Made by a program: the position numbers and the translations under genes
The notes under the pieces: model-generated
Databases searched by the model: none
Told to the model about the DNA's origin: nothing
What the model saw: the letters and a program-made list of their open reading frames with translations, nothing else
Assembly (NCBI RefSeq): GCF_007830055.1
Contig: NZ_VLLE01000004.1
Span: 89,248-153,247 of the forward strand
Length of the DNA: 64,000 bases
Direction of reading: 5' to 3'
Origin: Lacibacter cauensis
GTDB lineage: Bacteria > Bacteroidota > Bacteroidia > Chitinophagales > Chitinophagaceae
Shown here: positions 1-64,000 of the stretch, piece by piece
Numbering within the stretch: the stretch's first letter is position 1
Layout of the letters: each line of letters opens with the position of its first letter

Positions 1-556
1 TAAGGGCATCGTATTTAATTCTGCCGATAGCAAGCACTTCCATCGCAAATACTGCACCTGCTATAGGGGTTCCGAATACTGCACCGAAACCTGCTGACAT
101 GCCACACATGAGCATTATTCTCTTGTCTCGGTGTTTTAGTTTGTACCAATGTGAAAATAAAGATGAAATACTACCCCCCATTTGAACTGCTGTTCCTTCT
201 CTACCTGCTGAACCACCAAAGAGATGTGTAATTATGGTAGAGAATAAAACCAAGGGCGTCATTAGTGTAGGAATGCCGCCCCCTGGCTTGTGTATTTCGT
301 CCATGATGAGGTTATTACCTGCATCAGAATTTTTACCGTAAAACTTGTAAAGAAATGTGATGAGCAGACCAGCTAAGGGTAGTAAGAAAATAAGCCAAAG
401 ATTATTCCATCGTGTGGCTGTGGCTATATCGAGCAACCAAAGGAACAGGGCAACTAATGAGCCTGTGACAAATGAAATGGGAACGATAAGGGCTGTCCAA
501 TAAAGTAAATGCCTCGCAATTTTTACTTGTTCAAAAGAGTATTTGTTTTTGTTCAT
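1..556 (-). CDS. ClC-family voltage-gated chloride channel protein (N-terminal part; the gene continues beyond the window start)
   Basis: Reverse-strand ATG at 554-556 gives [29 protein letters not shown].. with many TM helices and GSAGREG / [13 protein letters not shown] motifs typical of ClC channels. It is absent from the ORF track because it is truncated by the window edge. Confidence 0.6.
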
Positions 557-800
557 CCTACAAATAGATTATGATGTAATGATATTACTATTTGTAGGTG
601 CCATTAGCTTTAAGAAGCGGTTGGGTCAGGAAGACACCATTTCCTGTTTTGGGTATGCAAAAATAGCAAAATAGTGCCACATATTCAACGGAAATGTTTA
701 TCCCTTGATTAATCTGAACTTGAGGAACTTATCAAATAAATTATTTCAAATTTTTAAAGACTTTTATAGCACCTGATGATGAATACTGCAAATAGTCCTT

Positions 801-1226
801 TCATTTCCAAATCAAAATTATCATGCCTGTTAAAATAAATGCTGCACCTGCTAAAAGTTTTCCTGTGATTGGTTCTTTGAGAATTATGAATGAAAGAATT
901 AATGTTACTACAATACTTGCCTTATCAATAGAAGCTACATACGAAACTTGCCCTTCTTTCATTGCACGGTAATAAAATATCCACGACAATGAAGTTGTGA
1001 TGCCTGAAATTGCAAGAAACATCAAATTTTTGGAGGAAGTTTGTTGTAATTCAACAAAAGCATTGCGAAACAAAAAAGCGTTTGCACCAACAATTGAAAA
1101 CACAACTGCTGTCCGCACTGCTAAAGCGGTGTCGCTGCTTAAATCTTTCATTCCAAATTTTGCAATGACAGATGTAAGCCCTGCAAACAGCATTGAAATG
1201 ATTGCATATAAAATCCATTTTTCCAT
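801..1226 (-). CDS. Small single-domain EamA/DMT-family membrane transporter
   Basis: 141 aa with 4 predicted TM helices and an EamA-like pattern. It lies immediately downstream of, and co-directional with, the RND operon. Confidence 0.5.
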   Translation of the reverse strand: MEKWILYAIISMLFAGLTSVIAKFGMKDLSSDTALAVRTAVVFSIVGANAFLFRNAFVELQQTSSKNLMFLAISGITTSLSWIFYYRAMKEGQVSYVASIDKASIVVTLILSFIILKEPITGKLLAGAAFILTGMIILIWK

Positions 1227-1241
1227 AATAAAAGATAGTGT

Positions 1242-4200
1242 TTAATATTTTTGTTTATTTCTATACAACAACCGCATTAAACTTGGAAATACCAACAATA
1301 ACATCGGCAAGCCTACCACAAACCCACCAATCACAGCTACTGCCAAAGGTTGCTGCATTTGAGCACCTAACCCAATTCCTAACGCCAAAGGCATAAGGGC
1401 TAAAATGGCTCCGATAGCTGTCATTAGTTTTGGTCGGATACGCAAAGCGATTGCATAGTTTATTGATTGGTCAACATTGTTTGTTTGTTGCATATTGAAA
1501 CGGTATTGTGCAACGGTGAAAATTGCATTTTCTGCCAGTATGCCCACAATCATAATGATGCCTGTGTAACTGCTTACATTTAAAGGAATGTTTGTGAGAT
1601 ATAAGGCAATGATGCAACCGCAAATACCCATGATAGAAATGAAAAGAAGTAAAAGTGAAAGCAACCATTCTTTAAATAAAAACATAAATACTCCGAACAC
1701 TAAAAGTGTAGCCATGATAAGGATAAGCAGGAGTTCTTTAAATGATTGTTGTTGCTCGGAATATGCACCGCCATAAGCAATGGAATATCCTTTTGGCAAT
1801 GGCAATTTTGAATTAAGTTGTTGCTGAATTTCGGTAATGGCACTTCCTAAATCTCTATTATCTAATCGGGCTGTAAGCACTACGCAAGATTTTAAGTTTT
1901 CTCTGCGTTGTTCGTTTTCGCCTTGAACAATTTTTACATCACAAAAAAATGTGAGTGGTCTTGTTGTTCCGTCAGGTAAAAAAATGAGTTGCCGTTTGAT
2001 GTGTTCCAAATCATTTATATTCATATCGGCAAACCGCATTACAATTCTTCGCATTTGTTCGCCTTCCTGAATTTGCCCTACTTGTATTCCTGCTGTCATG
2101 GCTGCCTGTGCAGGCGATGGAATGGGTTGATTGGAGTTGATGCCCAAAGTAATTCCGCCTGTATAAGCTGAAAGTTGTGTCTGAAAATCAAGCAACGAAA
2201 TTTTGTATTGATTTAATAGTTCCTGATTGGGTGTGAATACCAATGAAGGACCCGCAATTCGTAAACCGTTATCAATATCTGCAATGCCTTGAATGTTTCC
2301 TATTATTTCTTCGGCTTGTTTGGTAATGTTTTGTAATTGGGTGTAATCATCTCCAAAAAACTTTACTTCAATAGGTGAAGGTGTGCTCATTAAATCGCCT
2401 AACAAATCGGCTATACGTTGTCCAAATGAAATATGTAATACGGGTTGTTTGGCTGAAATTTCCTTTCGTAAATCATCAATTACATCTACTGTTGTTTTTG
2501 TGCGGTGTTGTTTTAGCTGAATAGAGTAATCGCCAAAGTTCTGCGGAACGGTGCTAAATGCCATTCTTATTCCTGTTCTTCGGCTGTATGTTTCAACATC
2601 GGGATGGGCAATGATTATTTTTTCAATTTCCCTTAATACTCTGTCAGTTTCCTTCAATGATGTTCCGGGTGGCATGAAATAATCTAATACAATTGTGCCT
2701 TCGTCTAAATCGGGCAAAAAACCTGTTTCCAATTTTCCGAAACTAAACCATGCTGATAACACAAAAATAATTATCAATGAAAAGGCAAATACTGGTTTGT
2801 TAAAAAACCAAGTAAGCCATTTCAGTTTGCGAATGCTTTGTTCGGCTGTTTTGTGATGCGTTTTTTTAGGCTGTTTAAAGCCAATTATGATATGAAAGAC
2901 AGGCAATAACAACCATGTTACAAGAAACGAAGTTACCATAGTAAGCTGCATAGTGTCTGAAAGCTCTTTGAAAAAGCTTCCTGCTAAACCACTCATCATT
3001 CGGAAAGGAAAATGTATTACAATGGTTGCTAATGAAGAACCAATCATGGCGGGAAATAATTCGTGTATAGCCTCCTTTACAACACTAAAACGGTTTTTTT
3101 CGGGTTCGTCTTCGTGCTTTCTGTAAATCTGTTCTATGATTACGATGGCATCATCTATTATCAAACCAATGGACGCAGCAATAGCACCCAATGACATAAT
3201 GTTTATGCTTATTCCTACTAAGTATAAAACAAAAATGGTGAATGCTAATGTTACCGGAATTGTAAGCATTACAACCAAACTTGCCCTCCATGAACGAAGG
3301 AAAATAATCATTACGATGATAGCTAAAAACAAACCTTCGTAAATGGTTTTAATTACGCTGTGGATGCTGTCGCCAACAAAAGCAGATTGATTGTAGTAAG
3401 GTTTCAGCACCATCCCTTCGGGCAATTGCTTTTGAATTTCGGCTGCTTTGCTCTCACATTCTTTTGCAAAATCAATCAAGTTTATTCCAGGTTGTTTTAC
3501 CAAGTCAATCAATACTGCATCGTGTCCATTTGCGTTTACAACCACAAATTCTACTTGTTCTTTTAATTCAATTTTAGCAATGTCTTTTAGTTTGATTAAT
3601 CGTGTTCCATCGTTTTTTATAATGGTGTTTTCCAATTCTTCAATGTCCATTACCCTTGTGTCGGTAAGCGACAAATACAAACGGCTGAAATCTTCTACCG
3701 CACCATTTGACAACACATAATTATTGCTATTGAAAACATTGATAATTGTATTCGGTGTAATGCCCAGCGATGCCATTTTTATCGCATCGGGAACAATTAC
3801 AAACTCTTTATTTTTTCCTCCACGAACCACCACATTTGAAATGCCGTTTACCTGCGAAAACATAGGTCGGACAATGAGATTGGCTTTGTCTTTTAGTGCA
3901 ACTAAACTGTGTTTCTTGCTTTCTAAGGTGAAGCCATAAACAGGAAAAGTGCTTTGGTTCATTGCTTCGGCTGCAATACTCACGCCTTGCGGAAGGAAGT
4001 TTTTAATTTCATTGATACGGCTTTCTACCTGTGTTTTGGCATTGTAAATATCTGAACCCCAATCAAAGAAAATATCAATTACACAACTTCCCCTACTGGT
4101 ACTGCTCTTTACAACCTTTACTCCTTTCACCTTTTTTGCTGCACTCTCCAAAGGCTTTGTAACGGTTATCATCATGCGGTCAATAGGCTGCTGCCCCGCA

Positions 4201-4349
4201 TCGGCAATTAAAGTAATTCTTGGAAATAATACTTCGGGAAAAAGATTGGTTTGCATTTGGGTATAAGAAAATATACCTGCTGCCAAAAGCAGTAAACCAA
4301 TAAATAGAATTGGCTTTTTGAAGATTTGGAAAATGTTTTGTTTGCTCAT
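1242..4349 (-). CDS. Efflux RND transporter permease, CusA/CzcA (heavy-metal) family
   Basis: 1035 aa with 12-TM architecture, two large periplasmic loops and typical CzcA/AcrB-family conservation. Its start overlaps the upstream MFP gene by 4 nt (ATGA). Confidence 0.85.
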   Translation of the reverse strand: MSKQNIFQIFKKPILFIGLLLLAAGIFSYTQMQTNLFPEVLFPRITLIADAGQQPIDRMMITVTKPLESAAKKVKGVKVVKSSTSRGSCVIDIFFDWGSDIYNAKTQVESRINEIKNFLPQGVSIAAEAMNQSTFPVYGFTLESKKHSLVALKDKANLIVRPMFSQVNGISNVVVRGGKNKEFVIVPDAIKMASLGITPNTIINVFNSNNYVLSNGAVEDFSRLYLSLTDTRVMDIEELENTIIKNDGTRLIKLKDIAKIELKEQVEFVVVNANGHDAVLIDLVKQPGINLIDFAKECESKAAEIQKQLPEGMVLKPYYNQSAFVGDSIHSVIKTIYEGLFLAIIVMIIFLRSWRASLVVMLTIPVTLAFTIFVLYLVGISINIMSLGAIAASIGLIIDDAIVIIEQIYRKHEDEPEKNRFSVVKEAIHELFPAMIGSSLATIVIHFPFRMMSGLAGSFFKELSDTMQLTMVTSFLVTWLLLPVFHIIIGFKQPKKTHHKTAEQSIRKLKWLTWFFNKPVFAFSLIIIFVLSAWFSFGKLETGFLPDLDEGTIVLDYFMPPGTSLKETDRVLREIEKIIIAHPDVETYSRRTGIRMAFSTVPQNFGDYSIQLKQHRTKTTVDVIDDLRKEISAKQPVLHISFGQRIADLLGDLMSTPSPIEVKFFGDDYTQLQNITKQAEEIIGNIQGIADIDNGLRIAGPSLVFTPNQELLNQYKISLLDFQTQLSAYTGGITLGINSNQPIPSPAQAAMTAGIQVGQIQEGEQMRRIVMRFADMNINDLEHIKRQLIFLPDGTTRPLTFFCDVKIVQGENEQRRENLKSCVVLTARLDNRDLGSAITEIQQQLNSKLPLPKGYSIAYGGAYSEQQQSFKELLLILIMATLLVFGVFMFLFKEWLLSLLLLFISIMGICGCIIALYLTNIPLNVSSYTGIIMIVGILAENAIFTVAQYRFNMQQTNNVDQSINYAIALRIRPKLMTAIGAILALMPLALGIGLGAQMQQPLAVAVIGGFVVGLPMLLLVFPSLMRLLYRNKQKY

Positions 4350-5281
4350 TTCGCTTTAAGGGTTGTGATTGATATTAAAGCGGTGTCGGGCAAACCGTAA
4401 TTTCCTTTGCTTACTATTTTATCGGTAATATTGAACTGTGGCGATAAAACTTCTATACGGTCTGAATTTTTATTGCCGACTGTAACAGGAATTTTAATTG
4501 CGGTGCTGTCGTTAATGAGTTTCATTACCCAAAACTCTTTCATCATTTCATCACTCAATACGCAGGATTTTGGCAACACTTGTTTTTTGTTTTGTGTGCC
4601 TTTGCTGATGCCTACTTTTACCATCATATTTTCAGGGAGAAATAAATTTTCATTGCACTTTGCTAAAATGGTTTGAGTTTGTGCGGTTACATTCATTGCT
4701 GTTAGTGCCTTTGTGAATGTTGCTGAATGCTGTGTGTTGTCGGGTAAAATAAGTGTGCAAGTGTTTCCTGTTTTTGTATAAGCAGTAAATTCATAAGGCA
4801 CATTTACCTGAAAAACTAAATCGTTGCTTTCGGCTATGGTGCAAAGTTGCGTTCCTTCTAACACATAGTCACCTGCTTGTTGTTTGTCTAATGTTGAAAT
4901 TATGCCCGTTGCTGATGCGGTAACTTTAATTATTCCAAAGTTTTTGAGTGTGCTGTCAACCTTTGAAACATCCGTTCCTAAAGCTCTGCTTTCCTTTGAT
5001 TGCAACACATACAACACATCGCCTTTGCTCACTTTATCGCCCAGTTTCACATTTACCTGCGTGATAAATGCCGGAATAGGAGCTGTAACCAAATTTCGTT
5101 TTAAGTAGATGGTTGTGCCAAACAAAGTCAGTTCATCGTTGATGGAACCGTTGCTGATTGAAACAACTTCAACTGGTGTTTTAGGTATTGTGTTTTGTTC
5201 CGTTTTTGTTTCTGTTTTACTTCCGCAGGAAGCTAAAACCAAAACCAAAGCGATTGAAAAGTATTTGCGTAGTTGTTTCAT
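4346..5281 (-). CDS. Efflux RND periplasmic adaptor (membrane fusion protein) lipoprotein
   Basis: 311 aa with a lipoprotein signal (LVLASCGS) and a beta-barrel/lipoyl-like MFP pattern. Position is between the TolC-like and RND genes, translationally coupled. Confidence 0.75.
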   Translation of the reverse strand: MKQLRKYFSIALVLVLASCGSKTETKTEQNTIPKTPVEVVSISNGSINDELTLFGTTIYLKRNLVTAPIPAFITQVNVKLGDKVSKGDVLYVLQSKESRALGTDVSKVDSTLKNFGIIKVTASATGIISTLDKQQAGDYVLEGTQLCTIAESNDLVFQVNVPYEFTAYTKTGNTCTLILPDNTQHSATFTKALTAMNVTAQTQTILAKCNENLFLPENMMVKVGISKGTQNKKQVLPKSCVLSDEMMKEFWVMKLINDSTAIKIPVTVGNKNSDRIEVLSPQFNITDKIVSKGNYGLPDTALISITTLKAK

Positions 5282-5297
5282 TTCTCTTTGTTGTTAT

Positions 5298-6575
5298 TTA
5301 CCAGTTCCAATAATTGTATGCGTTTATGAGTGATTGCTGTTGTGAAAAAAGCAAGGTATAATCCCGTTGAGCCGTTGCCATATTCTTCAACACCATCGTG
5401 TAATTGATTATAGATAGTTGTCCTGACAGGATTTCTTTTTTGTAACTATTCAGCAATACCTTATAATCTTTTAGTTGCTGTTCTGCAATGGAAATGCGGT
5501 CTGTATAAGATTGCAGTTCGGTTAATATTTTTGATTTGCGAACAGTGTTTTGAGTAATGAAATTGCTTTTGTAAAACGAAACCGATTGCTCCAAAACCTG
5601 TGTCTTATTTCTGTTGATTGACTTCTGATTTCCATCAAAAAAGTTGTAAGTAAAAGTTAATCCGGCACTAATGCCGAAGCGTTTGGGAATTGTTGGTGCA
5701 TAAACTGCATTCAGTCCGGTGTTTGCAAAAAGACTTACCTGCGGTTTATATTTTAGTTCAAATGCTTTTTGCTGTGCAATTAAATTCAAACTATCCAAAT
5801 GATATTTTTCCAAAAACATTGAATTAGAAACGGTGCTATTCAAAGTCAGATTAGTGTTTTGAAGTTGCACTAAAGCTGTGTCGTTAATTCCGCAAAGAAT
5901 GTTTAAGTCCATTAGATCTCTGCGGTAGGTGGCTTTGAAATTGGTTAGTTGAGCCAAATAATTTTGGTGTTCAATATTCAGCAGGGTAAGGTCGGATTGT
6001 TTGTAGATGCTGCTTTCCACTAACTTTTTCAACACATCTTTTTGGTCTTCCAGCAATTTTACCATTGCTTCTGCATAATCAGTTTGCTTATTGTCCTGCA
6101 AACACAAAATGTATTGGTCAGTTACAATTTTCTCAATATCGTGTTCGGTTAGTTTGCTGTTGTTCTGATTGATTTGAGAAGTAACTGTTAATTGCTCACT
6201 GGCTGTTTTGTAGCGTTGTCCGTTAAAAAGAGGTTGGGTAACATTGAGTAATGCCTGATATGTTCCTCCATTTGTTGCAGCAAAGTCATAACCGTAATAA
6301 TTGGTTGCTCCGTTTGAGTTTGGCTCAAATGAAGTTTTGTTATTGTCGGTTGAAATGATTGGTGAAAAAAGGTAATTGGCGGTTACGCCAATTTGTGGTT
6401 TGGTATAAAGGGCTTTCAGGCGTTCAGCATCTAACTGGTTTGCCTTACTTTGATTTTTGTTGTCGTTAATTAATGGGCTGTTTTGCTTGGCTGCTGTTGT
6501 GTAATAACTCAAATTGTTTTGTGCGAAACAAATATTGGTAGCTAAAAGCAGTAATGCAAGAATGAGTTTTTGCAT
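5298..6575 (-). CDS. TolC-family outer-membrane efflux protein
   Basis: Internal ATG (MQKLILALLLLATNICFAQ, signal peptide) gives ~425 aa with two coiled-coil/beta repeats typical of OMF proteins. The ORF-track start at 6665 lies inside the upstream gene and is an over-extension. Confidence 0.7.
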   Translation of the reverse strand: MQKLILALLLLATNICFAQNNLSYYTTAAKQNSPLINDNKNQSKANQLDAERLKALYTKPQIGVTANYLFSPIISTDNNKTSFEPNSNGATNYYGYDFAATNGGTYQALLNVTQPLFNGQRYKTASEQLTVTSQINQNNSKLTEHDIEKIVTDQYILCLQDNKQTDYAEAMVKLLEDQKDVLKKLVESSIYKQSDLTLLNIEHQNYLAQLTNFKATYRRDLMDLNILCGINDTALVQLQNTNLTLNSTVSNSMFLEKYHLDSLNLIAQQKAFELKYKPQVSLFANTGLNAVYAPTIPKRFGISAGLTFTYNFFDGNQKSINRNKTQVLEQSVSFYKSNFITQNTVRKSKILTELQSYTDRISIAEQQLKDYKVLLNSYKKEILSGQLSIINYTMVLKNMATAQRDYTLLFSQQQSLINAYNYWNW

Positions 6576-6576
6576 C

Positions 6577-7011
6577 TTAATCTTTTTCTTCTGATAAATA
6601 TTTTCCTTCTCCATCAAACACAATTTCTTTTCCTGTGATTTGGATTTCATAGGTATTAGAGCCATCCTGTTTGGTTATTTTTTCGCAGCCCTGAATTTTT
6701 TCGTTGGGGTAGTGGGCTTTGATGTAATCGGGAATAGCGGAGGCATTTGGCAACTGGCTTTCGGCAATTACCAATTCTGTTTCTGTTACCTCTGCTTTGT
6801 CGTTAAACGATACTGCTCCTTTTTCTTCTCCATCTTTGTATTTGGCTTCCCAAATTGGCGGTTCATCATTCCATTTCAAAATAGTTGCGTTGGGATGAAG
6901 TTTTACAAATGCTTCTGAAATGTTAGCTGGAACTTGTCGGGTTTTAGCGGCTTGGTTGCAAGCGGATAAAATCAGAACTGTAAATGCGAATAGAATTATT
7001 AGTTTATTCAT
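6577..7011 (-). CDS. PepSY-like (BLIP-like, DUF2874-type) periplasmic lipoprotein
   Basis: Trimmed to the ATG giving MNKLIILFAFTVLILSACNQ (lipoprotein signal). The protein is ~145 aa and is a paralog of the next gene. Shared motifs: 'F.K.YP...I..W..E' and 'YE.EI.G.E..FD..GK....'. Confidence 0.55.
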   Translation of the reverse strand: MNKLIILFAFTVLILSACNQAAKTRQVPANISEAFVKLHPNATILKWNDEPPIWEAKYKDGEEKGAVSFNDKAEVTETELVIAESQLPNASAIPDYIKAHYPNEKIQGCEKITKQDGSNTYEIQITGKEIVFDGEGKYLSEEKD

Positions 7012-7021
7012 GGTTGTGGTT

Positions 7022-7450
7022 TTAATCCTTCGTTTCTTTAATGAATTTTCCGTTGCTATCAAACAATAAATCCAAGCCTTTAATTTCGGCTTCATAAGTA
7101 ACCGTGCCTCTGGCATCAGTAATTTTTGCAGCTTCTTTTACCTTTTGTCCTTTGTAGTTGCTTGCCACATACTCCAAAATTCCTTTTGGCAATTGGTTTA
7201 ATTCAATTTCTACTTCGGCTTCCAGTATGTTGCCTTGTGCATCAAACAAAACTGAATTGTCAATTTTATTGAGGTCAAAACTTGCTTCAAACTTTTCTCC
7301 TTCCTTATCCCACTTTACTTCTTTGATGCTTGGATAGTGTTTTTGAAAGGATGTTTTTACGGATGCAGGAACATCTTTTTCCTGTATTTTTTGTGCAAAG
7401 GTGAGTGATGTAATCACCGCTGCAACTAACATTGAAGCTAACTTTTTCAT
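7022..7450 (-). CDS. PepSY-like (BLIP-like) periplasmic protein, paralog
   Basis: 142 aa with a signal peptide, a tandem paralog of 6577-7011. It is the first gene of the PepSY-PepSY-TolC-MFP-RND transcription unit. Confidence 0.55.
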   Translation of the reverse strand: MKKLASMLVAAVITSLTFAQKIQEKDVPASVKTSFQKHYPSIKEVKWDKEGEKFEASFDLNKIDNSVLFDAQGNILEAEVEIELNQLPKGILEYVASNYKGQKVKEAAKITDARGTVTYEAEIKGLDLLFDSNGKFIKETKD

Positions 7451-7500
7451 TGCCTTGTTTATGAAGTGAATTAAAATTTACAGGGCAAAGTTGCAACCCG

Positions 7501-7529
7501 ATTTAGAAGAAATTTAGAATTTTTAGAAA
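7501..7529. promoter_or_regulatory. Three direct TTAGAA repeats (~10-bp phasing) upstream of the PepSY-efflux operon; candidate response-regulator boxes
   Basis: Sequence gatTTAGAAgaaatTTAGAAtttTTAGAAag. A similar TTGAATtaatTTAGAAT lies at 9481-9497 upstream of the RR-HK operon. Confidence 0.35.
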
Positions 7530-8788
7530 GCCACCGAAAACGAATGAAAATTGTCGGCAAATGAGTAGGTGATTTTCCAGTTGTTCAGGTCTGCAATCTT
7601 CTTGATGATAGCCAAACCCAAGCCGTTTCCTTGTTCGGATGGGTTGGATTTTGCAAAGCGGTTGAATAACTTATCTGCAACCAAAGGTTGTGGTTGTCCT
7701 GTGTTTGAAAAGGTAAGCGAATTGCTTGAAAGGATTACAACTATTTGCCCATCACTTATATTATGCCGAATGGCATTTAGAAACAAATTACTGATAAGGA
7801 TTTCCGTCAAAACAGGATTTGAATTTGTTGAAACGGTTTCATTCAATTCTGTTTTTATTATAAGATTTTTTGCCTTTGCCTGTTCGGTAAAAAAATCAAG
7901 GTGCTTTTCAATTGCTTCATACAAACTGATTGTTTGTTTCTCGTTGTAGTTGTCGTTTTCAATTTTAGAAAGCAGTAATAGATTTTTGTTGAGGCGGTTT
8001 AACCTTGATACACTATCGTTTAATGAACTTAAAATTTGGTTTTGCTGCTCTGTAAATTCTGCACTCTGAATAAGTGTATCAATCTTTGCCTGAAAAACGG
8101 CTAAAGGCGTTTGTAATTCGTGTGCTGCGTTTTCTATAAATTCCCGTTGGCTGTGGTAAATGGAAGTATTGCGTTCAATCAGTTTTTCAATGCTTTGATT
8201 TAGGCGGTTAAATTCCTCAATGTTGGTATTGGTAAGTTTAGGTTGATTGGATTTGTCAATTTCAAATTGCTCAATTTTCTGCAAGGTTTCGTAAAAAGGT
8301 TTCCAAAGATTTTGCGATAATCTTTTATTGATAATTAATAAGCCAACAAGCAACAGCGAAATGATGATTAAGAAAAGAAGTGCAATGCTTTTCATTAAAT
8401 CTTCTGTTTCCACTAAGTTAATTCGTGCTGAATAGGTGTAGGGTTTTCCTTCAATGGAAACAGGTAAATTGAGTTCCCTGTATGGTTCGTTTTCGGAATT
8501 AAGTGTGTCGTAATAATAGCTGTAAAAAATGGTGTCTTTTTGTAGGGGCTTTGCTACAATAATTTTTATATCACGGTTAAATTTGTTCCAAATAGATATG
8601 TCCGCTTCTTTCAATTGTGCAATGGAGAATTGCAAAAATTCATTCTTGCGAAGTATCAATGCTTCGTCTGCATCATCAATGTATAGCTTCTCGGTAAGGA
8701 AATAAAACAAAGGTGCTGCTATAATTAAAATCAGCACTGCAAAAATTAAATATGCTCTTGATGTTTTATGTAATAGTTTTTTAGTCAT
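7523..8788 (-). CDS. Sensor histidine kinase (periplasmic sensing, HisKA + HATPase_c)
   Basis: Two TM segments flank a ~110-aa periplasmic loop. It has an H-box (AAHELQTPLAV), N-box (LISNLFLNAIRHN) and G-boxes (GNGLGLAI). It overlaps the RR gene by 8 nt. Confidence 0.85.
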   Translation of the reverse strand: MTKKLLHKTSRAYLIFAVLILIIAAPLFYFLTEKLYIDDADEALILRKNEFLQFSIAQLKEADISIWNKFNRDIKIIVAKPLQKDTIFYSYYYDTLNSENEPYRELNLPVSIEGKPYTYSARINLVETEDLMKSIALLFLIIISLLLVGLLIINKRLSQNLWKPFYETLQKIEQFEIDKSNQPKLTNTNIEEFNRLNQSIEKLIERNTSIYHSQREFIENAAHELQTPLAVFQAKIDTLIQSAEFTEQQNQILSSLNDSVSRLNRLNKNLLLLSKIENDNYNEKQTISLYEAIEKHLDFFTEQAKAKNLIIKTELNETVSTNSNPVLTEILISNLFLNAIRHNISDGQIVVILSSNSLTFSNTGQPQPLVADKLFNRFAKSNPSEQGNGLGLAIIKKIADLNNWKITYSFADNFHSFSVAF

Positions 8789-9458
8789 TCTGCCACTTGT
8801 AACCTAATCCGTAAACTGTTTTTATATAGTCGCTGCAACCTGCATCTTTCAATTTGTTTTTAAGATTTTTGATATGGGCATACACAAAATCGTGGTTGTC
8901 CAACATATCTGCCATATCGCCTGAAAGATGCTCGGCAATAGCACTTTTTGAAAGCACTTTATTTTCATTGCCGATTAAATATAACAGCAAATCAATTTCT
9001 TTTTTAGTGATGTCAATTTTCTTGCTTTTTACTTTTACTGTTTTAGAACGAATATCAATTTCAATTTCGTTGTAAGCAACAAGATTGTTGCCTTTGAAGT
9101 TTTTTCGCCTGATGAGTGCTTGTATTCTTACAAGCAATTCAGATAAATGAAATGGCTTTGTGAGGTAGTCGTCTGCCCCCAAATTGAACCCTTCAATTCG
9201 TGTGTCCAAAGTTTCTTTTGCAGAAATGATGATTACTCCTTCGATTTTATTTTGCCGTTTTAATTCCTTCAAAATTTCAAAGCCGTTGCCGTCAGGCAAC
9301 ATCAGGTCAAGTAAAATACAATCGTATTCATAGATTGAAATTTTGTCAATTGCATTTTTTAAATTGTTTACCCATTCACATATGAAGCTATTACCTTTAA
9401 GGTAACTTCTGATGCTCTCTGCAAGCTCCTTTTCATCTTCTATGAGTAACAATTTCAT
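8781..9458 (-). CDS. OmpR-family response regulator (receiver + winged-helix)
   Basis: Phospho-acceptor region ILLDLMLPDGNGFEIL and a C-terminal wHTH (TVYGLGYKW). Confidence 0.85.
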   Translation of the reverse strand: MKLLLIEDEKELAESIRSYLKGNSFICEWVNNLKNAIDKISIYEYDCILLDLMLPDGNGFEILKELKRQNKIEGVIIISAKETLDTRIEGFNLGADDYLTKPFHLSELLVRIQALIRRKNFKGNNLVAYNEIEIDIRSKTVKVKSKKIDITKKEIDLLLYLIGNENKVLSKSAIAEHLSGDMADMLDNHDFVYAHIKNLKNKLKDAGCSDYIKTVYGLGYKWQND

Positions 9459-9480
9459 GGTACAAAACTCGGTTCCAATT

Positions 9481-9497
9481 TTGAATTAATTTAGAAT
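9481..9497. promoter_or_regulatory. TTGAAT-N4-TTAGAAT direct repeat upstream of the RR/HK operon (candidate autoregulatory site)
   Basis: Same half-site family as 7501-7529. Confidence 0.3.
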
Positions 9498-9507
9498 GGC
9501 GAATTGA

Positions 9508-11619
9508 TTATAAAAACCAAAGACTTTCTCTTCCAAAGTCAGGCAGTTTGTCGTGTTGGAAATAGGGATAAATCTCTGCAACCATTTCAGGGTATTTGAT
9601 TGTAACTGGCAAACTTTGCTGATTGGTGCTTTTCCAATACATACGGCTGAACTGATAAACCTGGTCAATGAGTTGTTCAACTAAATTCATATCATCTAAC
9701 ATGCCTTCAACAGTTGATGACAAAGCAATCTTCACCGGAAAGTGATATTCCTTCTGTGCTGGTTTTGCCGTTGCATCGTAACGGGTATTATTGAACAACA
9801 AGTATTCTGATTTACCAACTTTTACAATTGTACCACTGTAAGGCATCAGGTTATTGCCGTCTTTTAAGTCAAAGCCTAAAAGTTCTTTGCTTTCTGTTTT
9901 ATTGATGGTTACAACGATTACAGGAATATTTAAGCCTAATGTATGCAGCGTTCTCAGGATGGGTTCTAATTCCTTTTTGCCAATGTCTTTATAGAAATGA
10001 ATAACAAGCCTTGAAGCTGTGTAATTAACTGCAATGAACTTTGCAACTGCTTCACGAATAGAACCTGCAAGACTTACAGTATCGTTGCCTTTAAAACAGT
10101 CAAAGCCTTTAAACATTCCCTCGTTATTAAAGCAAAATGCAGAGCCTACAAACCTTGTTTTTCTTGTTACTGAATAGAATGCTCCAACGCCAACAATCAG
10201 TTCGTTATTGGTTGGTCTGTTTAAACGCCACGGCACACCGCCCAACTTTGCCAGCATTGCGATTTCAATATGTGGCAGGAATGTATTGAAGTAAGAATTT
10301 GGCTTACCGTTTTTGTACAGGTGTTCGCTTTTGATTACCTGTGAAAGCACACCTTCATACAATAGTATTTCTTTGATTTTATAATAGATGTTCTTCCTTG
10401 CTTCGTCTTTCTCTAATTTGGGAACCGGATTAACAAACAAAGCCATGTATTGAGTATCGGGAAGCCATTCTGCATTTTTCACAGCATTTTTCACTGCTGT
10501 AACTGCATTTTGTACTGTATCAAACTCAACGTTCTTTGAAATATCTAACTCAAAAGGAACTTTGATGTAGTCCTGCATCTTGGGGAATGGAAATCTATCA
10601 TCTTTCCAACCACTGTTCAGATACTTATATAACTCGGTAACTGCACCTGCTTTGTCTGACTGCTGATAAATGAAAAAGAATTTGAAATTGCTTGGCTTTT
10701 GTGGCAACTGGTAAGGACCTTTTGACTTAAAATCTTTCTTGGGTTCTTTCCCTGTTCTATTGCCTGAATAAAGCAGGTCATTTGATGTAGAACTAATGAC
10801 CCGATACTGCTCTGCAATTGGCTTATAAAAACCATTTGAACTGATTGGAATTAAGTTGCGGAAAGTATCGTTATCAAAATACTTGGTGTAAAAGTCTTGC
10901 AATACATTGAGGTATCTCGGATAGCGGTTTGTTAAATTTGGTACATCGTGGGCAATCTCTAAATGTGGTTTGATGTCATTACTCAATACAGGAAAGCACT
11001 TATCAGGCATATTGATTACTTCCTGCGGTCTAAACTTCCATTTGTATAAGATGCCATTGCAAACTATCCAATTGTAAAGGTTAGTATTGAAGTTGTAAAT
11101 CTCTGAAACAGGTTTAGCAAAAACTTTTGTCGTGCCGTCATAAGACAAAACTATTTCGGGTTTATCTGTAACCCTTGCATGTTGCACCTTTACAGTAAAC
11201 TGGTTGTACACATTGTATTTTGCATTGCTTTTATCCTTGTCGTGAAACCATACTTCTGTTTCGCTGGTGAAATTCTGATGGATAATGTCAGCAATGCCCA
11301 TGAAATAATCCCGAATGAGAAAACGGTAATAATGATTTGCGAACCTGTAAGAAACAGATAAGTCAATCTCCAGTTCTATTGCACCCTCTTTGGCTGGTTG
11401 AAAATCTGTGTACAGTTTGTTTAACTCTAACAGTTCTAATGCAGAAAGTTTATCATCAAGAAGCCCTTGCAAATCATCTTTGAACACCGGGTAATAATCA
11501 GCCTGTTTCTGCTTATAAAAAGCAAATTTCTGTTTCCCTTTAGGTGGGTCAAATGGAATGATGTTTAAGAGTAATTCTTGCTGCATAAAGTTTAAATATT
11601 TTCTAAACGGGTTATCCAA
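9508..11619 (-). CDS. Long prokaryotic Argonaute (pAgo), predicted catalytically inactive (long-B type)
   Basis: 703 aa. The MID-domain 5'-phosphate pocket pattern is conserved: YYKIK ... GVLSQVIK ... NTFLPHIEIAMLAKLGGVPWRL, matching the hAgo2 VYAEVK...GMATQCVQ...LKINVKLGGVN pattern (Y/K/Q/K). In the PIWI domain, the first catalytic Asp is replaced (IVGVGAFYS versus iGADVTH) and the last His/Asp is replaced (VYQFSRMYW), so the DEDX tetrad is incomplete. An alternative start at ATG 11586 would remove the 28-nt overlap with the upstream gene. Confidence 0.65.
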   Translation of the reverse strand: MDNPFRKYLNFMQQELLLNIIPFDPPKGKQKFAFYKQKQADYYPVFKDDLQGLLDDKLSALELLELNKLYTDFQPAKEGAIELEIDLSVSYRFANHYYRFLIRDYFMGIADIIHQNFTSETEVWFHDKDKSNAKYNVYNQFTVKVQHARVTDKPEIVLSYDGTTKVFAKPVSEIYNFNTNLYNWIVCNGILYKWKFRPQEVINMPDKCFPVLSNDIKPHLEIAHDVPNLTNRYPRYLNVLQDFYTKYFDNDTFRNLIPISSNGFYKPIAEQYRVISSTSNDLLYSGNRTGKEPKKDFKSKGPYQLPQKPSNFKFFFIYQQSDKAGAVTELYKYLNSGWKDDRFPFPKMQDYIKVPFELDISKNVEFDTVQNAVTAVKNAVKNAEWLPDTQYMALFVNPVPKLEKDEARKNIYYKIKEILLYEGVLSQVIKSEHLYKNGKPNSYFNTFLPHIEIAMLAKLGGVPWRLNRPTNNELIVGVGAFYSVTRKTRFVGSAFCFNNEGMFKGFDCFKGNDTVSLAGSIREAVAKFIAVNYTASRLVIHFYKDIGKKELEPILRTLHTLGLNIPVIVVTINKTESKELLGFDLKDGNNLMPYSGTIVKVGKSEYLLFNNTRYDATAKPAQKEYHFPVKIALSSTVEGMLDDMNLVEQLIDQVYQFSRMYWKSTNQQSLPVTIKYPEMVAEIYPYFQHDKLPDFGRESLWFL

Positions 11620-12254
11620 TTATTGAATCTTGGAGATTTTGCCCTTATGCGTTCCAAACCAATTGCCTCAGAAAGAATATCACCATAAACAACCTTATTG
11701 TAACCGTTAATAATTCTTTCTAAACGATGAGACGGAGAAGTAGCTTTATTGTTGTTTATCATTTCAGGATTTGCATAATCAGCAAAGGTTTTTTCAAGCT
11801 CTGCCATACCTACTAAATCTTCTTTTGGTATTTGACTTTTGATGACGTCAATATCATTGAAAAGCAATCCTTCAAATTCATGCAATTGCAAATAAGGAAT
11901 AAATCTATTTTGAAATTGTGGGTCAATGCTCTGTAACATTGATTGCTCTAGGCTATCCATACGGCTGTATTTGTCTACAATTGTATGTGCTGCATCCCAT
12001 CCCGGAAACTGGTATTTTGCATACATGCCATAATAGTCAATAAAGGTGGTCACATAAGCATCCGGTTCTGCTTTGAGGTGTGTATCGATTTGATCTTTTA
12101 ATTTACTCCATTTAACAATACCACCTCTTGATGCCTTAATTAAGGGTGTTTGCAAATAAATATTTCTGTTGATGAAAGGAACCTGTAAGTTAGTTTTAGC
12201 AAATGCTTGCTCTGTAGGTCCTTCGCAAATCATAATTATCCTTTTCATAACCAT
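11592..12254 (-). CDS. DUF4276-like protein (TOPRIM-like putative nuclease partner of the upstream ATPase)
   Basis: 220 aa. The N-terminal MICEGPTE(Q) resembles the conserved start of the DUF4276 family as I recall it. A downstream acidic 'LFNDIDVIK' gives an E...DxD-like arrangement reminiscent of TOPRIM. It is translationally coupled to the ATPase (3-nt gap) and to pAgo. Confidence 0.5.
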   Translation of the reverse strand: MVMKRIIMICEGPTEQAFAKTNLQVPFINRNIYLQTPLIKASRGGIVKWSKLKDQIDTHLKAEPDAYVTTFIDYYGMYAKYQFPGWDAAHTIVDKYSRMDSLEQSMLQSIDPQFQNRFIPYLQLHEFEGLLFNDIDVIKSQIPKEDLVGMAELEKTFADYANPEMINNNKATSPSHRLERIINGYNKVVYGDILSEAIGLERIRAKSPRFNNWITRLENI

Positions 12255-12257
12255 TTA

Positions 12258-13328
12258 CTAAAAGTTTGGTTGACCTGTTGTAATAATGTTTCTTTTCCAT
12301 AAATCATCTATGGTGTAATCTTCTAACCAGACCTTTAATTTCTCTGAATCTAACCTTTCAAAAATGCTTTCTCCGTTCTTTTGGTCAACTGTAATCACAT
12401 TTTCTGGTTCAAAATGACTTATTAAGTCAGTGGACTGAGTTGCAATAATTACTTGGCACTTTTTTGCTGCTACAGATTTTACCAACCCTGCAAGTTTGGA
12501 AATTGCCGTTGGGTGCAAGCCCAATTCAGGTTCATCAATAATGATAGTTTCCGGTAGATTGGGCTGAAGAAATAAGGTTGCTAAAGCAATAAAACGAATT
12601 GTACCATCTGACAAATCGTTTACACCATATACAGTAGAACTATACTTGCTTTGCCATCTTAGTTTCAGGTTTCCGTTACTCTCTGGACGAAAGAAAAAAT
12701 CTAAAAAGTATGGAGCTATGCTCTGGATTGTTTTTACAATGAGATTGTAGACAATAGGTTTTTCTTTTTGAATGTTATACAAATAAGCACCCAGATTGCT
12801 ACCCTTTTCATACAAATAGTATTTATCGTTCTCAATGTTTGATTCCTTATTGAATGGCGAATTTTCACCAGTATCATGAAAGTGATATTTCGCTAATTGC
12901 TTTAGATAATTTCTTATGTAGTCTGCTCTTGGGATTGTTTGATAACGCAAAACAGATTCGGGACCAAATGATGCAGCATCTACGGGGTTTTTATAATAGG
13001 GATTATTACCATACCATAAACCCTCTTTTGTGAAAATAAAACCTGCATCACCTTTCTTTATTGTAAAAGAGTAGCCGTTGGTATTGGGAAAATACAAGTG
13101 TGTTGAAATTTCCTCTGTCACTTTATCTCCCTTGTGTAAAAAAGTATCTATACCTTTTAGAGCAACAAACTCTTGTAGATTGCGATTATACACCTGCTTT
13201 AAAAAATCAAAGAAGGATAAAAAATTACTTTTACCACTTCCGTTTGCACCAATAAGAATATTGATGGGTTGGAGCTTTAGGCTTAACTCTTTAATAGATT
13301 TATAGCCGTTTATGTCAATTTTATTCAT
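12258..13328 (-). CDS. ABC/AAA_21-type ATPase (OLD/RecF-like abortive-infection ATPase family)
   Basis: 356 aa with Walker A IGANGSGKSN, an ABC-signature-like LSDGTIRF and Walker B IIIDEPELGLHP. It overlaps the HsdS stop by 4 nt. Confidence 0.75.
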   Translation of the reverse strand: MNKIDINGYKSIKELSLKLQPINILIGANGSGKSNFLSFFDFLKQVYNRNLQEFVALKGIDTFLHKGDKVTEEISTHLYFPNTNGYSFTIKKGDAGFIFTKEGLWYGNNPYYKNPVDAASFGPESVLRYQTIPRADYIRNYLKQLAKYHFHDTGENSPFNKESNIENDKYYLYEKGSNLGAYLYNIQKEKPIVYNLIVKTIQSIAPYFLDFFFRPESNGNLKLRWQSKYSSTVYGVNDLSDGTIRFIALATLFLQPNLPETIIIDEPELGLHPTAISKLAGLVKSVAAKKCQVIIATQSTDLISHFEPENVITVDQKNGESIFERLDSEKLKVWLEDYTIDDLWKRNIITTGQPNF

Positions 13329-14788
13329 TTGACTTTGTTTTGTTCGTTCTTAATGTGCTTAAATGCTTCCTTCTCGTCTTGTTCAATAAATATTTCAACT
13401 GCCTTTTTCGCCACGTCAATTAATGACTTCGACTGCTGCTCTGCTAACTGAACCGACTTAACCTTTTTTGTTATTGCTTTTACATTCTTAGATACAGGAA
13501 TAATTAAACCTGCTACATCTGTATTCTTGATGTGACCAACTGTGTCAGCAATAGTCATTTGCCTTAACAACTGCATTTGACCTATTTTACTATTGATGAC
13601 AAGAAGAATATACTCAGAGGTGAATTGCGATTTGGGTTTGATTTGAATATGACATACACGCTGATTAACATATACTGGCTCCACAACTAAACTGCTATAA
13701 AACCATTTAAGACCATCCATGCCAATCACAATATCACCAGTATTTGCCTTTGTCAATTTTAGTTTTCTTACATAATCATTATCCAACTTAGTGAGGTCGG
13801 CTGTTTGGATAAAATGAGGTTTACAATCTCTAATCCTTATGAAAGGTTCACCTTCACCCACCTCGATAAACTGTTTACTTTGAAAAGGGAAACCATTTTT
13901 TATTACTATTTCTGAACGCAGTTTTGTTGTTTCAAACTTTGATAACCGTTCAAGTAATTCAAGGCAAGCTGCATCCCAAAATTCAGCATCTAATCTGTCG
14001 CCTTTAAGCATTGTACTTAGTTTTATAATTGAGTGATTGTCCTCAATTTCAAACTGTACTTTGTAGTTCTTGAATTTAATTTTCTTTGGCTTCCAAGTGT
14101 CTAAATTCAATTCCTTGAAAAGCATGTCTTCTGCTGCCTTATACTCTTTTAAGGCTTTTTGCTGAAGGCTATAAGATGTTTCAACAAGCTGCTGTATCTC
14201 ATTCTGAAACTTCTTACTTACTACAGGTATCGGGATGGTGTACAAATATGACGGTGCAATTTCAGGCTGCAAGCCACCATACATTCCTTTATCTATTAAT
14301 TTCCGACCATAGAATGAATTAAGGAAAACGCCCAAATAAAACGGGTTGACCTTTTTTGTTCTAACGATAAGAATATGAGAAGATGCAATTAATGGTTCCC
14401 TTTGCCCAAAGTAAATTGCAGTATCCCCGAAATTTGCTCCTGTTCTTGTAATTACAACATCACCATGATTTACTAAGTTGCTCTTTAGCTTTTTAGCATC
14501 ATCTGAACTGATAAAAACCTCTGAACTCTCGAATGTAATGTTCAATGGTCTTAAATTCTGGGTTCTAAAAAAAGTTACACCCTCGTCTGAATATTCTCGT
14601 TTAATCTCTGAAGGATGCAAGATTACGGTATCAAGATTTCCAAGAGTTTTATACTTTTTACTTGTAACAGCATCATAAACCCTCAAATATTCTGGATGAT
14701 AAAACTCCGCATCAATACGTAATCTGCCTTCTAATGCAGAAAAGTTTATTGCTGAGTATTCAAAGTTTTTATACTTTCTAATGTCCAT
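13325..14788 (-). CDS. Restriction-modification specificity subunit (HsdS-like, two target-recognition domains)
   Basis: 487 aa with a duplicated TRD/coiled-coil organisation. The start is 1 nt downstream of the methyltransferase stop. Confidence 0.8.
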   Translation of the reverse strand: MDIRKYKNFEYSAINFSALEGRLRIDAEFYHPEYLRVYDAVTSKKYKTLGNLDTVILHPSEIKREYSDEGVTFFRTQNLRPLNITFESSEVFISSDDAKKLKSNLVNHGDVVITRTGANFGDTAIYFGQREPLIASSHILIVRTKKVNPFYLGVFLNSFYGRKLIDKGMYGGLQPEIAPSYLYTIPIPVVSKKFQNEIQQLVETSYSLQQKALKEYKAAEDMLFKELNLDTWKPKKIKFKNYKVQFEIEDNHSIIKLSTMLKGDRLDAEFWDAACLELLERLSKFETTKLRSEIVIKNGFPFQSKQFIEVGEGEPFIRIRDCKPHFIQTADLTKLDNDYVRKLKLTKANTGDIVIGMDGLKWFYSSLVVEPVYVNQRVCHIQIKPKSQFTSEYILLVINSKIGQMQLLRQMTIADTVGHIKNTDVAGLIIPVSKNVKAITKKVKSVQLAEQQSKSLIDVAKKAVEIFIEQDEKEAFKHIKNEQNKVK

Positions 14789-14789
14789 C

Positions 14790-17009
14790 TTAGTTGTTTA
14801 AGAAATCAAATGCTACATCACCTGCCTTAGCTCTTTTTTTACCCCAATCCTCATACGCATCGGCAATCATTGAAAGGTCAGTTTGGTAAACAGGATTTTT
14901 ATTTTCATCCAGCACTACATTACCTTCCTTATCCTGTAAAAAGATATACTCCCCTGAGTTGTTCTTAAAACTAATTTTGCTTGTAGCGAAGAATATTGGA
15001 TAATCTTTAATCTCTTCGCCTTCTTCATATTTCTTTAGAAACAACAAGCTCGTTTTTGTGCCTGTATGTGGTTTGAAGCTATTGCCATGCAAACCAACGA
15101 CTGCCAAAATCCTCGCCTTGCTGGTTACAAACTTCCGAACATACTTTTCACTGCTATTATTGAATATGCCCTGTGGCAGAACAATAACAGCTCTTCCCCC
15201 TGGGTTCAACAAATCAAGAACCCTCTCAATAAAAAGTATATGCCTATCAACTTTCTCCCACTTGCTTTCGTTCTTTTTGAAGTTGATAATTTCTTTTATC
15301 CTTGGGGTCAATTGTGGCTCAAATAATTCGCCTTCCAATACAGCATCTATCATTACCTGAGATATTAACTGACAAGCAAACTGCTGGTCATCTTCACTTT
15401 CCAAATCAATTTCCTCATCTTTATTTATCTCTTTCACTTTTGCAATTATGCTTTCAATACCTTCATCAGTAAAGGTTATTTCAAACTCCTCTGCAATGGT
15501 ATTTATCATTGCTTTAATCTTGCCAGTATCAATTTTAAAAGTGTAACGATGCCCTAAGATTTCATTGTAAAGATTGATTAATGATTTTTCCTGTATATCG
15601 CCTGCGAATGGCGGGTTGCTCATTACTATATCAAAATGCAAGTGCTTGTTTTTATCATCACTTATCAAATCTTCTTTTTGAAGTTCAACAGTAATTTCAG
15701 GTGTCCACTTGGGATGCTCCAAAGAGTTTTGTTTAAAGATGTGTGTTTTACCATCACCTGCAATCAGCATTATTGCTCTTGAAATTTTTGCTGACTTTTC
15801 ATCAAAGTCAATACCCCATAAATATTTTGAAGCATAATTAACCTTTGCTTTCTCGGTGGTCATTTTGTATTTATTCCACACATACTCCATTGTATGCACA
15901 AGAAAACCTGCTGAACCACAAGCCGGGTCAATTACATATTCCTTATTGCTTGGGTTTATCATTCGTACACAAAAATCAATTACAGGTCTTGGTGTGAAGT
16001 ATTGCCCTTTCTTGCTTTTAGCAACATCAGGTATTAAATATTCAAACGCTTCATCAATGATGCGGAGGTTGGAGAAAAACAGTTTAACTTCTGTGAGTTC
16101 ACCAACACAAACGTTCAAATGTTCCGGTGTTAATTCAATGCTATCAGAAGCTGCAAAAATTCCTTTCCATTCTTTCTTTGCATCATCAAACAGTTTGCCT
16201 ATTTCCCTTTTGGTTACTTCTGCTGTTTTGTATTGGCGGAAAAGCAAGGATTTATCCTTCCTGTTTTCTGCCTCCCATTCATCATACAACTTTGCGTAGA
16301 TGAGTTTGAAAATCTCTGTAAAGCTGTCTGCACCGGAATTAGCAAGTACAAGTTCTTCCAGCACTTCAATAATCTTGCGAAGATTGAACTGCTTATTTTC
16401 ATTGATCTTCTCTAATTCAGATAAGGTCCACTTACGGCCAAGAATAATGTCTTTGATTGAGGCTGCCGGATGTTCTTCATCTTTTACCTGCTGATATTCC
16501 GCTTCAGTAGGAATGTCTGGTAAGCTATCATCAAACTCTTTTGGGTATGGTCTAAAAAGCCTTGTAATGGCATTACCGTTTACACCAACACCAAGCGGAG
16601 AACCTTCATTGTTCAAATAGCTTTTAAGCTGCTGTATGCTATTCTTTTGGGATGGAGCTTTTACCTCCACCAAAATCCACGGTGTTGTTTCGTCTTCCTG
16701 GTAAACAACTATATCAGCCCGTCCTCGTCCGTTCCTTCCGAAACTTACATTCTGCTCACACTTCAACCTGTTTTTGGGATAGTGATAATGTTCTGTCAAT
16801 TCAGTAAGGAATAATTGCCTTACAATTTCTTCGGGTGCAGATTTGCCTGTGGCTACATTGTAAACCAATTTGTCTTTTCCTTCGCTGTCGTGACTTTTTA
16901 AATACCACTTGCCTTTTTCCTTCTCAAAGAATTTGAGTTTCGGAACGTATTGCTTTTGCAGTGACAGATCCGTTTCCCAGTTGGGCAGTATTTTTGAAAG
17001 TATATCCAT
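14790..17009 (-). CDS. Fused PD-(D/E)xK nuclease (HsdR_N-like) + N6-adenine DNA methyltransferase; type IIB (BcgI A-subunit-like) or type I-like RM enzyme
   Basis: 739 aa. The N-terminal RADIVVYQEDETTPWILVEVKAP is a D...EVK nuclease motif. MTase motif I is IDPACGSAGFLV and motif IV is NPPF. There is a ~110-aa insertion between NPPF and the LLNPGGRAVIVLPQGIF motif. No HsdR helicase gene is present in the operon. Confidence 0.7.
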   Translation of the reverse strand: MDILSKILPNWETDLSLQKQYVPKLKFFEKEKGKWYLKSHDSEGKDKLVYNVATGKSAPEEIVRQLFLTELTEHYHYPKNRLKCEQNVSFGRNGRGRADIVVYQEDETTPWILVEVKAPSQKNSIQQLKSYLNNEGSPLGVGVNGNAITRLFRPYPKEFDDSLPDIPTEAEYQQVKDEEHPAASIKDIILGRKWTLSELEKINENKQFNLRKIIEVLEELVLANSGADSFTEIFKLIYAKLYDEWEAENRKDKSLLFRQYKTAEVTKREIGKLFDDAKKEWKGIFAASDSIELTPEHLNVCVGELTEVKLFFSNLRIIDEAFEYLIPDVAKSKKGQYFTPRPVIDFCVRMINPSNKEYVIDPACGSAGFLVHTMEYVWNKYKMTTEKAKVNYASKYLWGIDFDEKSAKISRAIMLIAGDGKTHIFKQNSLEHPKWTPEITVELQKEDLISDDKNKHLHFDIVMSNPPFAGDIQEKSLINLYNEILGHRYTFKIDTGKIKAMINTIAEEFEITFTDEGIESIIAKVKEINKDEEIDLESEDDQQFACQLISQVMIDAVLEGELFEPQLTPRIKEIINFKKNESKWEKVDRHILFIERVLDLLNPGGRAVIVLPQGIFNNSSEKYVRKFVTSKARILAVVGLHGNSFKPHTGTKTSLLFLKKYEEGEEIKDYPIFFATSKISFKNNSGEYIFLQDKEGNVVLDENKNPVYQTDLSMIADAYEDWGKKRAKAGDVAFDFLNN

Positions 17010-17013
17010 TGGT

Positions 17014-17325
17014 TTACTTGTTTTTCTTTTTTGTTTTACGATACTTTATTTCGTCCTCAGCAACCTGCATTGCTTTAAGTGCCAAATCCTCATCTTTCGT
17101 TACATCAATAATCTGGTCCGCTAACCAAAGTGTAAGCAATTCATCGTTGCTGACTTTCATTATTCGGGCTAACTGAATTACCTGCTCTTTCTTGGCTTTG
17201 CGTTCCCCTCTCTCAATTTTACTAAGCATAGGAGTATCAATTTCCAAAATAGAAGCAACCTGCCTTTGCAACAAATTATTCTGCTCTCTGAGTTGCTTTA
17301 ATCGTTCACCAAATTGGTTTGCCAT
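17014..17325 (-). CDS. XRE-family HTH transcriptional regulator (candidate C-protein-like controller of the RM/defence operon)
   Basis: 103 aa with LKQLREQNNLLQRQVASILEIDTPMLSKIERGER (XRE HTH). Its stop is 4 nt from the RM gene start. An ATTGCCA direct repeat sits at the start codon. Confidence 0.75.
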   Translation of the reverse strand: MANQFGERLKQLREQNNLLQRQVASILEIDTPMLSKIERGERKAKKEQVIQLARIMKVSNDELLTLWLADQIIDVTKDEDLALKAMQVAEDEIKYRKTKKKNK

Positions 17326-17448
17326 CTCATTTTTATTTTGTTTTAGTGATGGCGATTGCCACTAATGATGTAATTGCCATAACCTGAAATTTGACTTGTC
17401 AAATATTGGCAAATATAGGAAAAGAAAAGCAATAGAATGATAAGAAAC

Positions 17449-17492
17449 TTAGCAAAGCTGCAAAACTTGCAAAGTCTGCAAAGTGTGCAAGG
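17449..17492. repeat. Five tandem ~9-bp iteron-like repeats (yTGCAAAG)
   Basis: Sequence ttAGCAAAGcTGCAAAAcTTGCAAAGtCTGCAAAGtGTGCAAGG, in the intergenic region downstream of the primase-like gene and upstream of the XRE gene. An inverted cluster lies at 18896-18940. Confidence 0.6.
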
Positions 17493-17527
17493 CACACCTG
17501 CACCCCAACACCTGAAAGGTGAAGGGG

Positions 17528-19792
17528 TTAGGATTTGCGGTACAGACCCGCCTTTAACTTGGTGAGGGAAACTCCGGTAGCCGTTTTTAGGATTTCATCA
17601 ACTGAACGGGCTGAAAGTTTGAATTGTGAGCCTAACTCTGTTGCCTGTTTCCGGGTGAACTCTTCCGGCAGGGCTTCAAAGAATTTGCGTTTGCTGTCGC
17701 CTGATTGGAAACTCATCACTTCGTTCTGCTTTGGCAGGTTGTTAAACATGAGTAGACTGTGTTGCAAGTAAGTTTGTGCAATGGCAAGGGCTGTATTAAA
17801 ATCTTCATCGGTGCAAAAAACTGTGTCGGTAACTTCACCGTTCTCAAACTTACGGAGTGCTGAAAATATCATGCAAAGCCTGAACATGATTAAGCCTAAA
17901 CGGTACACAATGCCTGAAGCCTCCTCACTGGTAAAAATGGTTACTTCTGAAAGGATGCCTGAAAAGGTTGTGTTTAAAACCTGCCATTGTTCGGGCTGCA
18001 ATTGTACCACTGTTGGCGACTGTTCCAAAAAGCCAATCATGTCTAACACTGATTGAGAAAGTGCCTCAAAATGGTCATTGAAAACAATGGTGTGGCTCTG
18101 TGGTGAAGGGTCTTGCCAAACAATTTCATTTTTGAAAGCATAGAACAGGAAGCGGCTGAATAAGCCATCTTCTGCTGATGCAATCAGCTTTGGAGCTTGT
18201 GCCGGAGTGCCTGACAAGGCAACGGCTAAACGTGGCTCGTTGATTTCAATGTATTCGTTATTGGTTTTACGGGTAAGGGTAATTTTCTCATGGTGGAAGG
18301 CAGCCCGCAGGGCTGGCGAATAGTCGCCCCAATCTTGCTTTTTTGCTCCACTCATGGTATCAGCTTCAGTTTCGCAAATGATACCTTGCCCATCGTTGTT
18401 TTGCAGGTGTTCAATCATCCTGGAATGTGAACTGTCGGCAGGAATGAAAACGATTTTGAAAGGTGGTTCATTCGGTTTTTCGGGTGCAGGTTCTCCTTTC
18501 TTTCTGTTGCGTTGGAGTTCCTTGTAATCTACCATTTCAGCATCATGCCTTTTCTGGGCTTCTCTGCTTGCACCTAATACCTGTTGATGGTATTTGTCAG
18601 CCAATCGTTTTGCGTTCTTTAAAACGCCCTTTCCGCTTGCAGCAGGGGCAATGATAAAAGTGTATAGATGCGGATGCACTCTTTCCTGAAAATAGATGCC
18701 TGTTACTTTTGGAAGGCAACCGCTAATGATTGCAATTGCACCAGTGAAGAACACATCTCTTTTCCGCTTGTCGGAAAAGGCAATTGAGCCTTCTTTAAGG
18801 ATATGGGGCAAAGCCTCATAGACTTCATCAGGAATGGTTGGAGTGGTCTTTAAATAGTCCTCTAAAGGGTCTTCATCTTCCGCCTGTGTATTGGGCTTTG
18901 CAGGTTGCAACTTTGCAGACTTTGCAAACTTTGCAAATTCACCTGCATGGTGGGTGTAGGCACTTTTTACCGCTTCAAGAATTTCTCTTTCAGGTAGGTC
19001 AAAATGCTGCGAACATAAAAGTTCAGTATCGGGCTGCGATATACCAGCTCTGTTGCAATTAGAAGCAAGCAGATAAATAAAATTGTTTCTGTTTCCATCT
19101 GTGTATGATGCTTTTTGATTTGTGAATTGAATTTGTTGATTGAAAAGGAATGCAGCGTTCAGATTTGTATCAGGTAAATCCCGCATCACTTGTGCTGCGG
19201 GTTGCTGCTTTTGCTTAACCTCTTGCTTGGTGATAATTTCATGTACTTGTACTTTGAATTTCTCATTGTAAATATTCTTGTACAGTCCAGGGTGATAACT
19301 CACAAAGCAAAGCCGGGTAATGTCCTTGCAGCTTGGGTCTGCCTTCAAACCTGTTGCTTCTTCGTAATACTTCTGCACTTGTAAATAAGCGATGTCGTGC
19401 TGTTCAATGTCTGTATCTATTTCAACAAACACTTTTAAACCGTTACCGCTTGGGCTGATAAAGCATAAGAAGGTGTAAGGGATTTCGGAAATGACTTTAA
19501 AGGCTGTATTTAGTTGTTCAGGTGTCAGCTTATCAAAATCTAAATGCACAAAACCGCTGTACATTTCAATAAACTGCATTTGCCTTTTCTCTGTGAATAC
19601 TGCGGATGGAGTGAATGCCAACAGTTGCTTTTTTTTGTTGGCAGCTTCTTCCGTTTTGCCTTGCTCCAGTAAAGCCCTGATTTCTTCTACCTCTGCTTTG
19701 TATTTGCCGGAAGCAATATCATTACCGATAAGCAGCAATGATTTTTTTTCAACCGGCACGGTGAAGTTTTTAAATATCGTACATGATGCCAT
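17528..19792 (-). CDS. VirE_N / DUF3987 primase-helicase-like protein (Bacteroidetes mobile-element replication/mobilisation protein)
   Basis: 754 aa. The N-terminal BT4734/VirE-like region is followed by a P-loop (IIAPAASGKGVL) in a DUF3987/D5-like C-terminal region. This is the typical partner of an integrase plus small HTH in Bacteroidota islands. Confidence 0.6.
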   Translation of the reverse strand: MASCTIFKNFTVPVEKKSLLLIGNDIASGKYKAEVEEIRALLEQGKTEEAANKKKQLLAFTPSAVFTEKRQMQFIEMYSGFVHLDFDKLTPEQLNTAFKVISEIPYTFLCFISPSGNGLKVFVEIDTDIEQHDIAYLQVQKYYEEATGLKADPSCKDITRLCFVSYHPGLYKNIYNEKFKVQVHEIITKQEVKQKQQPAAQVMRDLPDTNLNAAFLFNQQIQFTNQKASYTDGNRNNFIYLLASNCNRAGISQPDTELLCSQHFDLPEREILEAVKSAYTHHAGEFAKFAKSAKLQPAKPNTQAEDEDPLEDYLKTTPTIPDEVYEALPHILKEGSIAFSDKRKRDVFFTGAIAIISGCLPKVTGIYFQERVHPHLYTFIIAPAASGKGVLKNAKRLADKYHQQVLGASREAQKRHDAEMVDYKELQRNRKKGEPAPEKPNEPPFKIVFIPADSSHSRMIEHLQNNDGQGIICETEADTMSGAKKQDWGDYSPALRAAFHHEKITLTRKTNNEYIEINEPRLAVALSGTPAQAPKLIASAEDGLFSRFLFYAFKNEIVWQDPSPQSHTIVFNDHFEALSQSVLDMIGFLEQSPTVVQLQPEQWQVLNTTFSGILSEVTIFTSEEASGIVYRLGLIMFRLCMIFSALRKFENGEVTDTVFCTDEDFNTALAIAQTYLQHSLLMFNNLPKQNEVMSFQSGDSKRKFFEALPEEFTRKQATELGSQFKLSARSVDEILKTATGVSLTKLKAGLYRKS
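18896..18940. repeat. Four to five tandem CTTTGCA(A/G) repeats, the reverse complement of the 17449-17492 iterons, inside the primase-like coding sequence
   Basis: Sequence CTTTGCAGGTTGCAACTTTGCAGACTTTGCAAACTTTGCAAATTC. It encodes the ..EFAKFAKSAKLQ.. segment. Confidence 0.55.
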
Positions 19793-19822
19793 TGTTCTGT
19801 TCTTTCAGTTAGTTAAAAAATT

Positions 19823-20128
19823 CTACTTGCTGCGTTTGTTGCGGATTACATAGTCAGTAGCCAACTGGTCAATTTCATCGGCTGCTGATTGGCGGTTACG
19901 TTGTAACCAGTTATCCAACTCCTCCCGTTTGAAGTAGAGTTTTTTACCCTGCGGACAGAAATGGGGAATGTGCTTTGTACTTGTGAGCTTGTACAAATGC
20001 GAAGGACTTACATCTAAATATTTGCAAGCCTCGTTAAAGTTCAGGACTGTTTTTTGCAACAGGTTTTGCTCATCCAGCTTGTTAGCGATTTCGGTGAGCT
20101 TGTCTAAGATTAATTCTTCGTGTGCCAT
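19823..20128 (-). CDS. Small helix-turn-helix DNA-binding protein (excisionase/regulatory, Bacteroidetes mobile-element type)
   Basis: ATG start (MAHEELILDK..) gives ~101 aa. The ORF-track start at 20182 is probably an over-extension. A basic C-terminal helix is present. It lies upstream of the primase-like gene, as in CTn/NBU-like modules. Confidence 0.5.
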   Translation of the reverse strand: MAHEELILDKLTEIANKLDEQNLLQKTVLNFNEACKYLDVSPSHLYKLTSTKHIPHFCPQGKKLYFKREELDNWLQRNRQSAADEIDQLATDYVIRNKRSK

Positions 20129-20233
20129 CTTTTTTAAATTTTTAAATTGATGGCACAAACCTCCTAATTGCTTGAGGGGCAAAGGTTAAGGGGTTAACCC
20201 CTTACTCAGATTACTGAATAATCTTAATGTTTT

Positions 20234-21301
20234 TTATTGCAGTTGTTTGAAAATCTTGTCAATGTTTGCACTCTCCTTTGGCTCAATTTTATTCTTTGAA
20301 CTACTTGCCGAAAGGTTGTTCGCTTTTATCAATGTGTCCTTCTTAGAATAGAAGATTTTTGATTTCTCAATGTTTGCCAATGTGAGGCTATTGAAGTAAG
20401 GCATAAACTTGTCAATGCAATAACGGAAATGCTTTGTTTCGCAGCCTAATTGAATTTTAACTGCACCGGGTAAAATACTTTTTGCTGTAAAGGCTTTTAT
20501 AAGTTCGTCTGCACTGGTAACATCTTCATTGAGTAGGTCTATCTGATAGCACAATTGATTTACAACCGTTGTAAGTTTTGCAACATCATCTTTGAAGCCA
20601 AAGCAAACTGTATCTTGATTACCATTGTACTCTGTATTGCCTTCTGTATCTGCATCAGGCTTTCCGATATATTCTATTTGTTGAACTGCGGAAATAGGTA
20701 ATTCCAAATCCAATAAGTAAAAATCATCCAGTGAAACGGTTTGCTGAAGCTGGGTTTCAAATGCTTTCTGAATGCTGAAATAAAGCAGTATCAATGAATG
20801 TTTAAGGTAATGCAAAGCAAAGTGAATATGATTGCTGCTTTCATCGGGTGTTGTAGTAAAGCCTTGTTCCTGTAATTCGGCTGCGGTTTGTTTGGCTAAG
20901 ACTTTTATGTCGTTAAGGATTTTGCCAACCTGATACTGTATGTCAACTAAATCTGAAAGGGTTGCTGCTTGCAGCAACACAGCATTGTAAACACGAAGTG
21001 TTTCTGCTGTTATTACGAAGTAATAAAAATTCGTCACCGGGTCTTTGTAGCTCGGTAAATCTGTTTTGTATTGCAAAGGCTGCAAGGGGTCTTTAGTATT
21101 AGCAGCAACAGGCAGAAGTTTTTGAAGGGTGGGAAAGTCTGTAAGTAATGCTGTGATTTGCTTATGCAAATCTGCATTGGTAACTGGTGAAGCTGCTTTT
21201 GCAGCTTTCACCAATTCAACAAACCGCCTTGTATTGGTGGTGTCAAGTTTCCACGGCTTTAAAGTACCGTGCATTATACTGTCTAATATTTTTACTTCCA
21301 T
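20234..21301 (-). CDS. Hypothetical protein (island-encoded; possible RteC-like/regulatory role)
   Basis: 355 aa with no motif I can assign. It is translationally adjacent to the integrase (3-nt gap). Confidence 0.4.
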   Translation of the reverse strand: MEVKILDSIMHGTLKPWKLDTTNTRRFVELVKAAKAASPVTNADLHKQITALLTDFPTLQKLLPVAANTKDPLQPLQYKTDLPSYKDPVTNFYYFVITAETLRVYNAVLLQAATLSDLVDIQYQVGKILNDIKVLAKQTAAELQEQGFTTTPDESSNHIHFALHYLKHSLILLYFSIQKAFETQLQQTVSLDDFYLLDLELPISAVQQIEYIGKPDADTEGNTEYNGNQDTVCFGFKDDVAKLTTVVNQLCYQIDLLNEDVTSADELIKAFTAKSILPGAVKIQLGCETKHFRYCIDKFMPYFNSLTLANIEKSKIFYSKKDTLIKANNLSASSSKNKIEPKESANIDKIFKQLQ

Positions 21302-21303
21302 TA

Positions 21304-22410
21304 CTATAAATCTATTTTGATGCGGTTTGCAGCTTCTTTCTTTTTATGGTCAATCACTTTTGCATAAATCTCTGTTGTCTTTAAATGCTTATGCCCTAAC
21401 ATTTTTGATACTGTGTAAATATCACTACCTAAAGTTAGTTGTAATGTTGCGTAGGTGTGCCTTGCACAGTGAAAGGTGATTGTTTTGCTTATACCTGCCC
21501 TCATTGCCCATTGCTGCAATCGCAGGTTGTGCCAGGCTGAATATTTCAACCCTATAAAAACTCTTTCTTTTGGTTCGCCTCTTTCACCTAACAAACTAAA
21601 AGCCTGTTCGGAAATGGGTAATGTTTCAGAGCCTTTTGTTTTCTTTTGAGTGTAGCGGATGTAGTGCCCGATTTCATCAGAGTATTGCAGCTCCATCCAT
21701 GTGAGTTTTTGAATATCACTCCAACGCAAACCAGTTAAGGCACTGAACAAGAAAGCTGTTTTCATTTGTGGTATATCGCATTCAGCTTTAGCCATCGCCT
21801 GTAATTCTTCTTGTGTCAAAAATTCTCTTTCCGGTTCACCTGCTTTTATTCCTTCAATGGTATCGCATGGGTTACGCTGTATGATTTCATCTTTTAAAGC
21901 CTGTTTTAATGCTGCCCTTACTTTATTGAAATAGGAGCTTTGCGAATTTTGAGAAAGTGGCTGATTGGCAGGGGTACGGGCTTGCTTCATCAGGTATTCT
22001 TTGAAACCTTCCAACCATGCTTTATCCACTTGGGTAAATGTTACATCATGCTTGCAATACTTCTTCATGTGTTTTAGCACACTATCCCAATTGCCATAAT
22101 TGCCCTGACTGTCTTTCCTTTCTTCCATGAGGTATTCAAAGTAGCGAAGGAAACTGCCTTTCATCTTGCCCTGGTCTTGGAAACCATAAATGCCATTCTG
22201 CAACTCCAAATGTCTTTTGCTGCGGATGGCTTCTGCAAGTGCTAAGTTCTTACGGTTTTCTTCCTTCTGTTCCTTTGTCAGTTTACCTTTCTCCGGGTCG
22301 GGATAAAGTGTAAGCTGCAAATGTTCATAGTTGCGTTTGCCTTGATGGTAGTAGTCAAGGTATAAAGTGATTTTATCACCTTTGAGCCGTTGGCGAAGTG
22401 TTACTTTCAT
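21304..22410 (-). CDS. Site-specific tyrosine recombinase / integrase
   Basis: 368 aa with an N-terminal SAM-like/arm-binding region and a C-terminal catalytic region: ...LRWSDI..., HCARHTYATLQL..., LGHKHLKTTEIYAKV (R..H..R..Y). Confidence 0.85.
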   Translation of the reverse strand: MKVTLRQRLKGDKITLYLDYYHQGKRNYEHLQLTLYPDPEKGKLTKEQKEENRKNLALAEAIRSKRHLELQNGIYGFQDQGKMKGSFLRYFEYLMEERKDSQGNYGNWDSVLKHMKKYCKHDVTFTQVDKAWLEGFKEYLMKQARTPANQPLSQNSQSSYFNKVRAALKQALKDEIIQRNPCDTIEGIKAGEPEREFLTQEELQAMAKAECDIPQMKTAFLFSALTGLRWSDIQKLTWMELQYSDEIGHYIRYTQKKTKGSETLPISEQAFSLLGERGEPKERVFIGLKYSAWHNLRLQQWAMRAGISKTITFHCARHTYATLQLTLGSDIYTVSKMLGHKHLKTTEIYAKVIDHKKKEAANRIKIDL

Positions 22411-22418
22411 TCTTTCAG

Positions 22419-22766
22419 TTATTTAAAAAGATTATTAATTTCTGTTCTTGGAATGATAGTACGACTGCCCAACTTGGAAGCCTTTAAACTCCCTGCATCA
22501 ATCAACCTGTAAATGGTCCATCTGCTGGCTCCGATTAACTGGCAAGTTTCCTTTACACTCAGGAACTCCTTTTGGGTAACAATGGGGTTGAATGGTTTCT
22601 GCTCATTCTCTTTCTGAATAACAGCTTCAACCTTTGCATTTCTTGCCCTCTGTTTGTAGGCTGCACTTGCACAGCGATGGGAACAACATTTAGTTGTTGT
22701 CTTCTGTGTAATGAATTTTTTGCCGCAGTGCTGACAGGTTTTTTCTACTTTAATCGTACTACTCAT
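22419..22766 (-). CDS. Zinc-ribbon + HTH excisionase-family DNA-binding protein
   Basis: 115 aa with CQHCGKK..CCSHRC (zinc ribbon) and a C-terminal MerR/Xis-like HTH (CQLIGASRWTIYRLIDAG). Confidence 0.6.
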   Translation of the reverse strand: MSSTIKVEKTCQHCGKKFITQKTTTKCCSHRCASAAYKQRARNAKVEAVIQKENEQKPFNPIVTQKEFLSVKETCQLIGASRWTIYRLIDAGSLKASKLGSRTIIPRTEINNLFK

Positions 22767-22767
22767 T

Positions 22768-22921
22768 TTGTTGCTCTTTGTGGCTAACTGTTGCAGGGTG
22801 TAGCTGTGTGTAGCATCATTTCACCACTTACTGAATTTTTGTTGCTCGGAAACATGAGCAACAAATCAAGGCAACAATTAGGCAACAAATATAAGTAAAA
22901 AAGAGTAGTTTGGCAACAAAT
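22768..22921. repeat. Cluster of GCAACAA motifs: two inverted (TTGTTGCTC) and four direct (GaGCAACAAAT / GGCAACAAtT / GGCAACAAAT ×2). Candidate arm-type/regulatory sites at the island end.
   Basis: Read directly. Inverted copies are at 22768-22776 and 22840-22848. Direct copies are at 22856-22866, 22870-22879, 22881-22890 and 22912-22921. The palindrome TTGTTGCTCggaaacatGAGCAACAA is at 22840-22864. Confidence 0.6.
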
Positions 22922-22985
22922 AAAAGAAGGAAAAATCAGCTAAAACCTATGAAAAACAAGCACTTAGCAAACAAAGGAAAGATAA

Positions 22986-24365
22986 TTACTTTCCGATACA
23001 GAATTTGCTGAAGATAAAATCCAGCCTGTCTTCGTTTGTAATTTCGCCTGTTATTTCTCCAAGGAAGTGCAGGCAACGCCTGATATCCAAAGCAAGTAAA
23101 TCTCCAGACAATTGATTATTTAACCCATTAAAAATATCCGTCAATGCTTTTTGTACTTCCTGGAGAGCTGTATAATGGCGTGCATTTGTGATAATGGTAT
23201 TTTCCGTTTGAACAGTACCTTGTACTACTTTATCAACCAATCGTTGTTTTAATAAATCGATATGCAGTTTCGATTTAGCAGCAATAAAGAGTACCGCATC
23301 ACCAGAAAATTTTTCCTGCGCAACATCTTCAGTTAAGGTGTCTACTTTATTGCCAACCAGTAAGAAGTTTGTATTATGTTCCTGAATTTGATGGTAGGCG
23401 GCTTCAACTGTTGCCTGTGTTTCTTCGTTTACATCAAACAAATAAACCACAAGGTCAGCGGCCTTCATTTTTTCAATGCTCTTTTCTACACCTATTGTTT
23501 CAATTACGTCCCTGCTTTCACGAATGCCAGCTGTATCGATTAAACGAAACAGGATGCCGTTGATATTGAGTACTTCTTCAATCGTATCTCTTGTTGTTCC
23601 TGCAATGTCGCTTACAATAGCTCTGTTTTCGTTTAACAACGTATTAAGCAGTGTTGATTTACCTGCATTAGGTTTGCCAACAATGGCTACACTTACACCA
23701 TTTTTAATAACGTTACCGAGTTTAAACGACTGCAACAACTCGGTTGTAACCTGCTGCATTCTTGCAATAAGTTCATAAAAGCGTGAGCGGTCTGCAAACT
23801 CAACATCTTCCTGCGAAAAGTCGAGCTCTAATTCTATTAAGGCTGAAAACTGTATGAGTTGTTCCCTTAGTTCTTTTAATACACCCGAAAAACCTCCACG
23901 TATATTGTGCAATGCTGTTTTTTGCGAAGCTTCGGTATTACTTGCAATTAAGTCTGCAACTGCCTCAGCCTGTGTTAAATCGAGTTTACCTTTAAGAAAA
24001 GCCCTTTGTGTAAACTCACCGGGTTTTGCCAAACGTGCACCGTATTTGGTAAGTGTGTGTATTACCTGCTCTTGTATAAACGGAGACCCATGACAGGAAA
24101 TTTCAATAACATCTTCGCCTGTATAACTTCGTGGGTTCTTGAATAATGAAACCACCACTTCATCCAGAACCTTATCACCATCTTTTAAAAAGCCTACATG
24201 GATTGTATGCGATTTTTGCTGTGCTAAATCTTTAGATGGAAACAATTGGTTAACGATTGTAATTGCGTTGTCGCCACTTAAACGAATGACTCCTATTGCA
24301 CCAATACCATGTGGCGTTGCCAAGGCAACAATTGTATCTTCCCAACCCGATAGTTTTCCAAGCAT
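22986..24365 (-). CDS. mnmE: tRNA modification GTPase MnmE (TrmE)
   Basis: 459 aa. G-domain motifs are GKPNAGKST and DTAGIRE, the N-terminal is GAIGVIRLSG, and the hallmark C-terminal is FSKFCIGK. Confidence 0.9.
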   Translation of the reverse strand: MLGKLSGWEDTIVALATPHGIGAIGVIRLSGDNAITIVNQLFPSKDLAQQKSHTIHVGFLKDGDKVLDEVVVSLFKNPRSYTGEDVIEISCHGSPFIQEQVIHTLTKYGARLAKPGEFTQRAFLKGKLDLTQAEAVADLIASNTEASQKTALHNIRGGFSGVLKELREQLIQFSALIELELDFSQEDVEFADRSRFYELIARMQQVTTELLQSFKLGNVIKNGVSVAIVGKPNAGKSTLLNTLLNENRAIVSDIAGTTRDTIEEVLNINGILFRLIDTAGIRESRDVIETIGVEKSIEKMKAADLVVYLFDVNEETQATVEAAYHQIQEHNTNFLLVGNKVDTLTEDVAQEKFSGDAVLFIAAKSKLHIDLLKQRLVDKVVQGTVQTENTIITNARHYTALQEVQKALTDIFNGLNNQLSGDLLALDIRRCLHFLGEITGEITNEDRLDFIFSKFCIGK

Positions 24366-24397
24366 ATTGCAAATTTAACGTTTGCCCGCTTGCCTTG

Positions 24398-24874
24398 CTA
24401 CTTTTGTGCAGTTGCATCTACCAAAACATATTTACGAATATCAAGTATTCTCATTTCATCCATCACGTCAATCATCTCTTTGTACGAAGCATCAGGACCT
24501 GGGGCAATTAGTACCGTATAATTCGAATCACTATGCAGCTGATCGATAATACGTTTACGCTTGTTCAGCAGATGATCCCGTAAAGTATTTTGATTATAAA
24601 GTGTGAGTGTGCCTTTTTGAATAGGGCGACTTTCGAATCCTTCAAAATAATCTACAACACCATTGCCTTTCATCTGCAATGTAATGGTCGCTGACTCAGG
24701 TGTTTGACTTGGATCTACAAGTTCTCCGTCATCAGGTACATGCAAACCAAAAGCTCTTGGTTTGGATAGTTGTGTTGTAAAAATGAAGAATGTAATTAAA
24801 AGGAAACCAAGATCTACCAGTGGAGTAAAGTCAACACGTACTGTACGTTTGTCGTTGGTATCAATTGCAGCCAT
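24398..24874 (-). CDS. exbD: Biopolymer transport protein ExbD/TolR
   Basis: ATG start MAAIDTNDKRTVRVDFTPLVDLGFLLITFFIFTT (ExbD signature). The ORF-track start at 24970 is an over-extension. Confidence 0.8.
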   Translation of the reverse strand: MAAIDTNDKRTVRVDFTPLVDLGFLLITFFIFTTQLSKPRAFGLHVPDDGELVDPSQTPESATITLQMKGNGVVDYFEGFESRPIQKGTLTLYNQNTLRDHLLNKRKRIIDQLHSDSNYTVLIAPGPDASYKEMIDVMDEMRILDIRKYVLVDATAQK

Positions 24875-25018
24875 AATAGTTGTTTTTATTGAGATGGCTA
24901 CACGAAAAAAATCCATACCGCAAACAGAAATTGTTTGTTTGGGCCTTAGCGTATAAACAAAAGTCCCCATCGGAAATCCGATGGGGAGCTTGCTTGTATA
25001 TTCCTTCTTGAAAAGGTC

Positions 25019-25846
25019 TTACGGTTGCTCATCTGGCAAGCGGAACGTAATCTTCTGACGGCGCCATGCTTTTACCTGACGACCGTTTTGAATTGCAGGA
25101 ATCCACTTTGGTCCACGCTTGATTGCATTTACTGCAACCTCAGCTAATTTAGAACCTTTCATTGAAAGTGCTTCCACATTACTTACGTTGCCTTCTTTAT
25201 CCACGATAAACTGAACCTCACATGTACCTGCTTGACCATCGTCAACCAGATCATCGATATTTTTCTCTACTTCACGTTGTACATATTGGTTCCATTTACC
25301 TTCTCCACCAGGGAACTGGGCTTCTACCTCCACTTTGGTAAACACCTGGTTTTCGTCTTCCTTAGGAGCTTCCACCACTTTGGTTTCTTCTTCTACTTTT
25401 GGAGGATTTACTACTTCAGGATCTTTAATACCTTCCTGGTCGATTTTACCTACGTTGGTAATTTCTTCCTGCTCCTTTACTTCTTGTTTTTCATCGAATT
25501 TTTCGTCTTCTACAATTTTAGGAGGCGTAAACTTCGTGATTTCAATTTTCGGGGGCTCCTGCTTTGGAGGAGGTGGGGGTGGCGGCTCAATTTTTTGAGG
25601 CTCTTCCTGTTTAATATCGGCCAGGGTTACATCCTGTACCTTTACTTTCGTCTTATCAGCATTACCTACGCTGCGGCTAACAATCACACTGATGAAAATC
25701 AACAGAGCCATCCCTGCTGTAATCAACAAAGCTGTTGTTAAACGGCGTTTGTAATTTTTTCGGAGTTCATAAGCACCGTAATCTTTATTCCTGCCATCAA
25801 ACAGGATATCAAGAAAATCGGCGTTTAATATTTTATTTACTTCCAT
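25019..25846 (-). CDS. tonB: Energy transducer TonB
   Basis: 275 aa with an N-terminal TM, a Pro/Glu/Lys-rich spacer (PPPPPPKQEPP) and a C-terminal TonB domain. Confidence 0.8.
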   Translation of the reverse strand: MEVNKILNADFLDILFDGRNKDYGAYELRKNYKRRLTTALLITAGMALLIFISVIVSRSVGNADKTKVKVQDVTLADIKQEEPQKIEPPPPPPPKQEPPKIEITKFTPPKIVEDEKFDEKQEVKEQEEITNVGKIDQEGIKDPEVVNPPKVEEETKVVEAPKEDENQVFTKVEVEAQFPGGEGKWNQYVQREVEKNIDDLVDDGQAGTCEVQFIVDKEGNVSNVEALSMKGSKLAEVAVNAIKRGPKWIPAIQNGRQVKAWRRQKITFRLPDEQP

Positions 25847-25897
25847 AATTAACGGTTGTGTTTTGTGTTAGATGCAAAATCCGGATTATTCCATACG

Positions 25898-26461
25898 TTA
25901 TTTTCCGCCGGCTGCAGGAGCTGGGGCAGATGTTCCTTCGGTTACCCGAATTAAAGCATTTTCGCCCTCTGCTATATCTACAACAGCGTAACGTTTAATT
26001 TCCAGTATCTGCATTTCATCAAGCATGTCCACTACATTTTTGTAGTTCGCTTCTTCGTTTGGCTTGATGATCACAACGAGATCTTTTTCTGCTGTGGAGC
26101 CTTTTTTACGCAACAGTTCGTTCCGGATTTCTTTAAAGTTGGAAGACTTAAAATTCGATCCGTCGCTTTGCAACTGCCCTTCGTAATAGTATACGTGGTT
26201 GCTCTTACTCAGCAACACCGTAAAGGCGCCTGAAGCTTTTGCCTGGGTCTGCTCTTCATCTTTCGCACTATCATCAGGAACATTCAGCTTAAATGCTTTA
26301 GGGCTATTGATGGTCGTAGTAAAGATAAAGAACGTGATCAACAGGAACCCGAGATCAACCATGGGCGTCATATCTACACGGGCATCTTTCCGAGCCTGCT
26401 TCTTGACCCCCGGGCCTTTCTTATGGCCACCTCCGCCGGAGTCTTGTGCTATCTCTGCCAT
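25898..26461 (-). CDS. exbD: ExbD/TolR family protein
   Basis: 187 aa with MTPMVDLGFLLITFFIFTT. Confidence 0.8.
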   Translation of the reverse strand: MAEIAQDSGGGGHKKGPGVKKQARKDARVDMTPMVDLGFLLITFFIFTTTINSPKAFKLNVPDDSAKDEEQTQAKASGAFTVLLSKSNHVYYYEGQLQSDGSNFKSSNFKEIRNELLRKKGSTAEKDLVVIIKPNEEANYKNVVDMLDEMQILEIKRYAVVDIAEGENALIRVTEGTSAPAPAAGGK

Positions 26462-26484
26462 TGTTCAGTTTTTAATGTTATAAA

Positions 26485-27168
26485 TTATTTTGCTTCACCG
26501 CCACCTTGTTCCTTCTGACGCTTATACAAAGGAGTACCAGAAGGTACACCTTCCATAGCTGTGATGAGCTTGAACGAGAAGATTCCGTTTTTCTTAAACG
26601 CTGCAAGAATGTTTTTGAAATACGGATAGGTTGTTCCGTTATCACCATTCAGCATAATATTGGCTGGCTTACGGCCTCCTGTACCGGTTAACAATGCATT
26701 GATATAATCATTTAACTGATTATTTAATGTATCGGAAACAGGAATACCAGGTTGCTTAAACGCTTTGTATTCTGCATCGCTTAAAGCCAAAAAGCTTTTC
26801 AGCTGACTAACAGGAACACCAATACCGCCACTGGAGAACTTGATAAAGTTTGAAATTTCTGCAGGAGTTAAACCCAAACCTTTCTGGCGGCTTAAAACAT
26901 CAGCAGTTAACTGGGCCTTTTCTCTACCTTCTTTATCAGAGCTAAAGCTGATGAAAACACGACCCTCTTTATCAAATGAAACTTTGAACACATCCTTATC
27001 TTCCACCTTGTCGGATGAAACCGACTTAGGATTGTCGATATTTACCACTTCTGGTGGTTTGAACTTCGTTGCCAACATGAAGAAGGTAAGGATCAGAAAC
27101 GACACATCCACGAAGGCTGTCATATCTACCCATGTACTCTTCCGGGCTATTTTATTAAGTTTTGACAC
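26485..27168 (-). CDS. exbD: ExbD-like biopolymer transporter (long variant)
   Basis: 227 aa with MTAFVDVSFLILTFFMLAT. Confidence 0.7.
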   Translation of the reverse strand: MSKLNKIARKSTWVDMTAFVDVSFLILTFFMLATKFKPPEVVNIDNPKSVSSDKVEDKDVFKVSFDKEGRVFISFSSDKEGREKAQLTADVLSRQKGLGLTPAEISNFIKFSSGGIGVPVSQLKSFLALSDAEYKAFKQPGIPVSDTLNNQLNDYINALLTGTGGRKPANIMLNGDNGTTYPYFKNILAAFKKNGIFSFKLITAMEGVPSGTPLYKRQKEQGGGEAK

Positions 27169-27249
27169 TAGATTAAAGTTTTGAATTATGAAGATTCAGT
27201 TTCAGTAAAAATCCATACACAACAGCCAAACTATTTTGGCAGGGTAAGC

Positions 27250-28104
27250 TTATTTGTACTGAGTTGCAAAACTTTGAGTTAATGTGAAACTTGTTTCATC
27301 AATTCCGTAAGTAATTGAATCGATCTTTGTAGTAAACACGTTGTACATGATCATCGCAAAAGATGAAGTACCGATACCCAACGCTGTGTTATAGAGGGCT
27401 TCAGAGATACCTACCGCCAACGCACCAGCGTCGCCACCACCACCTTCTTTACCGAGGGCAGAGAATGAACGGATCATACCCAATACAGTACCCAACAGGG
27501 CAATCAACGTACCGAGAGATGTAATTGTTGATAAGAATACCAGGTTTTTAGAAAGCATTGGCAGTTCCAAAGCAGTGGCTTCTTCTACTTCTTTCTGAAT
27601 TGCACCTACTTTCTGATCGTGATCAACACCTTCTGCAGTAGTCATTTCACGGTATTTTTTCAAACCTGCTTTCATAACGTTTGCAACAGAACCTTTTTGC
27701 TTGTCGCACTCAGCTAAAGCTGCATCGATATTTTTGTTAGCGAGGTGATACTGAACCTTGCGGATAAAATCGGTTGCATTGCCAGCACCCATTGCTTTTG
27801 TGATAGTGAGGAAACGCTCAATAGAAAACACGATTACCATGAGGAATAAGCCGATCAGGAAAGGTACGATGATACCACCTTCATAAATCGCATTGAGGGC
27901 TCCTTTTGGTTTGTGATGCTTAGGCCAGAACCAACCTTCTGTTGCTGGTTCTTCAAAACCACTTGGGTTACCTAAAATAAAACGCCAGATAGTGTAACCG
28001 GCAAGGATACACACAATTGGTGCAATCCATGAAATAACGTTTGTGCTCTGCTTTGCTTGCCCTGAAGTAGCGGCTTTTGCTGCCGTTGGTTTTGTTTCAG
28101 CCAT
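27250..28104 (-). CDS. exbB: MotA/TolQ/ExbB proton-channel protein
   Basis: 284 aa with three TM helices and the characteristic ExbB C-terminal region (LGTVLGMIRSF). Confidence 0.8.
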   Translation of the reverse strand: MAETKPTAAKAATSGQAKQSTNVISWIAPIVCILAGYTIWRFILGNPSGFEEPATEGWFWPKHHKPKGALNAIYEGGIIVPFLIGLFLMVIVFSIERFLTITKAMGAGNATDFIRKVQYHLANKNIDAALAECDKQKGSVANVMKAGLKKYREMTTAEGVDHDQKVGAIQKEVEEATALELPMLSKNLVFLSTITSLGTLIALLGTVLGMIRSFSALGKEGGGGDAGALAVGISEALYNTALGIGTSSFAMIMYNVFTTKIDSITYGIDETSFTLTQSFATQYK

Positions 28105-28405
28105 GACAATTGATTTTTTGGTTTTTTAATTAAGTAAGTTTTACGTCTTAAATAGTGGTACAATTCTATGAAATTTCTTTTTCAAAAAATCAAACCAATT
28201 TCCCCTTAACAGGGTGGCACAAGTTAGGGAAATATTTATTTTCTGCAACTTCCGTTCATTTTAATTTTTTGAGTAGTTACAACAATCGTTTGCAGCCGTT
28301 TATCATTTTTCGCCGCTTGTCATTAACAATTTCCATTCGTTTTTGTACTCAATCGGTTTCATTGTTTAACCACTATCTTCAATCGTTTTTTAAACCCAAC
28401 AAAGT

Positions 28406-30973
28406 ATGAAGAAAAATCTGATGCTATTTTCCCTGCTGATGGCAGGTAGTTTAGGCGCTGCTGTTGCGCAAAACCGGCCGGGCAATCCAACCACCGGCGG
28501 GGCGCCAACACAAATGCCAACCGGTATGCCCGGCGGTGGAGCCCCTGCGCAGCGTACCGCTCCAAAACCTTACAAAGATGTAATTACAGACAAGGCAAAA
28601 ACAGACGAAGGCCTGTTTAAAGTGCATTTCCTCGACGATAAGTACTTCTTTGAACTGCCAGACTCTTTACTCAACAGAGACATCCTTGTAGTTACCCGTA
28701 TTTCTAAATCTGCTGCAGGTTTAAGCAATGGCTTTTCCGGTTATGCAGGCGATATCGTTAACAATAACGTTATCCGCTTTGAAAGAGGCCCCAACAATAA
28801 AATCTTTTTAAAACGTGTATCCTTCGACCAGCGTGGTACCGACGAGAATGGTATGTACAAATCGGTTGTTAATTCCAATACACAGCCCATTATGCAGGCT
28901 TTTGACGTGAAAGCTTACAACAGAGATTCTGTAACCAATACCCGTTTTACGGTAATTGAAATGACCGATTTTATTGCGGGCGATAACGATGTGTTGTTTT
29001 TTAACACCGGCTCAAAAAGCAGCCTACAATTAGGTATGATTCAGGCCGACAAATCGTACACACAAACGATCAAATCATACCCCATTAATATTGAAATTAA
29101 AACGGTAAAAACATATGGCCGTGCTGTAACACCAGCAACTGCCCAAGCCGGAGGTTTTGGTGGCGGTAACCGTGCAAGCACATTTACATTAGAGTTAAAC
29201 AGCTCGATGTTACTGCTTCCAAAAACGCCTGCAAAAGCAAGATACTTCGACCCCCGTGTTGGCTTCTTTACACGTCGTGTAACCGACTTTGATGCCAATC
29301 CGCAAGGTGTTAAGGAAATCCAGATGGCTGTACGCTGGAAACTGGAGCCTAAAGAGGAAGATGTAGAGAAATATCTCCGTGGCGAATTGGTAGAGCCTAA
29401 AAACCCCATCATCTATTACATCGATCCCGCAACGCCTAAAAAGTGGGTGCCTTACTTAATACAAGGTGTAAGCGATTGGCAGGCTGCTTTTGAAAAAGCC
29501 GGTTTCAAAAATGCGATTATCGGCAAAATGGCTCCTACAGCAAAAGAAGACAGTACATGGAGTTTGGAAGATGCCCGTTTCAGTGCAATTGTATACAAGC
29601 CTAGCGAAGTTGCAAACGCAAGTGGACCTAACGTACACGATCCACGCAGCGGACAAATTCTGGAAAGCCATATTAACTGGTACCACAATGTAATGAGCTT
29701 ATTGCGTAACTGGTATTTTGTACAAACAGCTGCAGTTGATGCAGGTGCCCGTACAATGGTATTTGATGATGCATTAATGGGCGAACTGATTCGTTTTGTA
29801 TCATCACACGAAGTTGGTCACACGCTTGGTCTGCGTCACAACTATGGTTCGTCATCAACAGTTCCTGTTGACAGTTTGCGCAACAAGGCATGGGTAGAAG
29901 CAAATGGCCACACCCCTTCTATTATGGATTATGCACGCTTCAACTATGTAGCACAACCGGAAGATAATATTTCACGTTCAGGATTATTCCCTCGCATTGG
30001 CGATTACGATAAATGGGCTATTGAATGGGGTTACCGCTGGATGCCCGAATACAAAACTGCAGAAGCTGAAGTTCCTGTACTGCAAAAACTCACTACAGAA
30101 CGTTTAAAGAATAAGCGTTTGTGGTTTGGTACAGAAACAAACCCCGATGATCCCCGTTCGCAAAACGAAGACCTTGGTAACGATGCCATGAAAGCAAGCG
30201 CTTATGGTATCAAGAACCTGCAACGCATTGTACCCAACCTCATCAACTGGACCAAACAGCCAAACGAAAGCTATGATGGTTTAAATGAAATGTACAACCA
30301 GGTACAAACACAGTTTGGCCGTTATATGGGTCATGTTGCAAAGTGGGTTGGTGGTATTTACGAAACACCGAAAATGGTTGAACAGGAAGGACCGGTTTAC
30401 GAATTTGTTGCAAAAGCAAAACAAAAAGAAGCTGTTGCCTTCTTAAATCAGCAGTTGTTTACCACACCAACATGGTTAATTAACAACGATATTTTCGGAC
30501 GCACAGGTATTAATCCACAAGAGATCATCGGTAACAGACAGGAAGCTGTGATTAATCGTTTGATCTCTGTTTCTACCATGAGCAAATTATTTGCTGCAGA
30601 AGCAGAATTGGGCAACAATGCTTACAAAGCAACGGAGTTAATGGATGATCTGCGCCGTTCAATCTTCAGCGAAGTGTACACACGTAAAGCAACAGATATC
30701 TATCGCCGTAATTTGCAGAAGATGTTTGTAGAGCGTGTTATTTCATTGCTCCCGGGCGCACCGTCTTCAAACACTGGTGGACTTTCCATTACATTCCAGA
30801 TTACACCATCTGTGAATGTAAAGAATACAGATGCTTATTCTATTCTTAAAGGAACATTACGCCAGCTGAGCAACGATATTAAAGCTGCATTGCCTTTAAC
30901 AACAGATAACATTACAAAACTGCATCTGCAGGATTTAAACGACCGTATTACAGATATTCTCAACAAGAAATAA
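28406..30973 (+). CDS. Secreted zinc-dependent metalloprotease (Bacteroidetes DUF5117/DUF5118-type)
   Basis: 855 aa with a signal peptide and an HExxH zinc site (SSHEVGHTLGLRHN). Confidence 0.75.
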   Translation: MKKNLMLFSLLMAGSLGAAVAQNRPGNPTTGGAPTQMPTGMPGGGAPAQRTAPKPYKDVITDKAKTDEGLFKVHFLDDKYFFELPDSLLNRDILVVTRISKSAAGLSNGFSGYAGDIVNNNVIRFERGPNNKIFLKRVSFDQRGTDENGMYKSVVNSNTQPIMQAFDVKAYNRDSVTNTRFTVIEMTDFIAGDNDVLFFNTGSKSSLQLGMIQADKSYTQTIKSYPINIEIKTVKTYGRAVTPATAQAGGFGGGNRASTFTLELNSSMLLLPKTPAKARYFDPRVGFFTRRVTDFDANPQGVKEIQMAVRWKLEPKEEDVEKYLRGELVEPKNPIIYYIDPATPKKWVPYLIQGVSDWQAAFEKAGFKNAIIGKMAPTAKEDSTWSLEDARFSAIVYKPSEVANASGPNVHDPRSGQILESHINWYHNVMSLLRNWYFVQTAAVDAGARTMVFDDALMGELIRFVSSHEVGHTLGLRHNYGSSSTVPVDSLRNKAWVEANGHTPSIMDYARFNYVAQPEDNISRSGLFPRIGDYDKWAIEWGYRWMPEYKTAEAEVPVLQKLTTERLKNKRLWFGTETNPDDPRSQNEDLGNDAMKASAYGIKNLQRIVPNLINWTKQPNESYDGLNEMYNQVQTQFGRYMGHVAKWVGGIYETPKMVEQEGPVYEFVAKAKQKEAVAFLNQQLFTTPTWLINNDIFGRTGINPQEIIGNRQEAVINRLISVSTMSKLFAAEAELGNNAYKATELMDDLRRSIFSEVYTRKATDIYRRNLQKMFVERVISLLPGAPSSNTGGLSITFQITPSVNVKNTDAYSILKGTLRQLSNDIKAALPLTTDNITKLHLQDLNDRITDILNKK

Positions 30974-30994
30974 TCCTACACGGTTACACATAAA

Positions 30995-31027
30995 AAGACC
31001 CCGAAAAAATCGGGGTCTTTTTATTTT
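30995..31027. terminator. Bidirectional rho-independent terminator between convergent genes
   Basis: Sequence AGACCCCGAaaaaaaTCGGGGTCTTTTTATTTT, with A-rich tracts on both sides. Confidence 0.8.
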
Positions 31028-31040
31028 ACTGAAGAAAGTT

Positions 31041-32960
31041 TTAATTATCGTTTCCTTGCTCTTTCTTTTTATCAGCATCCATCATTTCCATCAGCTTCAA
31101 ACCAAGTAATCCGCTGATTGGGCCGTCGGATCCATTGTTGCCACCAATTAATACATCTGGGATAATTTTGATCTGGCCTTTACTGATCTCTTCGGTAATC
31201 TTGTAACGGGTAAAGTTATCGCCACCCATTGCCTTCACCTGCAATTCGTATGCTTCTGCAGTTGATTTACCGATAGCCATAATTTTTTCCGCTTCAGCTA
31301 AACCGGTTTTCGAAATACGTTCTGCATCAGCAGCAGCATTCAACTTTGTTGATTCGGCTTGTGCGGCAGCTTTCATTTTTATTGCTTCCGATTCAGCATT
31401 TGCACGCATCTTGGTTGCTTCAGCTTCTGCATTTACATTCAGCTTTAAACTGGTAGCATCACCTTCTGCTTTCTTCACTGTTGCATCTGCAGTGCGTTGC
31501 GCAATTTCTACACTTTGCTGTGCTTTTACAATCTCCTTCTGCATATCGGCAATGGCTGTTTCTTTTTCTACACCCTGCCGTTTCTCTTGTGCCATACGTT
31601 GTGTTTCATACGTCTTCTCCTCTTCCTGTGCTATCTTACGATCGGTTAATGTTTTCATCAACGCTTCAGGAGGTACAATGTCACCAATCAATGTATCAAC
31701 AGCATTTACGTTGTACTCTTCCAGCACATCTTTGATGTGTTCTTTCGCTGCGTTCTGCCGTTCTTTACGGGTGCTTAAGAAAGAAATTACATCACTGTCC
31801 TGCGCACTGTTACGGAAATAGTTACCAATAGTTGGTTCCAGTACCTGACTTACAAGATTGTTCATACTGCCGAAGCGTGCAATTACTTTTGGCGCTTCGG
31901 TAGCAGGTATGTGAATGATTTGTGCAACATCAAGGTTAAAAGGGAAACCGTCTTTCGAACGCACTGTAATTGTTGATAGATTCTTGTCTAACGAGTGTGC
32001 TTCGCTTCTTGCATTTGCCCAGTTTAAAACGAGATTGGTTGTTGGCACTAATTCCACTTTTGTCGTGTACTTATTAACGGGATATTTACCCGGACCAAGC
32101 GGTTCCATCCACACACCACGATAACCTTTTTCAACAATGTTACCATGTTTAAAAGTTTCACCGGTTAAGTCTTTACCTACTTCACCAATGTAAGAGATCA
32201 CCACACCTACATGACCAATCGGAATATCCGTCATGGGTGTTTCTTCAATCTGCAATGCCCATGGGTTGATGTAGTATGAACCGGCAAGTATTACCTGCGG
32301 CTGCAAACCACGGTTACCGCCATTGGTAAGAAATGCATCAAAATTCTGGAAGTTGTTATGCCCTTCTACAAACTTACCGGCAATGGAACCAATCGGAATC
32401 GGTTCACCATCCAGGGCGGTTACAATACCCACCATGTTTTCGTTAATGGTTACCTGGTCTACCACACTCACATCAAACAAATGACGGTTGATACGATACG
32501 AACCTGCTGTGATATACGCTGTTTGACGACCACGTTGGCCACCTCTTTCCAGGAAAGCCTGCGCATCCTGAAAGTTATCACAATCAACCCTGCGTGCAAG
32601 AATGTGACCTGTTGGTATTTCAGCACCGTCTTTACTCAATACCAGTGCAATTTTACCTTCGGGTACAACTGTAAACGGAATCATATCTACTCCGTATTGC
32701 CAGGGCCACATAAACCAGTATAAGCCCGGTGCTAATGTTTTTGCCTGAAAACCGGCTTCGCCTTTGGTAGCAATAATGCGACCATCGGGTAACTCACGGT
32801 TGGCACCAATGAGTACGAACTTTTTAGTTACAAGACCAATTTTGTCTTCGGGTACGATGACCATACCAAAGAAAACACGTAGTACGAATTTGTAGAAGAT
32901 GAGTGAAAAGAATAAAACTAACACCCACCAATAGGCGAAAAATAAGGATGCAATGTCCAT
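31041..32960 (-). CDS. SPFH/Band-7 (flotillin-like) membrane protein with a long C-terminal coiled coil
   Basis: 639 aa with an N-terminal TM, an SPFH core and an Ala/Glu/Lys-rich repeated coiled coil (EAEATKMRANAESEAIKMKAAAQAES...). Confidence 0.7.
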   Translation of the reverse strand: MDIASLFFAYWWVLVLFFSLIFYKFVLRVFFGMVIVPEDKIGLVTKKFVLIGANRELPDGRIIATKGEAGFQAKTLAPGLYWFMWPWQYGVDMIPFTVVPEGKIALVLSKDGAEIPTGHILARRVDCDNFQDAQAFLERGGQRGRQTAYITAGSYRINRHLFDVSVVDQVTINENMVGIVTALDGEPIPIGSIAGKFVEGHNNFQNFDAFLTNGGNRGLQPQVILAGSYYINPWALQIEETPMTDIPIGHVGVVISYIGEVGKDLTGETFKHGNIVEKGYRGVWMEPLGPGKYPVNKYTTKVELVPTTNLVLNWANARSEAHSLDKNLSTITVRSKDGFPFNLDVAQIIHIPATEAPKVIARFGSMNNLVSQVLEPTIGNYFRNSAQDSDVISFLSTRKERQNAAKEHIKDVLEEYNVNAVDTLIGDIVPPEALMKTLTDRKIAQEEEKTYETQRMAQEKRQGVEKETAIADMQKEIVKAQQSVEIAQRTADATVKKAEGDATSLKLNVNAEAEATKMRANAESEAIKMKAAAQAESTKLNAAADAERISKTGLAEAEKIMAIGKSTAEAYELQVKAMGGDNFTRYKITEEISKGQIKIIPDVLIGGNNGSDGPISGLLGLKLMEMMDADKKKEQGNDN

Positions 32961-33280
32961 AGTTGATAAAATGGTTTAAGAATGAAAAATAATTGTTGTT
33001 GCGCAGTATTTACAGCGTTACGCAGCTATGCAGGAGCATTGTTAGTAAGTAGGTGCACCTTTGTTTAAAACTTACGGGAGATGACTGAGGAAGCAGTTGG
33101 CGCTGGAAACAAAAAATGTACGTTCTACATTGGAGTAATTTCCTTTAAAAGGAAGAGCAAAGATATTTTACCGTTTACACATGTGGAATAAAATCCGGTG
33201 AGAACGGGAAGTACACTTTCACCATCGGTAAAGTATGTATGATGGATGGTAAGGAAAGAAAAGCTTGCTGTTAACAACTA

Positions 33281-34594
33281 TTACTCGTAGCGTAAAGCAG
33301 TGATCGGATCGAGTTTAGCGGCTTTCCGTGCCGGGTATAGGCCTGCGATTAAACCGGTTGTAAAACAAATGGCAACACCGATAGCGGCCCACATCCAGGG
33401 AACGACAAAGCCTGTTTTGAAGAAGACGGCTGCAAGATTACCCACCAGTATACCCAGTACAATACCAAAGAAAGCACCGAGCAGACTGATCAAAATACTT
33501 TCCCATAAAAACTGTTTGCGTATGTTGGAGCTTTTAGCACCGATTGATTTCGCAAGTCCGATTTCACGTGTGCGTTCGCTTACTGCTACCAGCATAATAT
33601 TGGTTAAGCCGATGGCTGCGCCTAACAATGTTATGGCACCAATAATAATGGCTGCTATTTGTACATAGCTGAGTGTTTTCTTTAACGATTCAACAATACT
33701 GTCGCTGCGGTCTACGTAAAAGTTATCAGCTTCTTTGGTTGATAATTTTCTTGCCTGGCGAAATACACCTGTTGCTTCACCAACAGCTGCATCCATTTGG
33801 GCAAAATCATTTGCCCGGATGGTAATGTTGTAACTTCCGCTGCCGTTAAACACCCTGCGAACGTTATTGTACGTAATTAAGCCAATATTATCGAGCGAAA
33901 GAAAAGAGCTGGCGCCCCTTGCCTTCAATACCCCAATTACCCGGTAGCGGTTTGAACCAATGCGGATGATTTTCCCAATAGCATAAGCCGATTTGCCCTT
34001 GAACAGTTTCTGTACCAAATCGCTGCCGAGGATAACCACATTGCGGCCACTCTCAACATCAAGCTTATTAAAATCACGCCCCTGCTCCAGCGTATAACCA
34101 CTGTTCAGTAAATAATTTTCATCACCGCCAATTACACGCACATTGGGATTGGTTTTCTGCTCTTCAAAAAAAACGGTTGCGTTACCGCTTGCAAATTTTG
34201 AAATACTTACAGTTGCGGGAAAAGAAAACTGCTCTTTAAATCTTCTAGCTTCGTCAAAGGTGATAAAGCGATCGAGGTTGGAGCTCCGTTGCTTCGTACC
34301 GGCTTTTTTTGTCCGGGTTAAATCACTTCTTGGTCCTCCACCAAAACGGATATTCCGCTCTTTATAACGTAAGCTGAAAGAATTAGCGCCAAGTATGGAG
34401 AAGTTCTCGTACAAACTCTGGTTCATTGCCTCAATGGCGGTAATGATTCCGATTAATGCCATGATACCAAAAGCAATAATGGATACAGTAATACCCGTAC
34501 GTAATTTGTTGGAACGAATGGTTCGCCAGGCTAATGATAAGATGTCGGAGAATGTCATATGCGCATTTGAATCAAAACCGGTTAACGGCTTCAT
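33281..34594 (-). CDS. ABC transporter permease (FtsX/MacB-like), orphan (no adjacent ATPase)
   Basis: 437 aa with one N-terminal TM, a large periplasmic domain and three C-terminal TMs (FtsX topology). Confidence 0.7.
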
Positions 34595-34700
34595 TATTCA
34601 TCCCGAAATTAAGAAAGCTGCACCGAATTGCAAGTTGTTTCTATAAACGGTAAAGCCTCCGTTTTGACGGAGGCTTTGCAAAATCGCTTTGTAAGCTTAT

Positions 34701-36080
34701 TTAAAAGAAAAAGAGCATGTTTGTTAACAACGAAGGATAAACACCCAACACAACTACTACTGCCGCTACAACCACCAGCAACGCTTTAAAAGGAGCTGTA
34801 ATTTCAAGTTCCTGAGCCTCTCCATCTTTAAAATACATAGCTTGAATAACACGGAAATAATAATACACACTCACTGCCGCCATTAACACCGCAAAGATGA
34901 CCAACCACAGGTATGTTCCCGTTTTAACAGCCGCTGCCAGCACATAGTACTTTGCAAAGAAGCCTGCAGTTAAAGGGATACCAGCCAACGACAAAAAACA
35001 AACAGTTAATACAAACGCTACAAGCGGTTGTCTTTTTGCAAGACCGTTAAAGCCTTCAAATGTATAATCCTTCATTTTTACCAGCACAGCAAAGATGCCG
35101 ATGGTGGCAAAGCAATAGGCAGCTGCATACAGCAACAAGCCCTGCTTCGATAAATCGTTTACAGCAAAAACAGCAAACAGCATAAAACCTGCCTGTGCAA
35201 TACTTGAGTAAGCCAGCATCCGCTTTACGCTTTGCTGGTATACAGCAGTGATGTTACCAATGAACAATGTAAGTGCTGTGATAACCGCAACCGTTAACTT
35301 CCATGTATCGGCTTTGCCGGCAAATGCATTTGTAAAGAGGTTAAGGAAGCCGATGAAGATGGCGGCCTTCACAATGGTTGCCATGAACGAAGTAAAAACT
35401 GTTGGAGCACCGTCGTATACATCAGGAGTCCAGAAATGAAAAGGGGCAGCAGAAACCTTAAAGGCCAAAGCAACCATCACCATTACAATACCAACAGTGG
35501 TAAAGGCTGTAAAGTTATCAGATGTAATTGCCGCCAAACGTTCTACCTGGAACGAACCTGCAGCACCATACAGAAATGCAATACCCATTAACAGAATACC
35601 GGTTGAAAAAGATCCCATGAGGAAGTATTTCAACGCAGCCTCGTTTCCTTTAAGATTTCGCTTATCTGAACCCGTTAAGATGTAAAGAGGAATCGAAACA
35701 ATTTCAATACCGATGAAAAGAATAAGCAGGTTGTTGAATAAAGCAACCAGTCCTGCACCACTCATGACAAAAAAGATCAACGCAAAATATTCGAACGAGT
35801 GCTTACCTACCGCTTCTACATCTTTTCCGCTGAGTAAAATGTAAATGAGTAAGGCAAGGATTAACACTGTAAGAAACAGCAAACCAAAACGCTCATAGTG
35901 CAACATACCTTTAAAGTCGCTGTTAATGATCATTTTTCCACTGAGATCAAATAGGTTTCCGATCAATAATGCAACCGCACCCACAAGGGCTACAGTTTTA
36001 GCCGCCGATTTGCTGTTCAGGAACAAACCGCTGAACATCATCACCACACCCCAAATCGCCGAAAGTAAAATCAGGTTCAT
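34701..36080 (-). CDS. nuoN: NADH-quinone oxidoreductase subunit N
   Basis: 459 aa polytopic antiporter-like subunit. It is the last gene of the nuo operon. Confidence 0.85.
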   Translation of the reverse strand: MNLILLSAIWGVVMMFSGLFLNSKSAAKTVALVGAVALLIGNLFDLSGKMIINSDFKGMLHYERFGLLFLTVLILALLIYILLSGKDVEAVGKHSFEYFALIFFVMSGAGLVALFNNLLILFIGIEIVSIPLYILTGSDKRNLKGNEAALKYFLMGSFSTGILLMGIAFLYGAAGSFQVERLAAITSDNFTAFTTVGIVMVMVALAFKVSAAPFHFWTPDVYDGAPTVFTSFMATIVKAAIFIGFLNLFTNAFAGKADTWKLTVAVITALTLFIGNITAVYQQSVKRMLAYSSIAQAGFMLFAVFAVNDLSKQGLLLYAAAYCFATIGIFAVLVKMKDYTFEGFNGLAKRQPLVAFVLTVCFLSLAGIPLTAGFFAKYYVLAAAVKTGTYLWLVIFAVLMAAVSVYYYFRVIQAMYFKDGEAQELEITAPFKALLVVVAAVVVVLGVYPSLLTNMLFFF

Positions 36081-36098
36081 CGTTCTTCGTTAAAGAGT

Positions 36099-37535
36099 TT
36101 ATTTAAAGATTCCCAGTATAAAACTTGCAGTATCCTTGGTTAAATTAAACACAGGCGAAGGATACACACCCATTACAAAAATGGCCACCACAATTACAGC
36201 CAACGCTGCTTTTTCAATAAAGCTGATGTCTGTATTGTTGGCGGTTAATGCATTTTCATTACCATAAAATACTTTCTGGATCATGCGCAATGTGTAGATG
36301 GCACTGAGGATGATGCTTAACCCACCAACAGCGGCATACCATACATTGAATTTGAACAGACCATTGAACATGAGGAATTCACCAATGAATGCATTGGTCA
36401 ATGGCAACGCTACGTTGGCCAAGGCAACAATCACCAGCAGAATAGTTAATGCAGGTGCCTTTTGTGCAAGACCACCCAGCTCACTCATTTTGCGTGTGCC
36501 GAATTTGCGTTCAATCAGTTCTACCACGATCCACATACCGAGTACGTTTACACCGTGACTGAAGAACTGAATGATTGCTCCCTGTAAACCACTTTCATTG
36601 TTTACAAACAAGGCCGCACTCATTAAACCAATATGCGCAATGGATGAATAAGCGATTAAACGTTTCAGATCGTCTTGCTGCATGGCAACAATACTTGCGT
36701 ATACCATACCGATTACGCTTAACCCAATCACCACGTTATCGAACTGTACAGCTGCATCGGGGAACAAAGGCAATAACCAACGAACCACTGCAAACAAACC
36801 CATCTTCACCATCAATGCACTCAATACCATGGTTACTGCAGTTGGAGATTGTTCGTATGCATCGGGCTGCCAGGTATGGAAAGGAAACACCGGCATCTTG
36901 ATGGCAAATGCAATAAAGAATAACCAGAATAACCAGGTTTGCTGATCGCCTGACAACTTCACAGCATACAACGAATCCATTGCAAAAGATCCGTCGGCTG
37001 TTTGGAAATACATATACAATAAACCAACCAGCATCAGCAACGAACCGATGAATGTATAAATGAAAAACTTAAATGTAACTGCAATGCGTTTTTCGCCACC
37101 CCATTTACTGCAGAGGAAATAAACAGGAATAAGCGCCAACTCCCAGAAGAAATAAAACAGCAAACCATCAGCTGCCAAAAACACACCCACAATACCGGCC
37201 TGTGCCAATAACATCAGTCCATAAAAGCTGTTGGGCGAAGCGTATGTCGACTTCCAGGTAGAAGCAAAAATAACCGGATAAGCAAGTGCGGACAGCAAAC
37301 AGAGCAATGTACTGGCTCCATCCATTTTTAAAGCAAAGCTTGCGCCCAATTGCGGCAACCATTCTGCAGAAAAACTTCTGCCTGCTTCGTTACCTGTTAC
37401 GAGACTGTACGAAATCGCTGCCAGGGAAACGAGCGACACAACAAAACTCCATAGCTTGGCCTTGTTTTCCTGCTTTAAAAAGAAGGACACCAATCCACCA
37501 ATCAACGGAACCAATATCATCAATAATGCTATCAT
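36099..37535 (-). CDS. nuoM: NADH-quinone oxidoreductase subunit M
   Basis: 478 aa antiporter-like subunit. Confidence 0.85.
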   Translation of the reverse strand: MIALLMILVPLIGGLVSFFLKQENKAKLWSFVVSLVSLAAISYSLVTGNEAGRSFSAEWLPQLGASFALKMDGASTLLCLLSALAYPVIFASTWKSTYASPNSFYGLMLLAQAGIVGVFLAADGLLFYFFWELALIPVYFLCSKWGGEKRIAVTFKFFIYTFIGSLLMLVGLLYMYFQTADGSFAMDSLYAVKLSGDQQTWLFWLFFIAFAIKMPVFPFHTWQPDAYEQSPTAVTMVLSALMVKMGLFAVVRWLLPLFPDAAVQFDNVVIGLSVIGMVYASIVAMQQDDLKRLIAYSSIAHIGLMSAALFVNNESGLQGAIIQFFSHGVNVLGMWIVVELIERKFGTRKMSELGGLAQKAPALTILLVIVALANVALPLTNAFIGEFLMFNGLFKFNVWYAAVGGLSIILSAIYTLRMIQKVFYGNENALTANNTDISFIEKAALAVIVVAIFVMGVYPSPVFNLTKDTASFILGIFK

Positions 37536-37556
37536 AATACAGCTATGCCTGGTTAA

Positions 37557-39467
37557 TTAAAGAAATTTGATAGTAATAACAAACAAAAGCAGGATACCAA
37601 TCACCATCCACAACACATAAGAGCCTACCTGTCCGCTCTGTAACAAACGCAACTGGCGACCGCCCCACTGTACTCCTTTTCCTACACCATTTACAATACC
37701 GTCGATACCACTCTTCTCCACAAAGCGGTTAAAGAAAACGCCTAAGCCGTTGAGTGGTTTTGTAATGATGTTATTGTACAACTCATCTACATACCATTTA
37801 TTCGCCAGCACTTTTCCAAAGCCTTCGGGTTCGCCTGTTTCTGGATTTTTGCTGAAACGGTTCAACGCAAAGAAGATGGAACCTGCAATAAGCGTTAAGC
37901 TTACAGCCAATAAAATATATTCAGTTGAATGTTCGACATGATGTACTTCAGCAGCTTCCGTTGAAAGCTTAAACACAGGTGCTAAATAATGTTCCAGACG
38001 ATGTGCATCAGCTGCAAATAATTCCGGAATACCAACAAAACCTGCAACTACAGCAAGAAAAGCAAGAATAACCAACGGCACCGTCATTTGCCAAGGGCTT
38101 TCGTGCAAGTGGTGTTCCTGTTCGTGTGTACCACGGAACGTTCCTTTAAACGTCATGGCATATAAACGGAACATGTAGAAAGCAGTCATTAATGCACCGG
38201 CTAAACCAATGATGTAAAACACAGGATTCGCAGCAAATGCATGTACCAAAATTTCATCTTTAGAAAAGAAACCGCTGAACGGAGGAATACCGGCAATGGC
38301 AATACAACCTAATAAGAAAGTAATATGTGTGATGGGCAATTTCTTTGAAAGTCCACCCATTTTACGAATGTCCTGTTCGTGATGCATGGCATGGATAACA
38401 CTACCAGCGCCAAGGAACAACAATGCTTTGAAGAAAGCGTGTGTCATTACATGAAACACAGCTCCGGTGTAAGCACCAACGCCCAAACCAAGGAACATAT
38501 AACCTAACTGACTAACTGTTGAGTAAGCCAGTACCTTTTTAATATCGTTTTGTTTGATGGCGATTGTTGCAGCGAGGATAGCTGTTGCCAAACCAACCAC
38601 GGCTACCACTACCTGCGTTGCAGGTGCAAGCGTATATAAAATGTTGCTGCGTGCAATCATGTAAATACCTGCGGTAACCATTGTTGCTGCGTGGATAAGT
38701 GCTGATACTGGTGTTGGACCAGCCATCGCATCGGGTAACCAGGTATACAAAGGAATTTGTGCACTTTTACCTGTTGCACCAACAAAGAGCAATAATGTAA
38801 TGACAACAAGGATACTATCGCCTTTAAACATACCCGAAGCCTGTGTAAACACTTCGGTATACGTTAACGATCCAAACTGTTGAATAATGAAGAACAAGCC
38901 GAGCAGGAAACCAAGGTCGCCAATACGGTTCATCACAAAGGCTTTGCGCGCCGCATTGCCGTATTCGTTATTCTTAAACCAGTAACCAATCAGTAAGTAA
39001 GAACAAAGACCTACACCTTCCCAACCAATGAACATGATGAGGTAATTGGCACCTAACACCAGCAACAACATGCTGAACACGAACAGGTTTAAATAAGCGA
39101 AGTAGCGTGCAAAGTGATGACTGGCTTCTTCGTGCATGTAGGAAGTTGAATACAGGTGAATTAAAAAACCAACACCTGTAATTACCAGCAGGAACAAGGC
39201 CGACAATTGATCTACCTGGAAAGCAAACGGAATATTGAGGCCAGCAACATTGATAAACTCAAACAGGTTCACAGTTGTTGCTGTAAATGCTTCCGCTCTT
39301 GTTTCGTTAAAAATGAGTACACTCACAATAAACGAAGCAAGCACTGCCGCACTGCCAATGATTCCGCTGAGCGATTTGCTGATGTAATTTCTTCCAAGTC
39401 CATTGATGAGAAAGCCGATCAACGGAAACAACGGAACCAGATAAACCAAGTCGATAATACTCTTCAT
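37557..39467 (-). CDS. nuoL: NADH-quinone oxidoreductase subunit L
   Basis: 636 aa antiporter-like subunit with a C-terminal extension. Confidence 0.85.
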   Translation of the reverse strand: MKSIIDLVYLVPLFPLIGFLINGLGRNYISKSLSGIIGSAAVLASFIVSVLIFNETRAEAFTATTVNLFEFINVAGLNIPFAFQVDQLSALFLLVITGVGFLIHLYSTSYMHEEASHHFARYFAYLNLFVFSMLLLVLGANYLIMFIGWEGVGLCSYLLIGYWFKNNEYGNAARKAFVMNRIGDLGFLLGLFFIIQQFGSLTYTEVFTQASGMFKGDSILVVITLLLFVGATGKSAQIPLYTWLPDAMAGPTPVSALIHAATMVTAGIYMIARSNILYTLAPATQVVVAVVGLATAILAATIAIKQNDIKKVLAYSTVSQLGYMFLGLGVGAYTGAVFHVMTHAFFKALLFLGAGSVIHAMHHEQDIRKMGGLSKKLPITHITFLLGCIAIAGIPPFSGFFSKDEILVHAFAANPVFYIIGLAGALMTAFYMFRLYAMTFKGTFRGTHEQEHHLHESPWQMTVPLVILAFLAVVAGFVGIPELFAADAHRLEHYLAPVFKLSTEAAEVHHVEHSTEYILLAVSLTLIAGSIFFALNRFSKNPETGEPEGFGKVLANKWYVDELYNNIITKPLNGLGVFFNRFVEKSGIDGIVNGVGKGVQWGGRQLRLLQSGQVGSYVLWMVIGILLLFVITIKFL

Positions 39468-39533
39468 AATAGTTAAGTACGAGGTACGAAGTTGGAAGTA
39501 CGTAACTCGTACTTCGTCATTCGTAATTCGGTA

Positions 39534-39869
39534 TTAATGTTTAAGTCTGTTCAAAAAGTTTACATCCACACTATGAATGTTACGGTACATCATTACAATA
39601 ATGGCCAAACCAACACTTACCTCAGCTGCTGCTACCACCATAATAAAAAACACAAATAACTGCGCCTCAACCCCTGCTACTGCAGCCGGATCGATGGCAA
39701 TTGCATTTTGTGCATGCATTTTAGAAAATGCAACCAGCAACAGGTTTACTGCATTCAGCATCAGTTCCACACACATGAAAATGATGATGGCATTGCGGCG
39801 AGTTAATACACCTGCCACACCAATACTGAACAAGGCAACTGCTAAAAAGATATAATATGTAATCGGCAT
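39534..39869 (-). CDS. nuoK: NADH-quinone oxidoreductase subunit K
   Basis: [14 protein letters not shown].. gives ~111 aa with 3 TM. The track ORF is over-extended upstream. Confidence 0.8.
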
Positions 39870-39968
39870 AAATAAGATTTGAAAACTTTTCAATTTGAAA
39901 ATTTGAAAATTGGCATCTGTCTGTCTGATCGTATCATTTTCAAATTCGCAAATTTTCAAATTAATAAT

Positions 39969-40472
39969 TTAATCTCCTTTCTTTCCTATCACCACTGCGC
40001 CAACCATGGCACTTAAAAACAACACACTGCTTATTTCAAAAGGCAATACATAATCGGTAAACAATGTTTTGCCCAATGTCTTAATCAAACCCGTTTCGCC
40101 ACCCATACTTACCGGCGCTTTCAACAACTCATCGCTCTGGCGTAGAGCAGCTACAAATACCAGCATTAAACTACAACCGGCAACAACCCCTGCTATCTTC
40201 AGCCATTTGTTTTTCTGTGGCTCGGTTTCTGCATTCAGGTTCATTAACATGATCACAAACAGGAACAACACCATAATGGCACCGGCGTACACGATAATGT
40301 TTACAATAGCAAGGAACTGTGCATTCAATAAAATGTAATGACCGGAAATGGCAAAGAATACCACAATTAACCACAGTACGCTGTATACCGGGTTTTTACT
40401 GGTAACCATCATTAAGGCTCCAAACACTGCAAGAACAGAAAGGAACCAGAATAGAATTTGAGTAATCTCCAT
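39969..40472 (-). CDS. nuoJ: NADH-quinone oxidoreductase subunit J
   Basis: 167 aa with 5 TM. Confidence 0.8.
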   Translation of the reverse strand: MEITQILFWFLSVLAVFGALMMVTSKNPVYSVLWLIVVFFAISGHYILLNAQFLAIVNIIVYAGAIMVLFLFVIMLMNLNAETEPQKNKWLKIAGVVAGCSLMLVFVAALRQSDELLKAPVSMGGETGLIKTLGKTLFTDYVLPFEISSVLFLSAMVGAVVIGKKGD

Positions 40473-40545
40473 AAACTGTTAAGTAAGAAGTAGCAAAGTT
40501 TAAAGTGCGTGTTGTACTTTTTAGTTTGTACTTCTGTATTTGTTT

Positions 40546-41112
40546 TTATTGCTGTTGACTGGCTTTCGCCTTGCGTTCATCGATTAATCCTTTCGCTTTG
40601 GTAAATGCTTCAGGGTTTTCTTTTGGATGCGGGATAACCATGTTCTCCTTTCCATAAATAAAACTCTGGCGGCTGTAATTTGCCGGAGCGAATGTTTCGG
40701 TTAAATAGATCGCATCTTTCGGGCAAGCCTCTTCGCACAAACCACAGAAAATGCAACGCAGCATGTTAATCTCGTACTTTGCTGCATACTTTTCTTCACG
40801 GTATAAATGCTCTTCGCCGGGCAAACGTTCTGCAGCATCCATGGTAATCGCTTCTGCAGGACAAGCAACTGCACACAAGCCACAGGCTGTGCAATTTTCT
40901 CTGCCCTCTTCATCACGGTTTAAAATATGCAGACCACGGAAAACAGGACTGAATGGTCTTGTTTCTTCGGGGAACTTAATCGTAGCTTTCTTTTTAAAAA
41001 TGTGCGAAAAGGTAATACCCATACCTTTTAACACTGCGGGGAGATAAATTTTCTCCGCAAAGTTCAGTGGCCGGCGGTCTACCTGTTTTGCTCTGTTAGT
41101 TAATTGCATCAA
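40546..41112 (-). CDS. nuoI: NADH-quinone oxidoreductase subunit I (2×[4Fe-4S])
   Basis: Cysteine clusters CTACGLCAVACP and CIFCGLCEEACP. Confidence 0.85.
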   Translation of the reverse strand: MMQLTNRAKQVDRRPLNFAEKIYLPAVLKGMGITFSHIFKKKATIKFPEETRPFSPVFRGLHILNRDEEGRENCTACGLCAVACPAEAITMDAAERLPGEEHLYREEKYAAKYEINMLRCIFCGLCEEACPKDAIYLTETFAPANYSRQSFIYGKENMVIPHPKENPEAFTKAKGLIDERKAKASQQQ

Positions 41113-41279
41113 CGTTATTTAAAAAGTTTGCAAATGTATTTTTTATTATCAACTTCTGCTCTTTTATCAGTAGCTGTTGCGTCGCACTCTTGTACTGCAA
41201 CAATTCTATTCATCTTTAGCGAAGTCGAAAGACCCTCCTCTTTCAATCACTCATCACTGCTCATTCATCACTCATCTTT

Positions 41280-42338
41280 TTACTTCTTCAAAAACAAAAT
41301 CACTGCAGCTGTTACCAGCATATTGAACAAGGCCAGCGGAATTAATTTTTTCCAGCCCAGATTCATCAGCTGATCGTAACGGAAACGTGGAATCGTCCAT
41401 CGCACCCACATGAAAATGAAAATGAAGACCAATATTTTTACAAAGAGTGCAGCTGCACCCAGTAATGCCATCAGGTTTGCAGATAAACCCCACGCAGTTT
41501 CATCGTAGAAAGGAAGGATATCATATCCGCCGAAATACAATGTTGCCATCACCGCACTGCTGATGAACATATTGATGTACTCTGCAAAAAGATAAAAGCC
41601 AAGTTTCAAACTTGAATACTCGGAGTGGTAACCCCCAATCAATTCGTTTTCTGCTTCAGCAAGATCGAACGGTGTACGGTTACATTCTGCAAATGCACAC
41701 ACGAGGAAAATAAAAAAGCCTAAAGGTTGTAAAAAGAAATTCCACCAACCTTCCTGTTGCTGTTTTACCATTTCGCCTAAGCTCAACGAACCGGTAATCA
41801 TCAACAGAGCAATCAAAGAAAGCCCCATTGCCAATTCGTACGAAATAATTTGTGAAGCAGCACGTAAACCACCCATGAGCGAAAACTTATTGTTACTTGC
41901 CCATGAACCGATCATGATACCGTATACACCTAAGCTTACAACACCAAACACGTAAAGGATGCCAATATTTACATCCGCAATCTGCAATGTAATGGTACGG
42001 CCGAATAACTCTGCTTTATCACCCCATGGAATTACTGCACTGGTAAGCATGGCGGTGATCATTGCCAGCGAAGGACCAAGAATAAATAATACTTTGTTAG
42101 AAGAGGTAGGAATGATTTCTTCTTTAAAGAACATTTTTACACCATCGGCCAAGGGTTGCAGTAAGCCCAACGGACCTGCACGGTTTGGACCGATACGATC
42201 CTGAATCCAGGCCGCTACTTTACGTTCGCCAAAGGTCATGTACAGGGCTACTACTAACGAAATAGTAATAATCACGGCAATGAAGATGAGTTTCTCCAGT
42301 ACCAATGCCCAATCGACTGCTAATAAAATCATATCCAT
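41280..42338 (-). CDS. nuoH: NADH-quinone oxidoreductase subunit H
   Basis: 352 aa with 8 TM. Confidence 0.85.
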   Translation of the reverse strand: MDMILLAVDWALVLEKLIFIAVIITISLVVALYMTFGERKVAAWIQDRIGPNRAGPLGLLQPLADGVKMFFKEEIIPTSSNKVLFILGPSLAMITAMLTSAVIPWGDKAELFGRTITLQIADVNIGILYVFGVVSLGVYGIMIGSWASNNKFSLMGGLRAASQIISYELAMGLSLIALLMITGSLSLGEMVKQQQEGWWNFFLQPLGFFIFLVCAFAECNRTPFDLAEAENELIGGYHSEYSSLKLGFYLFAEYINMFISSAVMATLYFGGYDILPFYDETAWGLSANLMALLGAAALFVKILVFIFIFMWVRWTIPRFRYDQLMNLGWKKLIPLALFNMLVTAAVILFLKK

Positions 42339-43450
42339 TAATTTCCTTTCTTCAGTTGTTTAAATACCTGCGATGTTGCCGGCCCTTTGATTTCGCTTAA
42401 CTCCACTTGGTTTACTTCACTTACATCTTTAATGTTCATGAGTAACTTCGGATCTCTGCCGCCCATTACTTTCGCTACCGTTTCGTTTGGCTTTTTCATG
42501 CCTACATAATGGCCTTGCGAAATCACTGAGTGACGGCTCACCTGCGATGGTCCTTCAATTACCCAGTCGCTGATTTTCTTCCGCTCAAAACGACAGGTAT
42601 TACAGATCCAGCCGGGTTCGCCTTTGGTGGTATCTTTTACTTCGCCCCACTCATCTTTACGAGCAGTTACACGCAACACTTCATCGCCACGCATCCACAA
42701 CTGTACTTCGCCACTGCACTTATCGCAATTGCAATGTGCATCTACAGGCTTGGTAAACCATACACGGTTTTTGAAGCGGAAGGTTTTATCGGTTAAAGCG
42801 CCCACCGGACAAACATCAATCACGTTACCGATGAAATCATTATCTAAACTCTTTTCAATGTAGGTTGCAATTTCTGCATGATCGCCACGGCTTAATACAC
42901 CATGACGGCGTTCTTTACTTACCTGGTCTGCAGTGTATACGCAACGGTAGCAAAGAATACAACGGGTCATGTGCAACTGAATGTACGGACCCAGGTCGTG
43001 CTTATCGAATGTTCTGCGTTTGAACTCGTAACGGCTTGCACCTTTACCGTGTTCGTAGCTGAGATCCTGTAAATGACATTCACCTGCCTGGTCGCAGATA
43101 GGGCAATCCAACGGATGATTGATCAATAAAAATTCAACCACACCGTTTCTTGCATCGGTTACACGATCGCTGGTAATATTTTTCACCACCATACCGTCCA
43201 TTACTGTGGTACGGCAGCTTGCAACAAGCTTTGGCATCGGGCGGGGATCGGCTGTAGAACCTGCTGCCACTTCTACCAAACAAGTACGGCACTTACCACC
43301 ACTATCTTTAAGCTTGCTGTAATAGCACATTGCAGGCGGAGTAACATCGCCACCAATTTTTCGTGCAGCATTCAGAATGGTTGTTCCCGGCTCCACTTCA
43401 ACGGTGATGTTATCGATGGTTACTTTAAAAAGTTGTTTTTGCTCAGACAT
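42338..43450 (-). CDS. nuoG: NADH-quinone oxidoreductase subunit G, short form (Fe-S N-terminal domains only)
   Basis: 370 aa. The 2Fe-2S motif is CYYSKLKDSGGKCRTCLV and the 4Fe-4S motif is HPLDCPICDQAGECHLQDL. The large molybdopterin-like C-terminal domain is absent. Confidence 0.75.
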   Translation of the reverse strand: MSEQKQLFKVTIDNITVEVEPGTTILNAARKIGGDVTPPAMCYYSKLKDSGGKCRTCLVEVAAGSTADPRPMPKLVASCRTTVMDGMVVKNITSDRVTDARNGVVEFLLINHPLDCPICDQAGECHLQDLSYEHGKGASRYEFKRRTFDKHDLGPYIQLHMTRCILCYRCVYTADQVSKERRHGVLSRGDHAEIATYIEKSLDNDFIGNVIDVCPVGALTDKTFRFKNRVWFTKPVDAHCNCDKCSGEVQLWMRGDEVLRVTARKDEWGEVKDTTKGEPGWICNTCRFERKKISDWVIEGPSQVSRHSVISQGHYVGMKKPNETVAKVMGGRDPKLLMNIKDVSEVNQVELSEIKGPATSQVFKQLKKGN

Positions 43451-43477
43451 ATTGTTGAATACGTTCTTTCAAATTTG

Positions 43478-44839
43478 TTATGCAGTTGGTGCTGCTATTT
43501 CCAATGGTTTTGCATAATTGGCCAAACCATAATTTCTTACCAATGCTTCGCTCGGGTTGGTCACATGCCATTCAAACTCATCACGGAAATGACGGATGGC
43601 TGCTGCTACAGGCCATGCTGCTGCGTCGCCCAACGGACAAATGGTATTTCCTTCGATCTTGCGTTGAATATCCCACAACAAATCAATATCACTCATGCTG
43701 CCTTTACCCTGATCGATCTTCAGCAGAATTTTTTCCATCCAGCCTGTTCCTTCACGGCAGGGCGAACATTGTCCGCAACTTTCATGACGATAGAACCGTG
43801 CAAGCGTATACGTATGCTTCACCACACACTGGTCTTCATCCATTACAATAAAACCACCGCTACCCATCATGGTGCCTGTTGCAAAACCACCATCGCTCAA
43901 ACTCTCATACGTCATCATGCGGGTTTCGCCCTTTGCTGTTTTCAGCAAAAGATTAGCCGGAAGAATAGGTACAGATGAACCACCGGGGATACATGCTTTC
44001 AGCTTTTTGCCATTGGCAATACCACCGCAGTATTCATCGCTGTAAATAAATTCTTCAACCGAAATATTCATTTCAATTTCATACACGCCTGGTTTGTTGA
44101 TGTTACCGCATGCAGAAATGAGTTTTGTACCTGTAGATTTTCCTGTACCAAGCTTTGCATATTCCTCACCGCCTTCGTTCACGATGGGCACAACTGCTGC
44201 AATAGATTCCACATTGTTTACCACCGTTGGGCAACCCCACAAACCTTTTACCGCAGGGAACGGAGGTTTGATACGTGGATTACCACGCTTACCTTCCAGG
44301 CTTTCAATCAATGCTGTTTCTTCGCCGCAGATGTAGGCACCGGCGCCCGGCTGCACAAAAATGTCGCAATCGAAACCACTGCCTAAAATATTTTTACCAA
44401 GGAATCCTGCATTGCGGGCTTCCTGTACAGCTACTTCTAAAATTTCTTTTACCCACCAGTACTCACCACGGATGTAGATGTACGAACGGTTGCTTCCCAG
44501 TGCATACGAAGCACAGATCATTCCTTCAATCAACAAATGCGGAATGAACTCCATGAGATAACGGTCTTTAAACGTACCCGGCTCACTCTCATCGGCATTT
44601 ACAACAAGGTAACGGGGAACACCTTCAGGTTTTGCAAGGAAGCTCCACTTCATACCGGTAGGGAAACCTGCACCACCACGGCCACGCAAGCCACTTTTCT
44701 TTACTTCTTCTACCACCGCTTCAGGGCTCATCGTCTTCAGTACTTTTTCCACGCTGCGGTAACCACCTTCACGGCGATACACATCGTAATGCCTGATGCC
44801 TTCTACATGTGCTTTTTCTAAAAGTAATTTTCTGCCCAT
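43478..44839 (-). CDS. nuoF: NADH-quinone oxidoreductase subunit F
   Basis: The NAD/FMN region is GRGGAGFPTGMKW, with an ESCGQCSPCREG 4Fe-4S motif. Confidence 0.9.
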   Translation of the reverse strand: MGRKLLLEKAHVEGIRHYDVYRREGGYRSVEKVLKTMSPEAVVEEVKKSGLRGRGGAGFPTGMKWSFLAKPEGVPRYLVVNADESEPGTFKDRYLMEFIPHLLIEGMICASYALGSNRSYIYIRGEYWWVKEILEVAVQEARNAGFLGKNILGSGFDCDIFVQPGAGAYICGEETALIESLEGKRGNPRIKPPFPAVKGLWGCPTVVNNVESIAAVVPIVNEGGEEYAKLGTGKSTGTKLISACGNINKPGVYEIEMNISVEEFIYSDEYCGGIANGKKLKACIPGGSSVPILPANLLLKTAKGETRMMTYESLSDGGFATGTMMGSGGFIVMDEDQCVVKHTYTLARFYRHESCGQCSPCREGTGWMEKILLKIDQGKGSMSDIDLLWDIQRKIEGNTICPLGDAAAWPVAAAIRHFRDEFEWHVTNPSEALVRNYGLANYAKPLEIAAPTA

Positions 44840-44880
44840 ATCATTTTCCTCTTTGTGAGGAGATCGTTTTACTCAATTAA

Positions 44881-45099
44881 TTATTGCTTGTTGGTATCGC
44901 TGCTGTCGTTGTCTTTAAACCAATCGGGTTTAAAGCGCAATACATTCCGGAAAATCAGCGATACAAATGCCAGTCCGATGCCGATAAACAACAATGGCCG
45001 CATGGTTGCTTTGTCTTTCGACATTAAAAATGCAATCATCACAATCATTGCCGATGTAGAAAGTAAAAAGCCGATATACATTGCTGTTCTCTTCTTCAT
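44881..45099 (-). CDS. Small predicted membrane protein encoded between nuoE and nuoF
   Basis: ~72 aa from an internal ATG (MKKRTAMYIGFLL..) with two hydrophobic helices. This start abuts the nuoE stop with a 1-nt gap. The longer track ORF overlaps nuoE. Confidence 0.35.
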   Translation of the reverse strand: MKKRTAMYIGFLLSTSAMIVMIAFLMSKDKATMRPLLFIGIGLAFVSLIFRNVLRFKPDWFKDNDSSDTNKQ

Positions 45100-45100
45100 C

Positions 45101-45589
45101 TTAATTGGCTTTGGCTTTACCTTCTGCAATCAATGCATCAATTTTTTCTTTGGTCAGGTGCTCCCGATAATCAGGACCTAACTGCATCATCGGTGCATAA
45201 CCGCATGCACCTAAACATTCAACTGTTTTTAATGTAAACAGTCCATCTTCAGTTGTTTGGCCGGGTTTAATGCCCAGCTTTTCGTAGATGTAGGCTACAA
45301 TATCATCGCTGCCACGCAACATGCAAGGACCTGTCTGGCAAACCTCAAAAACCGTTTTACCAACAGGCTGTAAATTGTACATGCTGTAGAAGGTAGCCAC
45401 TTCGTACACTTCAATAGAAGTAATCTTTAATAACTCCGCTACATAATCCATTGCCTCGGCACTTAACCAACCGCCATTCTGCTGCTGGGTATAATGCAAC
45501 AAAGGAATTAAAGCACTCTTCTGCTTTCCTTCGGGGTAGTGCGAGATCATCTCTTCTACCTTCTTCAACTGTTCTTCAGAAAACTTCAT
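45101..45589 (-). CDS. nuoE: NADH-quinone oxidoreductase subunit E
   Basis: The 2Fe-2S thioredoxin-like motifs are CQTGPCMLRG and CLGACGYAPMMQ. Confidence 0.9.
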   Translation of the reverse strand: MKFSEEQLKKVEEMISHYPEGKQKSALIPLLHYTQQQNGGWLSAEAMDYVAELLKITSIEVYEVATFYSMYNLQPVGKTVFEVCQTGPCMLRGSDDIVAYIYEKLGIKPGQTTEDGLFTLKTVECLGACGYAPMMQLGPDYREHLTKEKIDALIAEGKAKAN

Positions 45590-45621
45590 TATTAATGTTC
45601 AATTAATCAATTATCAATTCG

Positions 45622-46869
45622 CTACGCATCCAGCTCGCCTGCAATCAAATTCAAACTACTCATTACCAGGATCGCATCACTCAACATACTGCCCTTCACC
45701 AGTTCTTCAAATGCCTGATAATAAATAAAGCAGGGACGACGGAAATGCAAACGGTACGGTGTACGTCCACCATCGCTGATGAAATAAAAACCTAACTCAC
45801 CATTTGCACCTTCTACACTGTGGTACACTTCACCTTTTGGCATTTCAATTTCACCCATGATGATTTTAAAGTGCCAGATGAGTGCTTCCATGCTGGTATA
45901 TACATCTTTCTTTTCGGGCAGATAGTAAGCAGGTACGTTGGCATGATATACTTCTGCCTCTGCACCTTTTATGTTTTGTATTTTTTGATAAGCCTGTTCG
46001 ATGATGCTGAGACTCTGCCACATTTCCACATTACGCACCAGGAAGCGATCGTAGGTATCGCCGGTTGTACCAACCGGTACAATGAAATCAAAATCCTGGT
46101 AAGAAGAATAAGGGCTGTGTACACGCACATCATAATCTACACCGGCAGCACGCAGGTTGGGGCCTGTAAAACCGTAGTTCAAGGCACGTTCGGCAGAGAT
46201 GGGTCCGCAACCAACTGTACGATCTACAAAAATGCGGTTACGTGTAAACAGGTTTTCGAACTCTTCTAGTGCCTTTGGATATTCTTTGAGGAAACGTTCC
46301 AGTTTTTCCCAAGCAGCAGGTGTAAAGTTGCGCTCGAAACCACCAATACGGCCAATGTTTGTGGTTAAACGGCTGCCGCAGATCTCTTCATAAATTTCAT
46401 AAATCAACTCACGGTATTCCATCAGGTACACGAAACCGGAGAATGCACCGGCATCAACACCCAGAATGGAGTTACAAATGAGGTGATCGGCAATACGTGC
46501 CAACTCCATCAAAATAACACGGAGGTAATCCACTCTTTTTGGCGTTTCAATACCCAGCAGTTTTTCGCAGGTAAGATGCCAGCCGATATTATTGATGGGA
46601 CTGCTGCAATAATTTAAACGATCGGTAATTGGGGTAACCTGGTACAGCGAACGACGCTCTGCCAGTTTTTCAAATGCACGATGAATATAGCCGACAGTAG
46701 ATTCAGAACTCATTACACGCTCACCATCCATTTCCATGATGTTCTGAAACACACCATGTGTAGCAGGGTGTGTAGGACCTACGTTAAGGGTGATTGTTTT
46801 TTTCTCAATCGAACCTTCGGGTAATAATATATTTTGAACGTCGCTCATGATTAATTCTCCATTATTCAA
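45622..46869 (-). CDS. nuoD: NADH-quinone oxidoreductase subunit D
   Basis: 415 aa 49-kDa subunit, separate from nuoC. Confidence 0.9.
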   Translation of the reverse strand: MNNGELIMSDVQNILLPEGSIEKKTITLNVGPTHPATHGVFQNIMEMDGERVMSSESTVGYIHRAFEKLAERRSLYQVTPITDRLNYCSSPINNIGWHLTCEKLLGIETPKRVDYLRVILMELARIADHLICNSILGVDAGAFSGFVYLMEYRELIYEIYEEICGSRLTTNIGRIGGFERNFTPAAWEKLERFLKEYPKALEEFENLFTRNRIFVDRTVGCGPISAERALNYGFTGPNLRAAGVDYDVRVHSPYSSYQDFDFIVPVGTTGDTYDRFLVRNVEMWQSLSIIEQAYQKIQNIKGAEAEVYHANVPAYYLPEKKDVYTSMEALIWHFKIIMGEIEMPKGEVYHSVEGANGELGFYFISDGGRTPYRLHFRRPCFIYYQAFEELVKGSMLSDAILVMSSLNLIAGELDA

Positions 46870-46872
46870 TTA

Positions 46873-47391
46873 TCAATTAACAGAACCTCCTCTTCCAAAC
46901 ATCTCATCATCCTTATCAATACGTGTTTGGTCTTCTAACGGAAACTCTTTACGCAGCGGGAAGTAATCCATTTCATCCACATTTAAAATGCGTTTGAGAT
47001 TGGGATGACCCACGAAGTTTACCCCAAAGAAATCGTAGGTTTCACGCTCCATCCAGTTGGCGGTTGCATATAACTGCGTAGCCGTGTAAACATCAGGCTT
47101 ATTAATATCGGTAAACACTTTAAAGCGGATGCGTACATTATCAACCAGGTTGTGGAGATGATAAACCACCGCCAGTTCTCTGCCTTTATCGTTCGGGTAA
47201 TGTACAGCCTGCAAATCGGTGAGGAAACGGAATTTCAACGTTTCATCATCAAATAAAAACTGGAGTACTTTGAGGTTTAACTCTTTGGGAGCTTCGAATG
47301 TAAGCATACCATAAGGCTCGGTAAAGTTTGTTACCGCTTCCCCAAATTTCTCTACCAGCTTGTTTTGTATCTGTTCGTTGGTTAAACTCAT
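46873..47391 (-). CDS. nuoC: NADH-quinone oxidoreductase subunit C
   Basis: 172 aa 30-kDa subunit. Confidence 0.85.
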   Translation of the reverse strand: MSLTNEQIQNKLVEKFGEAVTNFTEPYGMLTFEAPKELNLKVLQFLFDDETLKFRFLTDLQAVHYPNDKGRELAVVYHLHNLVDNVRIRFKVFTDINKPDVYTATQLYATANWMERETYDFFGVNFVGHPNLKRILNVDEMDYFPLRKEFPLEDQTRIDKDDEMFGRGGSVN

Positions 47392-47461
47392 ATCGCTTCA
47401 CGCTTTTCGCTGCTTGCTGCACGCCTAAGCCATTCGCTTTTAGCGTGAAGCCTGCGGCTTC

Positions 47462-48052
47462 TTATTGTATTCCGTAGCTTTCTAATAATTTTTGATAATG
47501 CTCGCTGTTGCGGCGACGCAGGCTTTCCTGTCCTACAAGATCCTGGATGCGCATTAAGCCATCCAGAATTGCTTCGGGACGGGGAGGACAACCGGGCACA
47601 TACACATCTACCGGTACTACCTGATCAATTCCCTGCAAGACACTGTAGGTATCGAAAATACCACCACTGCTTGCACAGGCACCTACTGCCATTACCCAGC
47701 GGGGCTCGGCCATTTGCAGGTACACCTGTTTTACCACAGGTGCCATTTTTTTAGAAATGGTTCCCATTACCATCATCAAATCGCACTGGCGTGGAGTAAA
47801 CGCCATACGCTCCGAACCAAAACGGGCCAGATCGTAATGCGCCGCTGCTGTAGCCATAAATTCAATACCGCAGCAGGAAGTTGCAAAAGGCAAAGGCCAG
47901 ATTGAATTTTTACGGGCCAAGCCAACCACCTCACTCAGCTTTGTTGCAAAAAAACCTTCGCCCATATGACCATCAGGCATATCAACCATACTGATATGAC
48001 CATTATAATCTGCAGGCTTCGGGTTAATGTTATATTGTACCGGACGTGCCAT
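47462..48052 (-). CDS. nuoB: NADH-quinone oxidoreductase subunit B
   Basis: CCGIEFM and GCPPRPE cluster-N2 motifs. Confidence 0.9.
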   Translation of the reverse strand: MARPVQYNINPKPADYNGHISMVDMPDGHMGEGFFATKLSEVVGLARKNSIWPLPFATSCCGIEFMATAAAHYDLARFGSERMAFTPRQCDLMMVMGTISKKMAPVVKQVYLQMAEPRWVMAVGACASSGGIFDTYSVLQGIDQVVPVDVYVPGCPPRPEAILDGLMRIQDLVGQESLRRRNSEHYQKLLESYGIQ

Positions 48053-48083
48053 AGTTTTATTGTTTAAAGTAAGTTTCCCGGAA

Positions 48084-48503
48084 TTAATCTTCCCAGGTTA
48101 ACGCACCTTTCTTAATAATGTAATAGAAACCGCAAAGGAAAAAGCCGACAAACATCAATACCGCCACAAATCCACTCCATCCAAGCTCTTTGAAATTAAC
48201 AGCGTAAGGGTAGAAAAAGATTACTTCCACATCAAATAAAACAAACAAAATTGCTACCAGAAAGTACTTTACAGCCATTGGCTGGCGGGCGTTACCGTGA
48301 ATTTCGATACCACTCTCAAAGTTTTCGAGCTTTTGAGCCGTTGGACGTTTGGGGCCTAACAGGTGCGTAAGCACCATCATTACTGCCACAAAGCCTACAG
48401 CAAACAGAATTTGTATACCAATTGGGAAATAGTTACTGGAATCGTTTACAGCTTTTGCAACTGTAGAAGCAGGATTGGACTGTAAAAAGAAAAGCTCTAG
48501 CAT
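48084..48503 (-). CDS. nuoA: NADH-quinone oxidoreductase subunit A
   Basis: ATG at 48501-48503 (MLELFFLQS..) gives ~139 aa with 3 TM. The track ORF begins at a TTG 24 nt upstream. Confidence 0.8.
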   Translation of the reverse strand: MLELFFLQSNPASTVAKAVNDSSNYFPIGIQILFAVGFVAVMMVLTHLLGPKRPTAQKLENFESGIEIHGNARQPMAVKYFLVAILFVLFDVEVIFFYPYAVNFKELGWSGFVAVLMFVGFFLCGFYYIIKKGALTWED

Positions 48504-48615
48504 CAGAGACGGTTTTGAATGCCGCAAAAATAAGGCAGGGTAATCGAAATTCCCTGTAATAAAAAAAAATCCCTTCGCTGATGCGAAGGGATTGTATACC
48601 AGATAAACTTAACTG

Positions 48616-50325
48616 CTAACTTTTTGACGAAGAACTGCCGGCAGAATTCGATGTTACACCACCGGGTTTAGTGGTTGTTGTACTACCGGTTGTTTGTGAT
48701 TTACCACCTGTAAGCTGACGTTTGTACTCAGTAGCTTCTTTATCAGTTGGGTCTATTGCCAGGATTTTATCGCAGAACTCAATCGCTACTTTATAATCTT
48801 TCTTCACAAAAATGTTGTACCCGATAAAATACTTGTATGCCAATTTAATTTGCGGACGGAAAGAAACAGAGTCTTTACTTGCCGATGCAACCTGTACAAA
48901 TTTTTCGAAATGCGGGTTGGCCATTCCGTTTACCATGCTGGTATCGATGCTCCAGTTTGCACGGGCACGCCAGTAGTAACCATAAGCCTGATCAGGATAC
49001 TTTTCTGTATACACGGCAAATACGCTATCGGACTTTGTATAGAAAGAAAAATCGCCACCGGAGCCTGCATCAAAAAATGCACGGCCGAGATTGTACATAT
49101 CAACGTTGCTCGGAGATTTCTTGGCTTTGTATTGCTTATCTAACCAATAAGCAGTTGCAGGCTTGTCGCCTTGCTTTTTGGCTAACGCAACAGCTTTATC
49201 TAAATAAGATGCTTTGTTATCCTGCACAGTATCTGCGTCCATTGCCTTTTCGTAGTAAGCATAAGATTGCGCCTCACTTCCTTTTGTGGCAGCTAAAATA
49301 TCGCCTAACAATTCATAATCCTTCGGTACAATTTCCTCAGGCTTTGATTTTTTAAAGAACTCATCAATGCTGGCTTTGGCATTTGCCATATCGCCACCTT
49401 TAAAATAGCTGTATGCTTTTAAACGGTAGATACGAGGCTTGATGACGTTTACACCAACTTTCGTAATTAAGGCATCTGCCAACGTAATCGCTTCGCTGTA
49501 TTTACCGGCAGCATATTTCAAATCAATTGTATAGTAATCGTTTTGCGGATCGCTGTCAATTGCGGCAATGTACTTGTGCAAATAATCTTCAGCCTTCGCT
49601 ACATCCCTGAAATACCAATAAACATATAAAGAATACAACGCAGGACCGTAAGCGGGATCCATTGCTACAGCCTCTTCATAAGCAGGCAGGAAGTAGTCTT
49701 TATTTTTTTGACTTTCGTAGATCAATCCTTCTTTGTGCTTTGCAGCAGCGTATTTAGGATTTAAGTTCAAGGCATTTTTAAAAGCCAATACCGCATTACC
49801 GCCATCAACCAGCTTGCGGTAAGCATCGCCAATTGTTACATAAACCGAAGGATCGTTGAACTTTTTGGTAGTTGTAATTTTCTGCAGGTGCGTAATACCA
49901 TAGTTGGCATCGCCAGCTTTGGTATAAGCATTGGCACGGCCTACAGCATGCAACACCTCGTTATCTTTCGATTTGCTGTTGTTAACAGCCATATCGAAAT
50001 GGTTACGGGCATCTGTGGTTTTGTTTTCCAGCAATTCTACGTGTCCCATACCCGCCATCAGTAAAGGCGAAGTTGCACTTGCCTGCAATGCGGCCTGGTA
50101 GGTTTCCTTTGCTTTTGCTACATCTTCCAGGCCAATATATGCCTGACCTAACCAATAAGCAGCCTCTTCATTTTTAGGATTGGCTGCTACCAATTTTTCA
50201 AAAACTTCTTTCGCACTTTTGAAGCGTTCGTAATACATGAACTTTTTGCCATCTTCGATTGATTGCGCAAACAGCTGCTGCACAAATACAATTGCCACAA
50301 ATGCTAAACTGAGTGATCGTTTCAT
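48616..50325 (-). CDS. Secreted tetratricopeptide-repeat protein with a Ser/Thr-rich C-terminal tail
   Basis: 569 aa with a signal peptide, multiple TPR-like helices and a C-terminal ...TGGKSQTTGSTTTTKPGGVTSNSAGSSSSKS. Confidence 0.65.
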   Translation of the reverse strand: MKRSLSLAFVAIVFVQQLFAQSIEDGKKFMYYERFKSAKEVFEKLVAANPKNEEAAYWLGQAYIGLEDVAKAKETYQAALQASATSPLLMAGMGHVELLENKTTDARNHFDMAVNNSKSKDNEVLHAVGRANAYTKAGDANYGITHLQKITTTKKFNDPSVYVTIGDAYRKLVDGGNAVLAFKNALNLNPKYAAAKHKEGLIYESQKNKDYFLPAYEEAVAMDPAYGPALYSLYVYWYFRDVAKAEDYLHKYIAAIDSDPQNDYYTIDLKYAAGKYSEAITLADALITKVGVNVIKPRIYRLKAYSYFKGGDMANAKASIDEFFKKSKPEEIVPKDYELLGDILAATKGSEAQSYAYYEKAMDADTVQDNKASYLDKAVALAKKQGDKPATAYWLDKQYKAKKSPSNVDMYNLGRAFFDAGSGGDFSFYTKSDSVFAVYTEKYPDQAYGYYWRARANWSIDTSMVNGMANPHFEKFVQVASASKDSVSFRPQIKLAYKYFIGYNIFVKKDYKVAIEFCDKILAIDPTDKEATEYKRQLTGGKSQTTGSTTTTKPGGVTSNSAGSSSSKS

Positions 50326-50387
50326 TGTTTCTTTCTTCTTTGGTTTAAGTAATCTGGTTGCTCACAGGGTCGGTAAAAATATTGAAT

Positions 50388-51323
50388 TTATTGCGTTACC
50401 GGTTTTACTAATTTCAGTTGCGTTTCCCGCATAATATAAATTCTTCTGCCGGGAACCAGGTAGCCTCGTCTGAAAATCAGCTGCCCACGGTCACTATTCA
50501 TAAAATTCACAAACGCTTTTCCCAATCCTGCGTGATTTTCTTTCAAGACGTAATAAATTTCACGGGAGTAAGGATAACGTTTTGTTAAAATTTCTTCCTG
50601 CCAGGGTTTGGTAAATGTTCCAGCCTCATCGCAACTATCGCATGGTAACCAGGCAATACGCACTTTTTTCAGCATTTCCAGCTGGTTTACATCTTCCGGA
50701 TTACCAATCCAGCTTACACCCACAAACCCTACGTAGCCGGGGTTTCGGGAAATATAATCAACCACATCGCTGCTGTTTTTAGCTGCAGTAATAACGGAGG
50801 TATTAAACATTTTACCTTTTAAAATACTATCGATGGCATAACGTACCGAACTGGTTGCTTTCACCCCGTCAAAAACCGGTTTGTAAGGCAGTTTGCTGGT
50901 GCCCAGCAACAGCTCCTGCACATCTTCTTTGGTAAAAACAGAATCAGCAGCACTTCTGTTTACAACAAGTGCTACTGCATCTCTCGCCAACAACTCACTT
51001 TTGGGATACAACCCCAGCGAGTCGGAATAATAACGGGCTTCGGCAGCAGTGAGTTTGCGGGTAACAATTACCATACGGGTACTGTCGTTGAGCAAATCGT
51101 CCCAACACTCCGCTTCCGGTTTATACTCTGCAATAATCTTTGCCTTTGGGTAAGCCGATTCAAATACTTTTACCTGTTCCTCAATAATAGGTTTGAAAGC
51201 CTCATCTACACTTATATAAATAGTTCCAGACGTACCGGTATCTGCAGGCTGTGGCTTTTTTGTTTTGCAAGAAACAAAAACAACAAAAAGAAGACTTAAG
51301 AAAGCAGCAAAACGCTTAACCAT
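50388..51323 (-). CDS. PstS-like periplasmic substrate-binding lipoprotein (PBP superfamily) associated with the TonB system
   Basis: 311 aa with a lipoprotein signal (FVVFVSCK) and a PBP type-2 fold pattern. It is the usual neighbour of TonB/TPR genes in Bacteroidota ExbBD-TonB modules. Confidence 0.55.
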   Translation of the reverse strand: MVKRFAAFLSLLFVVFVSCKTKKPQPADTGTSGTIYISVDEAFKPIIEEQVKVFESAYPKAKIIAEYKPEAECWDDLLNDSTRMVIVTRKLTAAEARYYSDSLGLYPKSELLARDAVALVVNRSAADSVFTKEDVQELLLGTSKLPYKPVFDGVKATSSVRYAIDSILKGKMFNTSVITAAKNSSDVVDYISRNPGYVGFVGVSWIGNPEDVNQLEMLKKVRIAWLPCDSCDEAGTFTKPWQEEILTKRYPYSREIYYVLKENHAGLGKAFVNFMNSDRGQLIFRRGYLVPGRRIYIMRETQLKLVKPVTQ

Positions 51324-51325
51324 AC

Positions 51326-51565
51326 TCAGGAAGGATTTTTATACGATTTAACGCCTCTGAAAATGCGAAATGCGCCGTATACAAAAGCTCCGATACCAAA
51401 CACCGTAATAATATCGGGCGGAGGAAAGGCAATTTCCAGGCCAATAAATTTTGAAACGGCCAACACTGCCCCTACAATGGCATAAATCAACCCCATCACC
51501 AAGTCGAACAACGCTCGTACGTTTACGGGTTTATTTTTCTTTCTAAAGTCTTCCTGTATTGACAT
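51326..51565 (-). CDS. Small two-TM membrane protein
   Basis: 79 aa, translationally coupled to the PstS-like gene (stop/start 3 nt apart). Confidence 0.45.
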   Translation of the reverse strand: MSIQEDFRKKNKPVNVRALFDLVMGLIYAIVGAVLAVSKFIGLEIAFPPPDIITVFGIGAFVYGAFRIFRGVKSYKNPS

Positions 51566-51601
51566 GTAAGCTTTTTAGGGAGCGGGCAAGTTAACCAATT
51601 T

Positions 51602-52426
51602 TTACTCTTCGGGAGCGGTAAAAGTAACCGGTTGTGTAAAATATACAGCTACTGCTTTGCCGTTCTGTTTGCCGGGTTTCCATTTGGGCATGCGGCCAAT
51701 AACCCGCAACACTTCCCGGTCGAATTGCGAACCACCGCTTGCTACAATTACAGCATCTGTAACATCGCCATTGGAATTGACTACAAACTTTACCCGTACA
51801 GTTTTCCGATCGCCCGCCTCCAGGTCATCGGGTACCCGCAGCATTTTTTGCAAATAGCTGATCCATGCCTGCATACCGCCGGGAAATTCGGGCGCTATCT
51901 CGGACACTTCGAGAATTTGCGGAGCTTCCGGCTGTGTTTCTTTGGGAGGATCGGGAGTGATGATCGTTTCGTCTCCTCTATTTGCCTGGATATAACCTTC
52001 GCCGCCAGGTGTTCCCGGATCATCAGTTGGACCTGGATTGTATGGCTGAGGATCTGTTCTGTCGGGCGGTAAATTCCTTGCTTCATCATCGGGAACAATT
52101 ACCGGATCCGTATCAATTTTTGTAGGCGGCTGCTCGGCCACTGTACGTTCTTTTGGTTGCGGTTGTTCTTTCGGCTGTTCCGGTTCAACATACTTGTCTA
52201 AAACAATCTCCGTTATTTTTTCTCTTGCCAAAGATCCGGAGTCTGCTTTCCTGGGTTGACTCATTACAATTACAAACCCGGCACCTACCAATACCAACAT
52301 GGTTGCCATTGCTTTTTTAAGATGTGATGGATAAGCTTTGCGGATGGAATAAGCACCGTACGCTTTGTTACGGTTTTCGAATAAAATGTCTAATAAATCG
52401 GCTTTGAGAATTTCTTCGCTTTTCAT
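51602..52426 (-). CDS. tonB: Energy transducer TonB (second paralog)
   Basis: ATG MKSEEILKADLLDILFENRNKAYGAYSIRKAYP. The N-terminal motif is shared with the TonB at 25019-25846. It has a Pro-rich spacer and a C-terminal TonB domain. Confidence 0.75.
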   Translation of the reverse strand: MKSEEILKADLLDILFENRNKAYGAYSIRKAYPSHLKKAMATMLVLVGAGFVIVMSQPRKADSGSLAREKITEIVLDKYVEPEQPKEQPQPKERTVAEQPPTKIDTDPVIVPDDEARNLPPDRTDPQPYNPGPTDDPGTPGGEGYIQANRGDETIITPDPPKETQPEAPQILEVSEIAPEFPGGMQAWISYLQKMLRVPDDLEAGDRKTVRVKFVVNSNGDVTDAVIVASGGSQFDREVLRVIGRMPKWKPGKQNGKAVAVYFTQPVTFTAPEE

Positions 52427-52701
52427 GTTATTACAGTTTGGTTGTGAACAATAAACAGTATGCTGCACAGTTGCAGTGCTGTTCCGTTTTCTACTTCATG
52501 AAAAACAAAAGTTCATTGATCTGTGTCGGCCGACTTGATAGTGAAACGTTTGTTTATAAACCAGTAATTAAAAAGTACTGTTTGCTATTTAGATGCGTTG
52601 CAGAAATAAATCCACAAACATAGTCACCGCTTGATTTAGGAAGAACCTGCAAGCGGAAACATTCAACCCAAAACTTGTTACACTCATTTATCTTTGCGGC
52701 C

Positions 52702-53178
52702 ATGCGTATTTTGATGGTTTGTTTGGGAAATATTTGTCGCAGTCCGTTGGCAGAAGGAATACTGCAGCAGAAAGCGGGAACAGCAGGTTTGGAATGGCGT
52801 GTGGAAAGTGCCGGAACCGGTGGTTGGCATACCGGAGAACCTCCGCATCATTTAAGTACCAAAGTGGCAAAACTGAATGGTGTTGACATCAGCAACCAAC
52901 GTGCACGACAATTTGTAAAAGAAGATTTTCTAAACTACGATTTCATTTATGTAATGGACAGCAGCAACTATGTTGATGTAAAACACATGAGCGGAACGTT
53001 ATGGAACGAAGCAAAAATAGATCTGCTGTTAAACGAATTATACCCGGGTGAAAACAGAGCCGTTCCCGATCCCTGGTATGGAAAAGAAGATGGCTATCAT
53101 CAAGTGTACGAACTAATCGATGCAGCATGCGACAGGATCATACAGAAGCATACACAGGAAGTACGAGCTACGAAGTAA
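52702..53178 (+). CDS. Low-molecular-weight protein-tyrosine phosphatase
   Basis: MRILMVCLGNICRSP (CX5R P-loop) and a DP motif (VPDPWYG). Confidence 0.85.
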   Translation: MRILMVCLGNICRSPLAEGILQQKAGTAGLEWRVESAGTGGWHTGEPPHHLSTKVAKLNGVDISNQRARQFVKEDFLNYDFIYVMDSSNYVDVKHMSGTLWNEAKIDLLLNELYPGENRAVPDPWYGKEDGYHQVYELIDAACDRIIQKHTQEVRATK

Positions 53179-53219
53179 GGAAAACAAGAAACGATAAACA
53201 ATAAACTATAAACTGAGCA

Positions 53220-54644
53220 ATGGCGAAGGTGAACGTATCATTACCACAGGGAACAAGAGATTTTGGAGCAGAAGTTGTACGCAAACGCAACTATATTTTT
53301 TCAACCATTAAATCGGTATTTGAAGTATACGGGTTTGAGCCATTGGAAACACCTGCCATGGAAAACCTTGATACGTTGATGGGCAAGTATGGCGAAGAAG
53401 GTGATAAGCTGATTTTTAAAATACTGAATAACGGAGAGTATTTGAACGGACTGAGGCCTGAAGACTTTTTTGGGATCGCCTTAGGTAGTTTGAAAAATAT
53501 TCCAACAACCGAAGAAGTATATTTATCAACTGAAGATTTTAAGAAAAAGTATTCCAGAATTACAAATCACGTTTCAAGCCGTGCATTAAAATACGATCTT
53601 ACTATTCCGTTTGCACGTTATGTAGCCATGAACCATCATCAACTCACCATGCCATTCAAACGCTACCAGGTGCAGCCGGTTTGGAGAGCAGATCGTCCGC
53701 AAAAAGGACGTTACCGTGAATTTTACCAATGCGATGCAGATGTGGTGGGCAGCAAATCGTTGTTGAACGAAGTGGAACTCACGAATATTTATGCAACTGT
53801 ATTCAGCAAGCTGGGCGTAAGTGTAGATATTAAAATCAACAGTCGTAAAATTTTGGCTGCATTGGCCGAAATATGTGGCGGTGCCGATAAGATGGTAGAT
53901 ATCACCATTGCTATTGACAAACTGGATAAGATCGGCATTGAAAAAGTAAAAGAAGAACTGGCGCAGCGTGGATTAAATACTGAGCAGATCAGCATCATCG
54001 AAAACTATCTCAACATTACCGGCAGCAACGAAGAAAAGCTTGCAGCCATTAAACAACTGTTGAGCAGTAATGAAACAGGTGCCAAAGGAATTGAAGAAAT
54101 TGAAACTGTTTATCGCCAATCGGGCATCAGTAATTTACAATTCGACTTTACGCTGGCACGTGGTCTCAACTATTATACAGGCGTTATTTTCGAGGTAAAA
54201 GCCAACAATGTACAAATGGGAAGCATCGGAGGCGGTGGCCGCTACGATGATCTGACCGGTTTATTTGGTGTTCCGAATATTCCCGGAGTTGGCATTTCGT
54301 TTGGTGTAGACCGTATTTACGATGTAATGGAAGAGTTACAACTTTTTCCGGCAAGCGTACATACAGGTACCAAAATATTATTCTTCAACTTAGGTGATGC
54401 AGAAAGCAAAAAAGCATTTGAGCTGATGCAGGCGTTACGCAGCAAAGGAGTGGCAGCAGAACTTTACCACGAAAACAGCAAATTCGACAAACAATTTAAA
54501 TACGCAGAAAAAAAACAGATACCGTTTATTGTTATCATCGGCACCAAGGAACTCGAAAGCAGTAGCTGCAATGTAAAAGAACTGGCAACTGGCCAACAGG
54601 AAACCTGCAACTTCGATGACCTGCTGAAAAAATTCATCAGCTGA
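53220..54644 (+). CDS. hisS: Histidine--tRNA ligase
   Basis: 474 aa class-II aaRS with HisRS motifs (GTRDF, ..YQVQPVWRADRPQKGRYREFYQCDAD.., GGGRYD) and a C-terminal anticodon-binding domain. Confidence 0.9.
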   Translation: MAKVNVSLPQGTRDFGAEVVRKRNYIFSTIKSVFEVYGFEPLETPAMENLDTLMGKYGEEGDKLIFKILNNGEYLNGLRPEDFFGIALGSLKNIPTTEEVYLSTEDFKKKYSRITNHVSSRALKYDLTIPFARYVAMNHHQLTMPFKRYQVQPVWRADRPQKGRYREFYQCDADVVGSKSLLNEVELTNIYATVFSKLGVSVDIKINSRKILAALAEICGGADKMVDITIAIDKLDKIGIEKVKEELAQRGLNTEQISIIENYLNITGSNEEKLAAIKQLLSSNETGAKGIEEIETVYRQSGISNLQFDFTLARGLNYYTGVIFEVKANNVQMGSIGGGGRYDDLTGLFGVPNIPGVGISFGVDRIYDVMEELQLFPASVHTGTKILFFNLGDAESKKAFELMQALRSKGVAAELYHENSKFDKQFKYAEKKQIPFIVIIGTKELESSSCNVKELATGQQETCNFDDLLKKFIS

Positions 54645-54733
54645 AGTATTTTAAACTAATCTGTAAAACCTTTCATTCTTTTTTGGGTTGTATGGGTGCT
54701 TCTCTTTATTTTTGCCACCCTTAAAATTTCAGT

Positions 54734-54822
54734 CGGTGAGGTGGATGAGTGGCTGAAATCAGTAGTTTGCTAAACTGCCGTACGGGTAACTCTGTACCGC
54801 GGGTTCGAATCCCGCCCTCACC
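54734..54822 (+). tRNA. tRNA-Ser (anticodon GCU), type II with a long variable arm
   Basis: Acceptor GGTGAGG/CCTCACC, anticodon stem GTAGT/ACTGC with loop TTGCTAA, variable arm CGTACGGGTAACTCTGTACCG, T-arm CGGGTTCGAATCCCG, discriminator G. CCA is not encoded. Confidence 0.8.
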
Positions 54823-54824
54823 GC
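54801..54824 (+). repeat. attL: 24-bp direct repeat (GGTTCGAATCCCGCCCTCACCGCA) formed by the tRNA-Ser 3' end
   Basis: An identical 24-mer is found at 62036-62059. Confidence 0.85.
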
Positions 54825-54878
54825 ACTACTACAAGAGCAATTAACTGCAAATCAGTTAGTTGCTTTCTTGTTTTTATG

Positions 54879-54902
54879 AGGTGGTGCATTTCGTGGTGCA
54901 GT
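54879..54902. repeat. Two GTGGTGCA(G/T)TT direct repeats next to attL (candidate integrase arm-type sites)
   Basis: The same 11-12-mer recurs at 55761-55774, 61907-61918 and 61919-61934. Confidence 0.6.
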
Positions 54903-54982
54903 TCCAGCCCTTTACTTTCTATTTTGTACAGTTTTTAAATGAATTACTTTTATCCTGCCATATCAACTATGGCGCTTTTAAC

Positions 54983-55300
54983 TTACCGGCTCCCGTTTAT
55001 ACGGGGGCTTTTTGTTACATTTCTGTAATCGACGAAAGCAGTTACAACCAGTACAACAGCCCAGACCACATCAACAACATTCCAAAGGGTTCGGCCTAAT
55101 GCCAACTTGATAAATGGGTTAATCAACAAAGCTGACGAACCCCATAGGACGGCAAGCCCGGTAATTTTGCGATCTTGAAAAGCAAGCACAGCAAAACCCA
55201 CCATACCCAAAAATCGAACTAGTTCGTAATAGCCGTAAGGCATGTTTAACAGGCATACAGCAAACAATACGGCTAGGGCTATTTTAATTAGTGTCTTCAT
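54983..55300 (-). CDS. Small 3-TM membrane protein (element-encoded)
   Basis: Internal ATG MKTLIKIALAVLFAV.. gives ~105 aa. The coordinates are listed 5'->3' on the minus strand, so the CDS occupies 54983-55300. Confidence 0.35.
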   Translation of the reverse strand: MKTLIKIALAVLFAVCLLNMPYGYYELVRFLGMVGFAVLAFQDRKITGLAVLWGSSALLINPFIKLALGRTLWNVVDVVWAVVLVVTAFVDYRNVTKSPRINGSR

Positions 55301-55760
55301 CTTTCTTAAATAGGCGTTGTGGCACAACGCAATTACTGATACCAAAAACAAACCCAGTCATTACCAATAATTCAATTATTATCCATAGGTTATAACGTTC
55401 GGGTGTTGTCCAAATGATGTAAGTTAAAAATGCAGAGTTTATAAATGCTAATATCGAAGAACCTATGTAAGTAACAGGATTAACAGGCACTTTCCTGAAT
55501 ACTATCGATATAACCAATAGTATAATCGACTTAATCAGATTTAAAATGAATGAGAAAAAAGCTAATCCACCTAATAATAACAGTAATAGTTTCCAGATCA
55601 ATTTCAGACTATTGAACCAATTAAAAACATCACTGGCAAAAGCATCCCAAAAGTAAAATATCAAATTATTAAGAAGGGCTAAAATTAAGGCGGCTAATAC
55701 AAGATAGCCCCATGAGTACAAAGGATTGCTTTGTGTTTCCTGAAATGACTGATTAGGCAT
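55284..55760 (-). CDS. Small 4-TM membrane protein (element-encoded)
   Basis: 158 aa. The start codon abuts a GTGGTGCAGTT repeat. Confidence 0.4.
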   Translation of the reverse strand: MPNQSFQETQSNPLYSWGYLVLAALILALLNNLIFYFWDAFASDVFNWFNSLKLIWKLLLLLLGGLAFFSFILNLIKSIILLVISIVFRKVPVNPVTYIGSSILAFINSAFLTYIIWTTPERYNLWIIIELLVMTGFVFGISNCVVPQRLFKKDEDTN

Positions 55761-55824
55761 GTGGTGCAGTTTTTGGGTTGCCCTAACAAGATATAAAATT
55801 CATCCAGTCTTGCAACACCCACAA

Positions 55825-55851
55825 CAAAAAACCCGACCTGTTAAGTCGGGC
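55825..55851 (-). terminator. Rho-independent terminator (minus strand) after the 134-aa gene
   Basis: Minus-strand reading gives CCCGAC-ttaacag-GTCGGG followed by TTTTTT (plus-strand 55825-55850: aaaaaaCCCGACctgttaaGTCGGG). Confidence 0.6.
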
Positions 55852-56091
55852 TGTGTGTGAATGTAGCGGGCTATTATACGCTTCAGTGCTGGGTTGCTAT
55901 ACTTGCTCAGGTGATTTCTCGAATAAAGGCTGACAAATCTGGTCAATCGTCTTTAATCGAGATGAAGCGATTAGAAAAATCAGTGAAAGACTATGAGTCT
56001 TTTTTGTGATTGCTAATTGTGCTTTTTTCTTGTAGCGAGTGTTCTTTTTCATAACTGGTATTGATAGTTAAACAATGTTTTCGACTGCTTT

Positions 56092-56496
56092 TTAGTTTGA
56101 TCTCTCATCTGTCATTTGTAAACTCCTTTGCATCATAATTTTTGAATACGCAAGCGCACCGTTTAAAACTTCCTCATCCGTTCTTAACTCTACATCATGT
56201 TTACTCACATGTTCAACACGCTTGTTTATTAAAACAAGCTGCTGCAGCATTTCTACATTGAAATAAAGCCCGTTTTGTATCTCATTTCTTATTCCGGCAT
56301 TGTATCGCTCTTCGGGCAACTGATCCGCAATTGCACGGATCTGGCTTATAAAGTGGTTAACAATCTCTGTGATCGGGTACATGTCAAACAAACTTTGTGA
56401 TGCCTCGTAATTGTTGACTAATGCAGTAAGTAAGTCTTGATCTTCCTGGCTTCTTGTCTTTGCAAATTCTTGTAACAGTTGATTAATTCGTGTCAT
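56092..56496 (-). CDS. Hypothetical helical protein (element-encoded)
   Basis: 134 aa with no secure motif. An R-x6-H (RVEHVSKH) is reminiscent of HEPN but is weak. Confidence 0.35.
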   Translation of the reverse strand: MTRINQLLQEFAKTRSQEDQDLLTALVNNYEASQSLFDMYPITEIVNHFISQIRAIADQLPEERYNAGIRNEIQNGLYFNVEMLQQLVLINKRVEHVSKHDVELRTDEEVLNGALAYSKIMMQRSLQMTDERSN

Positions 56497-56798
56497 AGTG
56501 TTTTATTTATTTGAGGCCTAACTTATAGTAAATGCCCTGCTCCTGCAATAGCGAATCAAATTGACTCCACGTACAAACGGGGTAACCCTGTACCCTTTAT
56601 GACACTTTATTTGTAATGTGATAAATACTCGGATATTTTTTACTGATTATCAACCCTCTCATTTTTGCAACATCATTGTAAAAATACTTTCATCTTTTTT
56701 CGAGGGGAGTTAAAATGACTCCCTGTTTTTGGCCTGTTTGCACATGAAAAAAATGGTACTTCGCTATACAGAGGGGGTCTATCATCCACAGTACCGGG

Positions 56799-57218
56799 TT
56801 AATTTTTGAGGGGAACGGGCTTTTTTGAAACCGGGCGGGTCGGCTTTCGTTTAGATTGCTTTTTCAATTTCGTTTTACCTACTGCCTTGTCAATTTCTGT
56901 TAGCAGATTAAAGCCGCTGATCGTCGGCCGGTACTTCTTTGTTTTACCGAATTGCTCCACGAAAACAAGTTCATGCTTTAGCAGGGAATCAATGTTTTTC
57001 CTCAGCTGCGTTCTGCTGTTTGTGTTGCCCATTGCCTCCGCTATCATAGTTGCAGTGCAGCCAAAGTGCGACTGTCTTTCGCTTATTACAAGTAGGATCT
57101 TTACTGCTGACAGGTTAAACGTTAAGTCGTCACGCTCCTTTATCTGTTTGAAAGCCTGTGTTAAGTTCAAGGCTCTTTTTAAGTGTATGTATTGCATTTG
57201 CTGAATTGCTTTGTGCAA
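56799..57218 (-). CDS. Winged-helix (MarR-like) DNA-binding protein with a basic C-terminal tail
   Basis: 139 aa with a wHTH core and a KK/R-rich tail. Confidence 0.4.
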   Translation of the reverse strand: MHKAIQQMQYIHLKRALNLTQAFKQIKERDDLTFNLSAVKILLVISERQSHFGCTATMIAEAMGNTNSRTQLRKNIDSLLKHELVFVEQFGKTKKYRPTISGFNLLTEIDKAVGKTKLKKQSKRKPTRPVSKKPVPLKN

Positions 57219-57262
57219 GGTTTTCCGATTATAATTAGATAGGAAAACCGTGCATTTGTAAT

Positions 57263-58135
57263 TTATGAGCAGGCCAACTGTTGAAGCGCTTGCCCTGCAA
57301 GATTTACTATTTGTTCCTTATGCTTATTCGTTCCGTACTGGTTTACTATACGTTCAAACTCTCTCTCCTTTCTATAGTCTGTTGATGTTTTACAATTCCT
57401 GTACACCCATACATTCGGATTCTGCATTATCTCAAACAATCTCTTTTCCTTCTCGGTCATGCTTTCTATGCTGATTGTATGATCTGTAAAAACTAAATCT
57501 GTTGCATCTTGCACGGTTTTCCGACCTAATGTAAACAGCACCTTATCGCAGGTTAAATCAAACAGGCTTTTTGCTCCTTGTACTATCAATTCCCTTGATC
57601 GCATGTACTTCGTTTCAAATCTCAGCGTGTTTGTAGTGCTGTATTGCCTGCCTTTGTCATACAACTTGATAAACTTGTCACCACTTGCAAACTCAATGAA
57701 ATAAAATGCCTCATTTTCTTTCTCATAAGGCCATGCGGGTCTTGTGTTGCGATAGCAGATACACTGATCTATTATTTCACTGGCTGCAAGCGCCGGGTGA
57801 ATATTAAAACCAACCTCCAGGTTCTTAATGAGTGCAAGCATTGGGTTTAATCTTAGCAGGCTGCACATGTGCCTAATAGCATCCTGCACATCGGAGAAAG
57901 TAAACTGTTTGTGGTTAGTGCCTTGCCAATACTTATGCAGTGAACCTGCAATTTGTAAGCGTGTCTTAGAAAACTGAGTTAGTTGAAACACACCCCATTC
58001 ACAAACCATTTTATCAACGTGCAGCACTTCCCCCGTTTTTGGGTCATGTTCTTGCCTCCATTGCAGGAAAGGAAGTGCTGTCGTTGTTTCGATTTGCGCC
58101 CGATCTTCTACCCATAATTTCATGTAGTCGATCAT
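57263..58135 (-). CDS. Hypothetical protein, possibly a replication-initiation-type protein of the element
   Basis: 290 aa with no confident motif. It follows the small wHTH gene 58141-58437 (98 aa). Confidence 0.3.
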   Translation of the reverse strand: MIDYMKLWVEDRAQIETTTALPFLQWRQEHDPKTGEVLHVDKMVCEWGVFQLTQFSKTRLQIAGSLHKYWQGTNHKQFTFSDVQDAIRHMCSLLRLNPMLALIKNLEVGFNIHPALAASEIIDQCICYRNTRPAWPYEKENEAFYFIEFASGDKFIKLYDKGRQYSTTNTLRFETKYMRSRELIVQGAKSLFDLTCDKVLFTLGRKTVQDATDLVFTDHTISIESMTEKEKRLFEIMQNPNVWVYRNCKTSTDYRKEREFERIVNQYGTNKHKEQIVNLAGQALQQLACS

Positions 58136-58140
58136 GTGTA

Positions 58141-58437
58141 CTATTGAGCAAATAAAACTGATTGAGTAAGCGCCGGGAATAATCCGGGATCTGTTGTAAA
58201 CTCGGTTGCTGTTTTCTTTGTGATTTTACATTCACGCTTATTGAGTGCAGCAATCAGTTTTGCTTTTCGTAATGTGGCAACATACCTGCAAATATTCGCT
58301 CTATCAATGCCTGTTCTTACCTCAATTTCTTTCATTGTTGCAGGCTCAATCTGCCATGCTTCAAAAACCTTTTGCAACTGTACTTTGTATTTTGGCTCGC
58401 CGTCATAATTGGCGAGTAATTCGGTAATTTCGCTCAT
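58141..58437 (-). CDS. Small HTH DNA-binding protein
   Basis: 98 aa with a ..MKEIEVRTGIDRANICRYV.. HTH. Confidence 0.4.
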   Translation of the reverse strand: MSEITELLANYDGEPKYKVQLQKVFEAWQIEPATMKEIEVRTGIDRANICRYVATLRKAKLIAALNKRECKITKKTATEFTTDPGLFPALTQSVLFAQ

Positions 58438-58504
58438 CTTATTCTCTTTACATTTTACTAATAGGCAAGCATTACGGGCTTGCCTGTTTTATTTCCTGCC
58501 TGTG

Positions 58505-59314
58505 TTATGGCCTGCCGTAAATCGTGGGCGTGTAGTTCGCCTGTGGGGGCGTAAACCAACTAACAGACGGAGAGAAACGGCGGCCGTAAATATTGCCCGT
58601 TCCTTGTGGTGCCGTGTTCAATGGTGAACCAATGTTTGCAGGATTAAAGCTGCTCATTGGATTAGCTGATACCGGCTGCAAAGTCTGTTGTGGTTGCTTA
58701 TTAAAACCGCCATTGCCCGCAAACTGCAGAACTGTATTTGCAATTGATGTAACGCCGTTGCTAATGCTCTCTGAAACGTTCGCCCTGTTTTGCTCTGCTG
58801 AATTTAGCAGCCCCTGTTTGTAGTTAAAGTCACGGTCAAACTTTCTCAATTGATCACCGTAAATTTTATCGTTTTCGCCTGTCATTACTTGCAATGCGTT
58901 GTTCAAATTGCCCAACATGCTTGTGCGATATTGAGCCTCCTGCACGGCAAGGTTGTTCAGTGCATTCTCTGTATTGTTTTGCACTGCACCGGCGGCGGCT
59001 ATCAACTGCTGAGGATTTGCAGCCCTTGCAAGATTCATCATTGAGTTTGCTTGACTGCGGTATAGGTTATTCTCCTGTGTCGCTGCTCCTGGCATCCTTG
59101 CATTTAAACTTTGTCTTGCTGTATCAAGTTGCTCCTGTGCAAACGGGCTTGTTTGGTACGTCGGATCAATTGGATTGATTGCGTTCGCTTGTTCCTGTTG
59201 ATTTTTGGATAAAGCGTTTTGTCTTATTGCACTTGCTGCGTGCTTACCCCACACCGGAAAAAACGAAACGTAGTTCGCCCAGCGGTTGGCGTTGCGTGTT
59301 CTTAAATCTCCCAT
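58505..59314 (-). CDS. Gln/Asn/Ala-rich low-complexity protein (element-encoded)
   Basis: 269 aa with strongly biased N/Q/A/S composition and no TM. Confidence 0.4.
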   Translation of the reverse strand: MGDLRTRNANRWANYVSFFPVWGKHAASAIRQNALSKNQQEQANAINPIDPTYQTSPFAQEQLDTARQSLNARMPGAATQENNLYRSQANSMMNLARAANPQQLIAAAGAVQNNTENALNNLAVQEAQYRTSMLGNLNNALQVMTGENDKIYGDQLRKFDRDFNYKQGLLNSAEQNRANVSESISNGVTSIANTVLQFAGNGGFNKQPQQTLQPVSANPMSSFNPANIGSPLNTAPQGTGNIYGRRFSPSVSWFTPPQANYTPTIYGRP

Positions 59315-59580
59315 TACGCTACCCTCCTGTTTTCAAGTGAAGAAACAACAGAGTGCCAATTGTAACGAACGTTTGAACCGATACGAAAACAAGGTATAGC
59401 ACCTTTCTTTTCCCATCGAATTGCTGTTGGTTCGGTAATTGCTAAACGTTTGCATAATTCTGCACGATCAATAATCTCAACTTGTGCAGCGGTGGGAAGC
59501 GTTGGAGTTTCTTTAAGGATGGCTTTTACTTCGCCAATCTCTGAAAGTATCGCTTCAAATGGATTGTTCATAAAATTCAT
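59314..59580 (-). CDS. Excisionase-type HTH protein
   Basis: The likely start is the internal ATG MNFMNNPFEAI.. The C-terminal is AELCKRLAITEPTAIRWEKKGAIPCFRIGSNVRY (MerR/Xis-like HTH). The track ORF extends to 59655. Confidence 0.5.
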   Translation of the reverse strand: MNFMNNPFEAILSEIGEVKAILKETPTLPTAAQVEIIDRAELCKRLAITEPTAIRWEKKGAIPCFRIGSNVRYNWHSVVSSLENRRVA

Positions 59581-59664
59581 TTTTGTTATTGCACTATTGC
59601 AGAACAAAAATGAATCTGGTTTTAGGTCATACTGGGGTGCACTGGGGGTGCACAATTTTTTTTA

Positions 59665-60501
59665 CTATAAGTCAGGGAAGCTGTTGTTAAGTCTTGTGTA
59701 TTCAAGTTCAACAGCTTTAAATGCAATTAAATTACTATCTCTGAACTCTTCAAGTAATAATTCATAGACTTTTTTAAATTCTAACACTTGAAGTTCATAC
59801 TCAGGATCGTATAAATATCCTCGATTTTTCAATTTTGAATGATAGTTCCGTATTGTGGTTTGCGATATTTCATACTTTCTTGCAATTCCCTGCACTTGTT
59901 TTGGGTTAAGTGCTTCACACCCACCCTCGTAGAATTTTTTAAGCAGCCAGTATAACTTTGTTTTACCGCCGGTAGCTTCGAAAGATACAGTTTCCTCTTT
60001 CCCATACTTTTTTAAATATTCAAACAACATTGCAAAATTTCCACCTTCCACAACATAACTAAGCGCTTCAAACGTTTTCTCGTCTTCGTCCTTCAATTCG
60101 CACATTCTTAAACCTTGATAGCTACTGCTCACATCTGATAAGTATTTTGCATTTCTAATTGAAGCAGCAAGGTTAAACCTTGCATTTTTAAATTCCGGAT
60201 TATTGATAAGGTCGTAAATGCGTGTTTCAGGGTGCCCAATTTGTAAATGAAATCCTATTCTTAACAAGTCTGCCACTTCGCCCATTTTCGCAAACATTCC
60301 CGTGGCTTTTCCTTCCAAAAAAAACAAATTAAACTCTTGAATTTTAGCTGTTATGTAATGTTCTTTCAGCGGCGCCCGTCCTATTTGTTTTTGGAACTGA
60401 ATTTTGTATAAACTCAGAGTGAAGCCCCACTGCTTAACAATATCACAAAACAAATCTTTTTTACTTATGCCGCTTCTTTTTAATAACTCCAACAGATTCA
60501 T
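59665..60501 (-). CDS. Hypothetical protein with a C-terminal HTH (element regulatory/partner protein)
   Basis: ATG MNLLELLKRSG.. The track start at 60528 is GTG. The protein is ~278 aa with a ..QVQGIARKYEISQTTIRNYHSKL.. HTH. Confidence 0.4.
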   Translation of the reverse strand: MNLLELLKRSGISKKDLFCDIVKQWGFTLSLYKIQFQKQIGRAPLKEHYITAKIQEFNLFFLEGKATGMFAKMGEVADLLRIGFHLQIGHPETRIYDLINNPEFKNARFNLAASIRNAKYLSDVSSSYQGLRMCELKDEDEKTFEALSYVVEGGNFAMLFEYLKKYGKEETVSFEATGGKTKLYWLLKKFYEGGCEALNPKQVQGIARKYEISQTTIRNYHSKLKNRGYLYDPEYELQVLEFKKVYELLLEEFRDSNLIAFKAVELEYTRLNNSFPDL

Positions 60502-60502
60502 C

Positions 60503-61861
60503 TTATACGGCTTTAAGTTTAAACTCACTCAAATCTGCATCCCATGCTTTCAGCATCACCGTCTTTTTTAGCTGGCTTGTTACATTCACGTATCTTTTAA
60601 AACTCTTGTAATCCTTCCAGCCTCCAATAGCCATGACCTGTTCAGCACTCATTCCCTTTTCAAGTGATAATGTTGCAAACGTCTTTCTTCCGGTATGGCT
60701 TCCCACTAAATCATATTTGGGATAAATATTAACTATGCGCTTTGCTCCTTGAAACCTTACAATTTCAATAGGCTCAGCAATTCCTGCACGTTTGCATAGT
60801 TGCTTTACATACTCATTCATCTTTTGGTTACTGATAACAGGCAATGGCTTTAGCTGCTGTTCATACTTGGCTAAAATTACCCGTGAATAATTAGTAAGGG
60901 GAATGGTAAGGGGCTGTTTGGTTTTGGTTACTGTTAATCTTATTTCATCGTGCTTTATGTGTTCACGCTTCAATTGTGCAAGGTCGCTGTAACGTAACCC
61001 TGTTGTGCATCCAAAGCAAAAAACGTCACGAACCTGGGCTAACTTTTTGTTGTTGGAAAGGTCGAGTCGAAAGAGGGTTTCAAATTCATTGCTTGTTAAT
61101 GCAATTACTTCCATAGGTTCACGCTTGATTGTGAAATCTTTGTACTTATCGCTTACCTGCACACCGTTCTTTTTGGCATAGTTCAAAAATGTTTTAATGG
61201 TGCTTAGCTGCTTTGAAGCTGTCGAATTTGTTAATGGAATGCGTTGCACGGTTTCCCCCTTTCTGTTCGTAGTTGTCCCTGTGGGTGAAATCAGAAAGGA
61301 TTGAAAGGATTGAAAAAATGAATAATCAATTTTATCGAATGTAATTTTTCGCCTTGTATGCTTTTGAAAGTCCTGTAAATGCCTTTTTAACGATCTGTAT
61401 GTTTGTAGGCTTCCTTCCTCTCTTGTGGTTGTATGCTCATTAATGTACTTGTCAATGAAATCAAAAAGGAATGTGCTGCTTTCGTCTTTTTTCGTTACAG
61501 GCTGTTTCAATTCTGTGTATTTGGCGGCAACCATGTCGGCCGAATACACAACCCCGTCAAATTCAAACCGCTGCTCAATTGCCTCCAAATCGCTTTTAAT
61601 GGCTAAAAGTCGTTTGTTTATTTCTTTCGATTCCTTGTCGGTTAGAAACTGGTCGTACCCAATTAGGGGGGCGGCTTTCTTTGCTGCCTTTTTTTCAATG
61701 TAAATTGTTCGCTGCTCTTTACTATCCCAGCAATACGGCAGCACCATTATGCCGGTAGGAATGCTTTTGCGTTGCCCTTTGATTTGGTAGATTAAGCGAA
61801 TAGGAGATTTACTATTGGTGTACTTCGCTTCTCTGCGAAGTTCAAAACGGATTGTACCCAT
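60503..61861 (-). CDS. Site-specific tyrosine integrase (Bacteroidetes type with N-terminal arm-binding domain)
   Basis: 452 aa with ..GLRYSDLAQL.., ..VGSHTGRKTFATL.. and ..WKDYKSFKRYVNV.. (R/H/R/Y catalytic pattern). Confidence 0.85.
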   Translation of the reverse strand: MGTIRFELRREAKYTNSKSPIRLIYQIKGQRKSIPTGIMVLPYCWDSKEQRTIYIEKKAAKKAAPLIGYDQFLTDKESKEINKRLLAIKSDLEAIEQRFEFDGVVYSADMVAAKYTELKQPVTKKDESSTFLFDFIDKYINEHTTTREEGSLQTYRSLKRHLQDFQKHTRRKITFDKIDYSFFQSFQSFLISPTGTTTNRKGETVQRIPLTNSTASKQLSTIKTFLNYAKKNGVQVSDKYKDFTIKREPMEVIALTSNEFETLFRLDLSNNKKLAQVRDVFCFGCTTGLRYSDLAQLKREHIKHDEIRLTVTKTKQPLTIPLTNYSRVILAKYEQQLKPLPVISNQKMNEYVKQLCKRAGIAEPIEIVRFQGAKRIVNIYPKYDLVGSHTGRKTFATLSLEKGMSAEQVMAIGGWKDYKSFKRYVNVTSQLKKTVMLKAWDADLSEFKLKAV

Positions 61862-61906
61862 ATCATTTGCTTTTAACTTACCGTGAAGGTAATAAAAAAC
61901 AATGCT

Positions 61907-61934
61907 GTGGTGCAGTTTGTGGTGCAGTTTTTTT
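61907..61934. repeat. Tandem GTGGTGCAGTTT ×2 adjacent to the integrase start/attR
   Basis: Sequence ctGTGGTGCAGTTTGTGGTGCAGTTTTTTT. Confidence 0.6.
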
Positions 61935-62035
61935 AATAACCTGTTTTAGTTTCATTTTGCGTTAACTGATAAATCCCTTTGTTACCAGTCGTTTCCCATA
62001 CCGAAAGCTAAATGCAATTTAATCAAATTTTCAAA

Positions 62036-62059
62036 GGTTCGAATCCCGCCCTCACCGCA
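62036..62059 (+). repeat. attR: second copy of the 24-bp tRNA-Ser 3'-end repeat
   Basis: Identical to 54801-54824. Confidence 0.85.
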
Positions 62060-62062
62060 TAA

Positions 62063-62091
62063 AAACCATCGTTTAAAGCGATGGTTTTTTG
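62063..62091 (+). terminator. Rho-independent terminator (likely the original tRNA-Ser terminator displaced by the insertion)
   Basis: Sequence ACCATCG-tttaaag-CGATGGT followed by TTTTTT. Confidence 0.7.
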
Positions 62092-62179
62092 TTTTTCTAC
62101 CCTTGTGCCCTCCCCTTCCACAGGTTTTTATTCAGGCTTGTTTTTTTCTTAACTTACAGCATACCTTAATTTCTACTGT

Positions 62180-64000
62180 ATGCGCACAAAATCGGCATTG
62201 GCTATTACGCTACTGGCACTAACATTTGGCTTTATTGGCTTTTATATTTTCAACCGATCAACTTCATTAGAAAAAAAATCAGCAACTGCTTTACGGTTGC
62301 AGCAAGAAGAAGATGAGCAGGAAGAAGGTGGCATTAAACGTCGTTTATACGAATGGAAAATGCTCCACGATCCGGCTACTGGTGAAATTCCACGTGATGC
62401 ACAACGGAAAGATCTTGCACTGCTGGCGACAATCAAAGCCCGCCAGAGTAAACCTGGTTTCCGCCAAACCATTAACAACACGTACACTGCTGCCGGCCCT
62501 TCACAAAATGGAGGAAGAACCCGAACCGTTGCGTATGATATGCGCAACAATGGAGTAATGTTGGCGGCAGGTGTTACAGGAGGTATCTATCGCTCAACCG
62601 ATGGCGGCAGCAGCTGGACCTATGTGAGTCCAGTTAGTGATGTGCGTATTGTAACATGTATGGCTCAGGACCCACGTCCTGGTTTTCAAGATACATGGTA
62701 TGCCGGCACCGGCGAATTGTTAGGCGCTTCTGCTGCTTATCCCAATGCATTTGTTCCCGGTTACGGTATTTACAAATCAACTGATAACGGTTTAACATGG
62801 ACAAAACTCAGCTCCACGATCATCAGCAGTGCCCGTGAAGGCTTCGATAGCATTTTTGATATGGTTTTTAATATACAGGTAGATGGCAGCGGTACGGTGT
62901 ATGCCGCTATTCTTAATTATATCATTCGTTCCAGCAATGGTGGAACAAGCTGGGGATTGGTACTGAACGAAACGGGTGAATTGGAAAATCCCGACCAGCA
63001 GATTGAAAACATGATCACAGATATTGTGATATCCAAACCAGGCGTTGTACCGGTTCGCTATTATGCTTGTTTTTCGGGCAGAAACAGAGACAGAGATACG
63101 GCAGGTGTATGGACCTCTACTACCGGTGCATTTGGCACATGGACCAGAATCGGGCACAGTGACCAAGTTGCAGGCTGGCGTGCATACAGCAATACTACCG
63201 ATGCAAATGGAGATTATACCGGCGGATGGGGTAAAACAGTGTTAGCAGTATCGCCGAGTAATTCAAATATTTTATATGTCATGTATCAGAATGCATTCAG
63301 CGCATCGCTGAGTGTACCGGAAGCTGATCTTTTCAGGGCAGATCTTACAAACTTTCCTACAGTTACCTGGAGTGCCAATCGTGGGCCTAACTTGCAGGCA
63401 ACCCGCAATGTTCCCCTATCTTCCGGTGGGGGCACACAAACCAAGTATATGGAAACGCAGGGCGGGTACAATATGTTACTGGCAGTGCATCCTACAAATC
63501 CCAATATTGTGATAGCGGGAGGCGTTAACCTGTTTCGCTCCACAGATGGCTTTTCAACAACTGGAACGTTTATTGGCGGACTTACCGCCACCAACTATTC
63601 TGATCCTAACGAAGCTGTACATGTAGACTTTCATTCATTCGCATTTCATCCATCCATTACAAACCGTGTGGTTGTGGGAAGTGATGGTGGTTTAGCTGTT
63701 ACCAATGATATTACTGCCGGCACTGTTTTATGGGGCGGCTTAGGCAACCAATACCAAACATTACAATACTATCATGTTGCCATCGACCCTGCTGCCGGTT
63801 CTCTTACGTTTGGTGGTGGTGCACAGGATAATTCAACTACCTACCGAGATTCAAAAGGTTTTTTAAACGGATCGGGATTACAGACACCTGTTGATGCCAA
63901 CGATCATTATGTTTTGATTGGTGGCGATGGCGGCTCTGTTGCTTTAACTTCCGGCGCAGGCACGAACCAATATTTTTTTGGCAGCGTACAGGAAGGAAGT
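62180..64000 (+). CDS. Secreted BNR/Asp-box repeat beta-propeller protein (sialidase/GH74/sortilin-like fold); the 3' end lies beyond the window
   Basis: ATG at 62180 in an open frame to the window end (607 codons). It has a signal/TM segment and repeated Asp-boxes (STDGGSSW, STDNGLTW, SSNGGTSW, STDGFSTTG). It is not in the ORF track because it has no stop within the window. Confidence 0.6.
   Translation, partial: MRTKSALAITLLALTFGFIGFYIFNRSTSLEKKSATALRLQQEEDEQEEGGIKRRLYEWKMLHDPATGEIPRDAQRKDLALLATIKARQSKPGFRQTINNTYTAAGPSQNGGRTRTVAYDMRNNGVMLAAGVTGGIYRSTDGGSSWTYVSPVSDVRIVTCMAQDPRPGFQDTWYAGTGELLGASAAYPNAFVPGYGIYKSTDNGLTWTKLSSTIISSAREGFDSIFDMVFNIQVDGSGTVYAAILNYIIRSSNGGTSWGLVLNETGELENPDQQIENMITDIVISKPGVVPVRYYACFSGRNRDRDTAGVWTSTTGAFGTWTRIGHSDQVAGWRAYSNTTDANGDYTGGWGKTVLAVSPSNSNILYVMYQNAFSASLSVPEADLFRADLTNFPTVTWSANRGPNLQATRNVPLSSGGGTQTKYMETQGGYNMLLAVHPTNPNIVIAGGVNLFRSTDGFSTTGTFIGGLTATNYSDPNEAVHVDFHSFAFHPSITNRVVVGSDGGLAVTNDITAGTVLWGGLGNQYQTLQYYHVAIDPAAGSLTFGGGAQDNSTTYRDSKGFLNGSGLQTPVDANDHYVLIGGDGGSVALTSGAGTNQYFFGSVQEGS

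What the first reader, a model, noticed from the sequence alone, without database searches (positions are those of the whole stretch)
9508..17325. Six-gene overlapping operon: XRE regulator, BcgI-like RM, HsdS, ABC ATPase, DUF4276 and inactive long pAgo. Candidate composite or new Argonaute-associated defence system.
All six ORFs are on the minus strand with 0-5-nt gaps or overlaps: XRE→RM 4 nt, RM→S 1 nt, S→ATPase 4-nt overlap, ATPase→DUF4276 3 nt, and DUF4276→pAgo a 28-nt overlap or 5-nt gap. They therefore form one transcription unit. A catalytically dead long pAgo needs a partner effector. Known partners are nucleases, SIR2, TIR or membrane proteins encoded immediately next to it. Here the immediate partner is an OLD/PARIS-like ATPase plus a TOPRIM-like DUF4276 protein, an association I do not recognise as a described pAgo system. 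The upstream fused RM enzyme adds a third layer.
Basis: partly seen in the sequence, partly recalled or inferred. Interest (0 to 1): 0.9.

Follow-up and report, generated by a model that had tools for sequence, protein, structure and literature searches.

The report
Stacked defence genes beside backbone Argonaute
The six tightly packed genes are real, but they are three separate, already-known defence modules sitting together in the swap-in cargo slot of a known mobile element, not a new Argonaute-plus-ATPase immune system.

Summary
**Observation confirmed.** Six co-directional minus-strand genes at 9508-17325 have gaps of 5 nt or less: XRE, a BcgI/BsaXI-like restriction-modification (RM) subunit, an S subunit, an ABC ATPase, a DUF4276 TOPRIM protein, and a catalytically dead long Argonaute (pAgo). 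The true pAgo start is ATG 11586, giving 692 aa.

**The proposed pAgo–ATPase/DUF4276 partnership fails its own refutation test.**
- Across 51 pAgo-homologue loci, only one independent locus (L028) has the pair adjacent to the pAgo.
- One more (L029) has a distant pair embedded in a type III RM.
- Elsewhere the upstream neighbour is type I, IIG or III RM, a helicase, Schlafen, Fic, metal efflux, or nothing.
- DNA homology between loci begins at the pAgo ATG and ends at its stop codon.
- The ATPase/DUF4276 pair (PADLOC candidate HEC-01) occurs alone at 83-89% identity.
- The RM+S pair occurs alone at 72% identity.

**What the locus is.** It belongs to a published element type (NAR 2025, PMC11724360): integrase, PrimPol/DUF3987 helicase, variable cargo, then a long-B pAgo. 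Here the element sits next to mnmE in Lacibacter cauensis.

**Verdict.** This is a new member of a known kind, and interest is low. Two questions stay open: what this effector-less backbone pAgo does, and whether HEC-01 defends at all.

The parts
17014..17325 (-). XRE-family HTH regulator (103 aa). It is the first gene of the cargo slot. Homologues at 50-69% identity precede different RM types in other elements.
   Evidence: Pfam HTH_3/19/31 and PADLOC control-protein hits. Cluster c4 sits next to the primase in L001, L002, L010, L014, L018, L022, L025 and L028.
14790..17009 (-). Type IIB (BcgI/BsaXI-like) bifunctional RM subunit. It has an N-terminal PD-(D/E)xK nuclease (D99...E115-V-K117) and a gamma-class N6-adenine methyltransferase (DPACGSAG 361-368, NPPF 465-468).
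   Evidence: Pfam HSDR_N_2 and N6_Mtase. The best solved relative is RM.BsaXI, E 3.7e-31. The protein is 100% identical to a Lacibacter cauensis protein.
13325..14788 (-). Specificity (S) subunit with two target-recognition halves (487 aa).
   Evidence: PADLOC Specificity_I hit over residues 8-471. NCBIfam MAD5-like full-length alignment, below cut-off. Orthologues follow the methyltransferase in L059-L061.
12258..13328 (-). HEC-01A ABC-type ATPase (356 aa). Motifs: Walker A GANGSGKS 27-34, signature LSDGT 239-243, Walker B IIIDE 262-266.
   Evidence: Pfam AAA_21/AAA_15. PADLOC HEC-01A at 443 bits, full length.
11592..12254 (-). HEC-01B DUF4276 TOPRIM-like putative nuclease. It is 220 aa, or probably 218 aa from ATG 12248. 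The conserved Glu lies in ICEGPTE 9-15.
   Evidence: Pfam DUF4276 at 188 bits. PADLOC HEC-01B at 253 bits. DUF4276 is assigned to the TOPRIM superfamily in PMC12065111.
9508..11586 (-). Long-B-type, catalytically inactive Argonaute (692 aa). It is a backbone gene of the element.
   Evidence: PADLOC pAgo at 888 bits. AF2 model with pLDDT 83. Best structural match is RsAgo, TM 0.64-0.65. Y401/K405/Q416/K447 and G468 are invariant. Homology between loci is bounded by the start and stop codons.
17528..19792 (-). Fused primase-polymerase (BT4734-like/VirE_N) and DUF3987 helicase. This is the element's replication module, equivalent to AgaPP+AgaPH.
   Evidence: Pfam. PMC11724360. Conserved upstream of the pAgo in at least 21 loci.
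19823..22766 (-). Element backbone: HTH_17 (19823-20182), DUF6617 (20234-21301), tyrosine integrase (21304-22410) and HTH_17 (22419-22766).
   Evidence: Pfam. The same gene order occurs in L018, L019, L035, L047, L050 and L062.
22986..24365 (-). Chromosomal mnmE (trmE). It marks the integrase-proximal edge of the element.
   Evidence: Pfam. mnmE also flanks the integrase in L047 and L062.
801..9458 (-). Probable second cargo region downstream of the pAgo: OmpR-type response regulator, histidine kinase, two PepSY-like proteins, OEP, HlyD, AcrB RND pump and EamA.
   Evidence: Pfam. RND or metal-efflux genes also follow the pAgo in L015, L017, L021, L022, L045, L049, L050 and L052.

Best explanation
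The block is a mosaic of three independent, previously described modules. They are packed head-to-tail in the variable cargo slot of a Bacteroidota integrative element, which in Lacibacter cauensis is inserted beside mnmE. The element backbone is: integrase, DUF6617, HTH_17, PrimPol-DUF3987 helicase, variable cargo, then a long-B pAgo.

**Module 1: XRE-headed type IIB RM enzyme (RM subunit plus S subunit).**
- Inferred by analogy with BcgI/BsaXI.
- The S subunit directs the RM subunit to a bipartite site.
- Host sites are N6-adenine methylated.
- Unmodified incoming DNA is cut by the N-terminal PD-ExK domain.

**Module 2: HEC-01, an ABC ATPase plus a DUF4276 TOPRIM nuclease.**
- Inferred by analogy with OLD, Gabija and PARIS.
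- The ATPase senses a phage-derived cue, possibly an anti-restriction factor.
- It then licenses the TOPRIM nuclease.
- This is unproven: the tested HEC-01 gave no protection in E. coli.

**Module 3: the pAgo, an element backbone gene rather than cargo.**
- It keeps an invariant 5'-phosphate guide-binding pocket but has no slicer residues.
- It most likely binds small guides and complementary invader or competitor DNA, as RsAgo does, and interferes without cutting.
- This would serve the element, not any upstream cargo gene.

**What is shown and what is inferred.** Gene identities, modular independence and the pAgo's backbone status are shown. The biochemical steps are inferred from the families.
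For: **Linkage.**
- tblastn and phmmer over 51 pAgo loci find DUF4276/AAA_21 only in L028 (adjacent) and L029 (35-37% identity, embedded between type III mod and res, 3.6 kb away).
- The immediate upstream neighbour belongs to at least 14 different families in 37 loci. The median gap is 22 nt, so tight packing is generic.
- Neighbour families were identified.

**Minimal and non-defence contexts.**
- L047: primase followed directly by pAgo.
- L035: HTH-Fic followed by pAgo.
- L045: metal efflux followed by pAgo.

**Homology boundaries.**
- Homology to the window starts at the pAgo ATG and ends at its stop codon in more than 40 loci.
- L001 and L002 have pAgos 96-98% identical to the window's, with different cargo.
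- L028 has HEC-01 at 89-90% identity but its pAgo at only 74%. Nucleotide identity steps from 81% to 72% at the ATG.

**Each module occurs alone.**
- HEC-01 alone: L056-L058, 83-89% identity.
- RM+S alone or with other partners: L061, L059, L060, L002.

**pAgo properties.**
- Best structural match is RsAgo, TM 0.64-0.65.
- G468 is invariant; D534 and E667 are not conserved.
- The YKQK pocket residues are invariant.

**Literature.**
- The same element architecture is published, with 'other genes acquired and lost frequently' (PMC11724360).
- The VirE_N-associated long-B subclade is described separately from effector-linked groups (PMC10620215).
- HEC-01 is described as a module embedded within other defence systems.
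Against: - The six genes are translationally close-packed. The S/ATPase junction is a 4-nt overlap and the DUF4276/pAgo gap is 5 nt. They are probably co-transcribed, which allows functional cross-talk.
- The identical six-gene block recurs in at least four metagenome contigs (L052-L055). These are near-identical copies of one element lineage, so they are not independent evidence.
- ABC ATPase-TOPRIM modules recur after methylation systems (L007, L028, L029; MADS, Hma). Full independence of HEC-01 from the RM is therefore not proven.
- No experiment bears on any of the three modules in this organism.
Confidence: 0.85

Rival explanations
1. One reading: the dead long pAgo is the sensor and the adjacent ABC ATPase plus DUF4276 TOPRIM nuclease are its dedicated effectors. 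Together they would form a new Argonaute-associated defence system, with the RM as an added layer.
For: - The DUF4276/pAgo gap is 5 nt and the genes are co-directional.
- The same junction occurs in L028 and in L052-L055.
- The pAgo lacks a catalytic tetrad and has no nuclease, SIR2 or TM gene downstream.
Against: - No conserved linkage: 1 adjacent case among 37 informative upstream contexts.
- The pAgo and HEC-01 have discordant similarity, 74% against 89-90% in L028.
- pAgos 96-98% identical to the window's carry other cargo (L001, L002).
- The pAgo occurs with no defence cargo at all (L047, L035, L045).
- HEC-01 occurs alone at 83-89% identity.
- Tight spacing before the pAgo is seen with every kind of neighbour.
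Confidence: 0.04
2. XRE, methyltransferase, S, ATPase and DUF4276 together form one integrated methylation-associated system, a 'mini-MADS' equivalent to Mad1/2/5/3/4. The ATPase-TOPRIM pair would be a restriction or guard arm wired to the RM. The pAgo would be unrelated.
For: - The best NCBIfam hits are MAD2, MAD5 and MAD3, and PADLOC gives mad2/3/5 hits.
- DUF4276 is Mad4.
- The S/ATPase junction is a 4-nt overlap.
- L028 has M+S+HEC-01 with no recognisable R subunit. L029 has HEC-01 between type III mod and res. L007 has the same RM type followed by a fused OLD-like ATPase-TOPRIM.
- HEC-01 was discovered embedded in Hma systems.
Against: - All MADS scores are far below the curated cut-offs: 259 against 720, 146 against 400, and 100 against 420.
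- Mad6-8, which are mandatory in the MADS model, have no counterpart in the block.
- The RM subunit has its own intact PD-ExK nuclease motif, and its closest solved relative is the self-sufficient type IIB enzyme BsaXI.
- RM+S occurs without HEC-01 (L061, L059, L060, L002), and HEC-01 occurs without any RM (L056-L058).
Confidence: 0.1
3. Plug-and-play model: the backbone pAgo has no fixed effector. It uses whichever nuclease-bearing module occupies the upstream slot (RM, HEC-01, GmrSD and others) as its executioner.
For: - The pAgo is nearly always packed within tens of nucleotides of an upstream, usually nuclease-encoding, defence gene.
- The function of this pAgo clade is unknown.
Against: - Some elements have no nuclease cargo upstream: L047 has none, L035 has HTH-Fic, and L045 has metal efflux.
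- The neighbours are structurally unrelated families, which makes a shared protein interface unlikely.
Confidence: 0.03

Closest known systems
AgaPP-associated long-B pAgo integrative elements (Han lab, NAR 2025, PMC11724360; og_54 VirE_N subclade of Song et al. 2023 and Ryazansky et al. 2018)
   Same: - The layout is integrase, VirE_N/BT4734-like PrimPol, DUF3987 helicase, a few variable HTH/defence genes, then a catalytically inactive long pAgo.
- The cargo is variable while the backbone is conserved.
   Different: - Here the PrimPol and the DUF3987 helicase are fused in one 754-aa protein.
- The element abuts mnmE, not a tRNA.
- The cargo is type IIB RM plus HEC-01.
- A second cargo region of efflux genes follows the pAgo.
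- Placement in the same phylogenetic subclade is inferred from architecture, not from a tree.
RsAgo (Rhodobacter sphaeroides long-B Argonaute)
   Same: - It is the best structural match over the full length (TM 0.64-0.65).
- It is catalytically inactive.
- The YKQK-type 5'-phosphate pocket is conserved.
   Different: - Sequence identity is only about 15%.
- The guide and target types of the Lacibacter protein are unknown.
- RsAgo is not described as an element backbone gene.
HEC-01 (PADLOC Hma-embedded candidate 01: ABC ATPase + TOPRIM)
   Same: Both proteins match the HEC-01A and HEC-01B models over their full length (443 and 253 bits). The module sits nested among other defence genes.
   Different: - Here it lies between a type IIB RM and a pAgo, not inside an Hma system.
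- Defence activity of HEC-01 has never been demonstrated.
Type IIB restriction enzymes BcgI / BsaXI
   Same: The RM subunit has an N-terminal PD-ExK nuclease and a gamma-class N6-adenine methyltransferase, with a separate two-TRD S subunit. The best PDB relative is RM.BsaXI.
   Different: - It is preceded by an XRE regulator.
- The recognition site and cleavage pattern are unknown.
MADS (mad1-8) and PARIS (AriA/AriB)
   Same: - MADS: homologues of Mad2, Mad5, Mad3 and Mad4.
- PARIS: ABC ATPase plus TOPRIM logic.
   Different: - MADS: the mandatory Mad6-8 are absent and scores fall below family cut-offs.
- PARIS: the nuclease is DUF4276, not the DUF4435 of AriB.

Membership tests
Long-B prokaryotic Argonaute (AgaPP/VirE_N-associated subclade) | PIWI domain and full-length N-L1-PAZ-L2-MID-PIWI Argonaute fold | tested here: met
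   Pfam Piwi at 55 bits. PADLOC pAgo model matched end to end at 888 bits. The AF2 model matches RsAgo and other long Agos over the full length, TM 0.64-0.65.
Long-B prokaryotic Argonaute (AgaPP/VirE_N-associated subclade) | Loss of the DEDX catalytic tetrad | tested here: met
   The first Asp position is an invariant Gly (G468 in VGVGAF). D534 and E667 are not conserved across 28 homologues.
Long-B prokaryotic Argonaute (AgaPP/VirE_N-associated subclade) | Genomic association with an integrase, a VirE_N PrimPol and a PriCT/DUF3987 helicase upstream, separated by a few variable genes | tested here: met
   Window genes at 17528-22766. The same arrangement occurs in at least 21 homologous loci.
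Long-B prokaryotic Argonaute (AgaPP/VirE_N-associated subclade) | Phylogenetic placement inside the long-B clade of Ryazansky et al. | not tested
   No reference long-B sequence set was available. The closest solved relatives by sequence are AfPiwi, RsAgo and EcAgo, which is consistent with long-B but is not a tree.
BPAN / BPAS / BPAM long-B systems | Dedicated nuclease, SIR2 or transmembrane effector encoded immediately downstream of the pAgo in a 2-3-gene operon | tested here: not met
   Downstream of the pAgo are a response regulator, a histidine kinase, PepSY-like proteins and RND efflux genes. Downstream genes vary between loci.
HEC-01 (PADLOC candidate) | Adjacent ABC ATPase (HEC-01A) and DUF4276/TOPRIM protein (HEC-01B) | tested here: met
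   HEC-01A at 443 bits over residues 1-354. HEC-01B at 253 bits over residues 2-219. Walker A, Walker B and signature motifs are intact.
HEC-01 (PADLOC candidate) | Anti-phage activity | not testable with these tools
   The published HEC-01 representative gave no protection in E. coli.
PARIS (AriA/AriB) | AriB TOPRIM nuclease of the DUF4435 family paired with AriA | tested here: not met
   The nuclease partner is DUF4276 with no DUF4435 hit. The AriA model hit is weak, 97 bits against 443 for HEC-01A.
MADS (methylation-associated defence system) | Mad6, Mad7 and Mad8 present (mandatory in the published model) | tested here: not met
   The block contains only XRE, methyltransferase, S, ATPase and DUF4276. 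Flanking genes are the primase and the pAgo.
MADS (methylation-associated defence system) | Mad2/Mad3/Mad5 equivalog scores above the NCBIfam cut-offs | tested here: not met
   Scores of 259 against 720, 100 against 420, and 146 against 400 bits.
Type IIB restriction-modification (BcgI/BsaXI-like) | One polypeptide with a PD-(D/E)xK nuclease and an N6-adenine methyltransferase, plus a separate S subunit with two TRDs | tested here: met
   HSDR_N_2 at residues 59-167 plus N6_Mtase. D99...E115-x-K117, DPACGSAG and NPPF motifs. Best PDB relative is RM.BsaXI, E 3.7e-31. S subunit of 487 aa.
Type IIB restriction-modification (BcgI/BsaXI-like) | Cleavage on both sides of a bipartite site | not testable with these tools
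   This needs biochemistry.

The most novel reading that the evidence does not exclude
This backbone long-B pAgo has no dedicated effector. It could act as a plug-and-play sensor that exploits whichever nuclease module is co-transcribed in the cargo slot just upstream. In this lineage that module would be the HEC-01 ABC ATPase-TOPRIM pair, which would explain why the pAgo is always packed against the last cargo gene.
Probability: 0.05. Interest if true: 0.8.

Novelty: new member of a known kind. Interest (0 to 1): 0.25.

Why it matters
As proposed, a new effector class for dead Argonautes would have been important, but the comparative evidence removes that reading.

What remains is a clean, well-delimited example of a mobile element whose slot between the PrimPol-helicase and the pAgo swaps RM and other defence cassettes.

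It also leaves two open questions that this locus could help answer:
- What does the effector-less, element-backbone long-B pAgo do?
- Does the HEC-01 ATPase-TOPRIM pair, so far inactive in assays, act as a guard for RM systems?

Tried and rejected
- **att repeats.** I looked for att-type direct repeats between the mnmE-proximal end (22700-23100) and the region after the pAgo or the rest of the left arm. Only one chance 13-mer turned up, so the distal element end is undetermined and may lie outside the window.
- **tRNA at the element end.** I looked for one as in the published Seonamhaeicola element. The only tRNA is tRNA-Ser at 54735, which is unrelated.
- **Published supplements.** I checked whether Sediminibacterium or Algoriphagus pAgos are listed in them, to confirm subclade identity. 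No usable text was held.
- **L060 218-aa protein.** I considered it a hidden DUF4276 after the RM. phmmer gave no match.
- **PARIS and MADS.** I considered both as family assignments and rejected both on defining features.
- **Promoter scan.** The sigma-70 scan gave no more sites than shuffled sequence (31 against 26.3 ± 4.8). It is not suited to Bacteroidota promoters, so it says nothing about internal promoters.


Full report
**Observation**

The six minus-strand ORFs exist exactly where reported. The junctions are XRE/RM 4 nt, RM/S 1 nt, S/ATPase a 4-nt ATGA overlap, ATPase/DUF4276 3 nt, and DUF4276/pAgo 5 nt.

Profile searches confirm every domain call:
- HTH_3/19/31 for the XRE protein.
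- HSDR_N_2 plus N6_Mtase for the 739-aa protein.
- A type I-like S subunit.
- AAA_21/AAA_15 and DUF4276.
- Piwi, with a PADLOC pAgo model matched end to end at 888 bits.

The 28-nt-overlap versus 5-nt-gap question is settled in favour of ATG 11586. Nucleotide homology to more than 40 related loci starts at w11586-11588, and most homologues are 692 aa. No convincing minus-strand terminator interrupts the block. One transcript is therefore plausible but untested.

**The pAgo**

- The closest solved sequences are the inactive AfPiwi and RsAgo.
- An AlphaFold model built on 28 homologues (pLDDT 83, pTM 0.78) matches RsAgo best over its full length, with TM 0.64-0.65.
- In the family alignment the first catalytic Asp position is an invariant Gly (G468, VGVGAF). 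D534 and E667 are not conserved.
- The MID 5'-phosphate pocket residues Y401, K405, Q416 and K447 are invariant.

**The linkage test**

I fetched 44 genomic loci from different species, with pAgo identity of 62-98%. I then added seven more contexts from more distant relatives at 51-58% identity.

tblastn and phmmer find a DUF4276 or related ATPase in only two of the 51 loci:
- L028, where the pair is adjacent to the pAgo.
- L029, a 35-37% identical pair about 3.6 kb upstream, sitting between type III mod and res.

In 37 loci with informative upstream sequence, the gene directly before the pAgo belongs to at least 14 families. Families identified include:
- Type I HsdR, and the RM accessories RhuM, YhcG and YgjP.
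- Type IIG and type III RM components.
- A 1209-aa SF1 helicase.
- Schlafen AlbA_2, Fic, GmrSD and Bro-N.

The median gap to the pAgo is 22 nt and is often 0-7 nt. Tight packing is therefore a property of the slot, not of DUF4276.

Three loci show that no nuclease cargo is needed at all:
- L047 has the primase followed directly by the pAgo.
- L035 has only HTH-Fic before it.
- L045 has a metal-efflux operon there.

**Modularity**

- Homology between the window and almost every locus begins at the pAgo start codon and ends at its stop codon.
- pAgos 96-98% identical to the window's (L001, L002) have different cargo.
- L028 shares HEC-01 at 89-90% protein identity, but its pAgo is only 74% identical. 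Nucleotide identity steps from about 81% to about 72% at the pAgo ATG.

*Reverse test on the ATPase/DUF4276 pair.* At 97% identity the pair recurs only in near-identical copies of the same six-gene element (L052-L055). At 89, 87 and 83% identity it is a stand-alone pair in unrelated contexts, with no RM or pAgo nearby (L056-L058).

*Reverse test on the RM subunit.* Relatives occur in the following contexts:
- With S alone among housekeeping genes (L061, 72% identity).
- With a DUF87 ATPase (L059, 91% identity).
- With other small inserts (L060, 76% identity).
- In another mnmE-linked element (L062, 60% identity).
- Directly before a 98% identical pAgo with no ATPase (L002).

**What the locus is**

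Upstream of the block lie a fused BT4734-like/VirE_N PrimPol and DUF3987 helicase, HTH_17, DUF6617, a tyrosine integrase and HTH_17. Chromosomal mnmE follows. mnmE also flanks the integrase in L047 and L062.

This architecture is published. PMC11724360 describes integrase, AgaPP PrimPol, PriCT-DUF3987 helicase and long-B pAgo as conserved components, with 2-8 intervening genes 'acquired and lost frequently'. It leaves the pAgo's function open. Song et al. 2023 place VirE_N-associated long-B pAgos in a subclade separate from the effector-linked BPAN/BPAS/BPAM systems.

The ATPase/DUF4276 pair is PADLOC's HEC-01, scoring 443 and 253 bits. It was discovered as a module embedded in other defence systems and was inactive in the E. 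coli assays tried. DUF4276 is a TOPRIM-superfamily domain and equals Mad4.

The RM subunit's closest solved relative is the type IIB enzyme BsaXI. Its PD-ExK and NPPF motifs are intact.

The window comes from Lacibacter cauensis, based on a 100% protein match.

**Mechanism (inferred)**

Three layers act independently:
1. **XRE-headed type IIB RM.** It methylates host sites and cuts unmodified DNA.
2. **HEC-01.** The ABC ATPase senses a cue and licenses the TOPRIM nuclease. This follows the OLD/Gabija/PARIS logic. A role as a guard against anti-restriction is attractive, given its habit of nesting in methylation systems (L007, L028, L029, MADS, Hma). That role is untested.
3. **The backbone pAgo.** It binds 5'-phosphorylated guides and complementary DNA without slicing, probably for the benefit of the element.

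**Rivals**

- *pAgo-HEC-01 partnership.* It fails on conservation, discordant similarity and stand-alone occurrence.
- *Integrated mini-MADS* (XRE, methyltransferase, S, ATPase and DUF4276 as Mad1/2/5/3/4). This keeps some weight because MAD2, MAD3 and MAD5 are the best NCBIfam hits and the S/ATPase genes overlap. However, the scores are far below cut-off, Mad6-8 are absent, the RM has its own nuclease, and both halves occur alone.
- *Plug-and-play pAgo.* This is nearly excluded by elements that have no nuclease cargo.

**Verdict**

The locus is a new instance of a known element type carrying known modules. Interest is low. What remains of interest is the unknown function of this pAgo clade and of HEC-01.

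Noticed in passing
window 22767-24365; L047 2081-5183; L062 336-3429: The element's integrase end abuts the 3' end of mnmE (trmE) in the window and in two distant relatives. This suggests a conserved integration site downstream of mnmE. No att repeat could be found inside the window.
   Followed up: partly
L036 8075-11507; L040 3153-5423: In these loci mnmE lies directly upstream of the pAgo. In L036 a 177-aa ORF between them is a C-terminal fragment of a type III Res endonuclease. In L040 the pAgo is 5'-truncated. Both look like deletion remnants of decayed elements.
   Followed up: partly
window 801-9458; L045 12134-13323; L049 13169-20230; L050 12165-21090; L052 9590-15486: A second cargo region lies downstream of the pAgo. 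It carries two-component regulators, RND or metal-efflux pumps, P-type ATPases or mercury genes. The pAgo therefore sits between a defence slot and a resistance slot, not at the element's end.
   Followed up: partly
L045 1612-9921: In a Sediminibacterium element the slot between the primase and the pAgo holds a metal-efflux operon (RND pump, adaptor, P-type ATPase) in place of defence genes.
   Followed up: no
L007 2557-9974: The same RM type (XRE, HSDR_N_2-methyltransferase, S) is followed by a fused OLD-like AAA_21-TOPRIM protein (540 aa) and a GmrSD enzyme before the pAgo. This parallels the split ATPase/TOPRIM pair in the window.
   Followed up: partly
L028 5207-9995; L029 4627-9053: L028 has methyltransferase + S + HEC-01 with no recognisable restriction subunit. 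L029 has a diverged HEC-01 pair between type III mod and res, with its ATPase split into two fragments. This hints that HEC-01 may be tied functionally to methylation systems.
   Followed up: no
L003 9073-9729; L020; L021; L029 (cluster c18): A protein of 214-302 aa with no Pfam match recurs immediately upstream of the pAgo in four loci, with a 17-nt gap in L021 and L029. Its function is unknown, and it was not examined as a possible pAgo-linked gene.
   Followed up: no
L060 10238-10834; L062 10233-10838: A roughly 200-aa protein of unknown function, 54% identical between the two loci, is inserted between the type IIB RM subunit and its S gene.
   Followed up: no
window 17528-19792: The PrimPol (BT4734-like_N, residues 53-171) and the DUF3987 helicase (residues 343-684) are fused in one 754-aa protein. 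The published Seonamhaeicola element encodes them as two interacting proteins.
   Followed up: no
window 12248-12254: Most DUF4276 homologues are 218 aa. The likely start is therefore the second ATG (12248), which makes the ATPase/DUF4276 gap 9 nt instead of 3 nt.
   Followed up: partly
window 9459-9536: Only 49 nt separate the pAgo stop from the response-regulator start, and there is no terminator. A sigma-70-like match (TTGGAA-18-TATAAT) overlaps the pAgo stop codon. Read-through from the defence block into the two-component and efflux genes is possible.
   Followed up: no

What the first reader, a model, noticed from the sequence alone, without database searches (positions are those of the whole stretch)
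9508..11619. Long pAgo with an intact MID 5'-phosphate pocket but a degenerate PIWI catalytic tetrad
The MID motifs Y-x3-K ... SQ-x-I-K ... AKLGG align residue-for-residue with the eukaryotic/long-pAgo nucleotide-binding pocket. In the PIWI domain, G/A replaces the first Asp (IVGVGAFYS) and Q replaces the final His/Asp. This predicts guide binding without slicing, which is the signature of long-B pAgos that signal to an effector.
Basis: partly seen in the sequence, partly recalled or inferred. Interest (0 to 1): 0.8.

Follow-up and report, generated by a model that had tools for sequence, protein, structure and literature searches.

The report
Inactive long-B Argonaute on mobile element
The gene is a real, full-length bacterial Argonaute that should bind a guide strand but cannot cut; it belongs to an already catalogued but functionally unstudied branch (long-B), rides on a Bacteroidota integrative element, and has no dedicated partner "effector" gene.

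Summary
The ORF is real, on the minus strand. Its true CDS is 9508-11586 (692 aa, ATG), not 9508-11619.

It is a six-part Argonaute: N, L1, a roughly 60-residue PAZ remnant, L2, MID and PIWI. The MID 5'-phosphate pocket is invariant in 171 relatives: Y401, K405, Q416, K447 and the C-terminal L692. These align with RsAgo Y463/K467/Q478/K506/L777.

The catalytic tetrad is degenerate. Position 1 is Gly468 and position 3 is Tyr532, both essentially invariant.

A 53%-identical homologue is already listed as long-B, small PAZ, YK motif, no tetrad (Ryazansky 2018). PADLOC has a full-length model for the family.

The "signals to an effector" part is not supported. Across 86 loci the upstream gene falls into 39 families and the downstream gene into 56. 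DNA homology stops exactly at the CDS ends.

The constant companion lies 0.3-9.5 kb upstream on the same strand. It is an integrase, Xis-like HTH and VirE_N/DUF3987 primase backbone, the "og_54" subclade that Song 2023 left uncharacterised. Swappable restriction-modification or metal-efflux cassettes sit between primase and Argonaute.

Most likely it is a stand-alone, RsAgo-like guide-directed DNA binder serving the element. It is a new member of a known kind, of moderate-to-low interest.

The parts
9508..11586 (-). pAgo coding sequence (692 aa plus stop); the true start is the ATG at 11586
   Evidence: ORF. Homologues are 682-698 aa and start at MxQxLxLNIIPF. DNA homology to at least 15 loci is bounded exactly by 9508 and 11586.
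11287..11586 (-). N domain (about residues 1-100)
   Evidence: AlphaFold models with pLDDT around 90. The N-half hits only Argonaute N-lobes. Boundaries are approximate, set by analogy with EcAgo (PMC13535254).
11119..11286 (-). Linker L1 (about residues 101-156), long beta-hairpins
   Evidence: Secondary structure.
10927..11118 (-). Reduced PAZ (PAZ*), about residues 157-220, roughly 60 residues
   Evidence: Three short strands and two short helices. Same size and position as the EcAgo PAZ, residues 155-218. The homologue WP_055152023.1 is scored PAZ 'small'.
10702..10926 (-). Linker L2 (about residues 221-295)
   Evidence: Models.
10222..10701 (-). MID domain (about residues 296-455) with the 5'-phosphate pocket: Y401 (10384-10386), K405 (10372-10374), Q416 (10339-10341), K447 (10246-10248)
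   Evidence: Invariant in 171 sequences. Aligned with AfPiwi, RsAgo and EcAgo pocket residues (PMC4919518; PMC13535254). Codons checked.
9511..10221 (-). PIWI* domain (about residues 456-692). Tetrad positions: G468 (10183-10185); finger D496 or D502 (10099-10101 or 10081-10083); Y532 (9991-9993); E667 (9586-9588). C-terminal L692 (9511-9513).
   Evidence: Pfam Piwi. hhalign to TtAgo. HMMER alignment to EcAgo, RsAgo and AfPiwi. Conservation.
10081..10176 (-). Residues 471-502: an almost invariant stretch with low model confidence, at the place of the sensor loops and 'beta-relay'
   Evidence: pLDDT below 50 for 471-482 and 496-502. The consensus FYSxTRKTRFVGSAFCFNNEGIFKGFDCF is nearly invariant. 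Interpretation follows bioRxiv 2025.04.08.647717.
11592..13328 (-). Upstream neighbours: AAA_21 ATPase (12258-13328) and DUF4276 (11592-12254), the PADLOC candidate pair HEC-01. They are 5 nt from the pAgo start. This is a variable cassette, not a conserved partner.
   Evidence: The same pair precedes pAgo only in L035, and sits further upstream in L036.
13325..17009 (-). Type I-like restriction-modification genes: methyltransferase with an HSDR_N_2 N-terminus (14790-17009) and specificity subunit (13325-14788). No HsdR is present.
17014..22410 (-). Element backbone: XRE-type HTH (17014-17325), VirE_N/BT4734_N plus DUF3987 primase-helicase (17528-19792), HTH_17 Xis-like gene (19823-20182), DUF6617 (20234-21301) and tyrosine integrase (21304-22410). 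It is inserted next to mnmE (22986-24365).
   Evidence: The backbone is shared at 92.7% nucleotide identity with L087.
1242..9458 (-). Downstream cargo: response regulator (8781-9458), histidine kinase (7523-8788), and outer-membrane, HlyD and RND efflux genes (1242-6665)
   Evidence: Downstream genes differ between loci.

Best explanation
The gene encodes a long-B prokaryotic Argonaute with the layout N, L1, reduced PAZ, L2, MID and inactive PIWI.

Shown here:
- The fold is a full-length Argonaute.
- The canonical Y-K-Q-K pocket and the C-terminal Leu are intact.
- Both metal-binding Asp positions are replaced, by Gly468 and Tyr532.
- No dedicated effector gene is conserved next to it.
- It occupies a fixed place in an integrative element whose backbone is integrase, DUF6617, an Xis-like HTH and a VirE_N/DUF3987 primase. 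It is the last, co-directional gene after a swappable restriction-modification, defence or metal-efflux cassette.

Inferred from RsAgo and EcAgo:
- It loads 5'-phosphorylated small guides, probably RNA taken from the transcriptome.
- It binds complementary DNA without cutting.
- It interferes with invading plasmids or phages either by binding alone or by drawing in non-dedicated nucleases. This would protect the element and its host.
For: - Family and fold.
- Pocket and tetrad residues with their conservation. Reference residues come from PMC4919518 and PMC13535254.
- A homologue is listed as longB, small PAZ, YK motif, no tetrad in the Ryazansky 2018 supplement.
- No conserved neighbour at -1 or +1; the primase is upstream on the same strand in 38 of 59 loci that hold at least 9 kb of upstream sequence.
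- Gene-order strings for 60 loci.
- Homology is bounded by the CDS.
- From the primase side, 14 of 28 loci hold the pAgo within 10 kb, and most of the rest are cut off while still inside a cassette.
- Precedent for a binding-only long-B Argonaute: RsAgo silences plasmids in E. coli without its neighbour (PMC4919518; summarised in PMC10620215).
Against: - No experiment exists for this subclade.
- Most characterised long-B systems need an effector.
- The almost invariant yet low-confidence sensor-loop segment (471-502) looks like a signalling switch. That would fit a partner or oligomerisation that I did not find.
- The gene is only 5-30 nt from a co-directional upstream gene in most loci, so coupling to whatever lies upstream cannot be excluded.
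Confidence: 0.55

Rival explanations
1. Effector-coupled abortive infection. On target recognition the pAgo activates an adjacent toxic protein: here the AAA_21/DUF4276 pair, elsewhere HsdR, Res, GmrSD, YhcG and others.
For: - All characterised effector-linked long-B systems work this way (PMC10620215, PMC13535254).
- The gene at -1 is co-directional in 76 of 78 loci, with a median gap of about 20 nt. The gap is 5 nt in the window.
- Many -1 genes are nucleases or helicases.
- The sensor-loop region has low pLDDT.
Against: - There are 39 unrelated -1 families in 78 loci. They include RhuM, Bro-N, a 23S-rRNA-IVP four-helix protein, and M78 and YgjP peptidases.
- pAgos that are 95-99% identical have different cassettes.
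- Two loci have no cassette at all.
- In BPAN, BPAS and BPAM the effector lies downstream and co-evolves with the pAgo. Here the gene at +1 falls into 56 families.
Confidence: 0.15
2. The pAgo works with the VirE_N/DUF3987 primase-helicase of the same element. The primase might be a source of short primers used as guides, or an unwinding or replication-control partner. The two would frame a cargo hotspot.
For: - The primase is the only recurrent companion, always on the same strand and upstream.
- It is directly adjacent in L092 and L155.
- Half or more of related primase loci carry the pAgo.
- The association was noted as og_54 in PMC10620215.
- Pairwise identities of the two proteins are positively correlated (Mantel p 0.001).
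Against: - The correlation is weak (Pearson 0.32, Spearman 0.20), with clear reassortment. Eight pairs have primase identity above 90% but pAgo below 70%. Nine pairs show the reverse pattern: primase below 70% with pAgo above 85%.
- In L002, L017 and L042, metal-efflux genes rather than the primase occupy the sequence held upstream, which is 8-10 kb.
- Co-residence on one element backbone explains the linkage without any functional tie.
Confidence: 0.12
3. A cryptic nuclease: remaining acidic residues (D496/D502, D534, E667) rebuild an active site.
For: E667 and D496/D502 are mostly conserved. Position 4 is acidic, as it is in active pAgos.
Against: - Gly468 (171 of 171) and Tyr532 (170 of 171) occupy the two Asp positions that hold the metal ions.
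- D534 is replaced by V, L or K, and E667 by S, A or G, in some members.
- EcAgo has the same Gly at position 1, lacks Asp at position 3 (Gln568), and does not cut (PMC13535254).
Confidence: 0.03

Closest known systems
RsAgo (Rhodobacter sphaeroides long-B pAgo; PDB 5AWH, 6D8A)
   Same: - Y-K-Q-K pocket plus C-terminal Leu.
- Small PAZ.
- Gly at tetrad position 1 and Glu at position 4.
   Different: - RsAgo is 777 aa and has a predicted nuclease gene downstream (PMC10620215); this gene has no fixed neighbour.
- This gene is carried on a Bacteroidota integrative element.
EcAgo of the EcBPAN system (PDB 23wq; PMC13535254)
   Same: - Domain boundaries nearly superimpose. The EcAgo PAZ is residues 155-218, about 60 residues.
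- Tetrad G492/E532/Q568/D700 against G468/(D496 or D502)/Y532/E667 here.
- 5'-P pocket Y426/K430/Q441/K469 plus L731.
   Different: EcAgo is followed by the bAgaN PD-(D/E)XK nuclease and assembles an 8:8 complex. No such downstream gene exists here.
AfAgo/AfPiwi (truncated long-B; PDB 1W9H, 6T5T) with AfAgo-N
   Different: AfAgo is split into two genes and lacks PAZ. Here all lobes are in one chain, with a PAZ remnant.
Long-B subclade associated with og_54 'VirE N-terminal domain' proteins (Song et al. 2023, PMC10620215; census of Ryazansky et al. 2018, PMC6299218)
   Same: - A VirE_N-type primase lies 2 to 12 genes upstream on the same strand.
- The homologue WP_055152023.1 is in the census as longB.
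- Restriction-modification S subunits, Schlafen/AlbA_2 and RND efflux genes in the neighbourhood were all noted there.
   Different: Nothing differs in kind. This work adds three points: the companions form an integrative-element backbone, the cassettes between primase and pAgo are swapped, and homology ends at the CDS borders.

Membership tests
Long-B pAgo (Ryazansky et al. 2018) | MID-PIWI sequence groups with long-B rather than with long-A or short pAgos | tested here: met
   A profile search of PDB gives AfAgo 4.6e-22, EcAgo 2.1e-16 and RsAgo 1.2e-12. The best long-A hit is 3.5e-5 and the best short pAgo hit is 5.4e-3. The 53%-identical homologue WP_055152023.1 is labelled longB in the census table. 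No tree was computed here.
Long-B pAgo (Ryazansky et al. 2018) | PIWI* without a DEDX tetrad | tested here: met
   G468 aligns with TtAgo D478 and EcAgo G492. Y532 aligns with TtAgo D546 and EcAgo Q568. G468 is invariant (171/171) and Y532 nearly so (170/171).
Long-B pAgo (Ryazansky et al. 2018) | Canonical YK-type 5'-phosphate motif in MID | tested here: met
   Y401, K405, Q416 and K447 are invariant. They align with RsAgo Y463/K467/Q478/K506 and with the known AfPiwi pocket residues (Y123/K127/Q137/K163, cited from memory).
Long-B pAgo (Ryazansky et al. 2018) | N, L1 and L2 present, with a shortened PAZ* | tested here: met
   Models have pLDDT 83 and 91. 585 residues align to RsAgo. The N-half hits only Ago N-lobes, best MpAgo, which has a truncated PAZ. 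About 60 residues lie between L1 and L2. This rests on a predicted structure, not a solved one.
BPAN / BPAS / BPAM (effector-coupled long-B systems, Song et al. 2023) | A nuclease, SIR2 or transmembrane effector gene immediately downstream in a 2-3 gene operon | tested here: not met
   In the window the gene at +1 is a response regulator. The +1 gene falls into 56 clusters over 79 loci and none recurs in more than 5 loci.
BPAN / BPAS / BPAM (effector-coupled long-B systems, Song et al. 2023) | Co-evolution of the pAgo with its partner | tested here: inconclusive
   There is no candidate effector to test. For the only recurrent companion, the primase, pairwise identities correlate weakly (Pearson 0.32, Mantel p 0.001) and there are many discordant pairs.
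og_54 (VirE_N)-associated long-B subclade (Song et al. 2023) | A VirE N-terminal-domain protein encoded 2nd to 8th gene upstream of the pAgo | tested here: met
   In the window the PF08800 plus DUF3987 protein is the 6th gene upstream. It is present upstream on the same strand in 38 of 59 loci with at least 9 kb of upstream sequence. That PF08800 is the domain called 'VirE_N' in that paper rests on my memory of the Pfam name and on the PADLOC hit RTasVirE.
Long-A slicing pAgo (TtAgo, CbAgo type) | Complete DEDX tetrad and a full two-lobed PAZ | tested here: not met
   See the tetrad mapping. The PAZ is only about 60 residues.
Short pAgo systems (SPARTA, SPARSA, SPARDA) | MID-PIWI only, with an APAZ-effector partner | tested here: not met
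   The protein carries its own N-L1-PAZ*-L2 half. No APAZ gene lies nearby.

The most novel reading that the evidence does not exclude
The pAgo is not a host defence gene with a missing effector. It would instead be a backbone function of an integrative element, working with the element's VirE_N/DUF3987 primase-helicase across a cargo-insertion hotspot. Examples of such a role are using primase or transcript-derived short RNAs to recognise incoming related elements or plasmids (entry exclusion), or controlling the element's own replication. This would need no toxic effector. The switch-like, invariant sensor-loop segment would act through oligomerisation or through the helicase.
Probability: 0.12. 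Interest if true: 0.7.

Novelty: new member of a known kind. Interest (0 to 1): 0.35.

Why it matters
Most long-B Argonautes are now explained as sensors that switch on a neighbouring killer protein. A minority have no such neighbour, and their function was explicitly left open (PMC10620215).

This window is a clean example of that minority. The comparison of about 160 loci gives a concrete frame for experiments:
- The gene is a fixed module of a widespread Bacteroidota integrative element. Relatives occur in 503 species-level genomes.
- It sits at the end of a rapidly swapped restriction-modification or metal-efflux cassette.
- It is linked to a primase-helicase.

This frame also accounts for two old unexplained observations from the 2018 census, RND efflux pumps and HsdS genes in 'pAgo operons'. 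They are cargo of the same element, not functional partners.

Tried and rejected
- Looked for a conserved effector by clustering all ORFs within ±10 kb of 86 loci. None was found at any fixed position.
- Considered the HEC-01 pair (AAA_21 + DUF4276) as the partner. It lies directly before the pAgo only in the window and L035, and further upstream in L036, so I rejected it.
- Considered D534 (YKD, resembling the eukaryotic YRD) as the third tetrad residue. I rejected it in favour of Y532 for four reasons. The conserved Arg six residues upstream anchors a gap-free alignment to TtAgo, EcAgo and hAgo2. hhalign and HMMER agree with Y532. D534 itself is variable.
- The glutamate-finger equivalent could not be fixed. 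The EcAgo alignment points to D496. The position just before helix 503-520 points to D502. The RsAgo alignment points to a variable residue. The loop has low pLDDT.
- Terminator and promoter scans gave nothing above shuffled expectation, and they do not model Bacteroidota promoters.
- The supplements of PMC10620215 held no organism names that could tie this family to their og_54 group directly.
- I could not superpose coordinates, because models are not exported. Residue equivalences therefore rest on sequence and profile alignments plus the predicted secondary structure.
- The far (integrase-distal) end of the element lies beyond the start of the window (position 1), so att sites were not determined.
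Full report
**1. The observation**

A 703-codon ORF lies at 9508-11619 on the minus strand. It scores 55 bits on Pfam Piwi against a cut-off of 28.9. It scores 888 bits on a PADLOC pAgo model, which it covers from end to end: residues 13-703 map onto profile positions 1-674 of 674.

A search of 5.8 billion proteins returned 616 relatives. The best 120 share 48-96% identity, and the full-length ones are 682-734 aa, mostly about 690 (a few are fragments). The full-length ones start at the consensus MxQxLxLNIIPF, which corresponds to the ATG at 11586.

DNA comparison with related loci shows that nucleotide homology begins exactly at 11586 and ends exactly at 9508 in at least 15 independent loci. 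The CDS is therefore 9508-11586 (692 aa). The TTG extension to 11619 overlaps the end of the preceding gene.

I use 692-residue numbering below.

**2. Fold and domains**

An AlphaFold model built from 44 family members has mean pLDDT 83 and pTM 0.77.

- Foldseek against PDB returns only Argonaute and PIWI proteins. RsAgo is first, with E 2.7e-24 and TMq 0.66.
- The first 295 residues modelled alone (pLDDT 91) also hit only Argonaute N-lobes and the AfAgo-N protein. The best match is MpAgo, which has a truncated PAZ.

Between the long L1 hairpins (to about residue 156) and the L2 helices (from about residue 221) only about 60 residues remain. They form three short strands and two short helices. 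EcAgo shows the same arrangement: PAZ 155-218, described as about 60 residues in a hairpin-like structure (PMC13535254).

The layout is N, L1, PAZ*, L2, MID, PIWI.

**3. MID pocket**

HMMER alignments of the family profile to AfPiwi, RsAgo and EcAgo place four residues as follows:

| This protein | AfPiwi (from memory) | RsAgo | EcAgo |
|---|---|---|---|
| Y401 | Y123 | Y463 | Y426 |
| K405 | K127 | K467 | K430 |
| Q416 | Q137 | Q478 | Q441 |
| K447 | K163 | K506 | K469 |

These residues contact the guide's 5'-phosphate in the solved complexes (PMC4919518; PMC13535254).

All four are invariant in 171 non-identical family members. The C-terminus ...LWFL is also invariant. In RsAgo (L777) and EcAgo (L731) the carboxylate of the terminal Leu holds the Mg2+ that bridges to the 5'-phosphate.

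The pocket is therefore intact.

**4. PIWI tetrad**

- **Position 1.** hhalign to TtAgo aligns ELIVGVGAF with ELAVGFDAG, so G468 corresponds to D478. I checked that the TtAgo sequence I used is identical to PDB 3DLB. HMMER aligns G468 with EcAgo G492. That paper names G492 as the position-1 substitution.
- **Position 3.** Anchoring on the conserved Arg six residues upstream (TtAgo R540 to D546, EcAgo R562 to Q568, here R526 to Y532) gives Tyr532. hhalign and HMMER give the same answer.
- **Position 4.** PVTIKYPEMVA aligns with EcAgo PVTITYSDLIA (D700) and RsAgo PVTIFYSERIA. TtAgo PAPLHLADRLV (D660) was matched by eye on the motif, because the hhalign alignment stops before this region.
- **Glutamate finger.** This is either D496 or D502. 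The alignments disagree and the loop is modelled poorly.

Conservation in 171 sequences:

| Residue | Count out of 171 |
|---|---|
| G468 | 171 |
| Y532 | 170 |
| E667 | 157 (otherwise S, A or G) |
| D534 | 132 (otherwise V, L, K or E) |

Both metal-binding aspartates of the RNase H core are missing throughout the family. Slicing is not expected.

**5. Family assignment**

The nearest solved proteins by sequence are the three long-B representatives.

The supplementary table of the reference census lists WP_055152023.1 from Jiulongibacter sediminis (698 aa). This is my hit P0089, 53% identical over the full length. The table records it as longB, PAZ 158-238 'small', MID 297-459 'YK', PIWI 460-678, with no catalytic tetrad.

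The family was therefore already catalogued in 2018.

**6. Surroundings**

In the window the pAgo is the last gene of a co-directional run:

mnmE | tyrosine integrase, DUF6617, HTH_17 (Xis-like), VirE_N/BT4734_N + DUF3987 primase-helicase, XRE HTH, type I-like methyltransferase, S subunit, AAA_21 ATPase, DUF4276, pAgo.

A two-component system and an RND efflux operon follow.

A scan of one genome per species found relatives in 503 genomes. Nearly all were labelled Bacteroidota. I clustered every ORF within ±10 kb of 86 loci, with these results:

- The gene at -1 is co-directional in 76 of 78 loci. The gap is usually under 30 nt. It belongs to 39 different clusters.
- Those -1 clusters include HsdR, type III Res, type IIG enzymes, GmrSD, YhcG, a RecD-like helicase, RhuM, Bro-N, a 23S-rRNA-IVP protein, M78 and YgjP peptidases, Schlafen/AlbA_2, DUF5655 and DUF4276.
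- The gene at +1 belongs to 56 clusters in 79 loci.
- The only recurrent companion is the primase. It is always upstream and on the same strand, 1.3-9.5 kb away. It is present in 38 of 59 loci that hold at least 9 kb of upstream sequence.

**7. The view from the primase side**

A metagenome scan with the window's primase returned 28 loci with at least 8 kb downstream. Fourteen of them contain the pAgo. Most of the others are cut off while a restriction-modification cassette is still running. L088, for example, ends in the same three genes that precede RhuM and pAgo in L018.

- In L092 and L155 the pAgo follows the primase directly, about 330 bp away.
- In L089, L099, L138 and L143 a metal-efflux cassette fills the gap instead of a restriction-modification cassette. 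This is the arrangement also seen in L002.
- L087 shares the backbone at 92.7% nucleotide identity and the pAgo CDS at 95%. Everything between them and everything downstream is unrelated.

The primase and the pAgo therefore bracket a cargo region that turns over quickly. The pAgo itself behaves as a discrete, conserved module.

Pairwise identities of primase and pAgo across 33 loci correlate only weakly: Pearson 0.32, Spearman 0.20, Mantel p 0.001. Clear reassortment is visible.

The same insertion point next to mnmE recurs in at least eight other loci.

**8. What is known**

Song et al. 2023 showed that long-B pAgos paired with a downstream nuclease, SIR2 or membrane protein are abortive-infection systems. 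They noted a separate subclade associated with 'og_54, VirE N-terminal domain' proteins. [quoted passage not shown]

Ryazansky et al. 2018 noted HsdS, Schlafen/AlbA_2 and, in 14% of long-B operons, RND efflux pumps 'whose possible roles remain unknown'.

The window belongs to exactly this group. My comparison explains those neighbours as backbone and cargo of one integrative element.

**9. Mechanism**

The identity as an inactive, guide-binding long-B Argonaute is secure (about 0.95).

How it acts is inferred. The best-supported reading is a stand-alone, RsAgo-like interference protein that binds DNA through small 5'-P guides, serving the element and its host. I put the whole statement at 0.55.

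One feature keeps the effector idea alive. Residues 471-502 are almost invariant, yet they are the least confident part of the model. They lie where sensor loops and the 'beta-relay' switch sit in other pAgos. Low pLDDT in that region has been proposed as a marker of such a switch (bioRxiv 2025.04.08.647717). The output of that switch could be oligomerisation, a variable upstream partner (0.15), or the primase-helicase (0.12).

**10. Verdict**

The step from 'long-B' to 'signals to an effector' went further than the evidence allows.

The gene is a new member of a known, catalogued, but experimentally untouched subclade. Interest is moderate to low as a finding. The element context adds some value as a frame for testing what effector-less long-B Argonautes do.

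Noticed in passing
window 17014-24365 (also L051, L067, L087, L088, L089, L099, L106, L125, L136): An integrative element with a tyrosine integrase, DUF6617, an HTH_17 Xis-like gene and a VirE_N/DUF3987 primase is inserted next to mnmE. The same mnmE-proximal insertion recurs in several unrelated genomes. The far end of the element lies beyond the start of the window, so att sites were not found.
   Followed up: partly
window 11587-17457, compared with L087 7169-10850: Closest relatives share the backbone at 92.7% nucleotide identity and the pAgo at 95%, but carry a completely different cassette between primase and pAgo. Homology breaks fall at about 115 nt inside the primase 3' end or at the HTH, and exactly at the pAgo start codon. 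This looks like a recombination hotspot for defence or cargo cassettes.
   Followed up: partly
window 11592-13328: An AAA_21 ATPase plus DUF4276 pair matches the PADLOC candidate system HEC-01 (443 and 253 bits). It is embedded after a type I-like M+S pair. Its function is untested.
   Followed up: no
window 13325-17009: The restriction-modification module has a 739-aa methyltransferase carrying an N-terminal HSDR_N_2 (PD-(D/E)XK-like) domain and a 487-aa S subunit, but no HsdR gene. It could be an orphan or type ISP/IIG-like arrangement, or HEC-01 may have taken the place of R.
   Followed up: no
window 1242-9458: A two-component system and an OEP/HlyD/RND efflux operon lie directly downstream of the pAgo. 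Related elements carry CzcB, ACR, P-type ATPase, MerT or Cu-oxidase cargo in the same place, or between primase and pAgo. This accounts for the 'RND pumps in long-B operons' noted in 2018.
   Followed up: partly
L141 14173-14499, L142 14734-15060; L140: In one subgroup with the order primase, DUF6660, ACR, CzcB, P-type ATPase, only a 109-aa stretch of pAgo similarity remains, or none at all. Sister loci (L138, L143) keep a longer match that runs to the locus end. These may be decayed pAgo copies.
   Followed up: no
L055, L077: Contigs assigned to a Bifidobacteriaceae MAG and a Phycisphaerales MAG carry pAgos 82% and 99% identical to this Bacteroidota family. Binning errors are more likely than cross-phylum transfer.
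   Followed up: no
right-hand parts of L013, L018-L020, L056, L078, L080, L084: A recurring set of small genes of unknown function marks the far side of the cargo region: DUF6943, several unannotated proteins of 77-249 aa, and an SNase-like protein on the opposite strand. It may be the other conserved end of the element. No relaxase was seen within 10 kb.
   Followed up: partly

What the first reader, a model, noticed from the sequence alone, without database searches (positions are those of the whole stretch)
11592..13328. Split OLD/PARIS-like module: ABC ATPase (Walker A/B + LSDGT signature) translationally coupled to a DUF4276-like protein with a TOPRIM-like E…DxD pattern
Two-gene ATPase+TOPRIM systems (PARIS AriA/AriB, Gabija, AbiL, OLD) are abortive-infection effectors. 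PARIS is triggered by the anti-restriction protein Ocr. The position directly downstream of an RM system fits an anti-anti-restriction guard, and the position directly upstream of a dead pAgo suggests it could be the pAgo effector.
Basis: partly seen in the sequence, partly recalled or inferred. Interest (0 to 1): 0.7.

Follow-up and report, generated by a model that had tools for sequence, protein, structure and literature searches.

The report
Split OLD-like ATPase–TOPRIM defence pair
Two adjacent genes encode an ABC-type ATPase and a small TOPRIM-fold (DUF4276) nuclease-like protein; this pair is already catalogued as the unproven anti-phage candidate HEC-01 and is related to Mad3-Mad4, and here it is swappable cargo on a Bacteroidota mobile element, not a dedicated partner of the neighbouring restriction system or Argonaute.

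Summary

Both proteins match PADLOC HEC-01A/B over full length (E 2.6e-133 and 8e-76). HEC-01 is a published ATPase+TOPRIM candidate that gave no protection when tested. The pair is therefore a new member of a known kind. It is not PARIS (no DUF4435), not Gabija and not MADS (all scores below cut-off).

In 80 genomes the two genes are adjacent; in the 76 loci measured the gap is -8 to +17 nt. Their neighbours vary widely and are often housekeeping genes. RM-like genes were found nearby in 3 of 80 loci, and a pAgo in 2 of 62. No DUF4276 was found in 80 loci of pAgo relatives, including a near-identical element that carries a different M+S cassette in the same slot.

The "pAgo effector" idea is not supported. 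The "anti-anti-restriction guard" idea is untested and not suggested by context.

The parts
12258..13328 (-). ABC ATPase (356 aa), the HEC-01A-type sensor/regulator subunit of the pair
11592..12254 (-). DUF4276 TOPRIM-fold protein, the HEC-01B-type putative nuclease subunit. The start is probably the ATG at 12248, giving 218 aa.
13325..14788 (-). Context, not part of the pair: specificity (S) subunit. Its stop overlaps the ATPase start by 4 nt.
   Evidence: PADLOC Specificity_I 3e-36. NCBIfam MAD5 146 bits, below the cut-off of 400. Coordinates.
14790..17009 (-). Context: methyltransferase with an N-terminal HSDR_N_2 PD-(D/E)xK-like domain (putative R-M fusion)
   Evidence: Pfam HSDR_N_2 2.7e-20 and N6_Mtase 2.6e-37. 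PADLOC MTase_I 3.7e-161. A D...EVK motif is visible in residues 99-117.
17014..17325 (-). Context: XRE-type HTH gene heading the tight six-gene array
   Evidence: Pfam HTH_19/HTH_31/HTH_3. Gaps between consecutive genes from HTH to pAgo run from a 4-nt overlap to at most 9 nt.
9508..11586 (-). Context: catalytically inactive long-B-like pAgo (692 aa from the ATG at 11586; the TTG at 11619 is probably not the start)
   Evidence: PADLOC pAgo 1e-267. Most homologues are 684-692 aa and cover 98% of the query. GVGAF aligns with GTGAT of inactive AfAgo. PDB hits AfAgo 5e-20, EcAgo 1e-15, RsAgo 3e-12.

Best explanation
The pair is a self-contained two-gene cassette of the HEC-01 type, that is, a "split OLD" nuclease. 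It consists of an SMC/Rad50/OLD-branch ABC ATPase and a separately encoded DUF4276 TOPRIM protein.

Shown:
- The two genes are inherited together as a unit.
- They are always adjacent and nearly abutting.
- They retain all ATPase motifs and the family-invariant acidic residues.
- They sit in very different genomic neighbourhoods.

Inferred, by analogy with OLD, Gabija and PARIS:
- The ATPase dimerises or oligomerises on ATP and holds or regulates the TOPRIM subunit.
- An infection-associated cue changes the ATPase state and licenses metal-dependent cleavage of nucleic acid by the TOPRIM subunit.
- The target could be DNA or tRNA and is unknown.
- The outcome would be direct or abortive anti-phage or anti-plasmid defence.

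In this window the cassette has been inserted into the variable defence-cargo slot of a Bacteroidota integrative element. The element order is Int, DUF6617, HTH_17, DUF3987, XRE-HTH, [cargo], pAgo. The cassette lies between an R-M-fusion+S restriction system and a dead pAgo. It is probably co-transcribed with them but does not depend on them.
For: - Family: PADLOC HEC-01A/B full-length matches and Pfam DUF4276.
- Unit behaviour: the ATPase lies directly upstream of DUF4276 in 80 of 80 genome loci. The gap is -8 to +17 nt in the 76 loci measured, and the identities of the two proteins to the window proteins correlate (r = 0.86).
- Autonomy: immediate neighbours are highly diverse and include IDH, PGI, FBPase, PGK and tRNA synthetase genes. 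RM-like genes were found in 3 of 80 loci and a pAgo in 2 of 62.
- Slot swapping: L081 shares Int, DUF3987 and pAgo at ~95% DNA identity, but a different M+S without the pair replaces window 17020-11587. Homology resumes exactly at the pAgo ATG. In L001 the ATPase-TOPRIM-pAgo block is kept while M+S is replaced.
- The same six-gene array (HTH to pAgo) recurs: 24 contigs carrying the 97%-identical DUF4276 protein were read, 8 are shown, and all 8 have the same gene order as far as they extend.
- Literature: HEC-01 is described as an ATPase + TOPRIM with a conserved OLD-like metal site. DUF4276 is assigned to the Toprim superfamily. "MADS3-4" is listed among ABC ATPase + TOPRIM systems.
Against: - No function has been demonstrated for this family as a stand-alone pair. 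The tested HEC-01 representative protected against none of the phages tried.
- The canonical TOPRIM DxD is replaced by D-[YF]-[YF], so nuclease activity is only inferred. I could not inspect the 3D clustering of the invariant carboxylates.
- Many neighbourhoods are housekeeping genes rather than defence islands.
- No physical ATPase-TOPRIM interaction was modelled.
- The family is rare on viral contigs (4 hits in a pattern-limited scan).
Confidence: 0.6

Rival explanations
1. The pair is the restriction or effector arm of the adjacent M+S genes. The four genes would form a MADS-like or HsdR-less type I-like unit, in which the ATPase-TOPRIM cuts unmethylated DNA recognised by M+S.
For: - The S stop overlaps the ATPase start by 4 nt, and there is no separate HsdR in the operon.
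- The best NCBIfam hits of M, ATPase and S are MAD2, MAD3 and MAD5.
- In MADS, mad3 and mad4 deletions reduce defence.
- L001 also has M+S directly upstream. In L021 the pair lies between Mod and Res of a type III system.
Against: - All MADS scores are far below cut-off: 100 vs 420, 258.6 vs 720 and 146 vs 400.
- No PADLOC mad4 hit was found for the DUF4276 protein.
- The mandatory mad6-8 genes have no counterpart in the array.
- No RM-like gene was detected in 77 of 80 pair loci.
- M+S cassettes are exchanged independently of the pair, in L001 compared with the window, and L081 has M+S without the pair.
- M carries its own PD-(D/E)xK-like domain.
Confidence: 0.15
2. The pair is a PARIS-like guard. 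The ATPase senses anti-restriction proteins (Ocr/ArdA-like) that attack the neighbouring RM system and releases the TOPRIM toxin.
For: - In this window it lies next to an RM system.
- The PARIS literature places DUF4276-associated ATPases on the same AAA15/21 tree.
Against: - The TOPRIM partner is DUF4276, not DUF4435, and the AriA match comes only from a generic model.
- RM adjacency is rare in the family (3 of 80).
- The tested HEC-01 gave no defence against the panel of BASEL phages and classic coliphages used.
- There is no trigger information.
Confidence: 0.08
3. The pair is the nuclease effector of the downstream catalytically dead pAgo.
For: - The DUF4276 stop lies 5 nt before the pAgo ATG.
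- The pAgo is inactive and has no known long-B effector next to it.
- The ATPase-TOPRIM-pAgo trio is syntenic in L001, and a pAgo follows the pair, after Res, in L021.
Against: - None of the 80 pAgo-relative loci contains a DUF4276 by profile search. 43 of them have at least 2 kb upstream.
- Only 2 of 62 pair loci have a pAgo.
- The near-identical element L081 has the pAgo without the pair.
- Genes directly upstream of the pAgo are many different RM and defence genes.
- Co-occurrence is explained by a shared cargo slot of related elements. The L021 integrase is 65% identical.
Confidence: 0.04
4. The pair is not an immune system. It could be a selfish addiction-type or toxin-like cassette, or a DNA-repair or maintenance factor that hitch-hikes through genomes.
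For: - Many loci have only housekeeping neighbours.
- HEC-01 gave no protection when tested. [quoted passage not shown]
- The best structural neighbours of the ATPase are SMC/Rad50 heads.
Against: - The closest characterised relatives of both halves are defence nucleases: OLD, Gabija, PARIS and retron-associated OLD.
- The pair recurs embedded in RM systems and on a defence-laden mobile element.
- Mad3/Mad4 are needed for MADS defence.
Confidence: 0.12

Closest known systems
HEC-01 (PADLOC Hma-embedded candidate 01; Payne et al., bioRxiv 10.1101/2024.01.29.577857)
   Same: It is a two-gene ABC ATPase + TOPRIM (DUF4276-type) cassette. Both window proteins match the HEC-01A and HEC-01B models over full length. 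It occurs both embedded in other systems and alone.
   Different: Here it is not inside an Hma system. It lies after an R-M-fusion+S pair and before a pAgo on a Bacteroidota integrative element. HEC-01 itself has no demonstrated activity.
Mad3-Mad4 of MADS (methylation-associated defence system)
   Same: It is an AAA_21-type ABC ATPase plus a DUF4276 protein next to a methyltransferase and an S subunit. The literature groups MADS3-4 with ABC ATPase + TOPRIM systems.
   Different: NCBIfam MAD3, MAD2 and MAD5 scores are far below cut-off. There is no PADLOC mad4 hit. The gene order differs (M-S-ATPase-DUF4276), and the mandatory mad6-8 genes are absent.
OLD-family nucleases (P2 Old, Ts OLD, Bp OLD)
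   Different: The two domains are on separate polypeptides. The canonical DxD is replaced by D-Y-Y, with an invariant HEFE motif after strand 4.
PARIS (AriA/AriB)
   Same: It has a two-gene ABC ATPase + TOPRIM architecture, and both proteins are structural neighbours.
   Different: AriB is DUF4435, which is not matched. AriA similarity is generic (97 bits against 442 for HEC-01A). The trigger and target are unknown.
Gabija (GajA/GajB)
   Same: It belongs to the OLD-like ATPase + TOPRIM class. GajA is a structural neighbour of both models.
   Different: GajA is a fusion protein, and there is no UvrD-like GajB in the operon.

Membership tests
HEC-01 (PADLOC) | Protein A matches a HEC-01A ATPase model | tested here: met
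   PDLC04175: E 2.6e-133, 442.6 bits, residues 1-354 against profile positions 6-362 of 363
HEC-01 (PADLOC) | Protein B matches a HEC-01B TOPRIM/DUF4276 model | tested here: met
   PDLC04188: E 8.2e-76, 252.7 bits, residues 2-219 against profile positions 11-225 of 230
HEC-01 (PADLOC) | The two genes are adjacent on the same strand | tested here: met
   3-9 nt apart on the minus strand. Adjacent in 80 of 80 related loci.
HEC-01 (PADLOC) | Anti-phage activity | not testable with these tools
   The published representative gave no protection.
Pfam DUF4276 / Toprim superfamily | Score above the Pfam gathering threshold | tested here: met
   187.6 bits against a cut-off of 30.2
Pfam DUF4276 / Toprim superfamily | TOPRIM fold with Glu after strand 1 and DxD after strand 3 | tested here: inconclusive
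   [not shown]
OLD family nuclease (class 1/2) | ATPase and TOPRIM in one polypeptide | tested here: not met
   They are separate ORFs of 356 and 218-220 aa.
OLD family nuclease (class 1/2) | OLD-type ABC ATPase domain | tested here: met
   phmmer hit to Ts OLD 6p74, E 1.5e-8, over residues 3-314. PADLOC Old 9e-22.
PARIS | AriB (DUF4435 TOPRIM) partner | tested here: not met
   Only DUF4276 in Pfam and only HEC-01B models in PADLOC at E <= 0.01.
PARIS | Specific AriA ATPase | tested here: inconclusive
   The AriA models hit at 97 and 64 bits. The better one spans the same 304 positions as Pfam AAA_21. HEC-01A scores 442 bits.
PARIS | Activation by anti-restriction proteins such as Ocr | not testable with these tools
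   This needs a co-expression experiment.
Gabija | GajA fusion plus GajB UvrD-like helicase | tested here: not met
   There is no helicase gene in the HTH-to-pAgo array. GajA scores 67.6 bits only.
MADS | MAD2, MAD3 and MAD5 equivalog scores | tested here: not met
   258.6 vs 720, 100.4 vs 420 and 146.2 vs 400 bits
MADS | Mandatory mad6-mad8 genes in the operon | tested here: not met
   The array holds only HTH, M, S, ATPase, DUF4276 and pAgo. The flanks are DUF3987 and a response regulator. mad6-8 are defined as mandatory.
Long-B pAgo effector systems (BPAN/BPAS/BPAM) | The effector is conserved next to pAgo across relatives | tested here: not met
   No DUF4276 hit in 80 loci of pAgo relatives. 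Upstream and downstream neighbours are variable.

The most novel reading that the evidence does not exclude
In this lineage of Bacteroidota integrative elements the RM module, the ATPase-TOPRIM pair and the dead pAgo might act as one composite system. RM or pAgo would mark or recognise invader DNA, and the ATPase-gated TOPRIM would act as the shared nuclease. This would explain why the trio ATPase-TOPRIM-pAgo stays syntenic while M+S is swapped (L001), and why the pair is embedded in a type III RM followed by a pAgo (L021).
Probability: 0.06. Interest if true: 0.75.

Novelty: new member of a known kind. Interest (0 to 1): 0.27.

Why it matters
The result assigns the locus to an existing but functionally unproven candidate family, HEC-01, which is related to Mad3-Mad4. 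It shows that in Bacteroidota this family behaves as an autonomous, tightly linked two-gene cassette. It corrects the presumed catalytic motif to E9, D71 and the HEFE motif (E124/E126). It also removes two attractive but unsupported ideas, the pAgo effector and the RM-dependent guard. The well-defined cargo slot, with natural variants that have the pair (this window, L161-L168), lack it (L081) or carry a different RM (L001), gives a ready set of isogenic-like comparisons for testing whether HEC-01-type pairs are active in a native-like host.

Tried and rejected
- Exact look-up of the window ATPase in the assembly index found nothing on record.
- A profile search of PDB sequences with the DUF4276 alignment gave only insignificant hits (best E 0.032). 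The TOPRIM assignment therefore rests on fold comparison.
- The Foldseek afdb50 library was unavailable.
- I could not obtain model coordinates, so I could not check whether E9, D71, E124 and E126 cluster in 3D.
- A search for attachment-site direct repeats between the pAgo end (about 9.4-9.56 kb) and the integrase flank (22.4-23.1 kb) found none of 10 nt or more. Element ends are undefined.
- The promoter/terminator scan of 9.3-17.6 kb gave counts close to shuffled expectation and no convincing minus-strand terminator inside the array.
- The published Cell Host & Microbe MADS paper is not in the library. I used the preprint 10.1101/2023.03.30.534895.
- MANTIS (Gao_RL) was checked and is unrelated.
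- A viral-contig scan found only 4 distant DUF4276 loci.
- Rejected: PARIS, Gabija, class 1 OLD and MADS membership, and the pAgo-effector reading (see the membership tests).
Full report
**Observation**

The minus strand between 9.5 and 17.3 kb carries six abutting genes:
- XRE-HTH, 17014-17325
- a 739-aa methyltransferase, 14790-17009
- a 487-aa specificity subunit, 13325-14788
- the 356-aa ATPase, 12258-13328
- the 220-aa ORF, 11592-12254
- a pAgo, 9508-11619

The gaps between consecutive genes range from a 4-nt overlap to at most 9 nt.

The ATPase has Walker A GANGSGKS (27), signature LSDGT (239) and Walker B IIIDEP (262). It matches Pfam AAA_21, AAA_15 and SMC_N.

The small protein is a full-length DUF4276 (3.8e-55). 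Most homologues are 218 aa and start at the second ATG (12248). The ATPase stop (TAG) is therefore followed by 3-9 nt, and the genes do not overlap.

pAgo homologues start at the ATG at 11586, 5 nt after the DUF4276 stop, not at the TTG at 11619.

**Fold and active site**

No solved relative is detectable by sequence.

I aligned representatives down to 31% identity. They come from a family of 2,826 50%-identity clusters. The invariant residues, in 218-aa numbering, are E9, G10, E13, F16, G43, D71, E124, E126, E162, I164, T170, P172, K185, F208 and W211.

The predicted secondary structure places E9 right after strand 1 and D71 at the end of strand 3. These are the canonical TOPRIM positions. 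However, the motif is D-[YF]-[YF], not DxD. An invariant HEFE follows strand 4.

The only literal DxD, D132-I-D134, is not conserved. Whether the invariant carboxylates form a two-metal site is an inference I could not check in 3D.

**Family assignment**

Both proteins match PADLOC HEC-01A (2.6e-133) and HEC-01B (8.2e-76) over full length. HEC-01 was described as an ABC ATPase plus a TOPRIM protein, found embedded in Hma systems, with an OLD-like metal site. It gave no protection against the phages tested.

Independent papers place DUF4276 in the Toprim superfamily as a Mad4 homologue. They also list "MADS3-4" among ABC ATPase + TOPRIM systems.

NCBIfam's best hits for M, ATPase and S are MAD2, MAD3 and MAD5, but all are far below cut-off. 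The DUF4276 protein hits no PADLOC mad4 model. The mad6-8 genes, which are mandatory in the MADS model, are absent.

AriB/DUF4435 is not matched. The AriA hit is generic. There is no GajB-like helicase. The pair is therefore a HEC-01-type "split OLD". It is not PARIS, Gabija, class 1 OLD or MADS.

**Comparative genomics from the pair's side**

A scan of one genome per species returned 367 relatives. I examined the best 80, at 56-90% identity and nearly all Bacteroidota.
- The ATPase lies immediately upstream of DUF4276 in 80 of 80 loci.
- In the 76 loci measured, the gap is -8 to +17 nt and 19 overlap.
- The identities of the two proteins to the window proteins co-vary (r = 0.86).
- The flanking genes are extremely diverse and often housekeeping: IDH, PGI, FBPase, PGK and tRNA synthetase.
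- An XRE-HTH sits just upstream in roughly 7-10 loci.
- RM-like genes within 10 kb were found in only 3 of 80 loci. This used tblastn with ten M/S/Mod/Res queries, so sensitivity is limited.
- A pAgo lies downstream in only 2 of 62 informative loci.

These two loci are instructive:
- L001 has a different M (no HSDR_N_2 detected) and S, then ATPase-TOPRIM-pAgo. This block is syntenic with the window at 76.6% DNA identity.
- L021 has type III Mod, then ATPase, TOPRIM, type III Res and pAgo. There the pair is embedded inside an RM system.

The 97%-identical DUF4276 protein was read on 24 contigs from different sequencing runs. The 8 places shown all have the same HTH-M-S-ATPase-DUF4276-pAgo order as far as each contig extends. 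The family is rare on viral contigs.

**Comparative genomics from the pAgo's side**

The pAgo is inactive. GVGAF aligns with GTGAT of AfAgo, and the best PDB relatives are AfAgo, the long-B EcAgo and RsAgo.

I examined 80 metagenomic loci of relatives at 42-99% identity, 43 of which have at least 2 kb upstream. Neither tblastn nor a DUF4276 profile finds the pair in any of them.

L081 is essentially the same element. Int, DUF3987 and pAgo are 99% identical as proteins, and the DNA is about 95% identical. Window 17020-11587 is replaced there by a different HSDR_N_2-N6_Mtase plus S, without the pair. Homology resumes exactly at the pAgo ATG and ends at its stop.

The gene directly upstream of the pAgo is on the same strand in 54 of 56 loci, but it belongs to many different families. 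These include HsdR, YhcG, Eco57I-type enzymes, RhuM, Schlafen, FokI-cleavage domains and S subunits. The downstream genes are also variable.

The pAgo therefore marks one edge of a variable defence-cargo slot. The pair is one of many cargos.

**Interpretation**

The best-supported reading is an autonomous ATP-regulated TOPRIM nuclease cassette of the HEC-01 type, inserted into this slot and probably co-transcribed with its neighbours. No convincing internal minus-strand terminator was found.

The mechanism is inferred from OLD, Gabija and PARIS and is not shown. In it, the ATPase acts as sensor or clamp, and the TOPRIM subunit acts as a metal-dependent nuclease on DNA or tRNA.

The MADS-like rival remains possible but is disfavoured, because the RM cassettes and the pair are exchanged independently. 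In that rival the pair would be the restriction arm of M+S. The pAgo-effector reading is not supported. The PARIS-like trigger idea cannot be tested here and is not suggested by context.

**Novelty**

This is a new member of a known, catalogued but functionally unproven kind. Earlier surveys already noted methyltransferases, HsdS, type III endonucleases and HTH proteins enriched in pAgo operons. They also noted defence genes embedded in RM systems. The context is therefore not new in kind either.

Noticed in passing
window 11587-17020 (compare L081:6790-10000): A near-identical integrative element (L081: Int, DUF3987 and pAgo 99% aa, ~95% DNA identity) carries a different HSDR_N_2-N6_Mtase + S cassette and no ATPase/DUF4276 in the same slot. 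Homology breaks exactly at gene boundaries (HTH end, pAgo ATG, pAgo stop). This points to modular cargo exchange between the XRE-HTH gene and the pAgo.
   Followed up: partly
window 9508-11586: The pAgo is catalytically inactive and long-B-like. Across 56 relatives with upstream sequence, the preceding gene is on the same strand in 54, but it comes from many different RM and defence families. There is no conserved effector on either side, so how this pAgo clade acts is open.
   Followed up: partly
window 14790-17009: The methyltransferase has an N-terminal HSDR_N_2 domain with a D...EVK (PD-(D/E)xK-like) motif, and there is no separate HsdR. It may be an R-M fusion that works with the separate S subunit (type IIB-like or type I-like).
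   Followed up: no
L021:7009-15502: The ATPase-DUF4276 pair is embedded between Mod (N6_N4_Mtase) and Res (ResIII + RE_endonuc) of a type III RM system, followed by a 37%-identical pAgo. The element's integrase is 65% identical to the window's.
   Followed up: partly
L009, L039, L050, L055, L060, L062 (gene directly upstream of the ATPase): An XRE-type HTH gene, 51-57% identical to the window's HTH at 17014-17325, sits immediately upstream of the ATPase in several otherwise unrelated loci. It may be a dedicated regulator that travels with the pair.
   Followed up: no
window 11586-11619 and 12248-12254: The longest-ORF starts are probably wrong. pAgo homologues begin at the ATG at 11586 (mostly 684-692 aa), not the TTG at 11619. 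Most DUF4276 homologues begin at the second ATG, 12248 (218 aa).
   Followed up: yes
[not shown]
   Followed up: no
window 8000-16000 compared with >23000: G+C is 0.34-0.36 across the defence array, 0.40-0.47 in most of the window beyond 23 kb (with dips to 0.38-0.40 around 55-61 kb) and 0.36-0.38 at 1-8 kb. No attachment-site repeats of 10 nt or more were found, so the element ends are undefined.
   Followed up: partly
L146:3109-4275: A distant ABC ATPase (profile E 1.5e-14) lies about 6 kb upstream of a 46%-identical pAgo. It is followed by a 283-aa ORF that does not match DUF4276, so it may be a different ATPase-effector pair.
   Followed up: no
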